Shown here: positions 1 through 64,000 of the stretch, piece after piece | How the letters are laid out: every line of letters begins with the position of its first letter | Numbering within the stretch: the first letter of the stretch is position 1 | Assembly (NCBI GenBank): GCA_964550035.1 | Contig: CAZJVU010000001.1 | Location: forward strand, 19,990 to 83,989 | Direction of reading: 5' to 3' | DNA from: an uncultured Candidatus Saccharibacteria bacterium | GTDB taxonomy: Bacteria > Patescibacteriota > Saccharimonadia > Saccharimonadales > EFPC-124 | Length of the DNA: 64,000 bases | The notes under the pieces: model-generated | The model's database searches: none | What the model was told of the DNA's origin: nothing | Seen by the model: only the letters and a program-made list of their open reading frames with translations | Translations under genes and position numbers: made by a program

Positions 1-1263
1 CAGCTCATGGATGACTTCACCGGCGCGCGGGCAAACGATGCTCGCGCCAATCAGTACGCCATGACGGTCAGCGATGACCTTCACAAAGCCGCGTTCGACA
101 TTGCTTGTGTTGGCGCGACCGATAATGGCGATCGGGGCGACGGCTTTCTTGATGTGCAGGTCACGTTTGATGCACTCATCTTCGGTCAGGCCGACTGACG
201 CGACTTCTGGGCTTAGGAATATAACACGCGGTACGGCGCGGTAATCGGCAGCGATCTTCTGCTTGTGTAGCATATTGTTGGCGGCGATGCGACTCTGGTA
301 GATCGCGGTGTGCGTGTAGTTGTAGGGACCCACAACATCGCCGGCTGCGAAGATGTTTTTCGCGGTGGTCTGCATGTATTCGTTGGTGTTGATGCCTCGT
401 GGAGTGTATTCGACGCCCGCATTCTCGAGGCCGATGTCGACATTGGCGAGTTTGCCGGTAGCGATGAGGATTTCGTCGACCTTCACCGACTTCTCAGCCG
501 CTCCTTGCTGGAAGAAGACTCGTTTGGCCAGACCTTCCTTAGCAACGCGAAGAACTTTGGTATTGGTGAGCACTTCCATGCCGCGGTCGTTCTCGAACGT
601 ATCGCGCACCAGCTCGCTGACTTCCTCGTCTTCCTTGGAGAGGATGCGCGGTGTGATGTCGGTGAGGTAGATCTTGGAACCAAAGATAGCAAAGAGTTCG
701 GCAAACTCACAGCCAACCGAACCGGCGCCCACAATGAAAAGCGACTTTGGTGGACGTGTCAGGTTGACTGCTTCCTTGAAGGTGATGTAGCCAGCTTTGT
801 CGAGGCCCTCGATGGGCGGAATGAAGTTGTGCGAGCCAGTGGCGATCAGGAAATTCTCGGCGCTGATATGCCGGCGATTGACCGTTACTTCGTGATCGCT
901 GATGAAATGCGCTTCACCCTCGAGCACCTTGATGCCCTCTGCTTCGTACAGTCGCCGGCCTTCGCCGGTGCCGGACCGCTCGACGGCAAGGTCTTTCCAG
1001 GCCTTGAGCGACGGATAGTTGTAGGTGAGTGTGGCGGAACGGATGCCAAACTGTTGGCCGTGCTTGGCGGCATCGTAGATCTCAGCGGCGTGTAGGAGCG
1101 ATTTGGTCGGGACGCAGCCGTAGTTGGGGCACTCGCCGCCCATCACGTCGGGCTCAACCATAGCCACACGTTTGCCCGCGCCAGCCGCAATCAAGGCCGC
1201 GACGCTTCCGCCGCCACCGCTTCCGAGAACCAAGAGATCGTAGTCGTATTTGTGTTTTGCCAT
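1..1263 (-). CDS. Class-I pyridine nucleotide-disulfide oxidoreductase (dihydrolipoyl dehydrogenase/glutathione reductase family); C-terminal end runs off the window
   Basis: Absent from the ORF track because there is no stop in the window. My reverse translation from ATG (cat 1261-1263) gives MAKHKYDYDLLVLGSGGGGSVAALIAAGAGKRVAMVEPDVMGGECPNYGCVPTKSLLHAAE. This shows a GxGxxG FAD fold and the redox-active CxxxxC motif. Confidence 0.85.
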   Translation of the reverse strand, partial: MAKHKYDYDLLVLGSGGGGSVAALIAAGAGKRVAMVEPDVMGGECPNYGCVPTKSLLHAAEIYDAAKHGQQFGIRSATLTYNYPSLKAWKDLAVERSGTGEGRRLYEAEGIKVLEGEAHFISDHEVTVNRRHISAENFLIATGSHNFIPPIEGLDKAGYITFKEAVNLTRPPKSLFIVGAGSVGCEFAELFAIFGSKIYLTDITPRILSKEDEEVSELVRDTFENDRGMEVLTNTKVLRVAKEGLAKRVFFQQGAAEKSVKVDEILIATGKLANVDIGLENAGVEYTPRGINTNEYMQTTAKNIFAAGDVVGPYNYTHTAIYQSRIAANNMLHKQKIAADYRAVPRVIFLSPEVASVGLTEDECIKRDLHIKKAVAPIAIIGRANTSNVERGFVKVIADRHGVLIGASIVCPRAGEVIHEL

Positions 1264-1277
1264 TTTGGTGTTCCTTT

Positions 1278-1562
1278 CTAGTGAATCGTGCCGTGATGTT
1301 TATAGATGTACGCTGCGTGTGGATTGTAGGCGTGGAGTAGGGTGCTGGCCCGAGCGCGAATGTCGTGGCTGGTGACCTCTTGCTTCTTCTGGAGCCAGGG
1401 GAGAAGGTCCTTGGCGACTCGTTTGGCAGTGAGCTCGGCCTCGCCAGCAGGAGTTCGCACGGCCAGGCACGCTGCGTAGATGCTCTTCATGAGCTTGATG
1501 TCATCGTATGGTTCGATGGTACGCGTACGTTTGATGATTGTGGTGTTCATGGGCTTATCCAA
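1278..1562 (-). CDS. Stand-alone ATP-cone domain protein
   Basis: 94-aa ORF. TIIKRTRTIEPYDDIKLMKSIYAA fits the ATP-cone pattern (KRdG..epFd..Ki..si). It has no zinc ribbon, so it is not NrdR. It overlaps the upstream gene by 8 nt. Confidence 0.6.
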   Translation of the reverse strand: MDKPMNTTIIKRTRTIEPYDDIKLMKSIYAACLAVRTPAGEAELTAKRVAKDLLPWLQKKQEVTSHDIRARASTLLHAYNPHAAYIYKHHGTIH

Positions 1563-2259
1563 AGTTTAGTACTCCGCTCGTTACGAGTATCAGAATCCAG
1601 CCAAGCGCAATGAGAAGCATACCAACACAGAGGCGCATCTTGCCTTTTCTTTCTTCTTTCCAGCGCTGGATAGTACTGACCCGCACGCCGCCGGCCGTCA
1701 AAAGACCAAGGAGAATGAGCGTGGGTAGTACAAAGATGCCAGAGTAGAGCGCGAGTAAATTGACGCTGCCACTATCGAAATGATTCCGCAAAAGCGTGAT
1801 AGCCGCAAAATACGGCGCGCTGTTACCCGGAGTGGTCACGACTGCCACGAACAGTCCAAGCGCGATGGCGCCGAGGAAGCTCGGGCGCCGTTTGGTGAGT
1901 GCTTTAATAGTGCTCGCGGCGAGCTTAGGCACGCCCAGGCTGAGCCCTTGACCGTACCAGAAAAAGTCTTTGATCTCGAGCAGACCAGCGCATACTACGA
2001 GCATGCCGATACCGAGCGCCAAATAGTTCGCCGCCACAAGCGGCAGCAGCGTGAAGAGGTAGAGCAGTCCAGCACCAGCAACCAACGACACCGTGAACAT
2101 CGTCAAAATATACGTCAGCCCCAACCCAAACACATGTCGACGCAGCCGACCGCTGCCATAGACTACGGACACGAGCAGAAGGAGGACGCCAATGGTATAC
2201 GGATTGAGCGCGCTGACCAGCGCCGTCAGAAGGACAAGTGAGAGCGTGGGGTCAAACAT
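1555..2259 (-). CDS. Polytopic integral membrane protein, family unassigned
   Basis: 234 aa with about 6 hydrophobic spans. NPY and SAPY occur where DsbD/CcdA proteins carry (S/T)PC motifs, so the resemblance is at topology level only. Tightly coupled to both neighbours. Confidence 0.55.
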   Translation of the reverse strand: MFDPTLSLVLLTALVSALNPYTIGVLLLLVSVVYGSGRLRRHVFGLGLTYILTMFTVSLVAGAGLLYLFTLLPLVAANYLALGIGMLVVCAGLLEIKDFFWYGQGLSLGVPKLAASTIKALTKRRPSFLGAIALGLFVAVVTTPGNSAPYFAAITLLRNHFDSGSVNLLALYSGIFVLPTLILLGLLTAGGVRVSTIQRWKEERKGKMRLCVGMLLIALGWILILVTSGVLNFG

Positions 2260-3152
2260 CAGCGGAGCTCCCGTATATCGCAGGAAGCGACCTTATCGGC
2301 GGCGACTCCGAATTCAGTGCAGCGGTCGTAGTCGCGTGCGCCATAGCTTTGGCACAAATGGTCGGTTCGGTCTTTGGGCGGAGCAAATTCGATAATCACA
2401 CAGTCGCCTGGTGGCGATGTACTCGTGCGACTTAGCTCGTAGTTGGCAGGGTGGTCGAGCTTGGTCTGATAATACGTCTTGGTGCCTTCATTGTAGTGAT
2501 AGACAAATGCCTGCACCTGAGCAATTGTACCCCCGCACGACTGATTGTTGACGAACTGCGCGGTGGCACCGCTCTGAGTGGTGTTGATGTAGGGTTCAAC
2601 TTCTTGGGGTGTTGTGGGCTGGCCGGAAAATCCAGATTGATCGTTCAGCGGCACCGTAAGCGAACCGTCACTTATCTCACCGCCAACGGATTGCATGAAC
2701 CGGCCGAGTGAAGCGTCGTCTGGCAGGTTTGTCGGTGTGCCATCGTAGTGCATGCGACCGTCGTTCTGCTCGTACAATGTGGCAGTGCCAATGCGATTGC
2801 CCATCAGCCCGTGCGGGTTTCGCAGATCGAGCTGATTACCACACGCCCATATCTGGTAGTCAGTGCCCCAGCGGACGGGGCCACCGGTGGGAGAATTGAG
2901 ACTGAGGGTGACCGTTGCGCCCCCAAGAACAAGCGTCGTGATGACGGTTACCAGGACAGTAAGAGTGAAGAGTGGCGCCTTAAACTTCGGCCATCGCTCA
3001 TGGGTGAGGACCGCCATGGCCGTCAATATGATGATCATCACCACGGCAGCACTAACCAAGGCAACCGAGAGGCTACCGATAGACGAAGCGAGATCCGTGG
3101 CAGCTGCAATACCGGTTATATGCAGTGGCCCCGAGAGGAACGAAGATATCAT
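2259..3152 (-). CDS. Membrane-anchored protein with Cys-containing extracytoplasmic domain, hypothetical
   Basis: 297 aa. Two N-terminal TM spans are followed by about 210 aa with 7 Cys. First gene of a 4-gene minus-strand operon. No family recognised. Confidence 0.55.
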   Translation of the reverse strand: MISSFLSGPLHITGIAAATDLASSIGSLSVALVSAAVVMIIILTAMAVLTHERWPKFKAPLFTLTVLVTVITTLVLGGATVTLSLNSPTGGPVRWGTDYQIWACGNQLDLRNPHGLMGNRIGTATLYEQNDGRMHYDGTPTNLPDDASLGRFMQSVGGEISDGSLTVPLNDQSGFSGQPTTPQEVEPYINTTQSGATAQFVNNQSCGGTIAQVQAFVYHYNEGTKTYYQTKLDHPANYELSRTSTSPPGDCVIIEFAPPKDRTDHLCQSYGARDYDRCTEFGVAADKVASCDIRELR

Positions 3153-3287
3153 AGTGGTGGTTTTTTGTTTTTGCTAGTAAAGCTACTTCCATTTATACAC
3201 CCCTTAGTACAGATATGTCAAAGAGGTGGCCCTGAGGGCTGGCACAGAGCGTTCTAATCTGTTACAATAACTCCGAATCGCATATAT

Positions 3288-3364
3288 GGCACCGTAGCTC
3301 AGTCGGTTAGAGCGGAGGACTCATAAGCCTCAGGTCACTGGTTCAATTCCAGTCGGTGCTACCA
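3288..3364 (+). tRNA. tRNA-Met (anticodon CAT); could instead be tRNA-Ile2 read via lysidine
   Basis: Cloverleaf GGCACCG...CGGTGCT-A-CCA. Anticodon loop is CTCATAA, T-arm is ACTGG-TTCAATT-CCAGT, and CCA is encoded. The anticodon stem lacks the three G-C pairs of initiator tRNAs. Confidence 0.9.
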
Positions 3365-3381
3365 TGAAATTATATTTTTAG

Positions 3382-3408
3382 ATCGCCTTTCGGGGCGGTT
3401 TTTATTTT
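3382..3408 (+). terminator. Rho-independent terminator after tRNA-Met
   Basis: CGCC-TTTCGG-GGCG stem-loop followed by TTTTTATTTT. Confidence 0.6.
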
Positions 3409-3434
3409 GTGAGCACTGCTTTTTGGTGGGAGCC

Positions 3435-3463
3435 TGGATACTTCGTAGATATTATTGTATAAT
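3435..3463 (+). promoter_or_regulatory. Sigma70-like promoter for 3510..4196
   Basis: TGGATA, 17-nt spacer, then TATAAT (3458-3463) in an AT-rich spacer. Confidence 0.45.
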
Positions 3464-3509
3464 TCGCGGGCATCGCCCCTTACCATCCCTATATCAATTG
3501 GAGGCGCCC

Positions 3510-4196
3510 ATGACACCGGGCACCGGGTTTTTGTTATATGCCGGCTACGGAGTGCTCGTGATCGGCGCGGTCATGTTCCTGTACAACGGGTACAAGGCCT
3601 TGAGGTCACCATTTGGGAAGCGCATGTACCGCCTGACTTGGGTGTTGCTGGCGCTGTACCCGCTCGGCGTAGCCTGTAAAGGCATCGCGTTTGGTCCGCT
3701 GTTCTTCCGATACCACTTGTCGGACATCGGGTTTCCGGTGTTCGTCGCAACGGTGCTCTTTCGGCATTTCCGTATGAGCTTCGAGAAGGGCAACGCCACA
3801 CTCGGGCACAACGACATGGCTGACCTTGCACAGTGGCTGCGGCAGTACAGAGTGGCGCTGATCATCGGGCTTGTCGTCAGCTACAGCTACGAAGGCTTCT
3901 GCGGACTCCTGTGGCATCTGAAGCCTGACGTGATGGCGGAGGCCGGGCTGATCGGCGACTTCGACTGGGACGACATCGCCAACTACACGCTTGGCGCCGC
4001 AGTCTGCTACTGGCTACTGACCGTCTGGCGGCGGAGAGTCGTCGTGGCCAAGATGTTGCAGCCGAAGCTCGACGCCACGGTCGAGGCCGCAATCGAGGCT
4101 GAGCGCCACAGCCAGCGCCCCCAGCGCCAGCGTGGACGGCGCAAGCCGAGCAACAAGCCGGCAGGCAGGACAACCAGGAAGGGAAAGAGGAGGTGA
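3510..4196 (+). CDS. High-GC cassette: multi-pass membrane protein with Arg/Lys-rich tail, hypothetical
   Basis: ATG 3510 is 5 nt after GGAGG (3500-3504). 228 aa with several TM spans and the tail RQRGRRKPSNKPAGRTTRKGKRR. C/G-dominated third positions. The TTG start at 3423 in the track is unlikely. Confidence 0.7.
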   Translation: MTPGTGFLLYAGYGVLVIGAVMFLYNGYKALRSPFGKRMYRLTWVLLALYPLGVACKGIAFGPLFFRYHLSDIGFPVFVATVLFRHFRMSFEKGNATLGHNDMADLAQWLRQYRVALIIGLVVSYSYEGFCGLLWHLKPDVMAEAGLIGDFDWDDIANYTLGAAVCYWLLTVWRRRVVVAKMLQPKLDATVEAAIEAERHSQRPQRQRGRRKPSNKPAGRTTRKGKRR

Positions 4197-4200
4197 GCAC

Positions 4201-4230
4201 AGGGCGCGAAAGCGCCCTTCTCCTTTTGTT
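4201..4230 (+). terminator. GC-rich hairpin terminator
   Basis: AGGGCGC-GAAA-GCGCCCT lies 5 nt after the stop and is followed by TCTCCTTTTGTTG. Confidence 0.75.
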
Positions 4231-4290
4231 GTAAATAATGACGTTGAATAGGCCTTGCACGCCAGTCACACTCATGGCAGGAGAACATGC

Positions 4291-4863
4291 ATGCCAACTA
4301 CCATACGAACTTATATTCACGATGAGATTGCCGCGGTTCAGCCGTCCGATGACTTGGAGCGCCAGCATACCGAGGACGCGCTCCAGTGGGTTGCAAGCGG
4401 CGCACCGCTGTTTCGCATCGAGCCACCCGATAAGCCACCCAAGCATCTGGTGTCGTACTTTGTGCTTATCGATCCTGACCACCGAAGCATTTTGCTGGGC
4501 GACCACATAAAGGCTCAGCTTTGGTTGCCCTCCGGCGGGCACGTGCTGCCTGATGAACATCCCAAGCAGACGGTTCTGCGGGAATCTATCGAGGAATTGT
4601 CCAAGCCGGCGGTGTTTTTGCGCGGACGCGAGCAGCCGCTGTTTATTACATGCAACGAGACAGTGGGGCTGACGCCAGGTCACATCGACGTGAGCTTGTG
4701 GTATGTGCTTCGCGGCAGCGTACATGAGTATATACACTACGAAAAACGCGAACTGCAAGAGGTAAATTGGTTTACCTTTGACGAAATTCTTCAGTCAGAT
4801 CCGGCGATCTTTGACCGCCACATGCAGCGTTTTACACGCAAGCTCATTGACTGGCTAGGATAG
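4291..4863 (+). CDS. NUDIX hydrolase
   Basis: Nudix box GGHVLPDEHPKQTVLRESIEELS (Gx5Ex7REUxEExGU pattern). ATG 4291 is 6 nt after AGGAGA. Confidence 0.8.
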   Translation: MPTTIRTYIHDEIAAVQPSDDLERQHTEDALQWVASGAPLFRIEPPDKPPKHLVSYFVLIDPDHRSILLGDHIKAQLWLPSGGHVLPDEHPKQTVLRESIEELSKPAVFLRGREQPLFITCNETVGLTPGHIDVSLWYVLRGSVHEYIHYEKRELQEVNWFTFDEILQSDPAIFDRHMQRFTRKLIDWLG

Positions 4864-4931
4864 TGTCATGGGTTGTTGCCCGGGTCACCCCAGACAACTT
4901 CCCGTAGGAGGTCTGCAGCGCCCGAGCAGGT

Positions 4932-5438
4932 TCAGCCGCCCGTGCCGATGTTCGGCTTGGCGCTGGGGTTGGGGTAAGTGTCCGGGCAGCCGCCCTGCTG
5001 CTTGCCTGCGGATGACAGTGGCGTGTTCCACTTGCCGCCGGCCTTCCAGTACCGCTTGAACATGTCGTCCAAGAGGGCTCGAACTTGGCGGTCGACTTCC
5101 GAGAGACCTCCCTCCTTGTTGCCACCACCGGTGTTGCAGTACTCGGTGACGATGACGGACAACCGCTGGTCGAGCGTACGCTCGGCTTTGACGCGGGATT
5201 CGATGCCGTTGGCGCGGTTCTGCGCCTGCTTCTTGTCGTCCTGCGCCTTGGCTGCGAGCGATGATTCTGCACGGCTGGCTTCCGCCGGGTCCTGCGTGGC
5301 GGTAGTTGCCACTTCGGTCGACGGCACGTTGGACGGAGTGGCGCTGCTGCCGTCGTTACTGCTGCACGCGTTGAGACTCAGCGCGAGCGCGACGACGATG
5401 ACGGAGAGTCGCCCAATGGTTTTCCTCACGTTACTCAC
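4932..5438 (-). CDS. Putative lipoprotein (GC-rich), hypothetical
   Basis: N-terminus MSNVRKTIGRLSVIVVALALSLNAC has a signal peptide and a lipobox-like LNAC. Preferred over the opposite-strand ORF 4978..5448. Co-directional with the GH15-like gene upstream. Confidence 0.6.
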   Translation of the reverse strand: MSNVRKTIGRLSVIVVALALSLNACSSNDGSSATPSNVPSTEVATTATQDPAEASRAESSLAAKAQDDKKQAQNRANGIESRVKAERTLDQRLSVIVTEYCNTGGGNKEGGLSEVDRQVRALLDDMFKRYWKAGGKWNTPLSSAGKQQGGCPDTYPNPSAKPNIGTGG

Positions 5439-5488
5439 AACTCCCTAGCTCGAGGGTTGAACACCAAATAGTTTACTACACTTTTGTT

Positions 5489-6838
5489 TTATGATGTAGC
5501 TTCGAAAATTCTCACCGCTGTTAGTAGGTTGGCGTGCGCCCAGAGCAATGGCGAATGGTCGTTGGTGACCCACCTATACTCGCCGTCGACGTAGTCGTAA
5601 AAGTCCGCCTCCGGCATAGCAAGCCGGCCGTCTTCTTGCGGCTTGAGGTGACTGAGCGAGCGGTCGAGGTAATGAAGCTGCTTGTCACGGTGTGCCGGGT
5701 CGCCCGATTCGGCGTAGCGTTTACCCCAATAGGTAGAAAGAATAGGGTCGAACATCTTCCATTGCGCCTCGGTTTCGGTGTAGGCGACACCGGCCGCAGT
5801 TAAGTTCCGTTGCTCGGTCCGACCTTCGGCTTGGGTGGTACGCTCCTCTATACTCATAATGTCAGGGAAGCGCGGCTCCCAGTACGTATCGCCAGCATAA
5901 CGAGCAATACCATGGGTTCGCACCAGATCACGTTCGACGCCACTGACGATGTGCTCGGCCCACTCACCATGAAGGACGCCAAGTGGTTCGACTAAAAATA
6001 GCAACGCCGCATCGTGCTCCCGGCGATGCGTACTGAATTGCTGAAAGAATCTTTCCGTCTCTGGGTGAGGCGTAACAGAATCGGGATATGCGTCATCTGT
6101 TTCCTCGACTTCCCCTGATGGCGATACATCGGTGACGCCACTTTGGAGGATGCTGTAGAGTGATTCAGAGCCGCGCTCGATAAGCGCTTCGAAGTCAATA
6201 TCATGCTGAAAGTCGAACCGTTCGAACATCTGCCGAGCTTCGTGGAGCGCTGCTACATCAACGCCGATGCTCGAACTATGGACGCGTCGGTCTTCCTCCC
6301 AGTGGCCTTCGTCGGGATCGTGCCAATATTCAACACGCTCCAAGTACTGGGCTGTCTGCGCTAATCGTTCAAGATCAGCAGAGGTAGGCCGGTAGGCGCC
6401 GTCGTTTATCAGATGACTCGTAAACCACAGGGCATATCCGACTGAGTCATTCTGGCGTCGCGGTTCCGTATCATTCTCGAGCGTATCGCCTTCGACACGT
6501 ACGGGTAGCCGGTCGGTATTGTGGCTAGTCAGAATGTGCTCATTATTGTGGAGGACGGCCAGAAACGCAGAGCCGGTGCGTACGGCTTCCTCTATGCGCC
6601 CATCTTGGTACAGCGCGGTGGCGACGAGCGCATTGTCGCGAAACCACGCCATACCCATACCGGTAGCCCGACGCTGTTCGGGTGTCAGGTCGCTGGCCGG
6701 AAAAAGGCCACTCTCGTAGGCAGGGAACGTAAACACGCCGCGGCCGGTCAGGTCTCGCCGGAGTTTGGTCGGATGGCGCGCATACTCTGAGGCCTTCCAG
6801 AGACTTTCGGGGCTCGGTTTCGATACCTCTGGACTCAT
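5489..6838 (-). CDS. Glycoside hydrolase family 15-like (glucoamylase/glucodextranase-type)
   Basis: 449 aa from ATG 6838. GHWEEDRRVHSSS resembles the GH15 catalytic LWEEV.GSS motif, and the C-terminal LLWAHANLL is typical of (alpha/alpha)6 barrels. The longer TTG start at 6958 would read through a terminator-like hairpin. Confidence 0.55.
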   Translation of the reverse strand: MSPEVSKPSPESLWKASEYARHPTKLRRDLTGRGVFTFPAYESGLFPASDLTPEQRRATGMGMAWFRDNALVATALYQDGRIEEAVRTGSAFLAVLHNNEHILTSHNTDRLPVRVEGDTLENDTEPRRQNDSVGYALWFTSHLINDGAYRPTSADLERLAQTAQYLERVEYWHDPDEGHWEEDRRVHSSSIGVDVAALHEARQMFERFDFQHDIDFEALIERGSESLYSILQSGVTDVSPSGEVEETDDAYPDSVTPHPETERFFQQFSTHRREHDAALLFLVEPLGVLHGEWAEHIVSGVERDLVRTHGIARYAGDTYWEPRFPDIMSIEERTTQAEGRTEQRNLTAAGVAYTETEAQWKMFDPILSTYWGKRYAESGDPAHRDKQLHYLDRSLSHLKPQEDGRLAMPEADFYDYVDGEYRWVTNDHSPLLWAHANLLTAVRIFEATS

Positions 6839-6874
6839 ACCTCTACGGTAGATCAAAGCGTTAATAATGACAAT

Positions 6875-6905
6875 AAAAGCGGCCCCGTGATAAGAGGCCG
6901 CTTTT
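6875..6905 (-). terminator. Terminator-like hairpin in the leader of the GH15-like gene
   Basis: AAAAGCGGCC with an 11-nt loop and GGCCGCTTTT. On the minus strand it is followed by TTTTATTG, about 37 nt upstream of ATG 6838. Confidence 0.5.
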
Positions 6906-7096
6906 GCAACTGCGATCGTAAAATTATTTGCCCAGAGACACGCCCACCTGAACAGCAAGCGCTACGCCGAGCGAAAGACCCAAGTGTCCATAGCAGTTCG
7001 TGCACGCTGCGAGTACTGATTATGACTCAGGGCGAAAAGGGGTCCGAGTAAATAGTTCGCATTTAATGGGTATAGGGGTGGAGGAGTGTGAAACTA

Positions 7097-7125
7097 TTGA
7101 CAATTATGACGTTTTATAGTACAAT
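7097..7125 (+). promoter_or_regulatory. Near-consensus sigma70 promoter for 7212..7742
   Basis: TTGACA (7097-7102), 17-nt spacer, TACAAT (7120-7125). Confidence 0.65.
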
Positions 7126-7211
7126 TATCACGTCCAACAGAGATGACATCAATGCGGGACGCACCCCACAGGTGGCTCGAACGCCGCCACACTCACGAGA
7201 AGGGTTTTACT

Positions 7212-7742
7212 ATGTCCACTTCGGACCACGAGACCACCGACGACACGAAGCGCCGCGAACCGCTCGCGATGCCCCGGCTGTGCAGCATTGCGCTCGCTAC
7301 GGCCGGCATCCTGATCGCGCTCATCTTCGCCGGGTTCGTCGTCGGCCTCATCCTCTCCCTGGCCATCTTCGTGTCGGGCATCTTCGCCCACCTGGAAAGC
7401 TTCCGCGCGCTCAAGCGTGCGGCGCTCCAGGTCAAGCGCGACTGGCCGGCGAAGAAGATGCGCGCCGTCACCGAGCACATGAAGTGGTACGCCATCGGCA
7501 ACCGCAGGCTCGACCCCTCCGACCCCAACAAGGAGTCGGAAGGCACGCCGCTGTGGTGGGTGATCGTCGTGTTCTTCGCGGGCTTCGGCCCGCTGATGGT
7601 CACGATGCTCGCCGCGCCGCTGATGCCCGTGTGGCTGGGACTCATCCTGGCCGGCGGCCTGATCGGGCTGTACGCCTACACGGTCATCCGCATGATCCGC
7701 TACGGTGGCTTCCACCCGGAGCCCAAGACCACCAGTGCGTGA
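7212..7742 (+). CDS. High-GC cassette: 4-TM membrane protein, hypothetical
   Basis: ATG 7212 follows GAGAAGGG. 176 aa with two TM hairpins and very high GC3. Chosen over the overlapping ORFs 7088..7822 (+) and 7149..8201 (-). Confidence 0.7.
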   Translation: MSTSDHETTDDTKRREPLAMPRLCSIALATAGILIALIFAGFVVGLILSLAIFVSGIFAHLESFRALKRAALQVKRDWPAKKMRAVTEHMKWYAIGNRRLDPSDPNKESEGTPLWWVIVVFFAGFGPLMVTMLAAPLMPVWLGLILAGGLIGLYAYTVIRMIRYGGFHPEPKTTSA

Positions 7743-7755
7743 CCCTTCCGTCCAC

Positions 7756-7804
7756 CCCGCGCAGGGGGCGACCGAGCATCGACGCTCGAGTCGCCCCTCG
7801 CGGG
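7756..7804 (+). terminator. Long GC-rich imperfect hairpin after cassette stop
   Basis: CCCGCGCAGGGGGCGAC...GTCGCCCCTCGCGGG with an inner CGAGC/GCTCG stem, 14 nt after the stop. Confidence 0.6.
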
Positions 7805-7821
7805 CAGACACTGAACTTATG

Positions 7822-7845
7822 AGACCGGTTGGTCTTTTTTGTTTG
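7822..7845 (+). terminator. Rho-independent terminator
   Basis: AGACC-GGTT-GGTCT followed by TTTTTGTTTG. Confidence 0.7.
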
Positions 7846-7871
7846 CCCCAGACTATGCCATACTGAGGCGC

Positions 7872-8339
7872 ATGAATACGCAGTATCTTTTTCAGTATTG
7901 CCAGAAGCTGGTTGTTTTTTCGGCTGATAAGCAGGCGGTGCTTTTTGCGCGGCGGAAAGGTGAAGCAGACTTCGATAACTATTGGTCGCTCATTGGGGGT
8001 AAGCTCGAAACGACCGACGGCGACATCGTTCCTGGTATCAAGCGCGAGAAGGACGAAGAAGTCGGCGACACATTCCGTCTCCGTGTCGCGCCGCTCGTGA
8101 GCTGCTACAATGTGCATTACCAGAAGAAAGACGGCACACATATGATTCTGCCACACTACATAGCCCTGCACATAGGCGGCGAAGTCCAGCTCAACGACCA
8201 AGAGTACTCAGACTATAAGTGGGTACCAGTCTCCGAAATCAACACCCTCAACCCCAAAGTAGAAAACACCAGCGACGTTATCAGCAGCGCCCTCCGAATT
8301 CTGCCCGTCCTTACCGACGAAGACTTTGTCGAAGTCTAG
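7872..8339 (+). CDS. NUDIX hydrolase
   Basis: Nudix box GGKLETTDGDIVPGIKREKDEEVG. ATG 7872 lies 7 nt after CATACT, so it may be leaderless. Confidence 0.75.
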   Translation: MNTQYLFQYCQKLVVFSADKQAVLFARRKGEADFDNYWSLIGGKLETTDGDIVPGIKREKDEEVGDTFRLRVAPLVSCYNVHYQKKDGTHMILPHYIALHIGGEVQLNDQEYSDYKWVPVSEINTLNPKVENTSDVISSALRILPVLTDEDFVEV

Positions 8340-8881
8340 AGTGGGTAGATAATCGCGTTCTCTGTCCGAGGCTGTTTGTACATATCCAGCGGCTTCTCGC
8401 CGCGCAAGACAACTTTGAGCATACGGCCGCAGCCATTGTGGGCAACGATGAGAACGCGTTGTTCGGGTCGGGCGTGGATTTGTTCGAGAACGTGGTGCAT
8501 GCGGGCGAAAAGGTGATCGATTGGCTCGACGCCAGGGACATTCTCGGCATCTTCGTAGTTGCCATCTTTGCGTGCTTTGGCGTGCATATCGTAGGTGTCG
8601 CCTTCGACGCTTCCGAGGTTGCGTTCCTTGAGGTCATCCACGACAAGAATCTTTTCAAGAGGGTAGCCGATGCGTTCTGCTACAATACGGGCCGTGCCTA
8701 GCGCTCGGCTCATGGGCGAACTGACGATGAGGTCGAAGCTAAAGTATTGTTTAGCAGTATCGCCGGCATATTCGGCCTGCTTGATACCAGTGGGGGAGAG
8801 CGGGGAATCGTGCGAGCCAGCGATGACTTGATCGGCGTTGGCTTGGCTCTGGCCGTGTCGCATAAGGTAGAGTTGCTGCAT
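8336..8881 (-). CDS. Histidine phosphatase family protein (phosphoglycerate mutase-like)
   Basis: N-terminal LYLMRHGQSQAN is the RHG catalytic motif. 181 aa. Confidence 0.8.
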   Translation of the reverse strand: MQQLYLMRHGQSQANADQVIAGSHDSPLSPTGIKQAEYAGDTAKQYFSFDLIVSSPMSRALGTARIVAERIGYPLEKILVVDDLKERNLGSVEGDTYDMHAKARKDGNYEDAENVPGVEPIDHLFARMHHVLEQIHARPEQRVLIVAHNGCGRMLKVVLRGEKPLDMYKQPRTENAIIYPL

Positions 8882-8900
8882 AGTATCCCAAGTATACCAC

Positions 8901-9902
8901 TTGTTTCTCTTGGGGTTTTACGGTGTAATAACAGATGTGATCTCTGTAAGTCTACAGCCAGGGACGTATATTCTGGCTATTTCTGGGGGAGTGGACTCTA
9001 TGACGCTCCTAGATGTTGTGCGCCGCTTGCCGAAAGTGCAGGTGATTATTGCACATGTGAATCACGGAATTCGCACGGATGCGACTGTAGACGCAAAACT
9101 GGTACGTCGTGTTGCGATGTCGCACAATCTACCATATGAGGAAGTATCGCTCTCACTTGGGGTAGATGCGAGCGAAGAGGCGGCACGGACGGCACGATAC
9201 AAGTTTTTGCGACATATCTGCAAAAAATACAACGCCTCTGCCATTATTACCGCGCATCACCGTGACGACGTGCTTGAGACAGCGATTATCAACTTGTTAC
9301 GTGGAACTGGGTGGCGCGGTCTTAGTTCACTGCGTTCCACTGATGAAATTATTCGGCCGTTTTTAGGCTTCAGCAAGGACGAGCTTGTGCGTTATGCGGT
9401 AGAGCACAGCTTGCAGTGGCGTCATGACAGCACAAACAACGACGTACGGTATCTGCGGAATCATGTACGCCACAATATTGTGCCGCGTATGTCGCCAGAA
9501 CAACGGCAAAAACTTCATCAATATATTGTGCGACAAAACGATTTGACAACCCAGATTGATAACGAGTCCACCATGTGGGTGCAAAAGTACAGCAGGACAC
9601 AAAACACTAGTCTACTCCTCCCCCGCTACGAACTACTTATGATGCCACGCAATGTCGCACATGAGCTCCTTCAGGCAGTTTTACGACAAAGAGTCGGGAA
9701 GTCAGCAGTGCGACCACTGGTCGAACGCGCGCTCCTTTTCATTAAAGTCGCAAAAGCGCACAGGACATTTCCTATCGACCGTACATGGCAGCTGCGCGCA
9801 CTTCTCCGCGACGTAATTGTCGAGCAAAGGGCTGACGTGTTAAGCTTAGATAATGCCGGGGTCCAGACTGGACCAACATTAAATAAGGATAACGCGACTT
9901 GA
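8901..9902 (+). CDS. tilS: tRNA(Ile)-lysidine synthase
   Basis: PP-loop motif ILAISGGVDSM. Conserved position directly upstream of ftsH. The start (TTG 8901 or downstream) is uncertain. Confidence 0.85.
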   Translation: MFLLGFYGVITDVISVSLQPGTYILAISGGVDSMTLLDVVRRLPKVQVIIAHVNHGIRTDATVDAKLVRRVAMSHNLPYEEVSLSLGVDASEEAARTARYKFLRHICKKYNASAIITAHHRDDVLETAIINLLRGTGWRGLSSLRSTDEIIRPFLGFSKDELVRYAVEHSLQWRHDSTNNDVRYLRNHVRHNIVPRMSPEQRQKLHQYIVRQNDLTTQIDNESTMWVQKYSRTQNTSLLLPRYELLMMPRNVAHELLQAVLRQRVGKSAVRPLVERALLFIKVAKAHRTFPIDRTWQLRALLRDVIVEQRADVLSLDNAGVQTGPTLNKDNAT

Positions 9903-11752
9903 AACCGAAACAACCAAGTAAGTTCATGCGCAACACTGTTTTTTGGGCGATGCTTATTGTGCTAGCTCTCGTGTTGTGGGCGGTGTATACACCGCAACAA
10001 AATTTGAAGGACGTCCCACTTTCTGACGTTATTCGCCAAGCCAATAATGGCGAGATCTCCAAGATTGAGATCCAGGGCGATCAGTTACTTATTACGCCAA
10101 CTGCCGATGCAGACAAGGGCCACCCTACGCAGCGCGCCTACAAGGAAGATGGCAGTAGTATTTACGATCAAGGCCTGAGCCATGACACAAAGGCTCAGAT
10201 TGACGTTAAAAAACCGAGCGATACAGGCGCGACACTGTGGAATTTGGCAAGTATTTTCCTGCCGGTGCTGCTTTTTGGTGCGTTCTTCCTCTTTATGTTC
10301 CGTCAGGCACAAGGCCAGAACAACCAAGCCCTCGGTTTTGGTAAGTCAAAGGCTCGCCTGTATGGCAATGAAAAAGACAAGATTGTCTTTAAGGACGTTG
10401 CAGGCAATGAAGAAGCCAAAGAAGATTTGGTCGAGGTTGTCGACTTTCTGAAGAACCCCAAGAAGTTTCTCGAGGTAGGCGCCAAGATTCCAAAGGGCGT
10501 GCTCCTGGTGGGCCCTCCCGGTACCGGTAAGACTATGCTGGCACGTGCTGTAGCTGGTGAGGCTGGTGTGCCGTTCTTCAGTATCTCTGGTTCTGAATTT
10601 GTGGAAATGTTTGTGGGTGTTGGTGCAAGCCGCGTCCGCGACCTCTTTGCCAAGGCCAAGAAGAATGCGCCATGCATTATATTCGTTGACGAGATCGACG
10701 CCGTCGGTCGACGCCGCGGTAGCGGTATGGGCGGCGGCCACGACGAGCGTGAGCAGACACTGAACCAGATCTTGGTAGAGATGGACGGGTTCGACAGCAA
10801 TACAAATGTCATCGTACTGGCTGCGACCAACCGCGCCGACGTGCTTGACCCTGCACTCCTCCGCCCAGGTCGGTTTGACCGTCGCGTGAACATCACGCTG
10901 CCTGAGCGCAAGGAGCGCGAAGCTATCCTGAAGGTTCACTTTGCCAAAAAGCCGATTGACCCAAGCGTGAACATAAACGCACTGGCCGCCAAGACTGCGG
11001 GTAGTTCTGGCGCGGACCTCGCGAACATTACCAACGAAGCTGCGATCATCGCCGCCCGTCACAATCGTAAGCATATTACCAACCGCGACGTTACCGAAGC
11101 TTTCGAGAAAGTTGCCATCGGTCCAGAGCGCAAAGCTCGCGTCATGACCGAGCAAGAAAAGGAAATGACGGCGTACCACGAGGCTGGCCACGCGATCGTT
11201 GGCCATGTATTGCCGCATTCTGACCCGGTCCACAAGGTAACGATCATCCCCCGTGGTGGTACTGGTGGTGTGACGTGGTTCTTGCCTCCTGAAGATCGCG
11301 TCTACACTTCTATCCTTGAGTTCAAAGATGTCCTTGCACGCGCACTCGGTGGCCGTATTGCTGAGAAAGTAAAATACGGTTCTGAGAATGTGACGACGGG
11401 CGCCGGAAGCGACCTACGCAAGGCGACCGAAATTGCTCGGGACATGATCATTGAACAGGGTATGGGCACAGAGCTGCGCGACCAAGTCTTCCACGAAGAC
11501 GAAGGCGGCATGATGCTCGATCGTATGGTTCATGACCGTCCGTACTCCGAAGAAACTGCCAAGATTATCGACAAAGAAGTGCAGGATCTCATCAAGGAGG
11601 CTGCGCACCGAGCTGAAGCGGTTATTGTTGCGAACCCTGAGCCACTCAAGAAATTGGCTGACGCACTCCTCGAGAAGGAAACGCTTGAAGGCGATGATGT
11701 TGCCAAGATTTTGGCCGACGCAGTGCTACCGAAGGCCGTTGTGCTGAAATAG
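9899..11752 (+). CDS. ftsH: ATP-dependent zinc metalloprotease FtsH
   Basis: Two N-terminal TM spans, Walker A GPPGTGKT, second region of homology, and Zn site HEAGHAI. The start is TTG 9899 or ATG 9926. Confidence 0.97.
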
Positions 11753-11777
11753 AAGATCTGCAATAAATGTAGTTTCT

Positions 11778-11806
11778 GCGAGGGCGGCCGGGTTGGCCGC
11801 CCTCGC
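11778..11806. terminator. Bidirectional GC-rich hairpin (ftsH end / cassette end)
   Basis: Perfect 12-bp stem GCGAGGGCGGCC-GGGTT-GGCCGCCCTCGC between the convergent stops at 11752 and 11813. Confidence 0.75.
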
Positions 11807-11812
11807 TGGTGT

Positions 11813-12106
11813 TCAGGAGGATGGGGGCATAAGCACCTGCTTGCCCTTGGCGGTGATTCGGTATCGCCGCCGCGGGTACTTGGGGTTGGGCGGTTCGTCG
11901 GGCGAGGTGCTCTCGCCCGGCCACGGCTTGCCTTCCCATCGATCCTCGACGTACCCGGCATCGTACATCTGACCGAGCGGCCGAGCGACGTGATTGCCGC
12001 GTTGGGTACCGATGACGTTTCCGATGTCGATGAGCGCCATGCCCACTCGGTCATCGCTTTCAAGCAGCACGGTCAGAATTCGCCTCTGACGCTGAGTGAG
12101 CTGCAT
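11813..12106 (-). CDS. High-GC cassette: PadR-like winged-helix DNA-binding protein
   Basis: 97 aa. ATG is 6 nt after GGAGG. The C-terminal RRRYRITAKG matches the PadR hallmark (R.YY.lT.kG). Confidence 0.55.
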   Translation of the reverse strand: MQLTQRQRRILTVLLESDDRVGMALIDIGNVIGTQRGNHVARPLGQMYDAGYVEDRWEGKPWPGESTSPDEPPNPKYPRRRYRITAKGKQVLMPPSS

Positions 12107-12136
12107 TTCACACCTCCAGTAGATTGAACACCGCCT

Positions 12137-12165
12137 ATAGTATAATGATCTTTAGTATAAAGCAA
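12137..12165 (-). promoter_or_regulatory. Sigma70-like promoter for 11813..12106
   Basis: On the minus strand: TTGCTT, 17-nt spacer, TACTAT. Confidence 0.5.
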
Positions 12166-12207
12166 ATAATGCAAGGCGTATTTTCTAGTGAGCTATCACA
12201 GGGGCTT

Positions 12208-12240
12208 AGTGGGCGCCGCGATCATCTCGCGGCGCCCACT
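12208..12240 (-). terminator. GC-rich hairpin after cassette stop
   Basis: Perfect 14-bp stem AGTGGGCGCCGCGA-TCATC-TCGCGGCGCCCACT, 6 nt from the stop at 12246. Confidence 0.75.
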
Positions 12241-12245
12241 TTCGT

Positions 12246-12524
12246 TCAGCGTCCTGGCACCGCGATGCGAGCTGCCTGAGTCAAGCGGTAGCAGAGCTCG
12301 AACCGCGGATCGGCTGGCGGAGTTACGGTTTCGTTGTGCGAATGCCATGCATCCTGTTCGCTCCGGCGGAACTCGATGTAGCCGATTCCGAAGAGTTCTT
12401 CAAGCGGCGTACGCAGGTTGCGGTCCTGGTAGCCCAGCTCGACACCGAGGACGCCTGAAGTGGTGCCGTGCGCGCTGCCCCATAGGGCGTCGATGATCTT
12501 TCGATGCTTCTGATTGAGGCGCAT
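12246..12524 (-). CDS. High-GC cassette: small putative winged-helix protein
   Basis: 92 aa from ATG 12524, 5 nt after AAGGAG. Same length class and layout as its two neighbours; ends ...ELCYRLTQAA. Confidence 0.45.
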   Translation of the reverse strand: MRLNQKHRKIIDALWGSAHGTTSGVLGVELGYQDRNLRTPLEELFGIGYIEFRRSEQDAWHSHNETVTPPADPRFELCYRLTQAARIAVPGR

Positions 12525-12630
12525 GCCTACTCCTTTGACAGAAGGGCTGAACAATTCGATTATGACATACCAACATCACGCTTTGCGAATCGGTTGAGAA
12601 TGATTGTAATAAGTTCACATGTAGATGTTA

Positions 12631-12666
12631 CAGGAGAGGGCTGCCTGGGTAGGCTGCCCTCTCCTG
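12631..12666 (-). terminator. GC-rich hairpin after cassette stop
   Basis: CAGGAGAGGGCTGCC-TGGGTA-GGCTGCCCTCTCCTG (one T.T mismatch), 2 nt from the stop at 12668. Confidence 0.7.
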
Positions 12667-12667
12667 C

Positions 12668-13015
12668 TCACGTTGGTCGAGGCGCAGGCATCAGGCCGGA
12701 AGGGAGGCGCGCAGGTTTGGCCGCGGTCTGGACGGCCTCGGCTCGCGCACGGTGGCCTTCAGATGTAATGCGGTAGTACCATCGCGGGTGCCTGTCAGCC
12801 GCCACTGGTTCGACTGGTGCGTCGCGTCCGCTACGCGGCCACGGTGTCACGTCTTGCCGACGGCTTTCGATGTGACCACGCCTTTCGAGCCTGACTAAAA
12901 CGGGGTGGATCGTGCCGCTTAGGACACCGATGCTGCGGGCAATGTCGAGCCCGTACATCCCCTTGGGCGTATCCTCTCTGGCCAGTAAGGCCAGGATTTG
13001 TACATCTCGTGACAT
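12668..13015 (-). CDS. High-GC cassette: PadR-like winged-helix DNA-binding protein
   Basis: 115 aa from ATG 13015; GTG 13030 is also possible. MYGLDIARSIGVLSGTIHPVLVRLERRGHIES plus RWYYRITSEG give a PadR-type wHTH signature. Confidence 0.6.
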   Translation of the reverse strand: MSRDVQILALLAREDTPKGMYGLDIARSIGVLSGTIHPVLVRLERRGHIESRRQDVTPWPRSGRDAPVEPVAADRHPRWYYRITSEGHRARAEAVQTAAKPARLPSGLMPAPRPT

Positions 13016-13134
13016 TACAGCCCCGATCACAGGATTGTCGTGTGGATGACGTAAAAATTATACTATGAAATGAAAATGAGCAGAATAGCAACTTGCTTTT
13101 CTAATCTGTTGCAAGCGGCTATAATGGCTTTAGA

Positions 13135-14760
13135 ATGGTAAACAAATTTCTAGAGCGCGCCAATGTGCGCATGGGCATTGGACTGGCAGCGGTCCTGTTA
13201 GCAAGCTCTACTTTGATTGCCAATATTCTCGGGTTGTACCGTGAAAAGCTCCTGCTGAGTTACTATTACGACACGTACCCAACGGCGATCGATGCCTACA
13301 AAGTTGCCTTTACAATCCCCGACTTCATGTTCTTTATCTTGGTGAGCGGCGCGTTGAGCGTGACGTTTATTCCTGTTTTCAACGAACGCCTGAGCAAGGG
13401 CAACAAGAAGTCTGCGTGGGAGCTCAGCTCGAGCCTGATGAACTTGATGGCAGTCCTGACGTTCATCGCGAGTATTCTGATCATCATCTTTGCCGAGCCG
13501 CTTGTGAAGTACATCGTTGCGCCGGGACTAGACGAGAGCACGAGCAACCTGGCTGTATCAATGATGCGCGTTATAGCCGTCAACCCGTTCCTTTTCTCGA
13601 TCAGTAGCGTTCTGGCGAGTATGCAGCAGGCGGTGGGGCGGTTCTTCTTCTTTGCGCTGGCGCCGTCGATGTATAGCGTCGGCATTATCATCGGTATTTT
13701 GTTCCTGACAAATGGTGTGACAATCTTTGGCTGGCATGTCTTCGAGGGCGGCATTATGGGTGTGGCGCTGGGCGTTGTGCTCGGTTCGATATTGCAGCTG
13801 CTGGTGAGTAGCGTGGGCATGCATGGCATGAACTTTGTGTATCAGTTCAAGATTTACTGGCGGAACCTAGGGCTCAAGCAAGTGCTGCGCCTGCTGCCGG
13901 CGAGATCATTTGACCAAGGCATCGACTACTTTAATAACCTGGTGGAGATTAACCTGGCGTCGCGACTCCGCGAGGGAAGCATTACGGCGTACCAGGTAGC
14001 GCAGACGTTGCACATGGTGCCGATTACGCTGATCGGTGTGGCGATCTCGACCGCTGCCTTTCCGACCATGACTGAGCGCATTGCGCATGGTGAGACAAAG
14101 CAGTTCAAGAAGGAACTCCAGTCGATGCTGCGCATCATCATCTGGCTGGCGCTGCCGACTGCGGTGATTGCTTTTCTGGGGCGAGGGTATATCGTGAGCT
14201 TTGTGAAGTATGGCGGCGATCCGACTATCGCTGACATTTTGGGGCTATTATCTGTCGCGATTCTTTTCCGTTCGATCTACCATATCAGCTCGCGCAGCTT
14301 TTACGCGCAGCAAGATACGCGGACGCCGCTGTATATTTCGATCGCGGCTATTGCACTGAACATTGGTTTGGCGGTGTGGTTTGTGCAGGGACTGCATGTC
14401 GGCGTACTTGGTTTGGCGGCAGCGCAGTCAATTGTGGCGTTTGTGGAGGTGTGTATCTTGTTCTCCATCATGTCGCGGCGCATGAAGGGACTCTTTGATG
14501 TCGACTTCGTGAACGGCGTTTTGCGTATGATATCAGCGACCGGGTTGATGTTTGTGATAACGTACGTGACGGTGAAGACGTTCGACCTGAGTGCGACCGA
14601 CACAAGGTTCTTTGCGCTGGTGCCGAAGTTTGGCATTATTGTGATTGTTGGGTTGGGCACCTACCTCATTATTAGTCGTATCTTCCGTTTGGAAGAGGCG
14701 AATCCGGTGATAGATAAGATCAACAAGATTTTGTTCCGTCAGACAAAACCGCTGCAGTAA
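13135..14760 (+). CDS. murJ: Lipid II flippase MurJ/MviN
   Basis: 541 aa with about 14 TM spans. The N-terminal region (LLASSTLIANILGLYREKLL...) is typical of MviN. TATAAT lies 9 nt upstream of the ATG. Confidence 0.85.
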   Translation: MVNKFLERANVRMGIGLAAVLLASSTLIANILGLYREKLLLSYYYDTYPTAIDAYKVAFTIPDFMFFILVSGALSVTFIPVFNERLSKGNKKSAWELSSSLMNLMAVLTFIASILIIIFAEPLVKYIVAPGLDESTSNLAVSMMRVIAVNPFLFSISSVLASMQQAVGRFFFFALAPSMYSVGIIIGILFLTNGVTIFGWHVFEGGIMGVALGVVLGSILQLLVSSVGMHGMNFVYQFKIYWRNLGLKQVLRLLPARSFDQGIDYFNNLVEINLASRLREGSITAYQVAQTLHMVPITLIGVAISTAAFPTMTERIAHGETKQFKKELQSMLRIIIWLALPTAVIAFLGRGYIVSFVKYGGDPTIADILGLLSVAILFRSIYHISSRSFYAQQDTRTPLYISIAAIALNIGLAVWFVQGLHVGVLGLAAAQSIVAFVEVCILFSIMSRRMKGLFDVDFVNGVLRMISATGLMFVITYVTVKTFDLSATDTRFFALVPKFGIIVIVGLGTYLIISRIFRLEEANPVIDKINKILFRQTKPLQ

Positions 14761-14767
14761 TCGGGCC

Positions 14768-14798
14768 GCCGCCCGCGCAGGTGTTCTGCGCGGGCGGC
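14768..14798. terminator. Bidirectional GC-rich hairpin (murJ end / cassette end)
   Basis: Perfect 13-bp stem GCCGCCCGCGCAG-GTGTT-CTGCGCGGGCGGC between the stops at 14760 and 14804. Confidence 0.75.
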
Positions 14799-14803
14799 TG
14801 ACG

Positions 14804-15115
14804 TCACTTCGAGCCGGCGGAACGGCGGATGCCGTAGTACCACCCGAACTCGAGCTGGTTGCCGCGGATGCCCGGCGTGTTGTCGCAGATCAGTTCGACC
14901 AGCTCCCAGTACTGCAAGGTGGGCTTGTGGAGCACGAGACCGAGACCCTTCTGGACCTCGATGTCGCGGCTGGGCCCACGCTTCCCCTCCATGACGTCGG
15001 CGACGCGGTTCAGGAAGCGGCGCTTGAACGAGATGCGCTTGGTGCGCTTCTGCGCCTCCGCGCGGAACCTCGCAACGATCGTGGCGTCGAACACGGGCTC
15101 CCTCTTGGAAGACAT
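14804..15115 (-). CDS. High-GC cassette: basic 103-aa protein, hypothetical
   Basis: ATG follows AGAGGCGAAG. High GC3. No family recognised. Confidence 0.6.
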   Translation of the reverse strand: MSSKREPVFDATIVARFRAEAQKRTKRISFKRRFLNRVADVMEGKRGPSRDIEVQKGLGLVLHKPTLQYWELVELICDNTPGIRGNQLEFGWYYGIRRSAGSK

Positions 15116-15150
15116 CTTCGCCTCTTTCTCTTGTTTGACGGAACTAGCCT

Positions 15151-15178
15151 ATTATACAACAAGTATACGTATTTTCAA
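15151..15178 (-). promoter_or_regulatory. Sigma70-like promoter for 14804..15115
   Basis: On the minus strand: TTGAAA, 16-nt spacer, TATAAT. Confidence 0.6.
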
Positions 15179-15224
15179 CATTTCCCCTTGGTGCAGAGCC
15201 CTGTCTGCGGTATCCTAAGAAGTA

Positions 15225-17018
15225 ATGTCTACTGATTCTATTCGAAATTTCTGTATCATCGCCCACATTGACCACGGCAAGAGCACGCTCGCGGATCGCC
15301 TCTTGGAATTGACCGGCACCGTCGACAAGCGCGATATGAAGGCACAGCTCCTCGACAAGATGGACCTCGAGCGTGAAAAGGGAATTACCATCAAGCTCGC
15401 TCCAGTCCGCATGGAGTATCAGGGGTACGAGCTAAACCTCATCGACACGCCCGGTCACGTTGACTTTAGCTATGAGGTGTCGCGAAGCCTCGAAGCCTGC
15501 GAAGGTGCACTGCTTGTCGTGGACGCCACGCAGGGAATCCAGGCGCAGACACTTGCCAATGTGTATCTGGCAATGGCGGCTGACCTCACGATCATTCCTG
15601 TGCTCAACAAGATTGACCTCCCTGCCGCCGATGTCGACAAAGTAAGTGCCGAGATTATTAGTTTGCTTGGGTGCGATAAAGACGACATTCTGCATATCTC
15701 AGCCAAGACCGGCCAAGGCGTCGATGCTGTGCTGGATAAGATTATTCGTGAGGTTCCGGCGCCAACGTTATCTGAAAACCAGACCACAAGAGCGCTTATA
15801 TTCGACAGTTACTATGACGATTACCGTGGCGTTGTCTTGTACGTCCGTGTCGTTGATGGCGAAATCAAAAAGGGCAGTCAGATACGGATGCTTGCCACAA
15901 ACGCCGATGGTATCGCGCTCGAAGTTGGCGCGCTCAAGCCGGCTATGTCGCCAAACAATGCCCTACTCACGGGCGAAATCGGCTACATCGTAACAAACCT
16001 CAAGTCAACGCGTGAGGCAAAGGTTGGTGATACAGTCACACTAGTGGTCGCCCATGATACCGCCTCCTCTGCTAAAATTGTACCACTCCCCGGCTACAAA
16101 GACGTCCAGCCATTCGTCTACGCTGGATTTTTCCCAGAGAGCAACGAGTTCTACCAGGAGCTGAAGGACGCGGTTGAGAAGTTAAGTTTGAGCGATTCGG
16201 CGCTGCAGTTTGCGCCAGAGAATTCGCCTGTGCTGGGCTTCGGCGTGCGTATTGGATTCCTCGGGTTGCTCCACATGGACATTGTGCGCGAGCGATTGGA
16301 GCGTGAGTATAACTTGAGTCTCATTGTTACGAACCCAAGTACTGATTATCATGTATTGCTACTAAATGGTGACGAGCTCGACATCAAATCAGCTTCTGAC
16401 CTCCCCGACCCGGCGCAGATCCGTGAGATCCGTGAGCCGTGGATTAAGGGCGAGATCGTCGTGCCGCACGAATATGTCGGTGGTGTCATCCAGCTTGTCG
16501 TGAGCAAGCGCGGCGTTCATAAGAACTTGAGCTATGTGGATCAGCGCGCACTGGTGAGTTTCGAAGCGCCATTGGCGAACCTGCTGACTGACTTTTACGA
16601 TCAGCTGAAGAGCATCACGAGCGGCTACGGATCGTTCAACTACGAGCTGGCAGATTACCATGCCGAGGATCTGGTGCGACTGGACTTCTATATTTCTGGC
16701 GAGAAGGTTGATGCGCTGAGTATTATGGTGCACCGCAGCGAGGCACAAGGCTTGGGTCGCGAAACGGTCTCCAAGCTAAAAGAAGTTATCCCGAGACAGA
16801 ACTTCCAGGTTGCGCTGCAAGCAGCGATTGGCGGTAAATTTATCGCGCGCGAAGACATCAGCGCCTATCGTAAAGATGTTACGACGGGACTATACGGTGG
16901 TGACGTGAGCCGTAAAAAGAAAGTTCTGGCTAAGCAGGCCAAGGGTAAGAAACGCATGAAACGATTTGGCAAGGTTGATATCCCGGCCGAGGCGTTTATG
17001 GTGCTGCTCAAGAAGTAG
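15225..17018 (+). CDS. lepA: Elongation factor 4 (LepA)
   Basis: IRNFCIIAHIDHGKSTLADRLL G-domain, DTPGHVDF, NKID, and a conserved LepA C-terminus. Confidence 0.97.
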   Translation: MSTDSIRNFCIIAHIDHGKSTLADRLLELTGTVDKRDMKAQLLDKMDLEREKGITIKLAPVRMEYQGYELNLIDTPGHVDFSYEVSRSLEACEGALLVVDATQGIQAQTLANVYLAMAADLTIIPVLNKIDLPAADVDKVSAEIISLLGCDKDDILHISAKTGQGVDAVLDKIIREVPAPTLSENQTTRALIFDSYYDDYRGVVLYVRVVDGEIKKGSQIRMLATNADGIALEVGALKPAMSPNNALLTGEIGYIVTNLKSTREAKVGDTVTLVVAHDTASSAKIVPLPGYKDVQPFVYAGFFPESNEFYQELKDAVEKLSLSDSALQFAPENSPVLGFGVRIGFLGLLHMDIVRERLEREYNLSLIVTNPSTDYHVLLLNGDELDIKSASDLPDPAQIREIREPWIKGEIVVPHEYVGGVIQLVVSKRGVHKNLSYVDQRALVSFEAPLANLLTDFYDQLKSITSGYGSFNYELADYHAEDLVRLDFYISGEKVDALSIMVHRSEAQGLGRETVSKLKEVIPRQNFQVALQAAIGGKFIAREDISAYRKDVTTGLYGGDVSRKKKVLAKQAKGKKRMKRFGKVDIPAEAFMVLLKK

Positions 17019-17625
17019 ACTTGTTGGGGAAGTAGTCTGGGTGTTGCTCGAGAATGCCGATAAGCTCTTTGTAGAGCTCGGCGATTTCTGGAGATACGGT
17101 AACTTTGTTTGATTTGTAGGTTTGGAGTTCTTCGAGATCAATGCCGTGCATGTGCCAGGCTTTTCCTTCTGCAACAACATTTAAAACCATGGGCGCAAGC
17201 TTATCGAGTGCATACACGAAGCGGCTTTCGATGTCCTCTCGAGCCTCATATGCAGCAATGGCTGCGTGTAGCTCACTGAAATCTGGCCATGAATCGTGGA
17301 GCTTTTCGCGGGCAACTCGTTCTCGCTCGGCTTTACTATCGTGTACGTTTTGGTCTTTAGAGAACGCGAATGTATCACCAGCGTGAAGCTCGACAATGTC
17401 GTGCGCCATGGCATAGCGAATGCATTTATTCGTATCGAGGTGCTCGATATTGCTCGCAATAAACCACGCTAGCATGCCCAGTGCATAGCTATGCTCGGTA
17501 TCGGTTTCGGGACGGTCCTTGCGGTGCGGTGTATCGGGGAGGAAGACCTGCCGATCGATACCATTGAACGCCACGAGTAGCCGGTAGAGATCAATAACGC
17601 GCTCGATTTTTGGGAGAGTACTCAT
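17008..17625 (-). CDS. HD-domain phosphohydrolase (YfbR-like 5'-nucleotidase family)
   Basis: ETDTEHSYALGM...AMAHDIVELHAGD gives the H...HD...D metal motif. 205 aa. Immediately downstream of the giant gene. Confidence 0.7.
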   Translation of the reverse strand: MSTLPKIERVIDLYRLLVAFNGIDRQVFLPDTPHRKDRPETDTEHSYALGMLAWFIASNIEHLDTNKCIRYAMAHDIVELHAGDTFAFSKDQNVHDSKAERERVAREKLHDSWPDFSELHAAIAAYEAREDIESRFVYALDKLAPMVLNVVAEGKAWHMHGIDLEELQTYKSNKVTVSPEIAELYKELIGILEQHPDYFPNKSTS

Positions 17626-17652
17626 AGATCGATTGTACGCTTTAGGACGAGG

Positions 17653-20600
17653 TTATTGAATAACCTGATAGTACCACTTGTAAACAGTAGAACCGTTAAG
17701 GGAGGATGATGAAGTGGCGATAGAGAAGTTGGTTGTGGTTGCACTGCCACTGTCGACATATGATTTGACCGAAGCGGCATCCGCACTTGCGGGGGTGAGC
17801 GTGACTCGTGGGGTAGCGCCGAAAGCCTTATTGAAGCTGACGGTTGCGAGTTTGCCGTCTGCGGTACATCCTGCACCGGTTGTGAGTGTGATGAGCCCAG
17901 CAGTGTCGGTACCACTCACGCTGACGGACGAGCCGCTACAGGCGTCGGCGCCGAGGCTAACAGTTGGTGCTCCGCCACCGGAAATGATGTGACCATTCAC
18001 CGTTAGCTGTGTGGTGGTCAGATTGTCGGTTACGACCAGGTTCTTGATGGTTGCATTGCCGGTAATGTTGATGTCGCCAAATGTCGGGTTGTTTTGCAGG
18101 CTCTGACTTGGGTCGCTGTAGCCTAGGTTGACGAACAGCTCAATGGTGCCAGTACCACTGGCAAGACTGTCGAGTGCCGTACCGATTGTCGTACCAGCTC
18201 CAGTTGCTTTCATGGCGTAACCGGGCTTAGTGGCTGAAGCGGTTAACGGATCACCTGGTTTGATGGCGCCATTCTCGGCAGATACTTTGACCGGAACGTG
18301 ACCTTTCAGCGCGAGTGGTGCGCCAGTGGTATTGCCAGAAAGGATAACGCCTGGATTTGTCGATACAACACCAGCAAGCTTAGAGGTGTACGGTGTCGTC
18401 GTTTTCTCAAGCTTTCTGTCATCGGTAAAGGCAACGACATCGCCCGGCTCGACCGACTCAGCGGTTTCGTAATTTTCTGCAACGTCGGCTGGCGTGCCGA
18501 TGGTTGTCGAGCCGTCGGTGAATATGTTTCCATTGGCTTGGACTTTGAACTTAAGGTTGGCAGTACCGCCGACGTCAGAGTAGAGGTCAAGCAAGTCGGC
18601 CGTTGTCGAGGAGGTTTGGCGGTAAGCCCCGATCGGGATGGCTGTATCGGTAATGCTGAGCGAGTATGACGAGCTATACGTACCAGTTCCGACGAGCATC
18701 CTCGTTGCCTTGGCCACATTATTGCTTGAGTCGACAGAGAACACAGAGGAGCCGGCAAGATTCTGTACCTGGAAGGCGGTTAGGCTGTTAAAGCGTGGTT
18801 TCACGGTTACTTCATTGTTGGAGTTGATGCTTATGGCGCCCGCTGTCGCACTTGGGCTCGAGACGGTATCATACACTCCATAGACACTGAAAGCGTCAGT
18901 GCCTGTGCTTGTCGCGCTGAAGCTACTTGGGAAGTTGCTGCCGTAGGTCATATTTACAAAGGCGCTGTTTGTCTCACCGGTGTTGACGCCGTAGTTTGTG
19001 CCTGAGCCATCGATATTGAAGGCGAGCCAGTAGTTGGTATTGGCTGCCAGCGAGACGCTCGTGCCTAAGGAGAGCGTGTTCCAGCCTACTGTGACGACGG
19101 TCGATGACGCAGTAGCGCTCGAGAGGAGTGTTCCTGGCGTGCCGCTCGAGTCGGAGTAGATCGCAACCTTTGCGTGGTTACTTGGCGAGGCTTGGACGAA
19201 TTCGAAGTAGGCTTTGAGCGAACTCAAGGTGCCACCTGAGCCGGAGTTGAACTTGGAAGCGCTGATCTGGCCGTTGTTGCCGCTGTCGGTTGTGTCGCCA
19301 CTGCTGGCATTACCGATGACGTTGGCGCCACCGAGTTTGAGCGTATTGTCGGTTGCATCGACCCGGAGCGTGTATTGGTCGCTTACGCTCGAGTTACCTA
19401 CGACGAGTGCACCACTGAATTTGGTGGTGTTCAGGAATGCTGCTGTGCCCGCCACCGACAAGGTGTCGCCCATAGTAACAGATTGGGCAAAGGTAGCCTT
19501 GTCTTGAACGTTGAGGGAGCCAACGATGTTGGTATTGCCGGCAGTCAGCATGCCACCGGTATTGCCTTCGGTCTCATTTGCGTTTGCGCCACCATAGGTA
19601 GTGAGGTCGAGCCCGCCGCCAATCTTTACGCGCGGCGTGCTCGTGTAATAGACCGAATTTCGAACGGTGCCACCACCATCAACCGCGTTGCTACCACCGA
19701 TGACGTAGAAGTATCCGTTTGCTTGCGCCATGCCAGCTTCACCGACTTGTCCGCCGGGGAAAGTAGTGAGTGGTTGAGCCGTCCCAGGGGCGCCGTTTGT
19801 GCCAGTAAGCGGGAAGGCGGTTACGCGACTGCCAGCATCACCACCGACTGCATAGAGATAGCCGTTGGCAACGTATGTTTCGAAGTTTTCATCGCCACCA
19901 CCCGGAACTACACCTGATGAAGTTGTAGCCCAGGTGCCAAGCGTGCCGCTGCTGGCAATCTTGGAGTAGCTAATGCTGTCGGCATCTGAGCCGCCCACAA
20001 AGCCACCTACCAGGTAGACATAGCCATTCGCAACGATTGCATTGACATTTGCGGTCGTGCTGGAGAGCGCTGTGTTGGTTGTCCATGAGCCGCTGCCAAG
20101 TGTGCCATCGGCGTTTACCTTTGCCGAATAAACGGTGGTCTGAGCTGTCGGTGTGGCGTTGAAGCCACCGATGACGTAGATGTAGCCATTGTAGTAGACG
20201 GTACCGCTTCCGAAACGGGGACTCGGCAGTGGTAAGCCGGTGCTCCATGTGCCAATGCTGCCATCAGCATTTAGCTTAGCGTAGTAGGAGGCTGACGAGG
20301 CGGCGTTGCTGTTGTCGCGACCACCGATCACGTAGATGTAGCCGTTTGCGACAACCGGCTGGAACTGGCGAAGGGAGTTTGGCAATGCATTGCTGTTTGT
20401 CGTCCAGCTGCTCAGCGTACCATCGGCGTTCTGCTTGGCGTATTGGACGGTTGCGACCGTTGCGCCGTTGCTGTCGACGCCACCCAGCTGGTAGATATAG
20501 CCGTTTGCTGCGATTGCGCCCCCGCGGACACGAGGCGTGCTGCTGCTTGTGCCGGGCGCACTGAGGGCGCTCGTGGTTGTCCAGGTGCTGAGCGCTGAGC

Positions 20601-23600
20601 TGTTGTTGCCAAGGAGCGAAATGGTATTTCCGCTTGTGTCGACGGTCAGCAGGCTTTGCGAGCTGCTGTTTTGAACCTGGAAGGCGGTGGCGCTATCGAC
20701 TTTGACCGTTGCGGTGCCGTTCACGGCCAGCCCGCCAGCGGTGACGGTGCTTGCTACGGCGAGTGTCCCGGTGAAGTTGGCCGCGCTGCTGATGGTCTGG
20801 CCATTAACGGTGCCGGCGGCTGTGACATTGCCTGCTGGGTTGACGCTGAACTTACTGGAGCCATTGAGCTGGAGGTCGATTAAGTTTCCTGTGCCGCTAG
20901 CATTCGTGTTGTTGACGGTCAGCATTGCGGCAGATGCTTGGCTGGAAGTGAGCGTCAGCTGGCCGAAGGTTGGCGCAGCAGTTGTGTTGATGTTCTGGAT
21001 GGTATTGATGGTGCCGGATGAAGCGCTGAAGTTTGTGTTGTTGAACTGCGCAATACCCTTCTGACTCGTCGATGCGTCGTTGATGGTGATGGTGCTTCCT
21101 GCGGTGCCTGCGTTCGCAAGCGTGAGTGCGCCGGTCAGGCTGTTGAGGCTGGTGACGCCAGAGCCGGTTGTGGCACAGGTTGGGCAGGTGAGATTTCCGC
21201 TGGCGTCGAGTGCGAGCGGCCCTGAAGCCGACACGGCAACTGTTCCTGAAGCATTTGGAATGGTGATGGTCTTGTTGGCACTCGACGGTGTAGCGAATGT
21301 CAGGGTGTTGGTGATGCCGCCCGATGTGCTTGTGAGGCTGACGCTTGCGCCTTGGAGCGTGAGATTCTGGGCGGTCGCGCCGACGGTCATTGCAGCGCTT
21401 GGCGTGATGGTATTAACGGCAAGCGTACCGCCGATAGTGACGGTTGAGCCGTTATCGGTGATGATAGAGTCGCCGATCGCCTGGCTGCCTGTGAATTTGG
21501 CGATCTTGTTCGTGGTGCCTCCGGCGGTCGTGACGCCACCGCCCACGCCTGCGCAGTTGCCAGCGGTTGTGCAGATGTCGTACGTGCCCGCTGCGGTTGT
21601 CAGGAGGCGGTACGTGACGCTGGCGGTTGGATTCTGGAAGGCCAGGCTTGTCGTGTTGGCGCCGTTTGTCGCGCTGATGGTACTGCTGGCATTGCCTTGG
21701 AGCGTGTAGCTTTGGTTTGTGGCGCCGACAGTGAGGGATGAGTTTGGCGTGATGGTGTTGGCGGTTAATGTGCCCGTAACGGTCGCGCCGCCGTTGAGGC
21801 TGGCGGTACTTGCGACCGTCAGGCTACCGGTGAAGTTCGCACTACTGCTAATGGTCTGGCCATTGACCGTGCCGCTGAGTGTCAGCGCGCCGGCCGGCGA
21901 GACGGCGAATTTGCTCGAGCCATTGAGCTGCAGATCTACTAAGTTGCCTGTTGCGCTGGCGTTTGTATTGTTGACGGTCAGCATCGCTGCAGTTGCCTGG
22001 TTGGACGTGAGCGTCAGCTGGCCGAACGTTGGGGCGGCTGAAGTGTTGATGTTCTGGACGGTGTTGACGATGCCAGTGCTGACGCTAAAGTTCGTGCCAT
22101 TGAACTGCGAGATGCCCTTCTGACTGGTCGATGCGTCGTCGATGGTTATGATGCTGCCGCTGCCACTTGCGTTGGCGATGGTTAGGGCACCGGTCAGGCT
22201 GTTCAGGGAGCTGACGTTTGCGCCGGTTGAGCAGGTTGGGCACGAAATATTGCCGCTGGAATCGATGGCGAGCGGGCCACTGGCGCTGACGACGAGTGTG
22301 CCAGAAGCATTTGGAATGGTAATTGTCTTGTTGCTGCCGCTCGGCGTGGCAAATGCCAGTGTGTTGGTGATGCCGGAAGCAGTGCTCGTCATGTTGACGC
22401 TTGCGCCTTGGAGTGTCAGGTTCTGAGAGGTCGAACCGACGGTGAGCGCGGCCGTTGGCGTCAGCGTATTGACTGCCAGCGTACCGCCGATGGTGACCGT
22501 GCTGCCGTTGTCGGTGATGATCGAATCAGCGATCGACTGACTGCCGCTAAATTTCGCCAGCTTGTTCGTCGTACCGCCAGGTGTCGTGACGCCACCGCCC
22601 ACGCCCGCGCAGTTGCCGGCGGTCGTACAAACGTCGTACGTTCCGGCCGCCGCGGTCAAGAAGCGGTAGGTAACATTCGCGGTTGGTGCTTGGAAGGCCA
22701 AGCTCGTCGTGTTGGCGCCGCTCGTTGCCGTGATAGTGCTGGTGGCGCTGCCTTGGAGGAGGAAGCTCTGGCCGGTCGCCCCGACGGTCAGTGAGCTGCT
22801 CGGCGTGATAGTGTTGGCCGTAAGCGTCCCGGCAACTGTTGCGCCACCATTGAGGTTTGCCGCACCGGCGACTGTCAGGCTACCAGTGAAGTTAGCGGCG
22901 CTGCCGATTGTCTGGCCATTGACGGTACCAACCAGCGTCATATTGCCGGCGGGGTTGACTGACATCTTGCTGGTACCGTTCAGCTGCAAGTCAATCAAGT
23001 TGCCCGTGCCACTGGAGTTGGTGTTGTTGATGAGCAGCATGGCACTGCTAGCCTGGCTACTCGTGACGGTCAAGCGACCAAATGTTGGGGCCGAGCTGAC
23101 CGCAATATCTTGGATAGTGTTGACCACACCGCTGCTGACGCTGAAGTTGGTGCTGTTGAATTGGGCCAGACCTTTCTGAGACGTCGATGCGTCGTTGATG
23201 GTGATGGTCGAGCCCGCGCCGCTCGAATTGGCGATTGTGATCGCGCCGGTCAAGCCGTCGACGCTATCGACCGCGGCCACACCGCCGCCACCGCCACCGC
23301 TGGTGACGCAGGTTGGGCAGGTCAAGTTTCCGCTGGCGTCGAGCACGAGCGGACCAGATGCCGACACAGCGAGCGTGCCAGACGCGTTCGGTACGGTGAC
23401 CATTTTGCTGCTGCCGCTTGGCGTGGCGAAGACGATGCTGTTGGTGATGCCACCCGATGTGCTTGTGAGGCTGACGCTTGCGCCTTGGAGTGTGAGGTTC
23501 TGAGCCGTAGAGCCGACGGTCATTGCGGCGCTTGGCGCGATCGTATTGACCGCCAGGCCGCCGCCGATAGTGACCGTGCTGCCATTGTCGGTGATGATGG

Positions 23601-26600
23601 AGTTCGCGATCGTGCCAGTGCCAGTGAACTTGGCGATTGTACCAGCGGTACCGCCAGGCGTTGTAACGCCGCCACCGATGCCCGTACAGTTGCCGACGCT
23701 CGTACAGATGTCGTAGGTGCCAGCAGTTGCGGTGAGGAGTCGGTAGGTAACGCTGGCGGTTGGATTCTGGAAGGCGAGCGTGGTGCTGCTAGCACCAGAT
23801 GTTGCGCTGATGGTGCTACTGGCGTTGCCCTGCAAGGTGAAGCTTTGACTTGTGGCACCGACGGTCAATGCGCCGGTCGGCGTGATGGTGTTGGCGGTGA
23901 GTGTGCCCGTAACGGTCGCGCCGCCGTTGAGGTTGGCCGCACCGGCAACGGCAAGCGTACCGGTGAAGTTGGCGGCGCTGCTGATCGTCTGGCCGTTAAT
24001 GGTTCCACTGAGCGTCAGCGCACCAGACGGTGCAACGGCAAATTTGCTCGTCCCAGCGAGCTGCAGGTCGAGCAGATTCCCAGACGCACCTGAGTTGGTA
24101 TTGTTTACCGTGAGCATTGCGGCGGTCGGCTGACTGGACGTGAGTGTCAGCTGGCCGAACGTTGGAGCGGCGGTGCTGTTGATGTTTTGGACGGTGTTGA
24201 CAATGCCGCCGGCCGAGGTGAAGTTCGTACCGTTGAACTGCGCAATACCCTTCTGGCTGGTCGATGCGTCGTTGACGGTGATGACGCCGCCCGCACCGCT
24301 CGAATTGGCGATGGTGATCGCGCCGGTCAAGCCGTCCAAGCTGGTCACCGCCGTGCTACTCGTGATGCACGTTGGGCAGGTCAAGTTACCGCTGGCATCG
24401 AGCACGAGTGGACCGCTGGCGCTGACCGCGAGGGTGCCGTTGGCATTAGGAATGGTGATGGCTTTGTTGCTGCCACTTGGTGTCGCGAAGATGAGCGAGT
24501 TTGTCGAAGCGCCGTTGGTGCTCGTCATGGTGACGGTGGCGCCTTGCAGGGTCAGATCTTGGCCGACGGCACCGATGGTCATGCTGGCGCTTGGCGTGAT
24601 CGTGTTGACCGCTAACCCGCCGCCGATCGTCACGACACTACCGTTATCGGTGATGATAGAGTCGCTGATTGTGTTACCGCCGCTGAATTTAGCGATCTTG
24701 TTGATTGTGCCGCCAGGTGTCGTGACGCCACCGCCAATACCGACGCAGTTACCGGCCGTCGTACAGACATCGTAGGTGCCGGCCGCGGCAGTGAGGAATC
24801 GATACATTACATCAGCGGTTGGCGTCTGGAAGGCAAGTGTTGTGCTGCTGCCACCGTTGGTGCTTGTGATGGTGCTGCTGGCATTACCCTGCAGGAGGAA
24901 GCTCTGGCTGGTGACGCCGACCGTCAGTGCGCCGCTTGGCGTGATCGTATTGGCGTTCAATGTGCCGGCCACTGTCGCGCCACCATTAAAGTTGGCTGCG
25001 CCTGCAACGGCGAGTGTGCCAGTGAGATTGGCGGCACTACTGATCGTTTGGCCGTTGACTGTGCCGCTCAGTGTCAGCGCTCCAGCTGGGTTGACCGCGA
25101 AGCGACTATTGCCGGTGAGCTGCAGGTCGAGCAAGTTGCCGGTCGCGCTCCCATTGGTATTGTTGACAGTCACCATATTGGCAGTTGCCTGAGCTGACGT
25201 GAGCGTCAGCTGGCCGAATGTTGGAGCCGCTGTTGCATCGATGTTCTGAACGGTGTTGATAGTGCCGCTGGTGGAGGTGAAGTTGGTCGCGTTGAATTGC
25301 GCAATACCTTTTTGACTGGTCGATGCGTCGTTGATAGTGATAGTGCTGCCCGACGCGCCCGCATTGGCAATAGTGAGCGAACCCGTCAGACCATTCAGAC
25401 TGCTAACACTGCCGCCTCCACCACCGCCAGTACAGCCGCTGATGTCGCAGATGACCGTGCCGCCGATGCGGTAGCTGTGGCCCGCGGTGATGTTAATATC
25501 GCCGTTGACCTCGAGTGGGTAGGCAGGGATGGTCGATTCGTTGATGGCGACGTGGTTGCTATTTGCTGCATTCAGGAAGATGGTACCCGTGCCGCCGGCG
25601 TCCAGCCAGAGGTTGTTCGAACCGCCATCGACGTGCAGGTTGCCGTCGTTGTAGATCTGCCCGATGACGCTGTTGGTTGTGCTGCTGAGGCTGATTGTGC
25701 TGGTGGGGCCATCATTCAGACTGAGTGTGCCACCCACAGCCAGGCCGCCGTTGATCGCAACATCGGTTGCGGTTTGGCTGAGGAGCGAATCGGCGAGCTG
25801 GTTTGTGCCACTGAACACCGCAATACGTCCGGCGGTTCCGCCCGATGACTGGACGTTGTTGGCGCTCGTTGGTGACTCGCCAAGCGTGATGTTGCCGCTG
25901 CCGTCATCGCTGACGGTCAGGTTGGTGCTGGCCGATGTGATGCTGATGATGCCAGTGTTGGTCAGTTGGCTGCCGTTCAGGCTCAAGCCGCCGCCAAGGG
26001 TGAGCGAGCCCGAAACGCCATTGATGCTCGTGACGGTTTGCGGATTGTTGGTGAGCGATACGAAACCACTGCCGTTATAGTAGTTCAGCTGGTTCGTCTC
26101 GCGGTCATAGTACATCTGACCGGCAACGCCGTTTTGTGGTTTTGCCGTTGGCGAAAGGACGAATGAGCTATTGACCTTTAGCTGTCCGTTGACGCTCAAT
26201 GTCCGTGACGGGTCGGTGCTGAGCTGGCCAGCAAGTGAGAGCTCGCCAAGGGGAATATTGAGGGTGTTGAACTGGCCGGCCGAGATGGCTTTGTCGGCCG
26301 AGCGCAGAGACGCATGGCTGACCAGTCGCATTGTGACGATCGCGCCGCCAACTAGGATTGCTAATATAATTGCGCCGACGAGAATCCACCGAGGCTTCAC
26401 GCGCCAGCCACGAAGTGGGCGTGCTGGCGACGTGGGAACCTGCTGCGGTGGGGTTTGGGGAGACTCGAGAGACGGTGTTGGCGATGCAGGAATAGGGGTG
26501 GGTGATGCTGGCGACTGTGCCGGTCGCTGGACATCAAAAGGCGTCGAAACGAGATCGCTCCGACTGCTAACATTTGGCACACCCCTAGTGTTTTGAGTTT

Positions 26601-26610
26601 CGTTTTCCAC
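17653..26610 (-). CDS. Giant (2,985 aa) membrane-anchored surface protein: tail-fibre-like repeats, Kelch propeller and C-terminal lectin-like modules
   Basis: Single uninterrupted ORF from a GTG start. It has a Pro-rich cytoplasmic N-terminus, one TM span (WILVGAIILAILVGGAIVTMRLV), and 5 repeats carrying ASTSQKG(I/L)(A/S)QF and CPTC. There are six ANGY(I/V/L/F)Y..GG Kelch-like blades. The tail contains DVAENYETAESVEPGDVVAF. Confidence 0.9.
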   Translation of the reverse strand: MENETQNTRGVPNVSSRSDLVSTPFDVQRPAQSPASPTPIPASPTPSLESPQTPPQQVPTSPARPLRGWRVKPRWILVGAIILAILVGGAIVTMRLVSHASLRSADKAISAGQFNTLNIPLGELSLAGQLSTDPSRTLSVNGQLKVNSSFVLSPTAKPQNGVAGQMYYDRETNQLNYYNGSGFVSLTNNPQTVTSINGVSGSLTLGGGLSLNGSQLTNTGIISITSASTNLTVSDDGSGNITLGESPTSANNVQSSGGTAGRIAVFSGTNQLADSLLSQTATDVAINGGLAVGGTLSLNDGPTSTISLSSTTNSVIGQIYNDGNLHVDGGSNNLWLDAGGTGTIFLNAANSNHVAINESTIPAYPLEVNGDINITAGHSYRIGGTVICDISGCTGGGGGGSVSSLNGLTGSLTIANAGASGSTITINDASTSQKGIAQFNATNFTSTSGTINTVQNIDATAAPTFGQLTLTSAQATANMVTVNNTNGSATGNLLDLQLTGNSRFAVNPAGALTLSGTVNGQTISSAANLTGTLAVAGAANFNGGATVAGTLNANTITPSGALTVGVTSQSFLLQGNASSTITSTNGGSSTTLAFQTPTADVMYRFLTAAAGTYDVCTTAGNCVGIGGGVTTPGGTINKIAKFSGGNTISDSIITDNGSVVTIGGGLAVNTITPSASMTIGAVGQDLTLQGATVTMTSTNGASTNSLIFATPSGSNKAITIPNANGTLAVSASGPLVLDASGNLTCPTCITSSTAVTSLDGLTGAITIANSSGAGGVITVNDASTSQKGIAQFNGTNFTSAGGIVNTVQNINSTAAPTFGQLTLTSSQPTAAMLTVNNTNSGASGNLLDLQLAGTSKFAVAPSGALTLSGTINGQTISSAANFTGTLAVAGAANLNGGATVTGTLTANTITPTGALTVGATSQSFTLQGNASSTISATSGASSTTLAFQNPTASVTYRLLTATAGTYDICTSVGNCTGIGGGVTTPGGTAGTIAKFTGTGTIANSIITDNGSTVTIGGGLAVNTIAPSAAMTVGSTAQNLTLQGASVSLTSTSGGITNSIVFATPSGSSKMVTVPNASGTLAVSASGPLVLDASGNLTCPTCVTSGGGGGGVAAVDSVDGLTGAITIANSSGAGSTITINDASTSQKGLAQFNSTNFSVSSGVVNTIQDIAVSSAPTFGRLTVTSSQASSAMLLINNTNSSGTGNLIDLQLNGTSKMSVNPAGNMTLVGTVNGQTIGSAANFTGSLTVAGAANLNGGATVAGTLTANTITPSSSLTVGATGQSFLLQGSATSTITATSGANTTSLAFQAPTANVTYRFLTAAAGTYDVCTTAGNCAGVGGGVTTPGGTTNKLAKFSGSQSIADSIITDNGSTVTIGGTLAVNTLTPTAALTVGSTSQNLTLQGASVNMTSTASGITNTLAFATPSGSNKTITIPNASGTLVVSASGPLAIDSSGNISCPTCSTGANVSSLNSLTGALTIANASGSGSIITIDDASTSQKGISQFNGTNFSVSTGIVNTVQNINTSAAPTFGQLTLTSNQATAAMLTVNNTNASATGNLVDLQLNGSSKFAVSPAGALTLSGTVNGQTISSSANFTGSLTVASTASLNGGATVTGTLTANTITPNSSLTVGATNQSYTLQGNASSTISATNGANTTSLAFQNPTASVTYRLLTTAAGTYDICTTAGNCAGVGGGVTTAGGTTNKIAKFTGSQAIGDSIITDNGSTVTIGGTLAVNTITPSAAMTVGATAQNLTLQGASVSLTSTSGGITNTLTFATPSSANKTITIPNASGTVAVSASGPLALDASGNLTCPTCATTGSGVTSLNSLTGALTLANAGTAGSTITINDASTSQKGIAQFNNTNFSASSGTINTIQNINTTAAPTFGQLTLTSSQASAAMLTVNNTNASGTGNLIDLQLNGSSKFSVNPAGNVTAAGTVNGQTISSAANFTGTLAVASTVTAGGLAVNGTATVKVDSATAFQVQNSSSQSLLTVDTSGNTISLLGNNSSALSTWTTTSALSAPGTSSSTPRVRGGAIAANGYIYQLGGVDSNGATVATVQYAKQNADGTLSSWTTNSNALPNSLRQFQPVVANGYIYVIGGRDNSNAASSASYYAKLNADGSIGTWSTGLPLPSPRFGSGTVYYNGYIYVIGGFNATPTAQTTVYSAKVNADGTLGSGSWTTNTALSSTTANVNAIVANGYVYLVGGFVGGSDADSISYSKIASSGTLGTWATTSSGVVPGGGDENFETYVANGYLYAVGGDAGSRVTAFPLTGTNGAPGTAQPLTTFPGGQVGEAGMAQANGYFYVIGGSNAVDGGGTVRNSVYYTSTPRVKIGGGLDLTTYGGANANETEGNTGGMLTAGNTNIVGSLNVQDKATFAQSVTMGDTLSVAGTAAFLNTTKFSGALVVGNSSVSDQYTLRVDATDNTLKLGGANVIGNASSGDTTDSGNNGQISASKFNSGSGGTLSSLKAYFEFVQASPSNHAKVAIYSDSSGTPGTLLSSATASSTVVTVGWNTLSLGTSVSLAANTNYWLAFNIDGSGTNYGVNTGETNSAFVNMTYGSNFPSSFSATSTGTDAFSVYGVYDTVSSPSATAGAISINSNNEVTVKPRFNSLTAFQVQNLAGSSVFSVDSSNNVAKATRMLVGTGTYSSSYSLSITDTAIPIGAYRQTSSTTADLLDLYSDVGGTANLKFKVQANGNIFTDGSTTIGTPADVAENYETAESVEPGDVVAFTDDRKLEKTTTPYTSKLAGVVSTNPGVILSGNTTGAPLALKGHVPVKVSAENGAIKPGDPLTASATKPGYAMKATGAGTTIGTALDSLASGTGTIELFVNLGYSDPSQSLQNNPTFGDINITGNATIKNLVVTDNLTTTQLTVNGHIISGGGAPTVSLGADACSGSSVSVSGTDTAGLITLTTGAGCTADGKLATVSFNKAFGATPRVTLTPASADAASVKSYVDSGSATTTNFSIATSSSSLNGSTVYKWYYQVIQ
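20650..25450 (-). repeat. About 4.5 tandem copies of a ~1.06-kb in-frame coding repeat inside the giant gene
   Basis: The marker TCGATGCGTCGT recurs at 21069, 22128, 23184, 24261 and 25320, giving periods of 1059, 1056, 1077 and 1059 bp. Shadow ORFs in the track (21080, 22142, 23195, 24140) repeat with the same period. Boundaries are approximate. Confidence 0.85.
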
Positions 26611-26710
26611 CTATTTGTTTTGAAACATTTTGTGTTTCTATAGTCTCTCACTAACTAATATACTGCTTACGGTTTGGGAAGGCAAGCTATCTTTTAGCCT
26701 TTTACGAGGC

Positions 26711-26839
26711 TCACGTCAGCCGGCTTTTCGCTCACCATCACTCCCTCCGAGGCTTGGGACTACGAGCTAAATGCTCTTCGCCGCCAGGCTAGGTTTAACC
26801 GTCGGGAGGTGAATGGTGAGCGAGCGCCGGCTGACGAGA
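26711..26839 (-). other. Long imperfect inverted repeat (candidate structured RNA/leader element) between atpC and the giant gene
   Basis: The arms pair in three blocks: 26744-26749/26803-26809 (6 bp with one bulge), 26728-26738/26813-26823 (11 bp perfect) and 26714-26724/26826-26836 (11 bp perfect). The apical region is 53 nt. Confidence 0.5.
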
Positions 26840-26952
26840 AGACAATAGACCTTGAGCGGTGTCAGCAAGCCGAAGGCCAAATCAATAAAATGGGGTGGCG
26901 CGGCGCGGGGCAGCTCCCAGGTTTTTGCCCGCAGGATTTTTAATCCGAGGAC

Positions 26953-26985
26953 AAAAAATAGGGGCGGACGCCGTGACAGGACCCC
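26953..26985 (-). terminator. Possible atpC terminator
   Basis: Minus strand reads GGGGTCCTGTCACGGCGTCCGCCCC followed by TATTTTTTGT, just after the atpC stop. The stem is imperfect. Confidence 0.4.
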
Positions 26986-26993
26986 TTCCATAT

Positions 26994-27277
26994 CTATTTA
27001 CCCGCAGCAAATGCCGTATCGATATCAATAAAAAGCGTCACTTCGTTATTCTTCACCTTCACGATCCCATGCTGAATAGGGAAACTTAACATCTGATAAC
27101 CGGTGTTGACCACAATATCTCCCTCGGTCAGAAGCGAGAAAAAGTTGGCATGGTCAGCCAGTATATCGAATGGCCCAACCTTATTGGTGGCCGACACGGC
27201 CAGCGCTGGCCCATCGTAGAGTGTCTGGGTCGGCGAGAGCACGCGGGCGCGGAGTCGAGGTTCGCCTTTGAGCTTCA

Positions 27278-27278
<1 letters not shown>
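26994..27278 (-). CDS. atpC: F1 ATP synthase epsilon subunit (short form, beta-sandwich only)
   Basis: 94 aa. Positioned directly after atpD with an ATGA-type overlap. LRARVLSPTQTLYDGPA...VKVKNNEVTLFID fits the epsilon N-terminal domain. No C-terminal helical hairpin. Confidence 0.75.
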
Positions 27279-29447
<2,169 letters not shown>

Positions 29448-29451
<4 letters not shown>

Positions 29452-30875
29452 TTTGTGGCGCCTCCCATCGTGCTGAGTTCGAGTAGTTGCTGGACGGCTT
29501 TGTCGATGTCTTCGTCTTTCTCTATGCTCGGGCTCATCTCGCGCACTTTCATCTTGAGCAGACCGATATTGAGCTTACGCTGGCCGGCTGCCTCGAGGAC
29601 GGTCGAGAGGATGAGCTCTTGTTCGGTAAGAGTAAAGAGCTCGCCCGGTGTCTGGCGGAATGCTTCGTTGAGCTGCTGGCCGAGCTGCAGTGCCTGCATT
29701 GTTTCGGGTGCCATGTCGGCACCGAAGTGCGAGAATTCAGAGGCTTGGCGATACGCGGCAAGGCTCTTGAAGAGTGTGCCGGAGATTTTCTTCTGACGAG
29801 CGTTTTGTGCGCGACCGCCCACACGCGAGACAGAAAGGCCGGCGTTGATGGCTGGCTTGATGTTCTGGCGGAACGTGGCGAGGTCAAATATAAGCTGACC
29901 GTCAGTGATGGACATAATGCTTGTCGGCAGATAAGCCGTGATGTCATCGCCCGGAGTTACGACGGCTGGCAGCGCGGTGAGCGTCTTGCCGTTAGCGGCG
30001 AGTTTGCCGGCGCGCTCGAGCAGCGACGAATGCGCGTAGAACATGTCGCCCGGGTAGCTGTCGCGGCCTGGGTTGACCTGGGCAAGGAGCGAAACTTCGC
30101 GGTACACCTTGGCGTGCGAGCTGAGATCGTCGTAGATGATCACCACATCGCGGCCGTGATACCACAGATATTCGGCGATCGAGCAGCCAACGTATGGCGC
30201 GAGGTAACTTTGCGCTAGCGAGTCGAAGATGTTGGCCACCACCACGATGCTGTTGTTGATAGCGCCAGTTTCGTTCAGGCGGTTTAGGAGCGAATCGATT
30301 TCCAGGCGACGTTTACCGATTAGCACATACACCACGATGCGATCCGTCCCAACCTGGTTGACGCCGAGCTGCGTGAGGAAGCTTGTCTTGCCGGACTTCG
30401 TGTCGCCCAGCACGGCAATGCGCTGACCGAGCACGACCGAGAACATCATGTCGACCATCGTCACACCCGAAGCGAGCTGATCCTTGAGGATAGCGCGGTC
30501 CATGATACCAGGCGCTCTGTTGAAGACCGGCCAGTTTTCTTCGAAACGGACTGAGCCTTTGCCGTCGAGCGGCTGGCCCAACGGATTGATGACGCGGCCA
30601 ATCAACGCATCGCCAACGCCGGTGGTGAGAACGTTGTTCTGCAGGACAACGAGGCTGCCGAGCTGCGCGTTTTCGGACTCGAGATTCAGGATAAGAACAG
30701 TTTCGGCGCCAACTTCGCGTACCATACCTTGTTGGCCGTTTTCGAATAGCACGAGGGCGTTACTTGAAATTCCGTCGAGCCCTTTTACGGTCACCAGGAA
30801 GCGATCGACGCCGACAACTTCACCGGTTGGCTGGCCAGCTTCGACGAGTTTCTGGAAGAGGTTGTTATCGTACAC
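29448..30875 (-). CDS. atpA: F1 ATP synthase alpha subunit
   Basis: Walker A GDTKSGKT. I place the start at GTG 30875, 8 nt after GGAGAT and overlapping the atpH stop, rather than at the track start 30995, which would lie inside atpH. Confidence 0.9.
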
Positions 30876-31362
30876 TGTTGTAGATCTCCGAAATGCGTGA
30901 TTTGTGCGAAAGGATTTGCTCGCGGAACGACCAGTTGTAGACGTGCGAGCCGGCTTGGACGATGACTCCACCGCCGATGTCGGCACGCGTGGCAAAGGTG
31001 AGAAGCGCGTAGGGATGGATTTCGGTCCGGAACCAGTCAGTAAGCTTGCGCTTGAGGTCGCGGTTGGGAAGGGCGGCCATCATGAGATGGACGGCTGGAG
31101 CTTTGTCGCGAATAGCCTCGAGCTCTTTAAGGAGCTTTTCGGCTGCTGGTTGGTCGGTTGGCGTGATGGCGGATTCGTGCAGGACGCCAAGGAGGAGCGC
31201 AGATGTGTGCGCTGGTGCGCCGACCGTCGCATGCGTTGCTTTGGCGCGGACGTTTGCATCCCGAAGCGAGCTAATATGACCGCGCAGCTCGATGATAATC
31301 GCACTAAGTTGCTCAGGCGAGTAGAGGTCAAGCGGAAGGTGAACAGCGGCATCCGCGGTCAT
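30865..31362 (-). CDS. atpH: F1 ATP synthase delta subunit (OSCP)
   Basis: 165 aa in the operon position between b and alpha. The C-terminal ...ATRADIGGGVIVQAGSHVYNWSFREQI is OSCP-like. Confidence 0.75.
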   Translation of the reverse strand: MTADAAVHLPLDLYSPEQLSAIIIELRGHISSLRDANVRAKATHATVGAPAHTSALLLGVLHESAITPTDQPAAEKLLKELEAIRDKAPAVHLMMAALPNRDLKRKLTDWFRTEIHPYALLTFATRADIGGGVIVQAGSHVYNWSFREQILSHKSRISEIYNSVR

Positions 31363-31970
31363 GAAAGAATATCTCGCTTAATTTCGTCTTTGTGCTTATG
31401 GAGCGTCTCAAAGATGTACGCCGATTGCGCCCCAAGGTCGACCTGCGTACCGAGGCTTTCCACAAGATAGCTGCTGACAATGTCGTTCATGCGCTCGTCC
31501 AGCGAGGCAAAACGTTTCTCGCCTTCGTTCTGGATGATCTTGTCGAGATGCTCGGTGAGCTGAGTGCGACGGTCGTCGAGTTCCTTCTGAAGCTTGGTGA
31601 ACTCTTGGATACTTTGGTCGCGGAGGGCCTGCAGACTCACCTGATACTTCTCGAACTCGCCAGCCAGTGAGTTATTGGCCATGTCGCTGATGCGTACACT
31701 CAGTCCGTCGACGGCATTGTCCAGCGACTCCTTGAAACGCGCGCCCGCTTCGCTTGCGACCTTGTTGAGCTGTTGCTTCGTGAGTTTTTCGACTTCGGTC
31801 ATGTCGACATCGGCGAGTACTTTGCCGGCGTCGACCTTTACTTCGTAGACTTTGGGTGATGGACGCTCGTGGAGTTGTCTATTAAGTTTCATAGCCCAGA
31901 TCAGGCTGAAGGCATTAATAACCACCATCGCGATCAGACCGAGGACCAGGACGAGTTGCAGTGAATCCAT
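31359..31970 (-). CDS. atpF: Fo ATP synthase b-like subunit
   Basis: 203 aa with a single N-terminal TM span and a long charged coiled coil, directly upstream of atpH. Called from architecture and position. Confidence 0.6.
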   Translation of the reverse strand: MDSLQLVLVLGLIAMVVINAFSLIWAMKLNRQLHERPSPKVYEVKVDAGKVLADVDMTEVEKLTKQQLNKVASEAGARFKESLDNAVDGLSVRISDMANNSLAGEFEKYQVSLQALRDQSIQEFTKLQKELDDRRTQLTEHLDKIIQNEGEKRFASLDERMNDIVSSYLVESLGTQVDLGAQSAYIFETLHKHKDEIKRDILS

Positions 31971-31983
31971 CTTTTTATTTTCC

Positions 31984-32829
31984 TTATGTGCTTAACACCA
32001 AATATATAGCAATAAGCATTACCAGTAAAATACCGAGCGCCGTTGCCCCGACCTCGAACAAGCTCTTTCGGACTGCGCCTTCGCTGAGCGGGTTGCGGCC
32101 GATACTGATAATGCTAGAACGAGTAGACGAGTAGAGCAGCACGGCAATGCTTATGAACCCAAAGGCCAACACGAGCGTGCTGACGAGTACTCGCACTGGT
32201 GAGACATCTTTGCCAGCAACGGAGTTAGCAAGCGACTGGAGGAAGGGCGGCAGGAACGTGTTCTTTTCTTCGGGCGCGGCATAGTAGGTGACGTTGATTT
32301 GGACGGGGAGGGCGCCGACCTTGACTGTCTGTGGCTTGCCTTCTTTGTCGGTGATAGTGCGGCTAGCCGTCTCGACGGATTTGAGGTCAACCTGCGCCGT
32401 GCCGACCACCAGCGAGCTGGAGCTGGCGTGCATGCCGATGCCGTTGATAGGCGAGGCGGTGATCTTGTCGCCGGCCTTTATATCGCCATTGATATCGCTC
32501 ACAAGTGTGACGGTTGTGCCGCTGATGACAACTTGCGCTTCCTTATCATTTTTATTGCTGAGCTCGATGAGCGGCTTGTCGCCGATAACGCCGACGAGCT
32601 GGTTAACCCGGTCGATATTGGTGAGCTCAATAGTATTCTGCGAGCCAGATGTCAGGCTTACCAGTGCTCCCGTCGCCAGGTCGGTCTCGCTTGTCTTAAA
32701 TCCTTGCGAGATGGCCGCGGTACTATCGGCACGTGCTGGGCCTAGCGTAAAGAATCCCATAAACAGTGCCACCAAAAAACCCAGAACCCAGGGTATACGA
32801 TTTTTCGGTTGCCATGCGCTCAGCGACAT
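31984..32829 (-). CDS. Signal-peptide protein with a ~200-aa extracytoplasmic domain and a C-terminal c-subunit-like helical hairpin; first gene of the atp operon
   Basis: ATG 32829. Signal peptide is ...FFTLGPARA/DS. The C-terminal 70 aa form two TM helices joined by the loop SIGRNPLSEGAVRKSLF, which resembles the (A/G)R(Q/N)P loop of Fo c subunits. It occupies the slot where atpB-atpE normally sit. Confidence 0.5.
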   Translation of the reverse strand: MSLSAWQPKNRIPWVLGFLVALFMGFFTLGPARADSTAAISQGFKTSETDLATGALVSLTSGSQNTIELTNIDRVNQLVGVIGDKPLIELSNKNDKEAQVVISGTTVTLVSDINGDIKAGDKITASPINGIGMHASSSSLVVGTAQVDLKSVETASRTITDKEGKPQTVKVGALPVQINVTYYAAPEEKNTFLPPFLQSLANSVAGKDVSPVRVLVSTLVLAFGFISIAVLLYSSTRSSIISIGRNPLSEGAVRKSLFEVGATALGILLVMLIAIYLVLST

Positions 32830-32961
32830 CAAGACCCACCATTAGTGCTTATGGTTAACATTATAACTTACAAACTTAATAATACCTCATGACGCTTGCG
32901 GTTAAGACGTAATTTTAATAAACTGAAACATTAGTAGGGTAGTAACTAAAAGGTAGAGGTT

Positions 32962-33540
32962 ATGGAATTCAGAAACAGCCAAGCTGGTTCAAATACTCGA
33001 CGTTATCCCGAGCCAACGCGGGCCAACGCCACAACCAATGAAAATACAACGACGCAAGGAGGGGGTGCCGACGCGCCAACACGTAATACTATGCAGATGC
33101 AAAACAATTCTTCAAATGGTAAGTTTGGTAAGCCAATGATGGTCGTCGTCGCAGCCGTCGTCGTGGTTCTTTTAGTACTTGGCGTATGGTTCGCTTGGTC
33201 AAAAATGGGCGGTGACGCCGGCGTAAAGAGCGGCCAGTACCAAGCGGTCTTCTTGACCAACGGCCAGGTATACTTCGGCAAAGTGAGCGACGTGAACAAT
33301 GGTTACGTCAAGCTCAGCGACATCTATTATCTCCAGGTCCAGCAGTCAGTGCAGCCAACCGACAAGAGCAAGAGCAGCAATGACCAGTCGCAGGTCTCAC
33401 TCGCCAAGCTCGGAAGCGAGCTCCACGGTCCAGAGGACTCCATGAACATCAACCGCGACCAAGTGCTGTTCTGGGAGAACCTCAAGAACGACGGTAAGGT
33501 TGTGCAAGCGATTAACAGCTACAAACAAAATAACAAATAG
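32962..33540 (+). CDS. Membrane-anchored hypothetical protein
   Basis: 192 aa. Low-complexity N-terminus, one TM span (MMVVVAAVVVVLLVLGVWFAW) and an extracytoplasmic domain. SD is AGGTAGAGG. Confidence 0.6.
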   Translation: MEFRNSQAGSNTRRYPEPTRANATTNENTTTQGGGADAPTRNTMQMQNNSSNGKFGKPMMVVVAAVVVVLLVLGVWFAWSKMGGDAGVKSGQYQAVFLTNGQVYFGKVSDVNNGYVKLSDIYYLQVQQSVQPTDKSKSSNDQSQVSLAKLGSELHGPEDSMNINRDQVLFWENLKNDGKVVQAINSYKQNNK

Positions 33541-33662
33541 CTGAGCGCATGACGCGGCGAATCGCTGCGTTGGGCGATCCAGTGCTCCTTCGCAGTGCCA
33601 ATAGCACAGCTCAGTCCGCGCTTCTCGCCCGCCTTGCGCTTCATCCGCGTCAAGCACTCAGC

Positions 33663-33699
33663 AAAACCGCCACAGAATCATGCGGCGGTTTTGCTTTTT
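33663..33699 (+). terminator. Rho-independent terminator
   Basis: AAAACCGCC with a 12-nt loop and GGCGGTTTT, followed by GCTTTTTG. Confidence 0.7.
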
Positions 33700-33729
33700 G
33701 GGGAACTTTCGATACTATAGTGCCAATAT

Positions 33730-34311
33730 ATGCACAACGATACACAGAAAAAGCGAATCATTACTATTGCTGGCCGGCCAGGCAGCGGTAAATCAACAGC
33801 ATCGAAGGCTATAGCCGAGCAACTGGGGTTTGAGCATTTTAGCTCTGGTGATCTGTTCCGGGCTATTGGTCGCGAACGCGGCATCGATGTCACGCAGACC
33901 AATCGCGCCGCAACTGACGACCTCGAGATCGATCGTCTCGTCGACGAGCGCCTCCAGGAGATTGGCAAGACGCAGGACGGTGTAGCGATTGATTCACGAC
34001 TTGCTTGGCACTGGATTCCTGATTCGTTCAAGGTGTACCTCGACCTCGATCTCGAGGTTGCCGCCAAGCGTATTCTCGGCAATATCGACCCAGTCCGGAA
34101 ACAGCACGAGCATCTCCCCGATGACCCGAAAGAATACGCCGCAGCGCTCGCACATCGTCTCGACCTTGAAGAGACGCGCTATCAAGCTAAATATGGTGTT
34201 AATATTTCTGACCGCAGCAATTACGACCTTGTGGTAGATACCGATACGAATGGCCCCAAGCAAGTTGTTGAGCTGATTTTGTCGGCATACAACGAGTGGT
34301 TGTCGAGCTAG
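33730..34311 (+). CDS. Cytidylate kinase-like nucleoside monophosphate kinase
   Basis: P-loop ITIAGRPGSGKST plus FSSGDLFRAIG (compare Cmk D.G..YRA). 193 aa. TACTAT/TATAGT lies 8-11 nt upstream of the ATG. Confidence 0.6.
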   Translation: MHNDTQKKRIITIAGRPGSGKSTASKAIAEQLGFEHFSSGDLFRAIGRERGIDVTQTNRAATDDLEIDRLVDERLQEIGKTQDGVAIDSRLAWHWIPDSFKVYLDLDLEVAAKRILGNIDPVRKQHEHLPDDPKEYAAALAHRLDLEETRYQAKYGVNISDRSNYDLVVDTDTNGPKQVVELILSAYNEWLSS

Positions 34312-34337
34312 AGCAGGTAGATAATAAGTTCTTTTCG

Positions 34338-34373
34338 GTGAGGGCGGGGCGCACGAGGCGCCGCCGCCCTCAC
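34338..34373. terminator. Bidirectional GC-rich hairpin (cmk-like end / cassette end)
   Basis: GTGAGGGCGGGGCGC-ACGAG-GCGCC(G)CCGCCCTCAC: 15 bp with one bulge, 6 nt from the stop at 34379. Confidence 0.7.
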
Positions 34374-34378
34374 GGTCG

Positions 34379-34699
34379 TCAGCGTTGGAGGCCGGCTGCT
34401 TCGAAGAATGCCGCCCTGGACACGATCGCCAGGTCAGGCCCGCCACCACCGATGCCGATGTAGAGGGCGTCGATCGGCCGCTGCTTCGGGGGGTGGTGAG
34501 TGAACTTCCTGCGGCTGATGCCGAGCTTGAACGGGGCGTTGGCGAGGATCTTTCCCCTTTCGAGGGCGACGAGTTCCGCGGTGCTGACTTCGGCGGTCTT
34601 GGTCGTGCCGTCGGTGAACTTGAGCTCGATGGTGAGCTTGTCGCCCTCACGCCCGACGCGCACGCTCTCGGCCAGGTTCAGCGGTTTGACGGTCCGCAT
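34379..34699 (-). CDS. High-GC cassette: 106-aa soluble protein, hypothetical
   Basis: ATG is 5 nt after GAGGAG. My hand count for 34381-34680 is 197/300 G+C. No family recognised. Confidence 0.65.
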   Translation of the reverse strand: MRTVKPLNLAESVRVGREGDKLTIELKFTDGTTKTAEVSTAELVALERGKILANAPFKLGISRRKFTHHPPKQRPIDALYIGIGGGGPDLAIVSRAAFFEAAGLQR

Positions 34700-34733
34700 G
34701 TGTGCTCCTCACACTTGGGTGACTGACCGAAAT

Positions 34734-34762
34734 ATAGTACGTACTTTTTGTATTTTTGTCAA
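34734..34762 (-). promoter_or_regulatory. Near-consensus sigma70 promoter for 34379..34699
   Basis: On the minus strand: TTGACA, 17-nt spacer, TACTAT. Confidence 0.65.
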
Positions 34763-34811
34763 TGCAGCTCGCCAAGGAAGCGCTCGGTAGATCTCGCAGA
34801 GGGAGTGCTAC

Positions 34812-34838
34812 TTGGCACTCTTGACGCATGAGTGCTAG
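34812..34838 (+). promoter_or_regulatory. CIRCE operator (HrcA binding site) upstream of hrcA
   Basis: TTGGCACTC-N9-GAGTGCTAG versus the consensus TTAGCACTC-N9-GAGTGCTAA. TACTAT (34845-34850) follows. Confidence 0.85.
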
Positions 34839-34887
34839 GCAACGTACTATGAAAGCACTGGCCTAGATGGCCAGCGAAGCGACTATT

Positions 34888-35589
34888 ATGACCGAACGAC
34901 AGGCTCAAATCCTAGCAGCAATCATCGAACAATACGCCGAGGTCGCATCCCCGGTGGGTTCGCTGATGCTTGCCAAGCTTTTCAATGTCAGCTCGGCTAC
35001 TATTCGCGCCGAGATGGGTCGCCTGGAGGAGATGGGTTACATTGCGCAGCCACATACTTCGGCGGGACGCATTCCGACCGACAAAGGATACCGCTTTTAT
35101 GTCAATCAGCTAGCTCAGGATCACAACCCCGGCACCGTCGATCGCACTGCGAGAGCGATCGACACGAGACTGAGCCACGCTGGTCGACCAGAGGCGGCGA
35201 TCCGCACTGCTGTCGATACGCTCGCTGAGCTGACGCACAACGTCGGCCTGGCGACTATCGGCGATCAGTTGTATATGAGTGGTTTTGGCCGGCTCTTTAG
35301 CCAGCCAGAATTTATGCAAGCAGCTGGTCCGATTCACGAAGTCGCGCAACTGCTCGACAACCTCGAGCCGTGGCTGCGCGAAACAACGCCAAACCAGCCG
35401 CTAAACGTGTATATCGGTCGAGAGAATCCCATCGGCAAGGCGAGCGGTTGTTCGCTCATTATCAGCCGATTCCGTTCACCGTTTTCTGATCAGAGCTACA
35501 TCGGCGTGCTCGGTCCGACCCGACAGAGTTACCGTCAGGTGATGGGCCTTGTGGCGCACGCTGGTCAGACACTCGAAGACGTTCTGTAA
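34888..35589 (+). CDS. hrcA: Heat-inducible transcription repressor HrcA (short form)
   Basis: MTERQAQILAAIIEQYAEVASPVGS...TIRAEMGRLEEMGYIAQPHTSAGRIPTDKGYRFYV is the canonical HrcA wHTH. 233 aa from ATG 34888; ATG 34867 is also possible. Confidence 0.9.
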   Translation: MTERQAQILAAIIEQYAEVASPVGSLMLAKLFNVSSATIRAEMGRLEEMGYIAQPHTSAGRIPTDKGYRFYVNQLAQDHNPGTVDRTARAIDTRLSHAGRPEAAIRTAVDTLAELTHNVGLATIGDQLYMSGFGRLFSQPEFMQAAGPIHEVAQLLDNLEPWLRETTPNQPLNVYIGRENPIGKASGCSLIISRFRSPFSDQSYIGVLGPTRQSYRQVMGLVAHAGQTLEDVL

Positions 35590-35612
35590 TTATAAAAGGA
35601 GCCCCGAAAGCA

Positions 35613-36164
35613 ATGGCAGACAAGAAAAGCAAACGCGAGACAGAACTCGAACAACACCTCGGTGAGCTGACCGCTGATCTGCAGCGTGTGCAGGCCGATT
35701 TCATCAACTATCGCACCCGTATGGGAGAAGACAAGCAGCGCGTTATTACTGGCGCGAAGGCCGCGACTATCATGAAATTATTACCAGTCATCGACAACAT
35801 CGAGCGCGCTGTGGCGCACGTGCCAGCCGAGCTAGGGGACAACCAATGGGCCAAGGGAGTGAGCTCGCTGGGCAAGAATCTCGAGAAGTCACTTGCAGAG
35901 CTTGGCCTGGAGCGTATTGCTGCCAAGGGTCAACCATTCGATCCGAACCTTCACGAAGCAATCAGCGCTGAGGGCGAAGGTGACCACGAAATCGTGGACG
36001 ACGAGCTGCGTGCTGGCTATCTGCTTGATGGGCAGGTGGTGCGCCATAGCCTGGTGAAGGTTGTTCATCAGGACATGCCCGTCGAGCCGGCTGAAAAAGT
36101 ACAAGAAGTTATTGAAGATACCAAGAAAGACGAGCAGGCTGACGAGGTCAAGGGCGAAGATTAG
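35613..36164 (+). CDS. grpE: Nucleotide exchange factor GrpE
   Basis: DFINYRTRM...LPVIDNIERA...GQPFDPNLHEAI motifs. SD is AAGGAG. Confidence 0.93.
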   Translation: MADKKSKRETELEQHLGELTADLQRVQADFINYRTRMGEDKQRVITGAKAATIMKLLPVIDNIERAVAHVPAELGDNQWAKGVSSLGKNLEKSLAELGLERIAAKGQPFDPNLHEAISAEGEGDHEIVDDELRAGYLLDGQVVRHSLVKVVHQDMPVEPAEKVQEVIEDTKKDEQADEVKGED

Positions 36165-36168
36165 CGCC

Positions 36169-36197
36169 TAGACAAAATATCTCTGTTGTGATATAAT
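36169..36197 (+). promoter_or_regulatory. Sigma70-like promoter with extended -10 for 36239..
   Basis: TAGACA, 17-nt spacer, TGaTATAAT (TATAAT at 36192-36197). Confidence 0.6.
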
Positions 36198-36238
36198 ATG
36201 TTTCGCAAGGAGAGGCTCAATCTAGGAGGCAATCCGAC

Positions 36239-36331
36239 ATGGGTGCAAGCCCGATCAACCCGATGAACGTGGGTTCGTTCCATCTGATGATGATCACGCT
36301 GTACGTGATGGCCCTGGGCGTGACGGCGTAA
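36239..36331 (+). CDS. High-GC cassette: 30-aa hydrophobic peptide ending at an in-frame TAA
   Basis: ATG is 9 nt after AGGAGG (36224-36229). Product is MGASPINPMNVGSFHLMMITLYVMALGVTA*. The reading frame continues into 36335..36694. Confidence 0.5.
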   Translation: MGASPINPMNVGSFHLMMITLYVMALGVTA

Positions 36332-36334
36332 GGC

Positions 36335-36694
36335 GTGTTCGGCTTCGTGCGAACGGCGGCCACCAAGCTGCCAATTCCTCGAGGCAAAGACGCGCTCGAC
36401 CCGGACCTGTTCCCGGCTGACATCACGTGCAAGCTCTACTCGTTCACCGGCCGCGGCCGCAAGGTGCGGAAGATGATCGAGCTCGCCGGCATCGTCGCCT
36501 TCGGCCTGACGGAGCTGACGTGCGTTCTGTACGTCACCTACCGTGCGGGCGACTCGTGGTTCGCCTGGAGCACGATGCCCGTCTGGCTCACGCTGGTCAT
36601 TCACGGCCTGGTGCTGCTGGCGGTCACCCTACCGCTCGTGGTTCGAGCTCATCGCCACGCCAACAAGTACAAGGGCTACGCGCTCGCGGCTTGA
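36335..36694 (+). CDS. High-GC cassette: 3-TM membrane protein (possibly one gene with 36239..36331, interrupted by TAA)
   Basis: The GTG start is one codon after the TAA and in the same frame. 119 aa with very high GC3. Chosen over three overlapping alternative-frame ORFs. Confidence 0.55.
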   Translation: MFGFVRTAATKLPIPRGKDALDPDLFPADITCKLYSFTGRGRKVRKMIELAGIVAFGLTELTCVLYVTYRAGDSWFAWSTMPVWLTLVIHGLVLLAVTLPLVVRAHRHANKYKGYALAA

Positions 36695-36699
36695 CGCTG

Positions 36700-36733
36700 G
36701 GGTGGGGTGCTGCCCACCGGCAACGCCCCACCC
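36700..36733 (+). terminator. GC-rich hairpin after cassette stop
   Basis: GGGTGGGG...CCCCACCC outer stem with an inner TGCC-CACC-GGCA stem, 6 nt after the stop. Confidence 0.6.
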
Positions 36734-36822
36734 ACCGAGCCCTCCTTGTAACTCACTGTGGTATTATTCCTATGATGATTCAAAGCAACGCAGCAAGAGT
36801 CAAGGTATTATCAAAAAAAGCG

Positions 36823-36853
36823 AAATCACCCGCGATCTGCGGGTGATTTTCTT
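36823..36853 (+). terminator. Rho-independent terminator
   Basis: Perfect 11-bp stem AAATCACCCGC-GATCT-GCGGGTGATTT followed by TCTTAT. Confidence 0.7.
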
Positions 36854-36866
36854 ATAAAGGGGGAGT

Positions 36867-37046
36867 ATGGAAGAGCTGGAAACTTTTAGGTGGCGCGGTG
36901 AGGGCGGCGAAGTTGTAACATTTGATGAGCTTACCGAGACAGAGCAACGCGTGGCACTGATAGCAGCGGGCGGCCTATTGCGCCGTAGGCAGCGACGGAC
37001 AACAGAGGTGAATCTGCCATCGCCAGAGGCGGAGCCAAACGCGTAA
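36867..37046 (+). CDS. Small 59-aa ORF (below ORF-track cutoff), hypothetical
   Basis: ATG follows AAAGGGGGAGT. Product is MEELETFRWRGEGGEVVTFDELTETEQRVALIAAGGLLRRRQRRTTEVNLPSPEAEPNA*. Confidence 0.45.
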   Translation: MEELETFRWRGEGGEVVTFDELTETEQRVALIAAGGLLRRRQRRTTEVNLPSPEAEPNA

Positions 37047-37058
37047 CGATAAAATGTA

Positions 37059-37085
37059 TTAGCACTCTTGACGCGAGAGTGCTAA
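37059..37085 (+). promoter_or_regulatory. CIRCE operator upstream of dnaK
   Basis: Perfect consensus TTAGCACTC-TTGACGCGA-GAGTGCTAA. Confidence 0.95.
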
Positions 37086-37172
37086 TTTCCTATGCTTGAA
37101 GTAGATTAGCAATCGACCACGTCGGCTGCTAGAATAAAAGCACTGCTTTAGACAATCTATTCAGGAGGACAT

Positions 37173-39065
37173 ATGGGTAAAATTATCGGCATCGACCTCG
37201 GTACAACCAACAGCGCTATGGCGTATATGGTGGCCGGCAAACCAGAGGTTATCGCAAATGCAGAAGGCAACCGCACGACACCAAGCGTGGTTGCTATCAA
37301 TAAGGGCGGTGAGCGTCTCGTGGGCCAAGTGGCTCAGCGCCAGCGCGTCACCAACGCCAAGAACACGATCTATGGCGTGAAGCGGCTCATCGGCCGCAAG
37401 TTCGATAGCGCAGAGGTTCAGAAAGATCTCGACATCATGCCATACGAAATCGTCCGAGCCGGCGACAGCGTGAAGGTCAAGATGGGTGATAAAGAATACA
37501 GCCCAGAAGAAGTCAGCGCCATGATTCTCAGCAAGCTCAAGGCTGACGCCGAAGCATTCCTTGGCGAATCAGTCACCGAAGCTGTCATTACTGTTCCGGC
37601 GTACTTCGACGACTCGCAGCGCCAGGCTACCAAGGACGCTGGTAAAATCGCCGGCCTCGAGGTCAAGCGCATCATCAACGAGCCAACCGCAGCCGCATTG
37701 GCCTACGGCCTCGACAAGAAGAAGGAAGAAAAGATCGCTGTCTTCGACCTCGGTGGTGGTACGTTCGACGTCTCTGTTCTGGAGCTCGGCGATGGCGTCT
37801 TCGAAGTGAAGAGCACCAACGGCGATACGCATCTTGGTGGTGAAGACTTCGACAACCGCATCGTGAACTACTTTCTTGACGAGTTCAAGCGCGAGCACGG
37901 AGTCGACCTCAAGGGTGACAACGCAGCCATGCAGCGCCTCAAGGACGAAGCCGAGAAAGCCAAGAAAGAGCTCAGCACTACAACCGAAACCGATATCAAC
38001 CTGCCGTTCCTGACGGCCGACGCTGACGGTCCAAAGCACTTCGAGACCAAGCTGACTCGTGCCAAGCTGGAAGAGCTCGTTGCCGACCTTATCGATGGCA
38101 CCGCAATTCCTTGCGAGAAAGCTCTCAAGGATGCTGGCCTGAACGCATCTGACATCGACGAGATTGTCCTCGTTGGCGGTATGACCCGCATGCCAGCTGT
38201 TGTCGAGAAGGTCAAGAAGATCTTCGGCAAAGACCCACTGAAGGGTGTAAACCCCGACGAAGTCGTTGCCGTCGGCGCAGCCATCCAGGGTGGCGTGCTG
38301 GCTGGCGACGTCAAGGACGTCCTGCTGCTCGACGTTACACCTTTGAGTCTCGGTATCGAGACAATGGGTGGCGTCACGACCAAGCTGATCGACCGCAACA
38401 CGACTATTCCTACTAGCAAGAGCGAGACGTTCAGTACCGCCAGCGACAATCAGCCGCAAGTCGAGATCCACGTGCTCCAGGGTGAGCGCGAAATGAGCAC
38501 CGACAACAAGAGCCTCGGTAAGTTCATCCTCGACGGCATCGCGCCAGCACCTCGCGGCGTGCCGCAAATCGAAGTGACCTTCAACCTCGACGCCAACGGC
38601 ATCTTGCACGTGACCGCAAAGGATAAGGGTACTGGCAAAGAGCAGAGTATCACTATCAGTGGCAGCGGCAACCTCAGCAAGGACGACATCGAGAAAGCTC
38701 AGCGCGAAGCTGAAGCGCACGCCGACGAAGACAAGAAAAAGCGCGAGCTGGTCGACGCCAAGAATACCCTCGCCCAGACAATCTATCAGGCCGAAAAGCT
38801 CCCGAGCGAGCACAAAGATAAGATCACTGATGAAGACAAAAAGACTCTGGAAGACGCCGTCAAAGCAGCCAAAGAGTTCGACGGCTCTGACGACCTCGAG
38901 AAGGTCAACCAAGCCATCAAAGATCTGAATGAAAAGATCATGCCTATCGGCGCCAAGCTCTACGAAGCAGCGTCGAAGGACGAGAAGCCAAGTGAGGACG
39001 CAAAGCCTGACGACAAAAAGACCGACGAGCCAGTCGAAGGCGAAGTGGTCGACGAAAAGAAATAG
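37173..39065 (+). CDS. dnaK: Chaperone DnaK (Hsp70)
   Basis: [17 protein letters not shown] and [10 protein letters not shown] motifs. 630 aa. SD is AGGAGG. Confidence 0.99.
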
Positions 39066-39082
39066 TCGCTCCAAAAACGAAA

Positions 39083-39107
39083 AGAGCCCCGCAACACGCG
39101 GGGCTCT
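39083..39107. terminator. Bidirectional terminator (dnaK end / cassette operon end)
   Basis: 10-bp stem AGAGCCCCGC-AACAC-GCGGGGCTCT, flanked by an A-run upstream and T-rich sequence downstream. Confidence 0.75.
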
Positions 39108-39148
39108 CTCGTTTGGAGGGCCGCACAGCGGGTTGACGGGGCGGCGCC

Positions 39149-39358
39149 TCAGCGGCGCCGGTTCAAGAAGAGACCGAGAAGGCCGGCTCCGCCACAGACC
39201 GCGCAGATGACCCACTTGATGACGTCCCACTCCGGCTTGAAGCCGAAGCGGTTGGCGACGTCGCCCATGACGGCGAACGCCAGCGTGGCCAGTAGGGCTC
39301 CCAGAAGGAATCCTCTGGACCCACTGCCACGGGGCTTTTGGGGCGCGTTCTTGGACAT
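39149..39358 (-). CDS. High-GC cassette: 69-aa two-TM mini-protein
   Basis: Product MSKNAPQKPRGSGSRGFLLGALLATLAFAVMG...VICAVCGGAGLLGLFLNRRR. Lies 17 nt downstream of 39376..39699 on the same strand. Confidence 0.55.
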   Translation of the reverse strand: MSKNAPQKPRGSGSRGFLLGALLATLAFAVMGDVANRFGFKPEWDVIKWVICAVCGGAGLLGLFLNRRR

Positions 39359-39375
39359 AACTTCCTTTCTAGGAT

Positions 39376-39699
39376 TCAGCGGATGATGCGCAGGAGCGTC
39401 TCGTGGGGCTTGTCTTCCGGCGGCCGCTGGTCGAAGAGCTTGTCGATGTGGAGCCCACGCCAGGCCACAGCGTACAGCTTGCGGACGGGGTTGCGCTTGG
39501 GCATCAGGCCTAGGTCGATCAGCACGTTCTCGAACTCGACCTGGCCCTCGACGATCTCGTCGACGCGGTCGATGGGACCGTCGGCGCGGTGGGTCACGCA
39601 GCGGTAGGCGACGAGCTTGCCATCTTCCTTGACCGGGATGAGCTCACGGCGAACACGCAGGTTGCACACGTAGTAGGACTTTGTGTCGGATTCGGACAA
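39376..39699 (-). CDS. High-GC cassette: ~107-aa soluble protein, hypothetical
   Basis: I place the start at TTG 39699, 5 nt after GGAGAA (39705-39710). The track start at TTG 39783 lies in AT-rich promoter-like sequence. Confidence 0.5.
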   Translation of the reverse strand: MSESDTKSYYVCNLRVRRELIPVKEDGKLVAYRCVTHRADGPIDRVDEIVEGQVEFENVLIDLGLMPKRNPVRKLYAVAWRGLHIDKLFDQRPPEDKPHETLLRIIR

Positions 39700-39808
39700 A
39701 GAAGTTCTCCGTAGCCTCGAAGGTTCACCAGGGCAGGTGCCACAGGATTTGTATATTGTGACATATTTGTACGATATTTTCAATATGTACTACACAGGAA
39801 GTTAAAAG

Positions 39809-39836
39809 TTAGCACTCCACCCCCACAAAGTGCTAA
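39809..39836 (+). promoter_or_regulatory. CIRCE-like operator upstream of dnaJ
   Basis: TTAGCACTC-N10-AAGTGCTAA: 8-bp perfect arms TTAGCACT/AGTGCTAA, with the spacer one nt longer than consensus. The right arm overlaps TAAAAT, 10 nt before the ATG. Confidence 0.75.
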
Positions 39837-39849
39837 AATAGAACTGATT

Positions 39850-40965
39850 ATGAGCAAACGAGACTACTACGACATTCTTGGAATTTCGAAAGACGCTTCG
39901 GCGGACGAGATTAAAAAAGCCTTCCGCAAGCTGGCGGTCAAATACCACCCTGACAAAGAAGGCGGCGACGAAGCCAAGTTCAAGGAAATCAACGAAGCCT
40001 ACGAAGTCCTAAAGGACCAGCCCAAGCGCCAACGCTACGACCAATTCGGCCACGCTGGTGTGGGCGGTAATGGCGGCGCAGGTGGTGGTAACCCGTTCGA
40101 GGGGTTCCAGGGGTTTAACGGCCAGAACGTCAACTTTGACTTCGGTGATATGGGCAATCTGGGCGATATTTTTGGCAGCTTCTTTGGCGGTGGTGCGTCA
40201 CAGCAGCAGCGGTCACGGCGTGGCCAGGACGTGGCTGTTAATGTAACGCTCACGTTCGAAGAGGCAATCTTTGGCGTCGATAAAGAGATCTCCGTTACGC
40301 TCGACGATGTTTGCTCGCACTGTAAAGGTAACGGTGCAGAGCCAGGTCACGACATGAAGACATGCGACACCTGCAAAGGCTCGGGCCAAGTCAACCGTGT
40401 GATGAACACGATGTTTGGTCAGATCCAGCAGGCAACCATTTGCCCAACGTGCGAAGGCCGCGGCAAGGTTCCAGAAAAGGTCTGCAGCGTCTGTCACGGT
40501 AAGGGTGTCGAGCGAAAGCACCAAGCAGTGAAGCTCAAGATCCCAGCCGGTATCGACGACGGCGCAACGATTCGGCTCAATGGCCGCGGTGAAGCTGTGC
40601 CTGGCGGTGGCGAGAAGGGCGATCTGTACGTGAACGTCCGCGTCAAGCCGCACAAAAAGTTTACGCGCGAAGGCGATATTATCCTCAGCGACGAGCACGT
40701 CAGTATGGTGCAAGCGGCGCTGGGCGCCGAGATCGACATCGATACGGTCGACGGCAAGCTGACCATGAAAGTCCCGGCTGGTACGCAGAGCGGCACAGAC
40801 TTCAAGCTGTCTGAGCGCGGCGTGCCGCATCTTCGTGGCGACGGTCGCGGCCCGCACATTGTGACTGTTCACGTCGACACGCCGACGAAGCTCAGCAAGA
40901 AACAGAAAGAGCTGCTCAGCGAATTTGAAAAGCCGGAGAATCGCAAGAAGAAACTTTGGCAGTAA
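39850..40965 (+). CDS. dnaJ: Co-chaperone DnaJ
   Basis: J-domain YHPDKE (HPD), a G/F region, and four CxxCxGxG zinc motifs ([32 protein letters not shown]). Confidence 0.97.
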
Positions 40966-41007
40966 GTTGCCAGATAGTCCATAAAGTAGTATAATTATCT
41001 ATTAATT

Positions 41008-42441
41008 ATGGACAGTATGAGCCCCGAACTATCGGTTGCTGCCGCTCGTGGAGTAGACAGCACATTTGTTGATTACAAGCGCTTTGAAGGCGATGCTGAG
41101 CACCGTGCTGAGCAACGAGATCGATTTTTTAGGGGTGAAATGCTTTTCCCGGCTTACGATTACCCGCAACTCGACCGCCTCTATGACAGCAAGATCGACG
41201 AAGACACAGATGAAGAATCGACGTCTCCAACGTTTTTAATGGACCGCAAGGCTGATATTCAGCGCGCGGTGTATCGCTTGGAGCAGGCCCGAAGCACGGG
41301 TGAACTCAGCGAGTCTGAAGCTGAGCTCTATGCCGCATTTCACGAGACCCGCCTGAAGCGCATTATGCTTGTCGAGGCGGCGCGACGACTTGGTGTAGGC
41401 AGCGGTTCGGAAGATGAAGTTGCGCGTCAGGCATTTATAGACTTGAACCGCGAGCTCTTCGGCGAGTTCGACCACGAGGCGTACGCCGGCATGTTAGCGA
41501 CCGAGCAGCGCAATCTGGATGCATTCGAGCCACAGAACGAACAAGCCACTGCGGTTAAACGCGAGCTTGAGCAGTTCTTTGCCCGCAAGGACTTGGCCGG
41601 CAAAGTGGAGGAAGAACTCCTCGAACCTGAACTCATTGAGCAGCTGCAACGCTATATTCTCCGGCGCTACGAGACGGTGCTCGCGGTCGTGCCCGACGGT
41701 GAAGGTATTGTCTACGATGCCGAGCAATGCCGCGAGCTATTTGAGCGAGCGCTCGAAGCTGCAGGCCTAGCCGAGAAAGGCTGGAAGGTCATCAATGACC
41801 CCAAGAAGTCAAATCCTGCAACAGCTGCCAACAAACAGAAGATATCGCTTCCAGGAAAAATGGCCCGCACGCCCGATGAGCTAAAGCGCTTGATTATCCA
41901 CGAGATGGAAGTCCACGCTCGCCGCGGTCAGAACGGTAAAGATGCCGACGTAAAGCTCCTTCAGAAAGGCACGGCCGACTACGCTGATGTCGAAGAGGGG
42001 CTGGGTGTACTGCTGGAGTGCATTTTGGCTGGTAACATGGACAATCCATCATTTCATCGTGCTCGTGACCGATATCTGACTGCAGGCATGGCGCTTGGCT
42101 CCGGCGATACGCCACGCGATTCGCGCCAAACGTTCGAGGTTATGTGGCGGGTGCTTGCCGTCCGTGATGCACGTGACGGCGTGATCGACGACGATGTTCG
42201 AGAACGCGCCATGAAACAGGCTTACGCGCATGTCGAAAACGCTTTTCGCGGTACCAATTTTGCCATGCCTGGCATTATCTACGCCAAGCTCAAAATCTAC
42301 TATGAAGGCCTCGTAAAAAACGCTGACTTCTACAAACATCGTATCGATAACCTCGATGCGGCCTTCGATGATGCAATGTTGGGTAAAATTAACCACACCG
42401 ATCCACAAGAGGTAGAACACGCCCGAAACCTGGTGGCTTAG
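41008..42441 (+). CDS. DUF1704/QEGLA-family (MATCAP-like) putative metallocarboxypeptidase, paralog 1
   Basis: 477 aa. LIIHEMEVHARRGQNG (HExxxH) is followed about 20 aa later by VEEGLGVLLE. TATAAT lies 12 nt upstream of the ATG. Confidence 0.6.
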   Translation: MDSMSPELSVAAARGVDSTFVDYKRFEGDAEHRAEQRDRFFRGEMLFPAYDYPQLDRLYDSKIDEDTDEESTSPTFLMDRKADIQRAVYRLEQARSTGELSESEAELYAAFHETRLKRIMLVEAARRLGVGSGSEDEVARQAFIDLNRELFGEFDHEAYAGMLATEQRNLDAFEPQNEQATAVKRELEQFFARKDLAGKVEEELLEPELIEQLQRYILRRYETVLAVVPDGEGIVYDAEQCRELFERALEAAGLAEKGWKVINDPKKSNPATAANKQKISLPGKMARTPDELKRLIIHEMEVHARRGQNGKDADVKLLQKGTADYADVEEGLGVLLECILAGNMDNPSFHRARDRYLTAGMALGSGDTPRDSRQTFEVMWRVLAVRDARDGVIDDDVRERAMKQAYAHVENAFRGTNFAMPGIIYAKLKIYYEGLVKNADFYKHRIDNLDAAFDDAMLGKINHTDPQEVEHARNLVA

Positions 42442-42479
42442 CTTCGAAGTACTAGCATAAGCGTGTATAATAGATATAC

Positions 42480-43793
42480 GTGGATGGTGATAGACTGTTG
42501 CCGGCGATCGGGCTGCTCCAAGCATTAAGCCCTGACCCCGCCCGGCCAGATAACGAAATACTGACTTACCCCAGCCTTGCCCGAGCGGCACGTGATACTC
42601 GATCATTGAGCGAAGTACTGGTTGGAACGTTTTATGCAGCAGAGGACGAGCCTGCCGCGCAACTTGCGGCTGCGCAGCGATTGGCTGAATATGAGCTTAT
42701 AGAAACCGCAGCAGCGCTGCAGAATGCACAATCACCTGAACGTCAGCGTCAGTTGAGCGCGCAGTTTACCGGTGCATCGGTTGACCTTTTTGGTGCACCA
42801 GATGCGATGACGGCGGCGTTTTTGCTGGAGCAGCTTCTCACCGAGCTTTGTGTGTTGCAGACGAATTACGATGTCGACCCTGACCTACTCGACCACTTAC
42901 TGCTGACGTACGACGACGTGTTGCGTCACGGTCATAAGCAATACGAATACGTTTTGCCATTTGGCGCTGCTGATGCTGAGCGCGCGGCGCAGACATTTGG
43001 TGTGTTTCTTCGCGACTTTTATCCATTTTCGCTCAGTGTGTTTAAGGGCGATCCAGCGCAGGTGATCGATGCGGCAGGAATCGTAGAGCGATTTGAACTA
43101 GCGCTGGCGGAGCTGCAAACACACCGCGATGAGTTCTGGAAGGAATGGAAGGTGCTCGTGACGGACGACAGCTGTCTGTCGGTGAATCCGCTCGAGAAGC
43201 GTTTGATAGTCGGCTCGCACCGTGCTGGCGTGGAGCTGGGTGAACTCGAGGGGCTATTTGGCCACGAGGTATTGGTTCATGCCATGCGCGCTGGGAATGG
43301 CCAGCATTTGAGCGACGAATTTGAGCAGGGCTTGCCGGGGTATATCGACGCCGAAGAGGGGTTTGCCTGCTTTGTGGAGCATGCATTGAGCGGAAGTGCT
43401 CCACGCAAAATGTACGATCGCTATTTAGACGTTGCGCTTGCGCTGGGTACCATCGACGGCCAGCCGAGAGCGCGCCACGAACTGTTCGAGCTCGTCTATG
43501 CGCGCAATCTTGTCCGCGCCCAAGCGGTAGGCAAAAAAGCACGGCCAAGCGCTATCGAGCGCGAGAGCTGGGCGCATGTGAACCGTATCTTTCGTGGCAC
43601 GCTCGGCAATGACATCGTGGGCGTCTTCACCAAAGACATCGCGTATTATCAGGGGTACCAAAAGATGACGGCCTTTGTGATCGACGAGCTACAGGCCGGA
43701 ACACAGCCACACGAACTGTGGTCACTGCTGACACTTGGCAAGTACGACCCGACCGACGCTCTGCACATGCTCGAGCTCGCGCGAAACTCATAG
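42480..43793 (+). CDS. DUF1704/QEGLA-family (MATCAP-like) putative metallocarboxypeptidase, paralog 2
   Basis: 437 aa. LFGHEVLVHAMRAGNG (HExxxH) is followed by AEEGFACFVE. The GTG start is 8 nt after TATAAT (42466-42471). Confidence 0.6.
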   Translation: MDGDRLLPAIGLLQALSPDPARPDNEILTYPSLARAARDTRSLSEVLVGTFYAAEDEPAAQLAAAQRLAEYELIETAAALQNAQSPERQRQLSAQFTGASVDLFGAPDAMTAAFLLEQLLTELCVLQTNYDVDPDLLDHLLLTYDDVLRHGHKQYEYVLPFGAADAERAAQTFGVFLRDFYPFSLSVFKGDPAQVIDAAGIVERFELALAELQTHRDEFWKEWKVLVTDDSCLSVNPLEKRLIVGSHRAGVELGELEGLFGHEVLVHAMRAGNGQHLSDEFEQGLPGYIDAEEGFACFVEHALSGSAPRKMYDRYLDVALALGTIDGQPRARHELFELVYARNLVRAQAVGKKARPSAIERESWAHVNRIFRGTLGNDIVGVFTKDIAYYQGYQKMTAFVIDELQAGTQPHELWSLLTLGKYDPTDALHMLELARNS

Positions 43794-43797
43794 AGGA

Positions 43798-45585
43798 ATG
43801 AAGGCAATGAATATCCGTAAGACCGAAAAACTGATAAATCAACTCTTGGATAAACCAACTCAACCTCTAGATGCCGAGCAGAAAATGATGGCCTTCGACT
43901 ATGCCGTCGGCCTGTTCGTCGGGCGAATCGGCGATTTGCAGGTGGAGTCGGATGTCACTATGCAGCAGTTGCAGGGAATGCATACGCTGTCACAGAAACA
44001 GCGTTTCATTCTCGACTATTTCGCCGACGACGCCGGTCAAGAGGGTGCGCAAAAGCTCGGTTCGTCGCCGGAACAAACACTGCTCGACGTCGAAGCTATG
44101 CGCCGGCTCATGCCTGCTGATCAGCGCAAGGAGATGGCCGAGCGGGGGAGCGATTGGTTCCAGACAAAGGTGGTCGAACAGCTTGCGCATGACGCTTCCG
44201 AGGATCGACACTACACCGCACCAGCGCGGCTGACGGTCAATTACGATCCCGACAAAATTCTCATCAAAGCAGCTATCATCCAAGCCTATCGACAGTTCTA
44301 TCGGCAGGCGTTCGAAGAAACGCAGCGCGAGCCCGACGCGCACTTGGCCGAGGCAAAGCGGGCGCTGATACATGTCCATGTCGGGCGACTCAACACCATG
44401 GCGGCCGTTGATGTATTTCCGGGGCTTTTGTCGCTCGAAGAGCAAATGACGCGGAGCAGACCGAGCCCGCTGATCGACCGCTGGGCTGCACGGCTCGCCA
44501 CTGTTGCGCCAGCGATCGGGCGGCTCCACGAGCTCGAGGGTGAAGCGCGCGTTGCTGTCCGCGAGGTCTACGCCAAGCATCTGGACGCAATTCGTCAAGG
44601 CGCGCCATTTGAGCTCGATGAAGTCGACGAAACTGAAGCGAATGTATTCAGCCGTGAAACGATTCGCGAACTCACTGCGTCCATCCGCATCCTGGCGCCG
44701 GAATCGTCGCATAATGAGCCAACCGAGCTCGCTCGTCAGCTTCAGGGCGTGACGTGGAATGCTCATCAGATCAAGGCGTGCATCGAATCGGTTCTCGACG
44801 AGTGGGGCATGCTGAGCCGATTTTCGACATCCTGGCAAGAGGTGGAGGATCGCGATGGCTTTGCCGACGACGAAAAGTTTCAGGTCATCACCACACCGCA
44901 GCGCAAGAACTTGTCAGTCGACAGCACGCGCCGCATCGTGAACATTCCGGCAGATACGGTGCGTGGGTTGATCGGCGAATATCCGGCTGGCGCACTGCCA
45001 CTTGTGGCGCACGAGCTGAGCCACGTGTTGCAGGCATTTGCCGACTATGAGCTCGGCGAGCAGATTCCGCTCGCGAAGATAAAAGGCCGACGCTACCGCG
45101 TACTACGTGAGGCCGGCGGCATGTATCAAGAGAGAATCATGAGCCGCGATTACTTTGGGACTGATCGCGAAGCCACGCCGCATTATCTCAATGCCTATCT
45201 GGCAAAATGCGAGGGGAAGAATCGCCTCGAGGTCGCGCGTGTGTTCTACGAATCGACCATTGCCGGTCGGACGCTGTCGCCCCAGGAAGACGAAGCAGCG
45301 AGGTTCTTTGCGGTGAACCGTACGGCCAGGCTCTATCGGTATGGTGGACACAACTCGCAAGTGCTGGACTATGTGGAACAATCGGTCGTGTGTGATGTGC
45401 TAATGCGGCGCCTCCAGCCAGAACAGGTTGATGCGTTTTTGCTGGGGAGCGCGAGCTTCAGCCTCGAGGATAGTGCGCTTCTCCACCAGTTTGGGCTCTT
45501 GCACTTACCCGAGAAAGCAGCATTCAGCCCGGCGCACGATGTGATGCGGCTGTTCCTCGAGAGCAACAGTTCGCAGTCAGAGTGA
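43798..45585 (+). CDS. Divergent third paralog of the same family (HExxH variant)
   Basis: About 595 aa. LVAHELSHVLQAF is followed by LREAGGMYQE in the equivalent position. The start is ATG 43798 or 43807; the track start 43735 overlaps paralog 2. Confidence 0.45.
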   Translation: MKAMNIRKTEKLINQLLDKPTQPLDAEQKMMAFDYAVGLFVGRIGDLQVESDVTMQQLQGMHTLSQKQRFILDYFADDAGQEGAQKLGSSPEQTLLDVEAMRRLMPADQRKEMAERGSDWFQTKVVEQLAHDASEDRHYTAPARLTVNYDPDKILIKAAIIQAYRQFYRQAFEETQREPDAHLAEAKRALIHVHVGRLNTMAAVDVFPGLLSLEEQMTRSRPSPLIDRWAARLATVAPAIGRLHELEGEARVAVREVYAKHLDAIRQGAPFELDEVDETEANVFSRETIRELTASIRILAPESSHNEPTELARQLQGVTWNAHQIKACIESVLDEWGMLSRFSTSWQEVEDRDGFADDEKFQVITTPQRKNLSVDSTRRIVNIPADTVRGLIGEYPAGALPLVAHELSHVLQAFADYELGEQIPLAKIKGRRYRVLREAGGMYQERIMSRDYFGTDREATPHYLNAYLAKCEGKNRLEVARVFYESTIAGRTLSPQEDEAARFFAVNRTARLYRYGGHNSQVLDYVEQSVVCDVLMRRLQPEQVDAFLLGSASFSLEDSALLHQFGLLHLPEKAAFSPAHDVMRLFLESNSSQSE

Positions 45586-45696
45586 GAATCTGTATTGACT
45601 AAAACAGCTTTTTGTATTATGCTTACGCTACCTAAACTGATGAGCACAGCGACGGGTGGGAGCTCGAAGCTGTTATAATAAGGGTGGTACGTCATC

Positions 45697-46161
45697 ATGA
45701 CACACGAAACACGAAAGATCATTGGCCGCGCTGACAAGCTAGACCTGCCTGAGCTGGGTTTTGTTGGCGTTCCTGCCAAGATAGACACCGGGGCTAAGAC
45801 ATCTGCGCTCTGGGCTACAAATATTATCGAGCGCGACGGCGGGTTGGCCTTTACATTGTTTGGTCCAGAAAGCCCGCTCTACACTGGTGAAGAACATTTT
45901 GTACCGCAGTTTTCGCTCGTCACAGTGGCAAGCTCAATCGGTGCCGAGCAGGGTCGTTACAAAGTTGTGTTGCTTGCCAAGATCAAAGGCAAGAAGCTCC
46001 GCACGAGTTTTACCCTTGCTGATCGGTCAAAGCAGGCCTATCCTGTACTTATCGGGCGTAATGCCTTGCGAGGCAAGTTCCTCGTCGATGTAAAGTCGGG
46101 CCGACCAGATCACCACGCCGAATCCCGACGCTCTGAACAACTCCAACAAGATCGGAAATAA
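45697..46161 (+). CDS. RimB-like retropepsin-fold protein (family annotated as ATP-dependent zinc protease, DUF785)
   Basis: 154 aa. IIGRADKLDLPELGFVGVPAKIDTGAKTSAL carries a D-T-G aspartic-protease signature. Lies 3 nt upstream of rimK, the usual partner arrangement. Confidence 0.7.
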   Translation: MTHETRKIIGRADKLDLPELGFVGVPAKIDTGAKTSALWATNIIERDGGLAFTLFGPESPLYTGEEHFVPQFSLVTVASSIGAEQGRYKVVLLAKIKGKKLRTSFTLADRSKQAYPVLIGRNALRGKFLVDVKSGRPDHHAESRRSEQLQQDRK

Positions 46162-46164
46162 GCT

Positions 46165-47067
46165 ATGAAAATCGCCATTCTATCCAAAGGCCCGGGCAAC
46201 TACTCAACCAAGCGGTTGAAGGAAGAAGCCAAAAAGCGCGGTCACGATGTCCGTGTCATTAACTACGCAAAGTGTTACGTTAAAGTCGAGCAAAGCAAGC
46301 CAATCGTTCGCTACGAAGGTAAAGACCTTGGCACGTACGATGCGATTATTCCTCGTATCGCTCAGAGCTATACTCGCTATGGTTCGGCCGTGTTGCGTCA
46401 ATTTGAGATGCAAGGGATTTACAGCACCGCGACATCGATTGCAATTACTCGCTCTCGCGACAAACTGCGCACGATGCAGCTGCTGAGCCGCGCCGGTGTC
46501 GGTATCCCGAAGACACTCTTCGCCAGTGAGACAAGTAGCTTCGACGACCTTATCGAGCAAGCAGGCGGTGCGCCGCTGATCATCAAGGTGGCTCGCGGCA
46601 CACACGGCAATGGTGTTGTGCTAGCCGAGACCAACAAAGCCGCCAAGGCGGTAATGCAGGCGTTCTTTGTGGAGAACGTAAGCTTCTTGGTCCAGGAATT
46701 TGTGAAGGAATCAGCTGGTACCGACATCCGTGCTCTGGTTGTGGGCAACAAAGTTGTCGCTAGCATGATGCGTCAGAGCTTGGACGACGATTTCCGCAGT
46801 AACCTGCACCAAGGCGGCGAAGGCAAAGCCATCAAGCTGACCGAGGAAGAACGTCGCACGGCTATCAAGGCAGCTCGTGCCATGGGCTTGCCATTCTGCG
46901 GTGTAGACATGATGCGCAGCTCACGCGGACCACTCGTACTTGAGGTCAACTCCTCGCCAGGATTTGGTGTCGAGAAAGTGACCGGCCGAAACATCGCCGA
47001 AAAAGTCATCGAATACATCGAGCTGAACGCCAAACGACGCAACAAAAAAGATAGAGTCGGAGCGTAG
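46165..47067 (+). CDS. rimK: ATP-grasp alpha-L-glutamate ligase RimK (ribosomal protein S6 modification-type)
   Basis: 300 aa. MKIAILSKGPGNYSTKRLKEEAKKRGHDV..., KLRTMQLLSRAGVGIPKT, APLIIKVARGTHGNGVVL and a CGVDMMRS ATP-grasp core. Confidence 0.88.
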   Translation: MKIAILSKGPGNYSTKRLKEEAKKRGHDVRVINYAKCYVKVEQSKPIVRYEGKDLGTYDAIIPRIAQSYTRYGSAVLRQFEMQGIYSTATSIAITRSRDKLRTMQLLSRAGVGIPKTLFASETSSFDDLIEQAGGAPLIIKVARGTHGNGVVLAETNKAAKAVMQAFFVENVSFLVQEFVKESAGTDIRALVVGNKVVASMMRQSLDDDFRSNLHQGGEGKAIKLTEEERRTAIKAARAMGLPFCGVDMMRSSRGPLVLEVNSSPGFGVEKVTGRNIAEKVIEYIELNAKRRNKKDRVGA

Positions 47068-47075
47068 GCGCACAT

Positions 47076-47531
47076 ATGCAGCGTGACACCTGGGGGAAGT
47101 GGGCAATGGGCGTCGCGTTGATTCTGGTTATTGTGGCTGGCGTGAGCATGGTGCTCTCGCTCAATAGCCACAAGACGACGGTAACGATTGACAGCCAAGT
47201 TGTCCGCGCACGCGTAGCCGATACTGATCAGTTGCGCCAGAAAGGGCTTTCCGGCACCTCTGGACTGGGCGATACCGAAGGCATGCTCTTCGTCTTTGCA
47301 GTCCCCGGCCGTTGGGGTATGTGGATGAAAGATATGAAGTACAGCCTCGATATGCTTTGGATCGACGGCGACAAGAAAATTGTGTCCAAGGCGGAAAATG
47401 TCACGCCTGATACATATCCCAAAGTGTTTCTGCCTGACAAAGACGCACTATACGTGCTGGAGCTCCCGGCTGGATATATCAGTCGGAACAATGTGAGCCT
47501 CGGCCAAGTGGTCGGGTTCACGGCGAACTAG
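47076..47531 (+). CDS. DUF192 domain protein with N-terminal membrane anchor
   Basis: KGLSGTSGL...EGMLFVF...WMKDMKYSLDMLWIDGDKKIV matches the DUF192 core pattern. Confidence 0.75.
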   Translation: MQRDTWGKWAMGVALILVIVAGVSMVLSLNSHKTTVTIDSQVVRARVADTDQLRQKGLSGTSGLGDTEGMLFVFAVPGRWGMWMKDMKYSLDMLWIDGDKKIVSKAENVTPDTYPKVFLPDKDALYVLELPAGYISRNNVSLGQVVGFTAN

Positions 47532-47562
47532 CCCGCAGCGTCTAAAGTGCTATGATGTGTAT

Positions 47563-48045
47563 ATGAATGCGCTATTGGTTTTGGCGGTACTACTTGGAGC
47601 TCTCTTTACACTGAGCTATATTACGAAGCGTCGCTTTGGTGTGCTTGGTTTGGCGTTATGTGCGGGGTCTCTGCTGAGTGCCAGCTGGACGTCGACATTG
47701 ACGCCGTGGATCGAGTCGCAAGGAGTGACGTTTGTTTCGCCGCCACTGTCGGCGGTCGTGGCGACGTTGCTTGTTCTGGGGCCAGCACTGCTTCTGCTGT
47801 TTAGTGGACCAACTTATTCGAGCACTATCCAGAGGGTTGCGGGGTCAGCTGCATTTGCACTGCTGTCGTTTGTATTTTTGCTCCAGCCTATCGGGATCGC
47901 ACTGGTATTTGACGACGCAGGTACGCAAATTTATACCACATTGCAGCAGAGCGCCAGCCTTATTACGGTGTTCGGGATTTTCATCGCGCTGGGCGATATC
48001 CTCATTACGCGTACGCCACACAGCGGCAAGAAGTCCTCGCATTGA
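47563..48045 (+). CDS. Integral membrane protein, hypothetical
   Basis: 160 aa with about 5 TM spans. ATG 47563 is 6 nt after TATGAT (47551-47556), so it is probably leaderless. The track start is GTG 47557. Confidence 0.6.
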   Translation: MNALLVLAVLLGALFTLSYITKRRFGVLGLALCAGSLLSASWTSTLTPWIESQGVTFVSPPLSAVVATLLVLGPALLLLFSGPTYSSTIQRVAGSAAFALLSFVFLLQPIGIALVFDDAGTQIYTTLQQSASLITVFGIFIALGDILITRTPHSGKKSSH

Positions 48046-48094
48046 CAGTAACAGGGGAAAAGTGGTAAAATCTCGACTGTCACAAGTATATTGT

Positions 48095-48171
48095 GGGCCC
48101 ATAGCTCAGCCGGTTAGAGCAGTGGCCTTTTAAGCCACGTGTCCTGGGTTCGAGTCCCAGTGGGCCCTCCA
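48095..48171 (+). tRNA. tRNA-Lys (anticodon TTT)
   Basis: GGGCCCA...TGGGCCC-T-CCA acceptor. Anticodon arm is GTGGC-CTTTTAA-GCCAC and T-arm is CTGGG-TTCGAGT-CCCAG. CCA is encoded. Confidence 0.95.
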
Positions 48172-48178
48172 TGGAAAT

Positions 48179-48205
48179 CGCCTCACCTCTACGGTGGGGC
48201 GTTTT
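48179..48205 (+). terminator. Rho-independent terminator after tRNA-Lys
   Basis: CGCCTCACC-TCTAC-GGTGGGGCG followed by TTTT. Confidence 0.7.
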
Positions 48206-48331
48206 CCATGGGTTGACAAAGCGTTAGTATGATTATTAAAATAAGTATGTTTGTTGAGAGTGAACGACTTCACCTCGTAATCCTGCGCCCTAAAGTGGTA
48301 GGACGTAGATGTTGAGGTGAAAGGATTTCCC

Positions 48332-48628
48332 ATGAGACTGTGGCGTAAGCCCCGGGTCAAGGTGATCAAGGCTACCGCTCGGCTCGATCTGCCGGACGAC
48401 ACGAGCTACCCCTACAAGCTCTACGTGGACATGGTTGCGCCCGACCTGGGCATGGGCTACATCCTGCTCTACGGCAGCAGGGAGGAGTTCGTCGTCTGCG
48501 GTATGTCCCTGCGGGCGCTGCAGAAGTTCTTCGACAAGCACAAGTTCGAGAAGAACCCGCGCTTCCGCAAGTGCGAAGTCACCGACCGGAACGACACGGT
48601 CCTGTGGTCCGTGCGACAGGGCCGCTGA
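48332..48628 (+). CDS. High-GC cassette: 98-aa basic soluble protein, hypothetical
   Basis: ATG 48332 is 6 nt after AAAGGA, with GAGGTG further upstream. High GC3. No family recognised. Confidence 0.6.
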   Translation: MRLWRKPRVKVIKATARLDLPDDTSYPYKLYVDMVAPDLGMGYILLYGSREEFVVCGMSLRALQKFFDKHKFEKNPRFRKCEVTDRNDTVLWSVRQGR

Positions 48629-48639
48629 CTCCCAGTTTT

Positions 48640-48693
48640 TTCGTTGTCCGGTCCGCCCCTTCCTGTAGGGAGTGTGGCGGTCCGGACAACGAA
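48640..48693 (+). terminator. Long GC-rich hairpin after cassette stop
   Basis: 18-bp stem TTCGTTGTCCGGTCCGCC/GGCGGTCCGGACAACGAA with one T.T mismatch, flanked by T-runs on both sides. Confidence 0.75.
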
Positions 48694-48786
48694 GGTTTTG
48701 AAATTATAGTGTACGGTTGCGGCACGAGAAATTAGGCCTTAGCGAAACAGTATCAAGGGCGACTACTCCCAGGCTATCAGATCAGT

Positions 48787-48987
48787 CTAGCTTGATTGGT
48801 GAGCGAGCGTCCACCACAGCATAACGCCCAGCACGATGATAAACAGCGCCGCTACGAAAAGCAGTGTGTTCTTACGCTTGTTTGCCATGCGCAGGTCGGC
48901 GAGTTCTTCCGACGGCGTATCGATGTCCGACTTGAGCCGATATTTCGACTTTTCGGCTTCTTCGGCGATGTTTTTGTCCGGTTCCAT
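48787..48987 (-). CDS. Small single-TM protein, hypothetical
   Basis: 66 aa. Charged N-terminus then LLFVAALFIIVLGVMLWWTL. Divergent from comEC. Confidence 0.4.
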   Translation of the reverse strand: MEPDKNIAEEAEKSKYRLKSDIDTPSEELADLRMANKRKNTLLFVAALFIIVLGVMLWWTLAHQSS

Positions 48988-49028
48988 AGCTGCATCATAG
49001 CATAAGCACTGGCGCTTGTGGGGCAGCT

Positions 49029-50474
49029 GTGCGTATACTGCGCGCGGTGATGCAGAGAACGGTTAATCGCACGACGCTAATAAGCTGGGGAAGCCTGGCG
49101 TTTTTGGGTGGGATTGGTGTGGCGAAGCTATGGGCTGTATCTGGGCTTATCGCGCTCGCGAGCGTTGGGCTGGTGGCACTCTGCTGGCGTCGACGGGCGT
49201 TTATCGCAGTGCCGGCAGTGGTGACGATAGGACTACTGCTCGGACTGTGGCGGGGCGGTGTGATTGCAAGTGAAGTAAAGGTCTACGATCGGCTAGTTGA
49301 CCGGAAGGTTTCGATAGGTGGTATCGTTATTCAGGATTCGACCTATGGAAGCAAGAAACAGATTGATTTTCTGGTCGACCACGTCCGCGTTGGCGAGCAG
49401 CGATTGCCAGGACAAGTGCGAGTCACGAGCTTTGACCCGATTGAGCCCAAGCAGGGTGACGAAATCGTTGCCACAGCGAAGGCCAAACCTGGGTTTGGAA
49501 ACTATCAGCTCGGTATGTACTACGCCAATGTGGAGGTGGTAGGGAAGGGCACGTCGTGGATTGTCGGGCTTCGTCGGCAGTTTAGTGCCGCTATTCTGAA
49601 TGTCGTGCCAGAGCCGCAGGCAAGTTTAGGGCTGGGATTTTTGCTGGGGATCAAATCGCAGCTGCCTGATTCGTTGAATGACCAGCTCAAGACCGTGGGG
49701 TTGACGCATATTGTGGTGGCGTCGGGATATAATCTCACCATTTTGGTCCGGGCGGCACGCAGGCTGCTCGCAAATCGCTCAAAGTTTCAGGCAACGTTTG
49801 CCGCGGTTGGGTTGATGGTCGGGTTTGTGGGCGTCACTGGGCTCAGCCCGAGCATGAGCCGCGCGGCGCTGGTGACGGCGCTGTCACTTGCGGCGTGGTA
49901 CTATGGGCGCGCTATTCACCCGGTCGTGTTGTTGCTTTTCTCGGCTGCGATTACAGGAGCGTGGAATCCGGTGTATGTTTGGGGCGACGTCGGTTGGTAT
50001 CTGTCGTTTACAGCGTTTGCTGGCGTGATGCTTGGCGCGCCACTGCTCCAGAAACGACTATACGGTGAGCGAGAGCCACCGCAGATTGTGCAGATTGTAC
50101 TTGAGACACTCTGCGCGGAGCTTACCACGCTGCCGCTTACGCTCTTTGTTTTTGGAAGTGTGTCGGTGGTGGCGCTGGTGAGCAATGTACTCGTGACGCC
50201 GCTTGTACCGGTCGCGATGCTGGCAACGTTTGTCGGCGGTGTAGCGGCGGTATTCTTGCCGGGTGTTGGCGCATGGTTGGCGTTGCCCGCACATGTCGTG
50301 CTGACCTATATGACATCGATGGTCGCCTGGCTGGCGAGTATTTCGTGGGCCAAACAGACAGTAACCCTGACGCTGCTTGGGTTTGTATTGGCGTATGCCT
50401 ATCTGTGTATAATTGGCGTCGTTATGCAGCGTCGTATTCGCTACAACTACCTCAGTAAAAGTGTCGTCGAATGA
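49029..50474 (+). CDS. comEC: DNA internalization channel ComEC/Rec2 (competence domain only)
   Basis: Polytopic membrane protein. GLTHIVVASGYNLTILV matches the ComEC competence-domain motif (compare HLLAISGLH). The start is GTG 49029 or ATG 49050. Confidence 0.8.
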   Translation: MRILRAVMQRTVNRTTLISWGSLAFLGGIGVAKLWAVSGLIALASVGLVALCWRRRAFIAVPAVVTIGLLLGLWRGGVIASEVKVYDRLVDRKVSIGGIVIQDSTYGSKKQIDFLVDHVRVGEQRLPGQVRVTSFDPIEPKQGDEIVATAKAKPGFGNYQLGMYYANVEVVGKGTSWIVGLRRQFSAAILNVVPEPQASLGLGFLLGIKSQLPDSLNDQLKTVGLTHIVVASGYNLTILVRAARRLLANRSKFQATFAAVGLMVGFVGVTGLSPSMSRAALVTALSLAAWYYGRAIHPVVLLLFSAAITGAWNPVYVWGDVGWYLSFTAFAGVMLGAPLLQKRLYGEREPPQIVQIVLETLCAELTTLPLTLFVFGSVSVVALVSNVLVTPLVPVAMLATFVGGVAAVFLPGVGAWLALPAHVVLTYMTSMVAWLASISWAKQTVTLTLLGFVLAYAYLCIIGVVMQRRIRYNYLSKSVVE

Positions 50475-50533
50475 GCAAAATGGTGGTAAAATAATAGTAA
50501 CGAAGCATTTGCAAAACCAACGAGGAATTCATT

Positions 50534-51259
50534 ATGTCAGGACATTCGAAATGGTCAACGATCAAAAGGCAGAAGGGCGCTAAGGACGCAGCACGCGGTG
50601 CGGTTTTTACCAAACTCGGTAATGCAATCGCCGTAGCCGCCAAGGGAGGCGCTGACCCGGACATGAACTTTGCGCTGCGCCTCGCCATCGACAAGGCGCG
50701 TGCAGCGAACATGCCAATGGCCAACATCCAGCGTTCTATCGACCGTGGAAGTGGTAAGCTCGGTGGTGCAATCATCGAAGAAGTCACCTACGAAGGTTAT
50801 GGCCCCGGCGGCATGGCAGTCATCGTGGAGTGTGCAACCGATAATAAGAACCGCACATTGCCCGAAGTCCGTTTGGCCTTCACTAAAAACGGCGGCAACA
50901 TGGCCGAGACTGGCGCGGTTGCGTTTCAGTTTACTCGCAAGGGCGTTATCCGCGCAGGCTACCTTGGCGACACCGATGAAGCGATGCTCAACGTAATCGA
51001 TGCTGGCGCAGAAGACGCTGATGACATTGGCGATCAAGAGTTGATCATCTACACCGACCCTAAAGAACTCGCTGCTGTGCGCGACGACCTGAGCGCCCGC
51101 GGTTTCGATATGAAAGAGGCTGAGCTGACATTTGTACCGAACAACACTGTTGAGATTAGCGACGCCGAGACTGCTCGCAAAGCGACCAACCTGTTGAATT
51201 CCCTCGAAGAACTCGAAGACGTCGCCAACGTGCACAGCAACGCCGAGATTGTAGAGTAG
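50534..51259 (+). CDS. yebC: YebC/PmpR family transcriptional regulator
   Basis: MSGHSKWSTIKRQKGAKDAARGAVFTKL is the canonical YebC N-terminus. 241 aa. Confidence 0.96.
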   Translation: MSGHSKWSTIKRQKGAKDAARGAVFTKLGNAIAVAAKGGADPDMNFALRLAIDKARAANMPMANIQRSIDRGSGKLGGAIIEEVTYEGYGPGGMAVIVECATDNKNRTLPEVRLAFTKNGGNMAETGAVAFQFTRKGVIRAGYLGDTDEAMLNVIDAGAEDADDIGDQELIIYTDPKELAAVRDDLSARGFDMKEAELTFVPNNTVEISDAETARKATNLLNSLEELEDVANVHSNAEIVE

Positions 51260-51262
51260 GCG

Positions 51263-51760
51263 ATGCGAATTCTTGGCATCGACCCAGGGACGGGCATCCT
51301 TGGGTTTGGTGTGGTGGAGCAGAGCAAAGGCCAGAAGCCAAAGCTTATCGACGCCGGTGTCATCCGTACGCCCGTACACCAGCCTTTGGCCGAGCGGCTG
51401 GTGACAATCCACGATGAGCTCGCCGAGCTGATGGACGCGCATGAGCTGCATGCTATGTCGGTCGAGAAATTATTCTTCGCGCGTAATGTGACAACCGCGA
51501 TCTCGGTGAGCCACGCCCGCGGGGTAGTACTGCTCCTTGGTCAACAGCGCAAGATTCCTATCTATGAATACACGCCGATGCAGATTAAACAGGCAATCAC
51601 TGGCTATGGCAAAGCCGATAAAAAGCAAATCCAGGAGATGGTCCGTGTGATGCTCGGCCTCAGCGAAGTGCCAAAGCCCGACGACTGCGCTGACGCAATT
51701 GCCGCCGCGCTAACGCATTCGACGATGTCGGTCCTGACCAGTCATAACCCAACGGTATAA
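51263..51760 (+). CDS. ruvC: Holliday junction resolvase RuvC
   Basis: MRILGIDPGTGILGFGVV... is a RuvC RNase H-fold N-terminus. 165 aa, following yebC as in many bacteria. Confidence 0.93.
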   Translation: MRILGIDPGTGILGFGVVEQSKGQKPKLIDAGVIRTPVHQPLAERLVTIHDELAELMDAHELHAMSVEKLFFARNVTTAISVSHARGVVLLLGQQRKIPIYEYTPMQIKQAITGYGKADKKQIQEMVRVMLGLSEVPKPDDCADAIAAALTHSTMSVLTSHNPTV

Positions 51761-51773
51761 GCTCAAATTCCTC

Positions 51774-51814
51774 GTGTGAGGGCGCACGCTCCAGGTGGAG
51801 GCGCGCCCTCACAC
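51774..51814. terminator. Bidirectional GC-rich hairpin (ruvC end / cassette end)
   Basis: Perfect 12-bp outer stem GTGTGAGGGCGC/GCGCCCTCACAC with an inner CTCC/GGAG stem, 3 nt from the stop at 51817. Confidence 0.75.
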
Positions 51815-51816
51815 GG

Positions 51817-52245
51817 TCACATCAGCGACTCCAAGACCGCGGCAGCTTGCCCCAGTGCGATGTCGTGCCATCGGTGGAGGCTCGCGTCGTCGATCGGGCC
51901 GGGGTGTTTCGGGATGTATGGCCCGTTCACGACAGGGTGGCGGCTGCGCAAGGCGCGCCGGATCTCGTCCGGTGTGGCCTTGCGCACGTCGGCTTTCTTG
52001 ACACCCGCAGTTCCGCCCTGCCCGAACGGCGTCTGGGCGCTGACAAGTCCCAACACCAGCCATCCCTTGACGGGGTGCTCGCCGGTGGCGGCCAGTACGT
52101 ACTGGCCGGCCTCGCCCAGTACCTTGAGCCCCTCCTGCGTTTTCGTCAGAACGTAGAAGTCGGGCACCGGTCCTTCCCGGTTGATCTCGAAGATGACTGC
52201 TTTTCGTTGCGGTTGCTCACGAAAGCCTCGTCTGGAAAAAACCAT
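51817..52245 (-). CDS. High-GC cassette: 142-aa soluble protein, hypothetical
   Basis: ATG is 5 nt after GAGGAG (52251-52256). C/G-dominated third positions. Preferred over the + strand ORFs 51776..52156 and 51847..52287. Confidence 0.6.
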   Translation of the reverse strand: MVFSRRGFREQPQRKAVIFEINREGPVPDFYVLTKTQEGLKVLGEAGQYVLAATGEHPVKGWLVLGLVSAQTPFGQGGTAGVKKADVRKATPDEIRRALRSRHPVVNGPYIPKHPGPIDDASLHRWHDIALGQAAAVLESLM

Positions 52246-52278
52246 ATTCGCTCCTCGGTTGAGGCTAGGACAAGAATT

Positions 52279-52307
52279 ATAATATAATATTTAATACATT
52301 TACGCAA
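52279..52307 (-). promoter_or_regulatory. Sigma70-like promoter for 51817..52245
   Basis: On the minus strand: TTGCGT, 17-nt spacer, TATTAT, in a very AT-rich spacer. Confidence 0.5.
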
Positions 52308-52332
52308 TAATAGAGATAATACCAAAATAAGA

Positions 52333-52376
52333 AAGATGAGCGAGGGCGTACCGCGAAGGCCGCCCTCGCTCATCTT
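52333..52376 (-). terminator. GC-rich hairpin after cassette stop
   Basis: Perfect 16-bp stem AAGATGAGCGAGGGCG/CGCCCTCGCTCATCTT with a 12-nt loop, 13 nt from the stop at 52389. Confidence 0.8.
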
Positions 52377-52388
52377 CGTCCGGGAAGG

Positions 52389-52655
52389 TCAGCTGACCAC
52401 GAGCTTCAGCTTGCGCAGGAACCCTTGGTGCTGGAGCACGGCCGAGGTGGCGTCGCTCGGCCTCGCGCCGGTCAGGGCGACCTTGTCGTCGTCGATGTGG
52501 TCACCGCCGAGGAACATGGGGCTGCCGTTCTTCTTGGTGCGCACGATCACGTGCGTCGGCTGGTCGTTCATCAGTTGGCGCAGTCGTCTGACCGAGGTGA
52601 TCTTGGGGTGGCCGTCGATCTCCACGTGCTTGACGTCGTACGTTCCGGGCTTCAT
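52389..52655 (-). CDS. High-GC cassette: 88-aa soluble protein, hypothetical
   Basis: ATG 52655 is 4 nt after GGAGAG. My hand count for 52381-52655 is 177/275 G+C. The track start 52697 is less likely. Confidence 0.6.
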   Translation of the reverse strand: MKPGTYDVKHVEIDGHPKITSVRRLRQLMNDQPTHVIVRTKKNGSPMFLGGDHIDDDKVALTGARPSDATSAVLQHQGFLRKLKLVVS

Positions 52656-52688
52656 CACACTCTCCAGGTAGGGGGATTGGACTTTATG

Positions 52689-52717
52689 AGAGTACAATGA
52701 TGTCGTTATTTTGGCAA
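52689..52717 (-). promoter_or_regulatory. Sigma70-like promoter for 52389..52655
   Basis: On the minus strand: TTGCCA, 17-nt spacer, TACTCT. Confidence 0.45.
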
Positions 52718-52763
52718 TAGTAGGTGTACAGAGAGGTTATAACTATGACATAATAATACAGTT

Positions 52764-53342
52764 ATGATTGCACACGTCTCTGGGGAAGTTGTAGAAAAGT
52801 TTTACGGCTCGCTTATCGTCGATGTTGGTGGGTTAGGGTACGAAGTGCTGGTTGCGGCCAGTGACTTTGATTCGGCCACGCTTCATGACCGCGTGAAGCT
52901 CTATACGCATGATCATTTGCGCGAGAACGCGCATGACCTGTTTGGATTTACGAGCCTTGCAGCCAAGAAATTATTCGAGATGCTTATCACGGTGAGCGGC
53001 GTTGGCCCGCGCATGGCCTTGAGCATCCTGAGCCTCGGTTCGGCCGAGCAAGTCCGCAGCGCCATCGCGAATGACGACGTTGCTTATGTGCAGCAAGCGT
53101 CTGGCGTGGGCAAGCGAATTGCCGAGCGCGTGACCAACGAACTCCGCGACAAAGTAGGTCTGCCAACACTGCAAGTTGCCGGTTCGCCAGCCAAGATCGT
53201 TGGCAGCGACGACGCCCTCGACGCCCTCGTGGCGCTGGGCTATACGCTTCAGCACGCCACACACGCCCTCAGCAAAGTCGATGCTGGCCAGGATATCCAG
53301 GTGCGAATTAAGCAGGCGCTCAAGATCCTCGCAACTGCATGA
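52764..53342 (+). CDS. ruvA: Holliday junction DNA helicase subunit RuvA
   Basis: [12 protein letters not shown]...LFGF...[16 protein letters not shown] (HhH motifs). 192 aa. ATGA overlap with ruvB. Confidence 0.93.
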
Positions 53343-54373
53343 TTGAGCGAATCGTAGACACTGGCGCAACTGACGACGATCAGCAGGAGCAGCAACTCGA
53401 AAACACGCTGCGCCCGCGAGATTTTGCGAACTACATTGGTCAAACGCGACTGAAGCAACAGCTACAGCTGGCGATTGCTGCCGCCAAGAAGCGTGGCGAA
53501 CCGATCGATCATGTGCTGCTTTTTGGGCCGCCGGGCCTAGGTAAGACCACCATGGCGACGGTGATCGCTAACGAAATGGGCGCGAACATTCGAGTCACCA
53601 GTGGCCCGGCTATCGAGCGGGCGGGGGATTTGGCGAGTATTCTCACGAACCTTGTCGACGGCGATATTTTGTTCATCGACGAAATTCACCGCTTGGGTCG
53701 CACCGTCGAAGAAGTACTCTACAGCGCGATGGAAGATTTCAAGCTCGACATCATGCTCGGTAAAGGGCCGTCGGCGCGAAGTCTCCGGCTTGATCTGCCA
53801 AAGTTTACGGTCATCGGTGCCACGACGCGGACGGGTAGTTTAGCTGCACCGCTTCGTGACCGGTTTGGTATTATGCACCGTTTGGAATTCTATAGTCCTG
53901 ACGAAGTCCAGCAAATCATAGTGCGTGCGGCAGATATTTTGGGCGTGCAAATAAAGCCTGAAGCTGCCGCTGAGATCGCCAAGCGTGCCCGTCTGACGCC
54001 GCGTATTGCCAACCGTTTACTCAAGCGCGTGCGTGACTACGCCGAAGTCCATGGTGACGGCATTATCAATACTGACCTGGCCGAGCAAGCGCTCAAACTT
54101 CTCGAAGTAGACAACGCCGGTCTTGATCCGGCAGATCGCCAGTTGCTGCTCGCAATCATCGAAAACTACAAAGGTGGTCCCGTCGGCGTCGAAACACTCG
54201 CGGCCATGACGGGCGACGAGCGTACGACCATCGAGGACATGTACGAACCGTATCTTATGCAGATTGGCTTCCTGGAACGCACTGCCCGCGGGCGAAAGGT
54301 CACGCCAAAAGCCTACCAGCATTTGGGCAAACCACCGGTCGGCGGTGAAATTAGCCAGACAGAACTGGTATAA
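53339..54373 (+). CDS. ruvB: Holliday junction DNA helicase RuvB
   Basis: [12 protein letters not shown]...[12 protein letters not shown] (Walker A), [10 protein letters not shown] (Walker B), and a winged-helix C-terminus. Confidence 0.97.
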
Positions 54374-54397
54374 TGTAGGTACAAGCAAGGAAGCGAT

Positions 54398-55177
54398 ATG
54401 GGACTATTTACAAGCAAACGAAGTGATTTCCAGTCAGCGCAGCAGTCAGCACAGAATATTCCGCCAGCGCAACGTCCTACTGCGGCCAACTCAGTCGCCA
54501 GTCGACAGGAGATTAGCATACCGCCAGATCTCATGGCCAAGCATGAGGAATCGCTCCGCCAATACCCTCGCGTCCACCTAAGCAAGGGTGAGTATGTGGT
54601 TATGGAGGTTCGTCGTCACCCGATTGGCCTTGTATCTATATGGGTGTTGATAGTGCTACTCGTGGTTGCGACATTCGCAATCTTGCCGTTTTACTCGATG
54701 AATCGTGAGTTGATTGCGTCAACACTTTCCATAGCTGCTGCTTCGCTACCTACTGCGGCTTCCTTGACGTTTCCGATTCTGGCGCTTGCGGCGCTGTTCT
54801 TTCTGGGTGGACTGGTGGCTGTCTACGTGTACAACAGCAATCTTTTCTACCTTACGAATGAGAGCATTATCCAGTACATTCAGTCGAGTATTTTCTCTAC
54901 AAAGGAGCAGCAAATCAACCTGGTGAATATCGATGACGTGAGTTACCGCCAGCAGGGAATTCTACAGCAGGTGCTGAACTATGGTACTGTGCGCGTTTCG
55001 ACTGAAGGTGACGAGCGCAATCCGTATGTGTTCTATTTCGTAGCCAGGCCGCAGCTTGTGGTGCGAACTATCAATGACGCCATGGAGGAAGCAACTGGCT
55101 TTGCTGTCCGCTATCGTCAGCACAAACAGAATATCGATTCAGCTGATCCGACACTTCCGCCACCTGAAAAGTTTTAG
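54398..55177 (+). CDS. Bacterial PH-domain (bPH_2/YdbT-like) membrane protein
   Basis: 259 aa. GEYVVMEVRRHPIGL is followed by two TM spans and a C-terminal beta-rich domain (ESIIQY...VNIDDVSYRQQGILQQVLNYGTV). Confidence 0.5.
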   Translation: MGLFTSKRSDFQSAQQSAQNIPPAQRPTAANSVASRQEISIPPDLMAKHEESLRQYPRVHLSKGEYVVMEVRRHPIGLVSIWVLIVLLVVATFAILPFYSMNRELIASTLSIAAASLPTAASLTFPILALAALFFLGGLVAVYVYNSNLFYLTNESIIQYIQSSIFSTKEQQINLVNIDDVSYRQQGILQQVLNYGTVRVSTEGDERNPYVFYFVARPQLVVRTINDAMEEATGFAVRYRQHKQNIDSADPTLPPPEKF

Positions 55178-55221
55178 CCGACGGGCGGGGCGAATCATCG
55201 TCTGTTCGCTCCCGCCGCGTC
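55173..55221 (-). repeat. 49-bp direct repeat copy 1 (hairpin terminator of paralog 1)
   Basis: TTTAGCCGACGGGCGGGGCGAATCATCGTCTGTTCGCTCCCGCCGCGTC, identical to 55824-55872. Contains the imperfect palindrome GACGGGCGGGGCGAA/TTCGCTCCCGCCGCGTC. Confidence 0.9.
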
Positions 55222-55234
55222 ATTTGAGCTAGCC

Positions 55235-55729
55235 CTAGCGTGCCAAGCTGCGGCGCACACGCTGTTGGAATTGTGGGAGCGCCCAGCTTCCAGGCATCCG
55301 GTTGGAATACCAGAACGATATTTGGTCGTGCTGGTCGCTGATTGTTCGCATCCATAGCATGAACATGACAGGCAGACCATGCTTCTGCATTTGTTGGGTG
55401 CTCACTGTCCACAGAACCTTATCGACATCTCCCTCCGCCTCCGCCTCTTCGGGTGATCGCAGCCGGGGTGTTCTCCTCCCGAGTTTGCTTGGTGGAAAGG
55501 TGAGCTGCAGTGATTGTCGCTGCGCTGACCTTAGCGGTAGGGCCTCGGGCGGCAGTAGCTGGGCATACGGCATGTCCCCTTCTGCATACAGAGCCAGATA
55601 GGAGAGAGCCATCACTTCGGTACTGCCGTTGGGCCCGAGCAATATAGCACTGTGGTAAAGCTCCGGAGAAGAAGCGTCGGAGAGGTACCGCATAAGCCGC
55701 TCATGTCGTTGTTTGCCCATATTAGACAT
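55235..55729 (-). CDS. High-GC cassette: 164-aa protein, tandem paralog 1, hypothetical
   Basis: ATG follows AGGAGAAGGCA. Shares RHE.L.RY, SYLALYAEGDM.Y, KH.LP..F..W and WAL..F.Q..R..LAR blocks with 55883..56371. Confidence 0.6.
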   Translation of the reverse strand: MSNMGKQRHERLMRYLSDASSPELYHSAILLGPNGSTEVMALSYLALYAEGDMPYAQLLPPEALPLRSAQRQSLQLTFPPSKLGRRTPRLRSPEEAEAEGDVDKVLWTVSTQQMQKHGLPVMFMLWMRTISDQHDQISFWYSNRMPGSWALPQFQQRVRRSLAR

Positions 55730-55823
55730 TGCCTTCTCCTGTGGGGGTGGGTAGCAGCATTGGCCTGAGGCTAGTATATCGTAAAAGTACTATTGGTTTT
55801 CGAGGTTAGCCCGAGGTGTGTAG

Positions 55824-55872
55824 TTTAGCCGACGGGCGGGGCGAATCATCGTCTGTTCGCTCCCGCCGCGTC
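55824..55872 (-). repeat. 49-bp direct repeat copy 2 (hairpin terminator of paralog 2)
   Basis: Identical 49-mer, 651 bp from copy 1. Confidence 0.9.
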
Positions 55873-55882
55873 TTGCGCGTTT

Positions 55883-56371
55883 TTAGCCGCGCGCCAGACA
55901 GTTCCGAATGCCCTGCTTGAAACGAGCCAGTGCCCAATCACTAGGCACCATCTCCGGGCACCACAACGCTACCTGCTCGTGTCCTCCGTAGGTGGTCAGT
56001 GCCCAAACGACGAAGATCGCCGGAAGGTCGTGTTTCTCGGTTTCTTCGGTCGCGAGGTTCCAGTTCAGGTCATCGAGGTTAACCAAGGAGCGTCGGCCCT
56101 GTCGCGTTCCGGCTATACGCGCCTGAGGGCTTATGGGCTGCGCAGGGAGCGTTAGCCCTAGCGCTTGCTGCTGAGCTTCTCGTTTTTGCACGGCAACAGG
56201 CTGAATTCGGAGGTACGACATGTCGCCTTCGGCATAGAGCGCCAAGTAGGAGATGGTCTCCACCTTGACACCGTGTGGACCTTTCAAGACCGTCTTTTTG
56301 TAAATCCTGTCGAATTCGCCACGGTAATACCGCACCAGCTGTTCGTGGCGCCGTTCGCCCCTGTTGGGCAT
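55883..56371 (-). CDS. High-GC cassette: 162-aa protein, tandem paralog 2, hypothetical
   Basis: ATG follows GAGGAGGACAGC. Paralogous to 55235..55729. The upstream sequence AGTATATCGTAAAAGTA.TA.TGGTTT is also duplicated. Confidence 0.6.
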   Translation of the reverse strand: MPNRGERRHEQLVRYYRGEFDRIYKKTVLKGPHGVKVETISYLALYAEGDMSYLRIQPVAVQKREAQQQALGLTLPAQPISPQARIAGTRQGRRSLVNLDDLNWNLATEETEKHDLPAIFVVWALTTYGGHEQVALWCPEMVPSDWALARFKQGIRNCLARG

Positions 56372-56435
56372 GCTGTCCTCCTCGAGTCGGGAACAATGCT
56401 GCCTCTCGGCCTAGGCCCAGTATATCGTAAAAGTA

Positions 56436-56846
56436 TTACTGGTTTCGGCTGGTCTTTGTGTAGTCGGCTTCGTGTTCGAGATTCGCGCGAAGGGTGTAGC
56501 TTTTGCATTTGCCGTCAGTACAATCTTTGGGATCATAGCTGTAGTCGGAGTTTTGTTCGCCAATAGCAACGTCTTCTGGATCTTTGAGCGTACTTGGGTC
56601 AAGACCTTTCAGCTGGTCGGCGGTAAGCTTCTGGGGGTACGTGTGATTAGCCGCGTAATAGACGTCCTCAAGATTGTAGTAGATGGCATTAATGGCCGTT
56701 TTACGAGCTGAGTCACGAGCTTGTACCTCGAGATCACGTTTCTGAACGTAGAAAACAGTACCAGCAATCAGCACAAAAACAATTGCGATAATAAGTTCCA
56801 GGACGGTAAAGCCGCGCTGCGATGATGTAGTCCTCACTTGAAGCAT
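56436..56846 (-). CDS. Type IV pilin-like protein (prepilin N-terminal cleavage/methylation domain)
   Basis: QRGFTVLELIIAIVFVLIAG is the class III signal: G/F cleavage site, E at +5 and a hydrophobic helix. 136 aa. Confidence 0.85.
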   Translation of the reverse strand: MLQVRTTSSQRGFTVLELIIAIVFVLIAGTVFYVQKRDLEVQARDSARKTAINAIYYNLEDVYYAANHTYPQKLTADQLKGLDPSTLKDPEDVAIGEQNSDYSYDPKDCTDGKCKSYTLRANLEHEADYTKTSRNQ

Positions 56847-56912
56847 CTCCTTTTATATTCATTATACCCATAATCTCCTAAAAGTGAGCGGTGTTTGTTC
56901 TATAATAGAACT

Positions 56913-57536
56913 ATGCTACTTCCGCGAGATCGATTGTTGAGCCTGCCGATCATGAGTTTGCAGACGGGTACACAGATTGGTACGGCTGTGGGCCATATCG
57001 TTGACCCTAGGCGTCTTAATATTGTGGCGTTTTACTGCGAAGGGCCGCTTATCGATTTTAGCCCCGCGATCTTACACGTCACGGATATTCGAGAGTTTAG
57101 CAGCATTGGACTTATTGTCGACAGCGCCGATAACCTCATGCCGCCTGATGATTTGGTGCGGCTCAAAGAAATCCTCGACTACCACTTTGAGCTTGAGGGC
57201 AAACAGGTTATCGAAGAGAATGGGCACAAGCTGGGAAAGGTTGGGAGCTATACAGTCGAGAGCGAGTCGTTCTATATTATGAAGTTGCAAGTCAAGCCCA
57301 CGCTTCTGCAGAGTTTTGGTCAATCAGAGCTACTCATCGACCGTACGCAAATTAGCGAGATAAACGACAGACAGATTGTCGTACGTCGCGCAACAGTACA
57401 TGATGAAGAAAAGACCGCGCGTTTTGCGCCAATCCCACCTATAGACAACCCGTTCCGCAAGGCACCACATGGCATGCCCGAGGCGCACCAGTCGCACAAG
57501 AAAAAGAAAACAGTCGAAGACTTACACGGAGCGTAG
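56913..57536 (+). CDS. PRC-barrel domain protein (two PRC-like modules)
   Basis: 207 aa from ATG 56913, 6 nt after TATAAT (56901-56906), so probably leaderless. SLPIMSLQTGTQIGTAVGHIVDP and GKQVIEENGHKLGKVGSYTVE resemble PRC-barrel cores. Confidence 0.45.
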   Translation: MLLPRDRLLSLPIMSLQTGTQIGTAVGHIVDPRRLNIVAFYCEGPLIDFSPAILHVTDIREFSSIGLIVDSADNLMPPDDLVRLKEILDYHFELEGKQVIEENGHKLGKVGSYTVESESFYIMKLQVKPTLLQSFGQSELLIDRTQISEINDRQIVVRRATVHDEEKTARFAPIPPIDNPFRKAPHGMPEAHQSHKKKKTVEDLHGA

Positions 57537-57552
57537 GGCAGAGTGGAAGGCC

Positions 57553-57589
57553 GGGCTGGATGGGCCTCACTTGGCATGCCACCCAGCCC
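57553..57589. terminator. GC-rich hairpin between the convergent PRC-barrel gene and recX
   Basis: GGGCTGG...CCAGCCC outer stem enclosing the palindrome TGGCATGCCA. Confidence 0.45.
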
Positions 57590-57635
57590 AGCCGCTTATG
57601 ACGAGTCGCACGGCAGCGATGCTCGTGCGATTAGT

Positions 57636-58250
57636 TTAATCTTCGATGCTCACTTCCGCTAGTGTACTTTTTATAACATCGTAGCTAAACCCCTGTCGGG
57701 CGAGATATTGCATAAGTTTTTGCTCGTCTTGATAGCGGGTTTGGCGGCGTTTCTTGGTAATAATCTCACGTAGCGCTTCGTGCTCATCATAGTCGCCGTC
57801 GCCAGTAATGGCCTGCTCGATAAGCTCGCTGGCAACTCCTTTTTGGATAAGTTCGGCTTGGAGGCGACGTTTACTGACGGGTTTGGTGAGCTGCCGTGCA
57901 CGCACCCAACTTTTGGCGAATGCGGCGTCGTCTAAGTATCCCCGCGATTCTAGCTTTTGGATGATCTGGTCGCCCATTCCCGGGTCGGCTTTCTTGCGCC
58001 AAAAATAATCACGCACTTCACGAATTGACCGAGGACGGATCATGACATAGTTCATGACCCGCTCGAATAATTTGCCGTAGTCACTGGCTTTTTTGAATTC
58101 TTCGAGCTGTTGCTCGCCGATCTCCATGCCGCTGTGGAGTCTCAAATCAAGAAGTTGGGACTGGGCCAGGCTAAATGAGTACTTGCCGTCAAGATACACC
58201 GAGACCCGCTCGGTGTTCTTGACTTGGGCTTTAATCGCTGTGATTTTCAT
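57636..58250 (-). CDS. recX: RecA regulator RecX
   Basis: 204 aa downstream of recA. VSVYLDGKYSFSL..., LESRGYLDDAAFAKSWV and repeated three-helix modules are typical of RecX. Confidence 0.88.
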   Translation of the reverse strand: MKITAIKAQVKNTERVSVYLDGKYSFSLAQSQLLDLRLHSGMEIGEQQLEEFKKASDYGKLFERVMNYVMIRPRSIREVRDYFWRKKADPGMGDQIIQKLESRGYLDDAAFAKSWVRARQLTKPVSKRRLQAELIQKGVASELIEQAITGDGDYDEHEALREIITKKRRQTRYQDEQKLMQYLARQGFSYDVIKSTLAEVSIED

Positions 58251-58352
58251 AGGCCAGCTTGATCGCTCGCTTATAGAGATTGGGCAAGTTGAGGAGGGAT
58301 AGCGTGTCCCAGGTATCAGTCATGATTCGTCCTGGTTCGGTAATCATGCTGC

Positions 58353-59405
58353 CTACAGCGCGTTCTCGGCGGCCACCTTGTCGCGGACGAGTTTGTCTAT
58401 CTCGCTCATGACGTCGGCATGCTCCTTGAGGTACACCTTCGCCGCTTCGCGACCCTGACCGATCTTGCCGTCTTTATAATCGAACCAAGCGCCAGACTTA
58501 CCAACCACGCCATGCTGGACGGCAAGGTCGAGAACGTCTCCACTCGCCGAGATGCCTTCATTGTACATGATGTCGAATTCGGCTTGGCGGAATGGCGGCG
58601 CGATCTTGTTCTTGACGACCTTCACTTTGGTGCGGTTGCCGATGACCTCTTCGCCGACCTTTATCTGGCCAGTACGACGGATGTCCAAACGAACAGAGGC
58701 GTAGAACTTCAGCGCGTTACCGCCGGTAGTAGTCTCTGGGTTGCCGAACATGACACCGATCTTCATGCGAATCTGGTTGATGAAAATGATAGTCGCTTTG
58801 CTCTTGTTGATGATGCCGGTCAGTTTACGCAGCGCCTGACTCATCAAACGTGCCTGAAGGCCCATGTGGCTGTCGCCCATTTCGCCTTCGATCTCTGCCT
58901 GAGGAACAAGCGCCGCAACAGAGTCGACAACGATGAGATCGACGGCATTACTGCGAACCAGTGTCTCAACGATCTCGAGTGCTTGTTCGCCGTTGTCCGG
59001 CTGCGAAATCAGCAAGTTGCTCGTATCAACGCCTAGCTTTTTGGCGTAGACGGGGTCAAGCGCGTGCTCGGCGTCGATGAACGCTGCCGTGCCACCGTTG
59101 CGCTGCACTTCGGCGATTGCATGGAGTGTCAATGTCGTCTTACCGGAGCTTTCTGGGCCGTAGATTTCGATAATGCGACCCTTCGGATAGCCGCCACCGA
59201 GTGCCAGGTCCAAGCTCAGCGCGCCCGAAGAGACGAGCTCTACATCCGCTTTATGCGATTCGCCCAGCTTCATGATTGCGCCGTTACCAAACTGCTTCTC
59301 AATCTGTTCCATTGCGAGGCCAAGTGCCTTCAGTTTTCCAGTGTCAGCGGTTGGGGCGGCGGCTTTTTCGGTCTGTTTGTCTTCAGCTTTTTTCTTATCG
59401 GCCAT
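58353..59405 (-). CDS. recA: Recombinase RecA
   Basis: [23 protein letters not shown], Walker [11 protein letters not shown], and the L1/L2 regions. 350 aa. Confidence 0.99.
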
Positions 59406-59604
59406 AGTTAGTTTCCCTCACTTTCTTCCTTACTAATTATACCTGTTACGGGGTGTGGATAGAAGTGTGCAGGGGCAGAATATGGTGCGCTGCGGGGTGC
59501 CGTCAAGTTTTTGTCCGGAATTAGTTTCGCGAACATTGGTAGATTGTTGTATTTTGCGCAATCTGCTTTACATGCTGGGGCAAGGTTTTGAATAATTCCA
59601 GCTC

Positions 59605-61008
59605 ATGAAGTACTTACCCCGAATCACTGGCCTATGCCTCGCTCTACTCGTGGCAGTTTTAAGTAGTAGCGTTCCAGTAATTGCAGCAGAAGAATCGCCC
59701 AAACATATTATTTTCGCAGAGGTCTCGCCAGAGGCTAAAGACTCGGCAAGTAAAGAATATATCGTTCTGTATAATCCCAATGCAGTAGCGGTAGATGTCG
59801 CGGGCTGGGCTGTGCAGTATAGGAGCGCGAGCCACAAACCTGATGACTCGAGCGGTTGGACGACGAAGGCTATTATTGGTTGTCAATCAACAAAGCAGTC
59901 GGACTGTACGAATCCGGCTACGACTACTATTTCTCCTGGTGAGACGCTGCGGCTCTCGAGTTTTGAGACTGGCGATGGTGTTGTGCCACTTGCCTCAGGA
60001 ATGGCTACGAGTGGTGGTGAAGTACGACTTGTGGCGACCCTTGGCGATAGCCAGATGCTTCAAGATATGGTGGGCTACGGTGACGCTGCGGACTACGAAG
60101 GGAAGGCTGCAATATCCCCAAAGGCTGGGCAAAGTATCGTGCGGGCGCATGACGAGACAGGGGCGTTCATAGACACCGACCATAACGATACTGATTTTGT
60201 GCTATCACCAGATGAAGACGACGACGTACCGCCGCCAGCGCAAGAGCCGGGTGATGAAAATACCGCTCCAGGCCAAGGAGCGGGAGATCCTCCAGTAATC
60301 TACCAGTCGGCTGAAATCACAGAGGTATTTCCGGATCCGGCGACGCCACAGCTCGATAGCGCTGATGAGTTTATAGAGCTGTACAATCCTTATGCAGAAG
60401 AGCTCAGCCTGAAAGGGTATGTGCTTATGACCGGCGCCGACTGGACGCACAAATACACCATAGGCGATGTAGCCGTTGATCCGTACGGATATATAGCACT
60501 TACCTCAGCGCAGACGCATCTCTCGCTGAGTAACACAGGCAGCGGCGTACGACTCTATGACCCCTCGGGTAATCTACTGTCTGAAGCGCCATCGTACGGA
60601 AAGGCGCAAACAGGGAGCAGCTGGGCAAAGAACACCAATGGTCAATGGATTTGGACGACGACGCCAACCCCGGGCGCTCAAAATGCCATTGATACTCCGG
60701 CGCAAACACCTCCAAGTCCCAAGGCGGCCGCCAGCTCAGCAGCCAAAAAGTCGACGACAAAGGCTGCGAGTGCGCCAAAAGCCACAAAGGCTTCGTCGTC
60801 CAAGGCGGTGACCTCTGCGGTAAAAGGTGCAGCAACAACGGCGCACCCTGGCACTGGCGGGGCCGATGGGAATCAGATCGGCATGTGGGCGCTTGCAGGA
60901 GCAGGCACACTTGGCGTTGGGTACGCGCTGTATGAGTACAGGCAGGAAATCGGTGGATTTGCGAGGCGCAGGTGGCAGACAGTAGCGGGCCTTATGGGGA
61001 GAAAGTAA
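59605..61008 (+). CDS. Secreted, C-terminally anchored protein with two lamin-tail (LTD) domains
   Basis: Has a signal peptide. Two LTD-like cores (IIFAEVSPE...EYIVLYNPNAVAVDVAGWAV and ITEVFPDP...EFIELYNPYAEELSLKGYVL), a Pro/Ala/Ser-rich linker, and a C-terminal TM span. Confidence 0.65.
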   Translation: MKYLPRITGLCLALLVAVLSSSVPVIAAEESPKHIIFAEVSPEAKDSASKEYIVLYNPNAVAVDVAGWAVQYRSASHKPDDSSGWTTKAIIGCQSTKQSDCTNPATTTISPGETLRLSSFETGDGVVPLASGMATSGGEVRLVATLGDSQMLQDMVGYGDAADYEGKAAISPKAGQSIVRAHDETGAFIDTDHNDTDFVLSPDEDDDVPPPAQEPGDENTAPGQGAGDPPVIYQSAEITEVFPDPATPQLDSADEFIELYNPYAEELSLKGYVLMTGADWTHKYTIGDVAVDPYGYIALTSAQTHLSLSNTGSGVRLYDPSGNLLSEAPSYGKAQTGSSWAKNTNGQWIWTTTPTPGAQNAIDTPAQTPPSPKAAASSAAKKSTTKAASAPKATKASSSKAVTSAVKGAATTAHPGTGGADGNQIGMWALAGAGTLGVGYALYEYRQEIGGFARRRWQTVAGLMGRK

Positions 61009-61011
61009 GCC

Positions 61012-61485
61012 CTACTTATTAAAACTTTCTTTCACATAAGGATGATCGGGATTGGTTTCTTGGTACGCCTTGAGGGTAAATCCATGACAGGGCACGTCAC
61101 CCCCGTTACCTGTACAGTTGTCTGGCGTGGTTACATACTGGTACTGAGTGGCTGCCGATGCATTTCCACTTTGAACTGTGCCGTTGCTGCTGTCGTAGAG
61201 CCAATCGTTAGTGAAGCCCGGTAGGTTAGTGGCTATGAAGCCGTTCGGTGATGTGTCAGTCAGCTGCATGATTGTCGGGTAGCTGCCATTGCAGGTGTCT
61301 TTATTACTCCAGCAGTTCTCGAGTTGCTTAGAGATATTATCGATATCGCTACGGCGAGTGGCGTCGCGGGACTTGGCTTGCACGGTTTGGAGGCTATTAA
61401 GAATGAGTACCGCCAGGATCCCCAAAACGACGAGTACAATAACGACCTCTATCACCGTAAAGCCCGTAGATTGTTTGTGCTTCAT
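61012..61485 (-). CDS. Type IV pilin-like protein
   Basis: From ATG 61485: MKHKQSTGFTVIEVVIVLVVLGILAVL, a class III signal with E+5. 157 aa. The start is 1 nt after the PilB-like stop. Confidence 0.85.
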   Translation of the reverse strand: MKHKQSTGFTVIEVVIVLVVLGILAVLILNSLQTVQAKSRDATRRSDIDNISKQLENCWSNKDTCNGSYPTIMQLTDTSPNGFIATNLPGFTNDWLYDSSNGTVQSGNASAATQYQYVTTPDNCTGNGGDVPCHGFTLKAYQETNPDHPYVKESFNK

Positions 61486-61486
61486 G

Positions 61487-62851
61487 CTACACCTCTGTCG
61501 CGCTAGCAACTTCATCAACGCTCGTGAGGCCAAGCAGTACCTTCACTAAACCGTCCATCTGCATGGTCGGCATACCCTGTTGGACTGCTTGATCTTGGAT
61601 AACTTGCGCCGTGGCGTTTCCGAGAATGAGCTGTTGAATGTTTTCATTCATCTCGAGAACTTCATGAATTCCTAGGCTGCCTTTATACCCAGTGTGACTG
61701 CACTCGGCGCAGCCGTCCTTCGAGGCACGGTAGAGGTTAGTGATCGGACCTTGATCGGTGCTTGATGCGCCAACGACGACTTTTTCTTCCAGCGCTTGCT
61801 GCTCTAGTTCGCGAACGCGCTGAAGCTGGGCGGCGGTACGGATGCCAAGGCTCTTCAGGATGCCGATCATTTCTTGCTCGCTTGGTGCGAAGATTTGCTT
61901 GCAGTTCTCGCAGAGCCGACGCACAACACGCTGACCGACGACTGCTTGAACGGTGTGTGCCACGAGATACGGTTCAATACCCGAGGCGAGTAGATAGCTC
62001 AGCGCGCCAGTGGCGTTGCCGGCATAAAGTCCCGCAAGGAGAAGTCGGCCAGAGAGCGCGCCCTCGATGCCCAAGCGGGCTGTCTCGGTATCGTGGATCG
62101 AGCTGACGAGCAAGACGTTGGCATCTTGTCTCAGGAGTGTTCGTAAACCGTTTGGAAAGGTGAGGCCAACCTTGACGTTCACCTGTGTTTGAGTCGCCCC
62201 GGGAATCCGGTATGAGATAGGGTCTTCGATAGTAGCAATACTGAGTTGTGGTGAACTCAGGTGGCTCAGCATACTGAACGCGCCTTCGGCTTGGCCGGAG
62301 TCGTGTGGTCCAGCGAGAAGCACAAGACCGCGCGGTTTGGTAATGGCGGCGCTTATTGCCTTGAGGTTTGGCCCCCAGTAGCCAAGCTCTTGAAGCTTCG
62401 GCGCTTTACCGCTGAGGCTCGTGAGTTGCACGACAGCCTTTTCGCCATCTTCGACGGGAATTGTGGCAACCTGTAGCTTGTAGGGCTTGCCCTGAACGGT
62501 CACTGTTGTAGCGGCTATGCGCGGAAGCGTTTCTTCTTCGTCGATTGGCACATGCACCAGAAGCTTCAGCCCGGCAACAAGCACGGGCGCAACAGCGCGT
62601 GGTAATGTCTGCGCCTCGGTAAGCACGCCGTCGATACGGTGGCGAATGCGTACGTCTTCGGCACGTGGCTCGATATGGATAGTGGCTGCGCCGGCGCGTA
62701 TTCCAGCCGCCAAAATAGAGGCAACAAGCTCAGTTACTTCGGTCGGCGTGTTCTTCTTGCTACGCGAGCTTGACGCAAGATCACCGATGGAGATCTTTTC
62801 CGCTCGTTTGAGAAGCTTGCTCAGTGGTGCGCTCGTGGTCCCTTTTGCCAT
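61487..62851 (-). CDS. PilB/GspE-family protein with degenerate ATPase motifs (putative pseudo-ATPase)
   Basis: Colinear with GspE/PilB and retains the tetracysteine cluster (CENC...CAEC). The catalytic motifs are degenerate: Walker A is GPHDSGQA (canonical GPTGSGKT), Walker B region is VSSIHD (VGEIRD), and His-box is LAGLYAG (STLHTN). Confidence 0.75.
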   Translation of the reverse strand: MAKGTTSAPLSKLLKRAEKISIGDLASSSRSKKNTPTEVTELVASILAAGIRAGAATIHIEPRAEDVRIRHRIDGVLTEAQTLPRAVAPVLVAGLKLLVHVPIDEEETLPRIAATTVTVQGKPYKLQVATIPVEDGEKAVVQLTSLSGKAPKLQELGYWGPNLKAISAAITKPRGLVLLAGPHDSGQAEGAFSMLSHLSSPQLSIATIEDPISYRIPGATQTQVNVKVGLTFPNGLRTLLRQDANVLLVSSIHDTETARLGIEGALSGRLLLAGLYAGNATGALSYLLASGIEPYLVAHTVQAVVGQRVVRRLCENCKQIFAPSEQEMIGILKSLGIRTAAQLQRVRELEQQALEEKVVVGASSTDQGPITNLYRASKDGCAECSHTGYKGSLGIHEVLEMNENIQQLILGNATAQVIQDQAVQQGMPTMQMDGLVKVLLGLTSVDEVASATEV

Positions 62852-62913
62852 AGTTGCTTACTATTGTAAAGAATTTTGGTCGGTAATGCTAATGGTTTTA
62901 TTTGCGGCTTAGC

Positions 62914-62942
62914 TTGAAATAAAGCACATTTGATGGTAACAT
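62914..62942 (+). promoter_or_regulatory. Sigma70-like promoter for 62974..63264
   Basis: TTGAAA, 17-nt spacer, TAACAT. Confidence 0.45.
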
Positions 62943-62973
62943 TTGCAAGTTCAGAAACGTCTGAGGAGGAATA

Positions 62974-63264
62974 GTGACGCTCTATCCACCACAAATCAGC
63001 GTGGAAGACGGGAAGCGCCTGAAGATCTACACGTTCGGCGGCGTGGCTCGTGACAGGTGGAACGCCGTGAAAGAGGCGGCTCAAGCCGTCCCGGGTGTGA
63101 CTCGCATCGATGGCGACTTCGAGTCGGGAGTTGCTATGTGGGTGGGCTTCGGAGATGGCGCCGACCAGGAGGCTGCCGACGCCAGAATTCTGGCGCTCAT
63201 CCGCGCCGAGCTCCCCGACGACGTACCGTTCCGGAGGATTCCCTTTGAGGGTTTCGCGGACTGA
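62974..63264 (+). CDS. High-GC cassette: 96-aa acidic soluble protein, hypothetical
   Basis: GTG start after GAGGAGGAATA. High GC3. No family recognised. Confidence 0.55.
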   Translation: MTLYPPQISVEDGKRLKIYTFGGVARDRWNAVKEAAQAVPGVTRIDGDFESGVAMWVGFGDGADQEAADARILALIRAELPDDVPFRRIPFEGFAD

Positions 63265-63272
63265 CGGAGAAT

Positions 63273-63316
63273 CGATTTGGTGAGGGCTGAGCAAGCGCCC
63301 GGCCCTCACCAAATCG
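63273..63316 (+). terminator. GC-rich hairpin after cassette stop
   Basis: Perfect 15-bp stem CGATTTGGTGAGGGC/GCCCTCACCAAATCG with a 14-nt loop, 9 nt after the stop. Confidence 0.8.
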
Positions 63317-63349
63317 CTAAAAGTTACGATCATCCTTTATAATGTACAT

Positions 63350-63838
63350 ATGTCCGAATTCACGTTCAAAACCGACAATCTAGACCAGACCCAATCCCTC
63401 GCCCAAGCGCTCGGCCGAGTGCTCCGTGGTCGCGAAGTCATTGAACTTATTAGTGATGTTGGTGGCGGCAAAACGACATTCGTGAAGGGCCTGGCGCGTG
63501 GACTTGATATTCACGATACGGTGCAGAGTCCGACATTTACGATCAGTCGTATTTACAGCGGTCGCGACGATCTCGAACTTCATCATTTTGACTTCTATCG
63601 GTTAAACGAAGCTGGAATCGTAGCGGACGAGCTGGCTGAGTCATTGCAGCAACCAAATGCGATTGTCGCAGTCGAGTGGGGCGAAATTGTGCACGATGTG
63701 CTCCCACCACACAGGGTTACGATCCGGCTGACGAGTCTGGGCGACACGGAACGCAAGATAACTATCGTCACGCCCGAGGGCCTGACCTATATCGATGACA
63801 CATTGGCTAGCTTCGCCAGTTCGAGGCATCTAGCATGA
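63350..63838 (+). CDS. tsaE: tRNA t6A37 biosynthesis ATPase TsaE
   Basis: VIELISDVGGGKTTFVKGLARGL...VQSPTFTI...HFDFYRL are TsaE/YjeE signature blocks. TATAAT lies 6 nt upstream of the ATG, so it is likely leaderless. Confidence 0.9.
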   Translation: MSEFTFKTDNLDQTQSLAQALGRVLRGREVIELISDVGGGKTTFVKGLARGLDIHDTVQSPTFTISRIYSGRDDLELHHFDFYRLNEAGIVADELAESLQQPNAIVAVEWGEIVHDVLPPHRVTIRLTSLGDTERKITIVTPEGLTYIDDTLASFASSRHLA

Positions 63839-64000
63839 GCTATATTCTGACGATCCGCACCGACAAGCCAGAAGCTGAGGTCGGTATCTACAACATGGAC
63901 GGCGAGCAGCTCAGCTACTACACGTGGCAGGCGCACCGGCAGCTGAGCTCGACGCTGCTCGGCGTGATCCGCGATGAGCTGCAGAAGCAGAACGCAGTGT
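63835..64000 (+). CDS. tsaB: tRNA t6A37 biosynthesis protein TsaB (N-terminal fragment, runs off the window)
   Basis: ATGA overlap with tsaE. My translation is MSYILTIRTDKPEAEVGIYNMDGEQLSYYTWQAHRQLSSTLLGVIRDELQKQNAV, which fits the TsaB/YeaZ N-terminus. Confidence 0.7.
   Translation, partial: MSYILTIRTDKPEAEVGIYNMDGEQLSYYTWQAHRQLSSTLLGVIRDELQKQNAV

Follow-up and report, generated by a model that had tools for sequence, protein, structure and literature searches.

The longest open reading frame in the window, the 64,000-nt stretch of Saccharimonadales (Patescibacteria, candidate phyla radiation) DNA analyzed here, encodes a giant protein of 2,985 aa that can be assigned by sequence to a large unannotated family defined by a 353-aa module. 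On balance, we lean towards reading it as a membrane-anchored, probably trimeric, tailspike-like and self-cleaving surface fibre for adhesion or host recognition. The key part is a C-proximal module with the pattern DVAENYE...GDVVAF, which the earlier note had left unnamed and which is the real phage link of this protein: it is homologous to the Peptidase-G2 beta-tulip autochaperone represented by domain D4 of phi29 gp12.

The gene, its neighbors and its family

The coding sequence, as originally described, occupies window positions 17653..26610 on the minus strand (2,985 codons and the stop codon), the strand of all features given below. Its GTG start codon sits right behind a TAG stop, and the frame remains open without interruption for 8,958 nt. 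A homologue, P0126, aligns from residue 1 (aa 1-536, 37% identity), and window positions 16128-20334, a stretch that takes in the 893 C-terminal residues, the HD gene and some of lepA, are 100% identical in two Logan assemblies (SRR9179560 and SRR9179562). The gene is real and intact, given the uninterrupted frame, the codon-position pattern of purifying selection in its repeats and the exact match in an independent assembly.

The genomic context is cellular and not that of a prophage. The gene is flanked by atpA-G-D-C, from which it lies directly downstream, and by an HD hydrolase gene (HD_3), with lepA further on; its transcription towards the HD hydrolase gene, noted before, is borne out by their shared strand and a gap of 27 nt. 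The same order of atp genes and giant gene is found in five other Saccharimonadales MAGs (L004, L006, L009, L011 and L013), and genes of the module family often occupy this position.

Searching 1.84 billion representatives with the module profile returned approximately 583 clusters (232 at E<=1e-30), and the named relatives, mostly from MAGs, are nearly all Saccharimonadales/Saccharibacteria. Most members have 2,000-4,900 aa and an N-terminal TM anchor, with a median length of 2,503 aa among the top 148 representatives. These relatives swap their heads, which are Kelch or LVIVD, as well as their C-terminal cassettes. For instance, L005 carries an LVIVD propeller in place of Kelch, and G2 and C-terminal cassettes occur alone, together or not at all, depending on the member.

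Anchor, shaft and propeller

The N-terminal tail (aa 1-72; 26395..26610), predicted to be cytoplasmic, contains 15 Pro residues and ends in RPLRGWRVKPR. The sole strongly hydrophobic span of the protein follows at aa ~75-95 (26326..26388; Kyte-Doolittle 19-residue mean up to 2.73), with a positively charged cluster on its N-side. Hydropathy and the positive-inside rule predict a signal-anchor (N-in, C-out), the topology that the giant protein would adopt in the membrane. The Pro-rich N-terminus and single TM span noted earlier are both evident, and a hydrophobic span lies within the first 250 aa in 121 of the 148 family representatives. A signal-peptidase-like S-H-A site is located just past the span, so the protein could be released instead of anchored. 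The proximal ectodomain (aa 96-398; 25417..26325) is family-specific, with matches in 80 of the 148 representatives; the final third of this region looks like a module's second half and terminates in CDISGC (388-393), a motif related to CPTC.

Four tandem modules of 352-359 aa, rich in T, S, G, A and N, make up the shaft (aa 399-1815; 21166..25416), followed by a fifth that breaks off after ~145 aa (aa 1816-1960; 20731..21165). ASTSQKG is found at aa 429, 782, 1141, 1493 and 1846, C(T/S)xxGNC at aa 616, 969, 1328 and 1680, and CPTC at aa 745, 1098, 1457 and 1809; every full module carries these motifs together with NLxDLQL. While the motifs of the five ~355-aa modules initially described are all present, four modules are full and one is a fragment, which gives four occurrences of the Cys pairs instead of five. 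Full modules share 71-78% aa identity and 69-75% DNA identity; across the repeat copies, which have a period of 1056-1077 nt, DNA identity ranges over 64-79%. Second codon positions are 83-89% identical and third positions 46-54%, which points to old repeats kept by purifying selection.

The module has no model in Pfam, NCBIfam or PHROG, a tblastn search against phage genomes gave no match, and its AF2 monomer was unusable (mean pLDDT 48). For this 60% of the protein, composition and analogy suggest a trimeric fibre. The suggested resemblance of ASTSQKG to the phage tail-fibre repeat motif holds only over 12-20 residues, where DA(S/T)xxxKG(I/L)xQ(F/L) aligns with the start of both repeats of P2 gpH (Phage_fiber_2, PF03406; pairwise E 0.04). 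The remainder of the 42-aa gpH repeat is absent, and the Pfam model, despite giving 129 bits on gpH, does not match the module.

A connector (aa 1961-2020; 20551..20730) with AFQVQN...VDTSGN at aa 1976 leads to the Kelch region (aa 2021-2330; 19621..20550); AFQVQN recurs at aa 2612 and, in homologues, stands before terminal domains. The six blades proposed earlier are solid: xNGYxYxxGG occurs six times at aa 2035-2310, 49-54 aa apart, the Pfam Kelch_1 score of 37 bits (E 2.4e-9) lies above the cut-off of 20.1, and PDB sequence matches include the designed six-blade SAKe6 (E 1.5e-32) and KLHL12 (E 1.6e-17). Similar to KLHL12, Keap1 and the SAKe designs, with which it has significant sequence similarity, the region has six blades and the GG/Y/W signature, but it lies mid-fibre and would be extracellular, without a BTB/BACK domain or enzyme context.

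Beyond the propeller, aa 2331-2440 (19291..19620) may form a second short shaft or linker, modeled by AF2 with low confidence (pLDDT 32-47). For aa 2441-2560 (18931..19290), previously likened to DUF4082-type domains, AF2 predicts the beta-strands of a sandwich (pLDDT 62-83), whereas the match to PF13313 (E 1.2e-5, 25.8 bits) remains below the Pfam cut-off of 28.4; DUF4082 matches were found in 2 of 37 homologues.

The beta-tulip domain and the C-terminal end

The next connector (aa 2561-2708; 18487..18930), marked by the second AFQVQN and by DLLDLYSDVGG...KFKVQANGNIFTDG, has a pLDDT of 56-82 over aa ~2650-2708. It ends at a predicted autocleavage site, TPA|DVAE, placed by the family HMM and conservation at codons A2708 and D2709 (18484..18489), where self-cleavage is likely. 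The beta-tulip domain itself spans aa 2709-2835 (18106..18486; pLDDT ~97). Peptidase_G2 (PF11962) matches 8 of 37 homologues (best E 6e-10) and is sub-threshold on the giant protein (13.8 bits, E 0.04, profile positions 32-98 of 228 only), while the tail-fibre family phrog_19602 matches the domain at E 9e-6. A Foldseek search of BFVD gave 59 matches at E<=1e-3, including "Preneck appendage protein" (TM-score on target 0.61), "Peptidase G2 IMC" and tail fibres. In the PDB, Foldseek found no match at E<=0.001; the best matches are beta-tulip capsid decoration proteins, whose fold is also that of gp12 D4 (Stone et al., bioRxiv 10.1101/216911).

PDB sequence searches with family profile A1 (aa 2332-2985) or with aa 2607-2985 did not find gp12. 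The family HMM aligns with gp12 660-854 at 18.7 bits, placing D2709/E2712 onto D692/E695, the cleavage residues of phi29 gp12. Among 118 homologues, the D, A and E of D-x-A-E are conserved in 115, 116 and 114, respectively, and all 33 module-family members with a G2 domain have the motif. Many homologues stop right behind this domain, as would be expected of a removable C-terminal chaperone.

In both the giant protein and phi29 gp12 (MEROPS G2, PF11962), a long beta-rich fibre or spike precedes a C-proximal beta-tulip domain that starts with D-x-A-E (A2708|D2709-V-A-E2712 and S691|D692-F-A-E695, respectively), and the fold matches extend to predicted preneck appendages and decoration proteins. 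However, the giant protein is cellular, predicted to be membrane-anchored and 3.5 times longer, no pectin-lyase-type beta-helix enzyme domain was detected in it, its Pfam score is below threshold, its domain has ~127 aa compared with ~163 aa of tandem tulips, and a stalk and terminal domain are added behind. For phi29, Xiang and colleagues reportedly described in 2009 an ATP requirement for releasing the cleaved domain, a step that takes place inside the cell. The G2 domain of the giant protein, unlike that of phi29, would act outside the cell and would have to do so without ATP.

The stalk (aa 2836-2880; 17971..18105; INITGNATIKNLVVTDN...TVNGHIISGG) leads to a C-terminal beta-sandwich (aa 2881-2985; 17656..17970; pLDDT ~95) with Cys2891/Cys2915 and the end YYQVIQ. 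Its suggested likeness to H-type lectins finds sub-threshold matches in the protein itself (E 4e-4, 20.9 bits, cut-off 24) and in 7 of 18 homologues, but lectin structures are absent from the Foldseek lists. The domain forms the extreme C-terminus in 43 of the 44 family members that carry it, 22 of which lack G2. With G2 not terminal here and ~150 aa following it, cleavage would detach the seeming tip. Such a cut may separate the final 277 residues from the shaft, and the lectin-like domain is therefore not necessarily a covalently attached tip.

Proposed assembly, alternatives and role

In the fibre that we favor, the Pro-rich cytoplasmic tail and one N-terminal TM helix would hold the protein, with ~2,890 residues exported. 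The shaft would comprise the 300-aa proximal region and 4.4 module copies, followed by the propeller, the second short shaft, the DUF4082-like sandwich, the beta-tulip domain, the stalk and the 105-aa beta-sandwich. As in phage tailspikes with a G2-type chaperone, three chains would be aligned with one another, starting at the C-terminal end, and the G2 module would cut the chain at A2708|D2709 once trimerized. Ligands, probably glycans, would be bound by the propeller and the beta-sandwich domains.

It is extremely improbable that the gene is an artefact of assembly, be it a chimera, an overlooked frameshift or a wrong number of repeats through collapse or expansion. Tandem repeats are an assembly hazard and the short-read Logan contigs break in the Kelch region, but the repeat copies differ considerably in DNA, the frame is open throughout, many relatives of 2,000-4,900 aa share the order of parts, and two other assemblies carry the C-terminal 2.7 kb exactly. 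It is scarcely more probable that the gene encodes a tail fibre of a phage or prophage, or a component of some particle derived from phages, and not a cellular surface protein: the PHROG tail-fibre match and the many BFVD phage matches all concern the G2 domain, whereas the gene's neighborhood lacks phage genes and encodes ATP synthase, an HD hydrolase and LepA, synteny is kept across MAGs, and the TM anchor is conserved across the module family. In addition, 50,697 phage records have no match to the module or terminal domain, and a single IMG/VR contig matches, in the G2 part only.

Less improbable, yet still unlikely, is a tailspike-like surface enzyme whose shaft or heads degrade host cell-wall polymers, as gp12 does with teichoic acid, with adhesion secondary. 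The assembly domain is common to both proteins, P0009, a homologue of the DUF4082-like region, has a glycoside hydrolase family 6 domain, and some Kelch propellers are sugar-active enzymes; however, Pfam, NCBIfam and PHROGs detect no catalytic domain, beta-helix or pectate-lyase family. We give appreciable, though minority, weight to a monomeric or otherwise non-fibrous "beads on a string" adhesin or envelope protein, in which the beta-tulip would be a non-cleaving structural or oligomerization module and the tip would stay attached. The position of the terminal domain, its occurrence without G2 and the sub-threshold Pfam match are consistent with this, and beta-tulip domains can also be plain interaction modules (Stone et al., bioRxiv 10.1101/216911). 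Against it, the retention of D-x-A-E in ~97% of homologues and in every G2-bearing member is hard to account for without catalysis, and many homologues end directly behind G2.

Very large, repeat-rich and rapidly reshuffled exoproteins with a proposed role in host contact are also found in other ultrasmall epibiotic bacteria: the cultured saccharibacterium Southlakia epibionticum depends on adhesins for its epibiotic growth (PMC10633639), and Patescibacterium danicum has FhaB-domain proteins of >5,000 aa (PMC11809585). In contrast to these, the giant protein showed no sign of FhaB, VCBS, dockerin or FN3 domains; its family is built instead from a 353-aa module of its own, a head that is either Kelch or LVIVD, and an autochaperone of the phage type. 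By analogy, it is plausible that family members are host-attachment structures, and the self-cleaving fibre proposed here would serve as an adhesin or host-recognition fibre with heads exchanged between lineages.

A giant gene beside the atp operon

The longest open reading frame of the window, at 17653-26610 on the minus strand, comprises 2,985 codons and is a real, conserved chromosomal gene whose product (the giant protein) has a hydrophobic anchor segment near its N-terminus, a shaft of repeats and a Kelch region. It begins with a GTG immediately after a TAG stop, and this annotated start is supported by P0126, a partial homologue whose alignment begins at residue 1 of the giant protein. 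A five-codon frame (ATG TTT CAA AAC AAA TAG) at 26611-26628 on the minus strand ends exactly at the GTG. Inspection by eye revealed no clear Shine-Dalgarno sequence at the start, a weak sigma-70-like site lies at 26685-26657 (such sites are no commoner here than in shuffled sequence), and the counts from a promoter and terminator scan do not exceed the shuffled expectation.

The giant gene is preceded on the same strand by atpA, atpG, atpD and atpC (26994-30995, minus strand). An HD_3 hydrolase gene starts 27 nt after the stop codon, as expected from the description of the giant gene as transcribed towards an HD hydrolase, and beyond it lies lepA in convergent orientation. When one genome per species was scanned, an alignment of the 353-aa shaft repeat (the module; alignment A3) found 25 loci; almost all belong to MAGs of Candidatus Saccharimonadales/Saccharibacteria, and the highest identity is 71%. 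At five of them (L004, L006, L009, L011 and L013), a giant gene with matching N-terminal layout is found directly downstream of atpAGDC, and it is therefore a conserved chromosomal feature of a Saccharimonadales lineage. In L011 and L013, an additional gene encoding 523-803 aa, akin to the proximal ectodomain, is located between atpC and the giant gene. Over window positions 20001-26000, the body of the giant gene, G+C content is 0.59-0.61 against a window average of ~0.55, and the plus strand shows strong G-over-C and T-over-A skews; both features would most simply stem from coding rich in Thr, Ser, Gly, Ala and Asn.

Two readings would deprive the gene of this standing. One holds that it is an assembly artefact. 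Logan assemblies SRR9179560 and SRR9179562 reproduce window positions 16128-20334 exactly, a span that takes in the final 893 codons together with the HD gene and some of lepA; the two independent short-read contigs (L001 and L002) both end at 20334, inside Kelch blade 2. The modules are 71-78% identical as protein and 69-75% as DNA, with identities of 83-89% at second and 46-54% at third codon positions; they are old duplications under purifying selection, neither recent copies nor collapsed assembly repeats, and the likelihood of an artefact is negligible. The other reading, an origin as a prophage gene, was rejected on gene context: no phage genes were found near the giant gene, its neighbors are the atp genes, HD_3 and lepA, and the atp-adjacent locus is conserved in the five other MAGs, making this origin highly improbable. 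As a separate observation, the contig ends fall in a 35-nt stretch (20312-20346, minus strand) that is 80-83% identical between Kelch blades, in a region with short near-identical k-mers; this probably accounts for the many incomplete family members in databases.

Anchor, shaft modules and exchangeable heads

All motifs listed in the earlier note were found in the translation, and its account of a Pro-rich N-terminus followed by a single TM span agrees with a 72-residue tail containing 15 Pro, an Arg/Lys cluster at the end of this tail and a hydrophobic segment at aa ~75-95. From the positive-inside rule, we infer an N-in/C-out topology. The region that follows (aa 96-1990) consists of 64% T/G/S/A/N, with charged residues accounting for only 4.6%. 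The motif ASTSQKG occurs at aa 429, 782, 1141, 1493 and 1846, C(T/S)xxGNC at aa 616, 969, 1328 and 1680, and CPTC at aa 745, 1098, 1457 and 1809; the similar CDISGC lies at 388-393. The five modules of ~355 aa originally counted are four complete ones (352-359 aa, spanning aa 399-1815) and a fifth represented by its first ~145 aa only; the Cys pairs assigned to every module are present in the four and absent from the partial fifth.

The module matched no family among Pfam, NCBIfam and PHROG models, and an AF2 monomer model of module 1, built from a 12-row alignment, had a mean pLDDT of 48 and no secondary structure. Two sub-threshold Pfam matches, one to Bactofilin, a beta-helical fold (aa 875-937, E 0.0024, 18.5 bits against a cut-off of 27.9), and one to a C2HC zinc-finger model over a CPTC pair (aa 1448-1461, 23 bits against 27), give weak hints that the shaft may be beta-helical and that the Cys pairs may bind metal or form disulfides. 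Each module also contains one copy of the sub-motif NL(L/I/V)DLQL.G.S(K/R)(F/M)(A/S)V, which resembles DLLDLYSDVGG..KFKV just before the predicted cleavage site. A connector, AFQVQN..(G/S)..(L/F).VD.S.N, is found at aa 1976-2000 and 2612-2636 (nt ~20611-20685 and ~18703-18777), upstream of the Kelch region and of the G2 region, and directly before the terminal domain in homologues such as P0008 and P0022.

The reading of ASTSQKG as a phage tail-fibre repeat did not hold. Phage_fiber_2 (PF03406), whose HMM describes a 42-aa repeat, gave no match at E<=10 for either the module or the motif stretch, whereas the P2 gpH control scored 129 bits; in the P2 gpH repeats, no more than the initial 12-20 residues align with the motif (pairwise E 0.04). 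Against phage genomes, the module had no tblastn match, and the motif stretch gave only E 0.08-0.5.

Beyond the shaft, the proposed six-blade Kelch-like region is well supported. Kelch blades of ~50 aa occur in tandem, and six are needed for propeller closure; six xNGYxYxxGG units begin at aa 2035, 2088, 2140, 2194, 2248 and 2297, in a region extending to aa 2310. Kelch_1 (PF01344, clan CL0186) scores 37 bits against a gathering score of 20.1 (E 2.4e-9), and among solved structures the region matches by sequence the six-blade design SAKe6 (E 1.5e-32) and KLHL12 (E 1.6e-17). For the next domain, at aa ~2441-2560, the resemblance to DUF4082 (PF13313) is weakly supported: an E-value of 1.2e-5 and beta-strands predicted by AF2 (pLDDT 62-83) indicate a likely distant relative, although the 25.8 bits fall short of the gathering score of 28.4, so that membership is not demonstrated. 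DUF4082 matches at E<=0.01 appear in 2 of 37 homologues.

A comparison with giant proteins of other Saccharibacteria, which the earlier note had recommended, revealed a family in which the N-terminal layout and the atp synteny recur. A module profile search of 1.84 billion cluster representatives retrieved 583 proteins at E<=1e-3 (clusters counted at 50% identity) and 232 at E<=1e-30; named database matches are nearly confined to Saccharimonadales, as in the genome scan. Lengths among the best 148 of the 583 reach 4,923 aa, with a median of 2,503 aa; each of these proteins shows 2-18 matched stretches, and 121 carry a hydrophobic span inside the first 250 residues. The family layout, shared by the giant protein, comprises an N-terminal TM anchor, a proximal region and tandem modules, whose number varies widely among members.

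L005, L012 and L014 combine modules with the G2 and terminal domains, like the giant protein, and L013 has a Kelch region 59% identical to it and lacks both C-terminal domains. In the 2,512-aa relative at L005:1407-8942 (plus strand), LVIVD repeats (Pfam E 8e-36) stand in place of Kelch, with the same shaft, G2 and terminal domain, in what looks like head-domain swapping. An anchor and shaft that are kept while distal domains are shuffled form the pattern expected of receptor-binding proteins. Separate Kelch-like-repeat ORFs of 1,300-1,560 aa lie within a few kb of module-bearing or related giant genes (L007:174-4844, L008:2-4513, L018:15640-20238 and L024:1-3954), and the propeller head could have been drawn from such ORFs or could work together with their products.

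A beta-tulip domain with the cleavage motif of phi29 gp12

The module described as DVAENYE...GDVVAF (aa 2709-2835), here called the G2 domain, is a beta-tulip domain of the gp12-D4 type with an intact cleavage motif. When homologues were searched part by part, it proved to be the most widely shared portion of the giant protein, since ~114 of the 120 database matches listed cover aa ~2750-2850. Peptidase_G2 (PF11962, MEROPS G2) scores 13.8 bits on the giant protein against a gathering score of 25 (E 0.04) and matches 8 of 37 aligned homologues, with a best E of 6e-10; the PHROGs match is a tail-fibre family.

In phi29 gp12, the sequence reads TW-S691-D692-F-A-E695-YF, where we take S691|D692 to be the cleavage site and D692 and E695 to be the catalytic or cleavage residues; both are reportedly required for the cut. 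The G2-family HMM aligns to gp12 residues 660-854 with 18.7 bits, placing D2709 and E2712 of the giant protein (TPA-D-V-A-E-NYE) on D692 and E695. The D, A and E of the D-x-A-E motif are kept in 115, 116 and 114 of 118 homologues, respectively. An intramolecular chaperone of the G2/gp12 D4 kind would be expected at the extreme C-terminus, to be removed after trimerisation. Many G2 homologues terminate at the position equivalent to aa 2829; the giant protein and most G2-bearing members of the module family continue for a further ~150-190 aa.

AF2 modeled aa 2711-2831 with a pLDDT of ~97. With a multi-domain model as query, the best Foldseek matches in the PDB were beta-tulip proteins that decorate or cement capsids, from HFTV1, TW1, Borrelia phage BB1 and T1, together with the phi29 head fibre (E 1.4e-3 to 7e-3, TM-score relative to the target up to 0.62, aligned query residues unreported). 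Among predicted viral structures (BFVD), 59 matches at E<=1e-3 included a [quoted passage not shown] tail-fibre proteins, phage collagen-repeat and fibre proteins sharing the G2 domain, and a "Preneck appendage protein" (E 1.7e-8, TM-score 0.61). PDB sequence searches with aa 2607-2985 and with the C-terminal profile A1 gave nothing significant. The gp12 D4 autochaperone consists of tandem beta-tulip domains structurally like decoration proteins, so the decoration-protein matches are expected (Stone et al., bioRxiv 10.1101/216911).

Against phage genomes, the G2 domain matched 18 records, mostly Campylobacter CP220-like phages, and in IMG/VR one contig matches the giant protein, in its G2 part only. 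The phage likeness first suggested was right in spirit, being carried by the G2 domain instead of ASTSQKG. A diversity-generating retroelement, prompted by an Mtd-like BFVD match, was considered and rejected for this window: the 3' 3 kb of the gene lacks a template-like counterpart in the rest of the window, where no long ORF with a YxDD motif was found.

The C-terminal 150 aa form a short stalk and a 105-aa beta-sandwich (the terminal domain, aa 2881-2985; AF2 pLDDT ~95) with one Cys pair and a final YYQVIQ. Its likeness to H-type lectins is weak. H_lectin (PF09458) matches with 20.9 bits against a gathering score of 24 (E 4e-4) and recurs in 7 of 18 homologues at E<=0.1; however, none of the 18 exceeds the cut-off, and no H-type lectin is among the 50 best PDB Foldseek matches of the multi-domain model. 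The terminal-domain profile (A4) had no significant match to PDB sequences, nor did the domain have a tblastn match to phage genomes.

With per-domain scoring, 33 of the best 148 representatives of the module family contain the G2 core, always with D-x-[AS]-E, 44 contain the terminal domain (43 at the very C-terminus) and 22 contain both. HMMER whole-sequence bias correction, which suppresses matches in long, compositionally biased proteins, lowers the counts to 13 for G2 and 38 for the terminal domain, which is too low. The 22 members with a terminal domain and no G2 argue for a separate function of the former.

Just upstream of the atp genes, window positions 31984-32832 (minus strand) encode a 282-aa predicted membrane protein with a hydrophobic N-terminal segment, hydrophobic C-terminal helices and a middle part that matches the G2 domain HMM (E 4.6e-16; 30% identity to aa ~2696-2823 of the giant protein); in Pfam it has only a weak TcpA match (E 0.004). 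ORFs of 283-314 aa with the same G2 match occupy the equivalent place in L004, L009, L011 and L013.

A possible cellular tail fibre

Tentatively, we propose that the giant protein may be a "cellular tail fibre" of Saccharimonadales epibionts: a membrane-anchored trimer whose extracellular assembly would depend on a phage-type G2 autochaperone cutting itself at A2708|D2709, with swappable heads of the propeller and lectin-like kinds (Kelch, LVIVD and others) that would determine to which host bacteria an epibiont can attach. The family would then be the lineage's host-range determinant, and phage assembly logic would operate in a cellular organelle. The association of three chains is suggested by the role of the chaperone in phage spikes, the fibre-like composition and the phage collagen-repeat and fibre proteins that share G2. 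The fibre is perhaps around 100 nm long, a rough guess assuming the residues per nm of phage T4 long tail fibres. Self-cleavage would free a 277-aa fragment and leave an upstream end ...STTIGTPA, with DVAENYETAESVEPGDVVAFTDDR as the predicted semi-tryptic peptide. Cleavage, if it occurs, would sever the covalent link between the shaft and the lectin-like end. That end may then remain attached, given that release of the cleaved domain in phi29 reportedly needs ATP, or be lost as part of the chaperone. The propeller and beta-sandwich domains would bind glycans, and the protein would serve adhesion or host recognition. Such a role would fit two published cases: a cultured saccharibacterium that needs adhesins (PMC10633639), and another patescibacterium with giant proteins resembling adhesins (PMC11809585).

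Two alternatives accept the gene and differ on what its product does. One is a non-cleaving or monomeric adhesin. The terminal domain, found at the very C-terminus in 43 of 44 members that have it and without G2 in 22, speaks for this alternative and the conserved D-x-A-E motif against it; we regard it as rather doubtful. The other, a tailspike-like surface enzyme, seems to us improbable. Returning to the autochaperone-assembled fibre, the closest parallel to how the giant protein would work is a phage tailspike or fibre that carries a G2 intramolecular chaperone; the giant protein itself is no phage protein and stays below the PF11962 threshold. Giant surface proteins in Patescibacteria are a known class. 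In the libraries and papers searched we found no description of the module family, of its syntenic place beside the atp operon, or of its pairing with a phage-type autochaperone and propeller heads that can be exchanged.

Apart from type IV pili and a small number of adhesins implicated by genetics (PMC10633639 among the sources), little is known of how ultrasmall Patescibacteria recognize and hold their hosts. In the module family, a shaft module specific to the lineage is joined to binding heads that can be exchanged, and about a fifth of the best-matching members also carry a phage-tailspike-type assembly domain that is predicted to be self-cleaving. If the proposed mechanism is false, the giant protein would be one more large repetitive adhesin-like protein of a kind common in the phylum. 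If it is true, a cell would be using phage-type fibre maturation, a little-explored idea credited to work on phi29 gp12 (bioRxiv 10.1101/216911), and the cleavage site, the head domains and the atp-adjacent locus would offer concrete host-range targets in soil Saccharimonadales.

Follow-up and report, generated by a model that had tools for sequence, protein, structure and literature searches.

A conserved, catalytically degenerate PilB-type protein is encoded directly upstream of a prepilin in a recA-linked locus of Saccharibacteria

The window, i.e., the whole stretch of 64,000 nucleotides analysed here, contains a gene for a PilB-type protein, hereafter psB, which lies directly upstream of a prepilin gene and is linked to recA and recX. 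The features of the locus are the following.

56436–56846, (−) strand: second prepilin, 136 aa, with the motif G/FTVLE; ortholog of the recA-adjacent pilin PilJ in TM7x-type loci.
56895–57536, (+) strand: PRC-barrel protein; its homolog (43% identity) closes the canonical PilB2 operon of Nanosynbacter TM7-008.
57636–59405, (−) strand: recX (57636–58250) and recA (58353–59405), invariant linkage partners of the psB locus.
59605–61008, (+) strand: lamin-tail-domain protein, 467 aa, with an N-terminal signal-like and a C-terminal hydrophobic segment; conserved convergent neighbour.
61012–61485, (−) strand: partner prepilin, 157 aa, with the cleavage motif G/FTVIE; in canonical recA-linked operons, its ortholog is the first pilin to follow pilC.
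61486–61495, (−) strand: psB-pilin junction, read from the sequence; the final codons of psB contain GAGG (61495–61492), and a single base separates the stop TAG from the pilin ATG.
61487–62851, (−) strand: psB, PilB-type protein of 454 aa with degenerate catalytic motifs; N2, C-terminal domain and zinc tetracysteine are present, N1 is absent (open reading frame, Pfam, AF2).
62863–62892, (−) strand: TTAGCA-18-TACAAT, a promoter-like site (consensus match only) shortly before the start of psB.

The preliminary description reported an open reading frame of 454 aa followed after 1 nt by the start of a pilin, and the sequence bears this out: the psB stop TAG occupies positions 61489–61487, a single base follows at 61486 and the pilin ATG lies at 61485–61483. 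As far as it can be read from the sequence, this layout is compatible with translational coupling of the two genes, whose distance measures 1–26 nt in nine loci of the psB clade (the group of close orthologs described below). The partner prepilin begins with MKHKQSTG/FTVIE and matches the N_methyl profile (PF07963, E 4e-6) as well as TIGR02532; it is 36–37% identical to the pilins of the canonical loci L086 and L054, and 25–45% identical to the pilins found downstream of other degenerate PilBs. The second prepilin shares 41% identity with the TM7-008 pilin and 63% with that of L086. The prepilin peptidase motif is conserved throughout the clade in both pilins and, therefore, a working processing and assembly system is implied. 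A small ORF of 96 aa upstream of psB was considered as a member of the module and dropped, as it is missing from several clade members.

The Pfam profile T2SSE (PF00437) matches psB over residues 38–448 with an E-value of 1.2e-73 (248 bits against a cut-off of 24.9), and the top PDB sequence matches are GspE (4pht) and PilF (5oiu), with E-values of ~1e-73. The AF2 model of psB (pLDDT 86.7, pTM 0.78) has PilF (5oiu) and PilB (5tsh) as top Foldseek matches, with E ~1e-40 and target-normalised TM-scores of 0.83–0.91; on this model, the bilobed fold made of N2 and C-terminal domain is predicted to be retained. Profile and fold place psB within the superfamily of the PilB/GspE-type secretion ATPases. 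As for the individual families, psB stays below every NCBIfam equivalog cut-off, reaching about half of it (GspE 325 vs. 630, PilB 304 vs. 676). Membership was also rejected for TfpB (262 bits against 850), for ComGA (144 bits against 300), for DotB on score and for PilT, given a pilT_fam score of 71 against 319, PDB matches to PilT with E ~1e-13 and the presence of the zinc motif. Like PilT and PilU, psB has no N1, yet it carries the zinc tetracysteine that PilT lacks.

The claim that psB aligns end-to-end with extension ATPases does not hold: only the N2 and C-terminal domains are covered. No Pfam match to the N1 domain (PF05157, GSPII/MshEN) was obtained in psB, whose N-terminus falls in the N1-N2 linker of the alignment, so that the ~140-aa N1/MshEN domain of its 592–605-aa relatives is missing; a tblastn search did not detect any N1 remnant upstream of psB. 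On the other hand, alignments to 4pht, 5oiu and relatives confirm that Walker A, Walker B and the His box are degenerate while the tetracysteine is intact. In Walker A, GPTGSGKS is changed into GPHDSGQA (residues 181–188), with Gln in place of Lys and Ala in place of Ser/Thr; in Walker B, VGEIRD is changed into VSSIHD (residues 249–254, within LLVSSIHD), with replacement of both the Gly and the catalytic Glu; and in the His box, TGHL..STLHTN is changed into SGRL..AGLYAG (residues 267–278), with replacement of both His. These losses had all been listed correctly, but the list was incomplete. The Arg fingers of the N2 domain are lost too (DERRVPQDGRF to DEEETLPRIAA, both Arg replaced), as is the second Glu of the Asp box (EDPVE to EDPIS), in which E209 and D210 are kept. 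The cysteines of CENC (314–317) and CAEC (381–384), namely C314, C317, C381 and C384, are invariant in 76 of 76 aligned sequences, and GYKG is also retained. Overall, 5tsh, 5oiu and 4pht (PilB, PilF and GspE, respectively) share with psB the fold, 31–34% identity and the zinc site, whereas psB is devoid of their Walker A Lys and Ser/Thr, Walker B Glu, His-box His, Arg fingers and N1. Since the catalytic residues are missing, a role of psB as ATP-driven motor of pilus extension is very unlikely; this is inferred from the residue loss, in the absence of activity data.

Among the matches listed (120 of 447), we found ~37 full-length psB orthologs of 452–457 aa with 65–89% identity. All the 24–34 aligned members of this clade, which come from many independent assemblies, carry the degenerate motifs, and canonical motifs appear only in relatives that are at most 47% identical to psB. 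The loss of Walker A is general in the clade, with minor variants and one member having the Lys without the Ser/Thr; Walker B reads VSN in most members; in the His box, every member has Arg in place of the first His, and Tyr, His or Gln at the position of the second. An alignment of 34 clade sequences contains 147 invariant columns. In pairwise comparisons, psB has a dN of 0.09–0.29 and a dS above 2, which give an omega of at most 0.04–0.11, similar to the range of tsaE and recX; the omega of the partner pilin is 0.06–0.15. Almost all psB pairs are saturated (dS above 2 or undefined), and the omega of psB is thus an upper bound only.

Forty sites are conserved within the clade and within the canonical group yet differ between the two, including H183, D184, Q187, A188, S250, N251 and R269. 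When the psB clade and canonical PilBs are compared at matched overall divergence (0.72–0.73 identity), identity in the catalytic core is 0.71 vs. 0.85, and in the insert formed by residues 318–363 it is 0.78 vs. 0.33, while the N2 domain is unchanged (0.77 vs. 0.79). Constraint has shifted, in the psB clade, from the catalytic core to the insert of the zinc subdomain. Moreover, psB evolves faster than canonical PilB (72% vs. ~90% identity where TsaE is 70–80% identical), although the canonical side of this comparison consists of only 4 pairs. With its fold kept, its catalytic residues lost, purifying selection and clade-wide conservation, psB meets the criteria of a pseudoenzyme. The preliminary description had argued for a maintained pseudo-enzyme as opposed to a decaying gene or an artefact, and had made the case depend, among other things, on the motifs of close orthologs; these proved to be degenerate as well and, together with the low omega (at most ~0.1), the fixed replacements and the short distance to the pilin, uphold that interpretation.

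The locus shares the frame tsaD-tsaE, recA-recX, PRC, second pilin, ruvABC and comEC with the canonical loci L008, L054 and L086, in which the same frame holds PilB-PilC-pilins-PilM-PilN-PilO. The L008 locus, which belongs to TM7-008, a close relative of TM7x, is syntenic; its PilB is 45% identical to psB and has N2, C-terminal domain and zinc motif in common with it. However, the L008 PilB has 592 aa, with N1 and canonical motifs, and is followed by PilC, PilM, PilN and PilO, none of which applies to psB. As judged from tsaE, recA-recX and the recA-adjacent pilin, psB occupies the slot of PilB2 in locus two of Nanosynbacter lyticus TM7x (PilC2, PilB2, PilM2/N2/O2, RecAX and PilJ; PMC11623550). 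PilB2 of TM7x, needed for thin pili, is reported to have conserved Walker A and B boxes (PMC11623550), which psB does not have. The best canonical relative of psB is P0042 in L086 (47% identity), and L086 is the sister lineage of the psB lineage in the linked-gene tree of RecA, RecX and TsaE. Judging by synteny and closest similarity, psB descends in place from the recA-linked extension ATPase of the PilB2 type of Nanosynbacter TM7x, and the term positional ortholog of this PilB suits it better than the label of paralog given earlier.

Neither Pfam nor tblastn detected pilC, pilM, pilN or pilO in the 64-kb window or within 10 kb in any degenerate locus; likewise, the window contains no canonical pilB, pilT, pilC or pilD. 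At the level of the locus, the psB lineage has lost pilC, pilM, pilN, pilO, the minor pilins and N1, so that the dead PilB and the first pilin are left, with the PRC-barrel gene as a retained remnant of the ancestral pilus locus.

A metagenome scan with the psB protein alone gave 3 loci. In the profile search, 38 of 112 single-core representative clusters were degenerate. Four other degenerate clusters occupy this recA-linked slot, each with a homologous prepilin immediately downstream; a fifth is plausible, being known from a 4-kb contig only, where a small gene separates it from the prepilin. Some other degenerate clusters retain the Lys-Ser/Thr pair of Walker A. In one locus, L097, the pilin lies behind a promoter-like spacer of its own (165 nt) and the degenerate PilB is still present. 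According to linked-gene trees, the degenerate recA-linked PilB arose at least three times independently. Quartet support for separate origins in these trees, built by neighbour-joining from few genes, is 100/100, and the best-match patterns of PilB agree, with P0155 ambiguous. The PilB protein tree, on the other hand, groups 32 of the 36 degenerate representatives together. We rejected the common origin that this grouping would suggest, as linked housekeeping genes and best matches lead to different canonical lineages, and we read the grouping as long-branch attraction or convergence. Horizontal spread of a single degenerate cassette is disfavoured, albeit not excluded for every cluster. The independent lineages share the parallel substitutions S206A, H269R, T274G and T277A.

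On balance, we lean slightly towards the view that psB is a conserved pseudo-ATPase derived from PilB2 whose action on its partner pilin does not involve catalysis and takes place in concert with a pilus machine that is encoded elsewhere. The operon has lost pilC, pilM, pilN, pilO and the minor pilins, and PilB its N1 docking domain and every residue that binds or hydrolyses ATP; what remains is a tight operon of two genes, one for the body formed by N2 and C-terminal domain with its zinc site, the other for the first pilin. On this view, psB may act on or for the pilin as an adaptor, as a priming or licensing factor, or as a regulator, using the preserved N2 and the newly constrained surface on the insert of the zinc subdomain. 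Docking of PilB to PilM and the stator is attributed to the N1 domain (PMC11656802); as psB has no N1, another surface would be needed to engage the pilus platform. The active machine and the prepilin peptidase would be supplied from elsewhere in the genome, where their presence is an inference. In this respect, locus one (PilB1, PilT, PilC1 and PilD) is reported to be conserved in most of the Saccharibacteria compared, including two without locus two (PMC11623550). That psB partners its pilin and a second machine is likewise inferred, there being no data on interaction, oligomeric state or nucleotide binding.

Some parts of this proposal have precedents. Acinetobacter baylyi has both PilB and TfpB as extension ATPases of a single pilus, and another case is PilU, which depends on PilT (PMC11656802); in both cases, an accessory member of the family modulates a pilus driven by another. 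However, these accessory proteins are treated, as far as described there, as ATPases, whereas psB lacks the catalytic residues. A Walker A mutant of the PilB of Myxococcus xanthus still signals for exopolysaccharide production (PMC5544727; PMC11656802), so that a PilB can have a function for which pilus assembly is not required. In that case, though, the enzyme is active, has this function besides its main one and was studied through laboratory mutants, while the dead state of psB is natural and fixed. No natural family of degenerate PilBs turned up in the literature searched. Archaeal ArlH/FlaH, which acts together with ArlI/FlaI, is similar in concept: it has a RecA fold, its catalysis is impaired, and it regulates the motor ATPase of a type IV filament; it belongs to the KaiC-like and not to the PilB-like family and still binds ATP, unlike what is proposed for psB.

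A broader version of the same idea, which we put forward only tentatively, is that a dead PilB with one pilin is a convergent, self-sufficient module. PilB would have an ATP-independent activity (licensing, priming, chaperoning or regulating) towards a specific pilin, which selection would keep when the dedicated machine is discarded. Through this activity, the one pilus motor left could assemble a second filament or, in connection with recA and comEC, a pseudopilus for DNA uptake.

Alternatively, though we consider it unlikely, psB could be a poison or brake subunit that mixes into, or competes with, active hexamers of the extension or retraction ATPases, damping or switching pilus dynamics rather than aiding its pilin. 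The preliminary description had named a regulatory or scaffolding subunit of hetero-hexamers merely as an example of what psB may be, and this idea stays hypothetical. Indeed, the constraint on N2, the unit of inter-subunit packing in PilB hexamers, matches that of active enzymes, and interactions between ATPases are documented for PilB with TfpB and for PilT with PilU (PMC11656802). However, a brake does not account for the retention of one particular pilin gene directly downstream in each independent lineage; furthermore, the closest other PilB type of Saccharibacteria is less than ~39% identical (best 80 loci), which makes mixed rings less likely.

We give similarly little weight to a role in DNA uptake, in which psB and its pilin, the second pilin, the lamin-tail protein, recA-recX and comEC would constitute a neighbourhood for recombination with a minimal competence pseudopilus, and psB would be a scaffold in the cytoplasm that connects the pilin or ComEC with RecA. 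All the loci examined show the linkage to recA-recX, ruvABC and comEC, a weak match to ComP_DUS (E 2.4e-4) was obtained with a homolog of the partner pilin, and the authors of the TM7x study take an essential pilin beside recA as a hint at DNA uptake (PMC11623550). But this linkage goes back to the complete pilus locus of the ancestor and need not imply function, the ComP match is under the Pfam cut-off, psB fails the ComGA model by the score given above, and there is no evidence of DNA binding.

That psB still binds or hydrolyses nucleotide through a non-canonical site is highly improbable. The P-loop glycines G181 and G186 and the residues E209, D210 and D243 are retained, and the Lys-Ser/Thr pair survives in some of the other degenerate clusters; against this, all the replacements described above coincide in psB, an Asp sits in its P-loop, and the constraint on the catalytic core is reduced. 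Finally, a relic without protein function, whose frame is open only because translation of the pilin needs it or which is still decaying, would fit the closely spaced stop and start, the GAGG within the last codons and the faster evolution of psB, but is barely tenable in view of the low omega along the whole gene, the full-length orthologs found down to 65% identity among the matches listed, the 147 invariant columns, the constraint gained in a specific region, the recurrence with parallel substitutions and the case of L097, where the degenerate PilB persists despite the separate promoter-like spacer in front of the pilin.

Saccharibacteria cannot live as epibionts without type IV pili, and the pilus extension ATPase is usually regarded purely as a motor. 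A dead PilB that is under purifying selection, always beside one pilin, and that originated at least three times argues for a second, motor-independent function, and the degenerate PilBs offer natural separation-of-function variants with which to find it. The catalytic degeneracy also bears on genome annotation. The degenerate genes are currently annotated as PilB or as GspE/PulE family protein, and metabolic reconstructions would take them as evidence of a second functional pilus, although these lineages probably have none. Finally, the parallel substitutions S206A, H269R, T274G and T277A provide testable predictions on how an empty nucleotide pocket is stabilised.

The window features considered here are the following:
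61487-62851, minus strand: psB, the 454-aa catalytically degenerate PilB-type protein, reading frame intact
61012-61485, minus strand: partner pilin, a 157-aa prepilin starting at 61485 and ending at 61012
59605-61008, plus strand: lamin-tail domain (LTD) protein with two LTD stretches, a signal-like N-terminus and a hydrophobic C-terminus
62974-63264, plus strand: 96-aa ORF of no family, between tsaE and psB
56436-56846, minus strand: second pilin, 136 aa
55235-55729 and 55883-56371, minus strand: two paralogous ORFs in tandem, 164 and 162 aa long (MSNMGKQRHERLMRYL... and MPNRGERRHEQLVRYY...), without Pfam match, between the second pilin and a bPH-domain gene
49029-50474, plus strand: ComEC, just 481 aa long; Competence and DUF4131 domains are present, a metallo-beta-lactamase match is not

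Residues 38-448 of psB match the Pfam T2SSE family (E 1.2e-73), and the closest sequences of solved structure are GspE (4pht) and PilF (5oiu), at E ~1e-73. Alignments to solved structures bear out the degeneration announced in the preliminary description: Walker A GPTGSGKS is replaced by GPHDSGQA, the Walker B glutamate is lost (VGEIRD to VSSIHD), and the His box TGHL..STLHTN reads SGRL..AGLYAG. The CxxC...CxxC zinc motif and GYKG, said there to be retained, are both intact. Alignment with relatives reveals further losses not listed at that stage, namely both N2-domain arginine fingers (DERRVPQDGRF to DEEETLPRIAA), the second Glu of the Asp box, and the N1/MshEN domain (~140 aa in the 592-605-aa relatives), the N-terminus of psB falling within the N1-N2 linker. 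The AlphaFold2 model is confident (pLDDT 86.7, pTM 0.78) and fits the cores of PilF and PilB with a target-normalised TM of up to 0.91, while the scores against the NCBIfam equivalog models GspE, PilB, TfpB and ComGA all reach about half of the cut-off or less. psB cannot be a normal P-loop ATPase; the PilB body and the zinc site are retained. As read earlier from the sequence, a single base separates the psB stop (TAG, 61489-61487) from the pilin ATG at 61485; GAGG lies within the final psB codons, 6 nt 5' of this ATG. In the 157-aa ORF the prepilin N-methylation motif reads MKHKQSTG|FTVIE (Pfam, E 4e-6).

Orthologs were searched among 5.8 billion proteins. The matches listed include a tight group of ~37 full-length proteins (447-457 aa, 65-89% identical, PF00437 only) from JGI, ENA, NCBI and Logan assemblies, beyond which identity falls to 47-49%, with 595-aa proteins bearing an N1 domain. 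The replacing residues H183, D184, S250 and R269 are invariant across the aligned tight group, at least 90% of its members share Q187 and A188, and 40 positions are conserved within the dead and canonical groups but differ between them. In the nine loci with DNA, psB has a dN of 0.09-0.29 with saturated dS (>2), giving an omega of at most ~0.04-0.11; the neighbouring tsaE and recX fall in the same range, and the pilin gives 0.06-0.15. Hence psB is under purifying selection. It evolves faster than active PilB: identities within the dead clade are 72% for psB, 77% for TsaE, 71% for RecX and 93% for RecA, whereas canonical PilB is ~90% identical at TsaE identities of 70-80%, a range containing only 4 canonical pairs.

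All dead-clade members examined share a fixed gene frame: rny-tsaD-tsaE (sometimes followed by the small ORF), psB-pilin, the convergent LTD gene, recA-recX, a PRC-barrel protein, the second pilin and ruvB-ruvA-ruvC-yebC-comEC. Scanning species-representative genomes yielded at least 64 Saccharibacteria-type loci (L007-L070), most of which carry between the same markers a canonical PilB of 590-613 aa with GPTGSGKS, VGEIRD and TGHL..STLHT. The operon is complete in Nanosynbacter TM7-008 (PilB-PilC-PilM-PilN-PilO) and in the canonical loci L054 and L086 (PilB-PilC-pilins-PilM-PilN-PilO), and corresponds to 'locus two' of N. lyticus TM7x (PilC2, PilB2, PilM2/N2/O2, RecAX and the essential pilin PilJ), whose thin pili require PilB2 (PMC11623550). 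Neither the 64-kb window nor any degenerate locus shows a detectable PilC, PilM, PilN or PilO. The partner pilin is homologous to the pilin that comes first after PilC (36-37% identity), the second pilin to PilJ (41-63%), and the PRC-barrel gene to the one that closes the TM7-008 operon. By synteny and homology, psB is thus the recA-linked PilB's positional ortholog, which stayed behind with one pilin when the rest of the machine was deleted. In the PilB tree the dead clade is monophyletic (100/100), with a stem of 0.56 substitutions per site, long compared to the crown depth of 0.22.

Some further observations concern this neighbourhood. The LTD and pilin genes converge with only 3 nt between their stop codons; the LTD protein is a conserved neighbour, adjoining tsaE and recX in other Saccharibacteria. 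The 96-aa ORF shows 53% identity in some dead-clade members and is missing from others (L006, L090, L092). The tandem ORFs occur in one or two copies in related loci, and all related loci have comEC linked to yebC-ruvCAB and the pilin-recA region. In two contigs recA is split into two ORFs (L003, L098), as are ymdB and ruvA in L098 (L003 12856-13490; L098 2752-3556, 7337-8381 and 11420-11996), probably an artefact of assembly or of long-read frameshifts and not biological.

Searching the dead-clade profile against 1.84 billion cluster representatives, in which the whole clade forms one 50%-identity cluster, gave 112 single-core representatives among the top 150 matches. At least one of five core catalytic residues is replaced in 38 of the 112, in mosaic patterns; N1 is absent from 25 of these 38, the other 13 having an N-terminus of N1 length. 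Loci were inspected for five (P0134, P0136, P0137, P0143, P0155). The four with enough flanking DNA all occupy the recA/recX/tsaE/ruv slot, have a prepilin directly 3' (25-42% identical to the window pilin), and lack PilC/M/N/O within 10 kb. On the 4-kb contig of P0136, one small gene separates PilB from a prepilin 45% identical to the window pilin. psB itself is always paired with one pilin. P0143, a 592-aa recA-linked PilB (L097, 6174-7952) with GPNGSGRS and SGRL and no PilC/M/N/O nearby, is an intermediate architecture: it retains the MshEN N1 domain, so that loss of catalysis does not need N1 loss. Its downstream pilin has its own promoter-like 165-nt spacer. The same search returned ~1000-aa proteins (P0121-P0132, P0135, P0138) that carry a tandem pair of complete PilB cores, in most members both with canonical Walker A, Walker B and His box; they look like natural fused double motors.

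Clustering of the degenerate proteins in the PilB tree could suggest a common origin. This is countered by the RecA+RecX+TsaE tree, where degenerate loci group with different canonical lineages: the quartets window+L086 versus L099+L054, window+L086 versus L097+L048, and L099+L054 versus L097+L048 each received 100/100, and a single group of all degenerate loci 0/100. PilB similarity agrees, the window protein being closest to L086, P0143 to L048 (50% identity, its N1 domain likewise) and P0137 to the second locus type. The clustering is thus attributed to long-branch attraction or convergence, and we count at least three independent conversions to dead PilB. Replacements recur in parallel across independent lineages (S206A in 8/8, H269R in 7/8, G250S in 5/8, and also T274G/S and T277A/S), which points to a selected end state of an empty pocket, not random drift. 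We found no natural degenerate PilB in the literature searched; a review from 2024 that covers PilB and its cofactors applies 'degenerate' to nothing but the GGDEF domain of FimX (PMC11656802), and in public annotations these proteins go under PilB or GspE/PulE family. We class psB as a pseudo-ATPase variant of the pilus extension motor, and a recurrent one.

At matched overall divergence (mean pairwise identity 0.72-0.73 in the dead and canonical sets alike), identity in the catalytic core (residues 161-312) is 0.71 in the dead clade versus 0.85 in canonical PilB, in the helical insert that separates the two Cys pairs (residues 318-363) 0.78 versus 0.33, and in the N2 domain 0.77 versus 0.79. 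Selection has thus withdrawn from the active site, and acts at present on the N2 domain and a surface of the zinc subdomain. We infer that psB most likely acts non-catalytically on or for its partner pilin, together with pilus machinery and a prepilin peptidase whose genes would lie elsewhere, although the rest of the carrier genomes was not covered. Across the dead clade the G|F..E cleavage motif is preserved in both pilins, which supports this inference, as does locus one (PilB1, PilT, PilC1, PilD), whose conservation is reported for most of the Saccharibacteria compared, among them two lineages, G5 and G6, without locus two, together with the suggestion that second-system pilins might leak through the first machine (PMC11623550). 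Accessory family members have precedents in PilB with TfpB and PilT with PilU, and PilB has one for an ATPase-independent signalling role (PMC11656802). Since N1, the presumed PilM/stator docking domain (PMC11656802), is lost, any docking must use another surface, for which the newly constrained 318-363 insert would be the obvious candidate. As rivals to this non-catalytic role, dead PilB could be a poison subunit, could serve DNA uptake, as the recA/comEC linkage suggests, or could keep residual nucleotide binding. The low omega argues against the remaining rival, a functionless relic, and together with the degenerate motifs in every aligned tight-group member and the fixed replacing residues it upholds the initial view of a maintained, not decaying, gene.

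Elsewhere in the window, two adjacent plus-strand genes (41008-42441 and 42480-43793) encode proteins matching the MATCAP family (PF08014, E 1e-16 and 7e-15), that is, microtubule-associated tyrosine carboxypeptidase-like, and are followed by a 616-aa ORF without Pfam matches. A giant ORF of 2985 aa (17653-26610, minus strand), with only weak Kelch-repeat matches (E 2.4e-9), may be a large surface protein.
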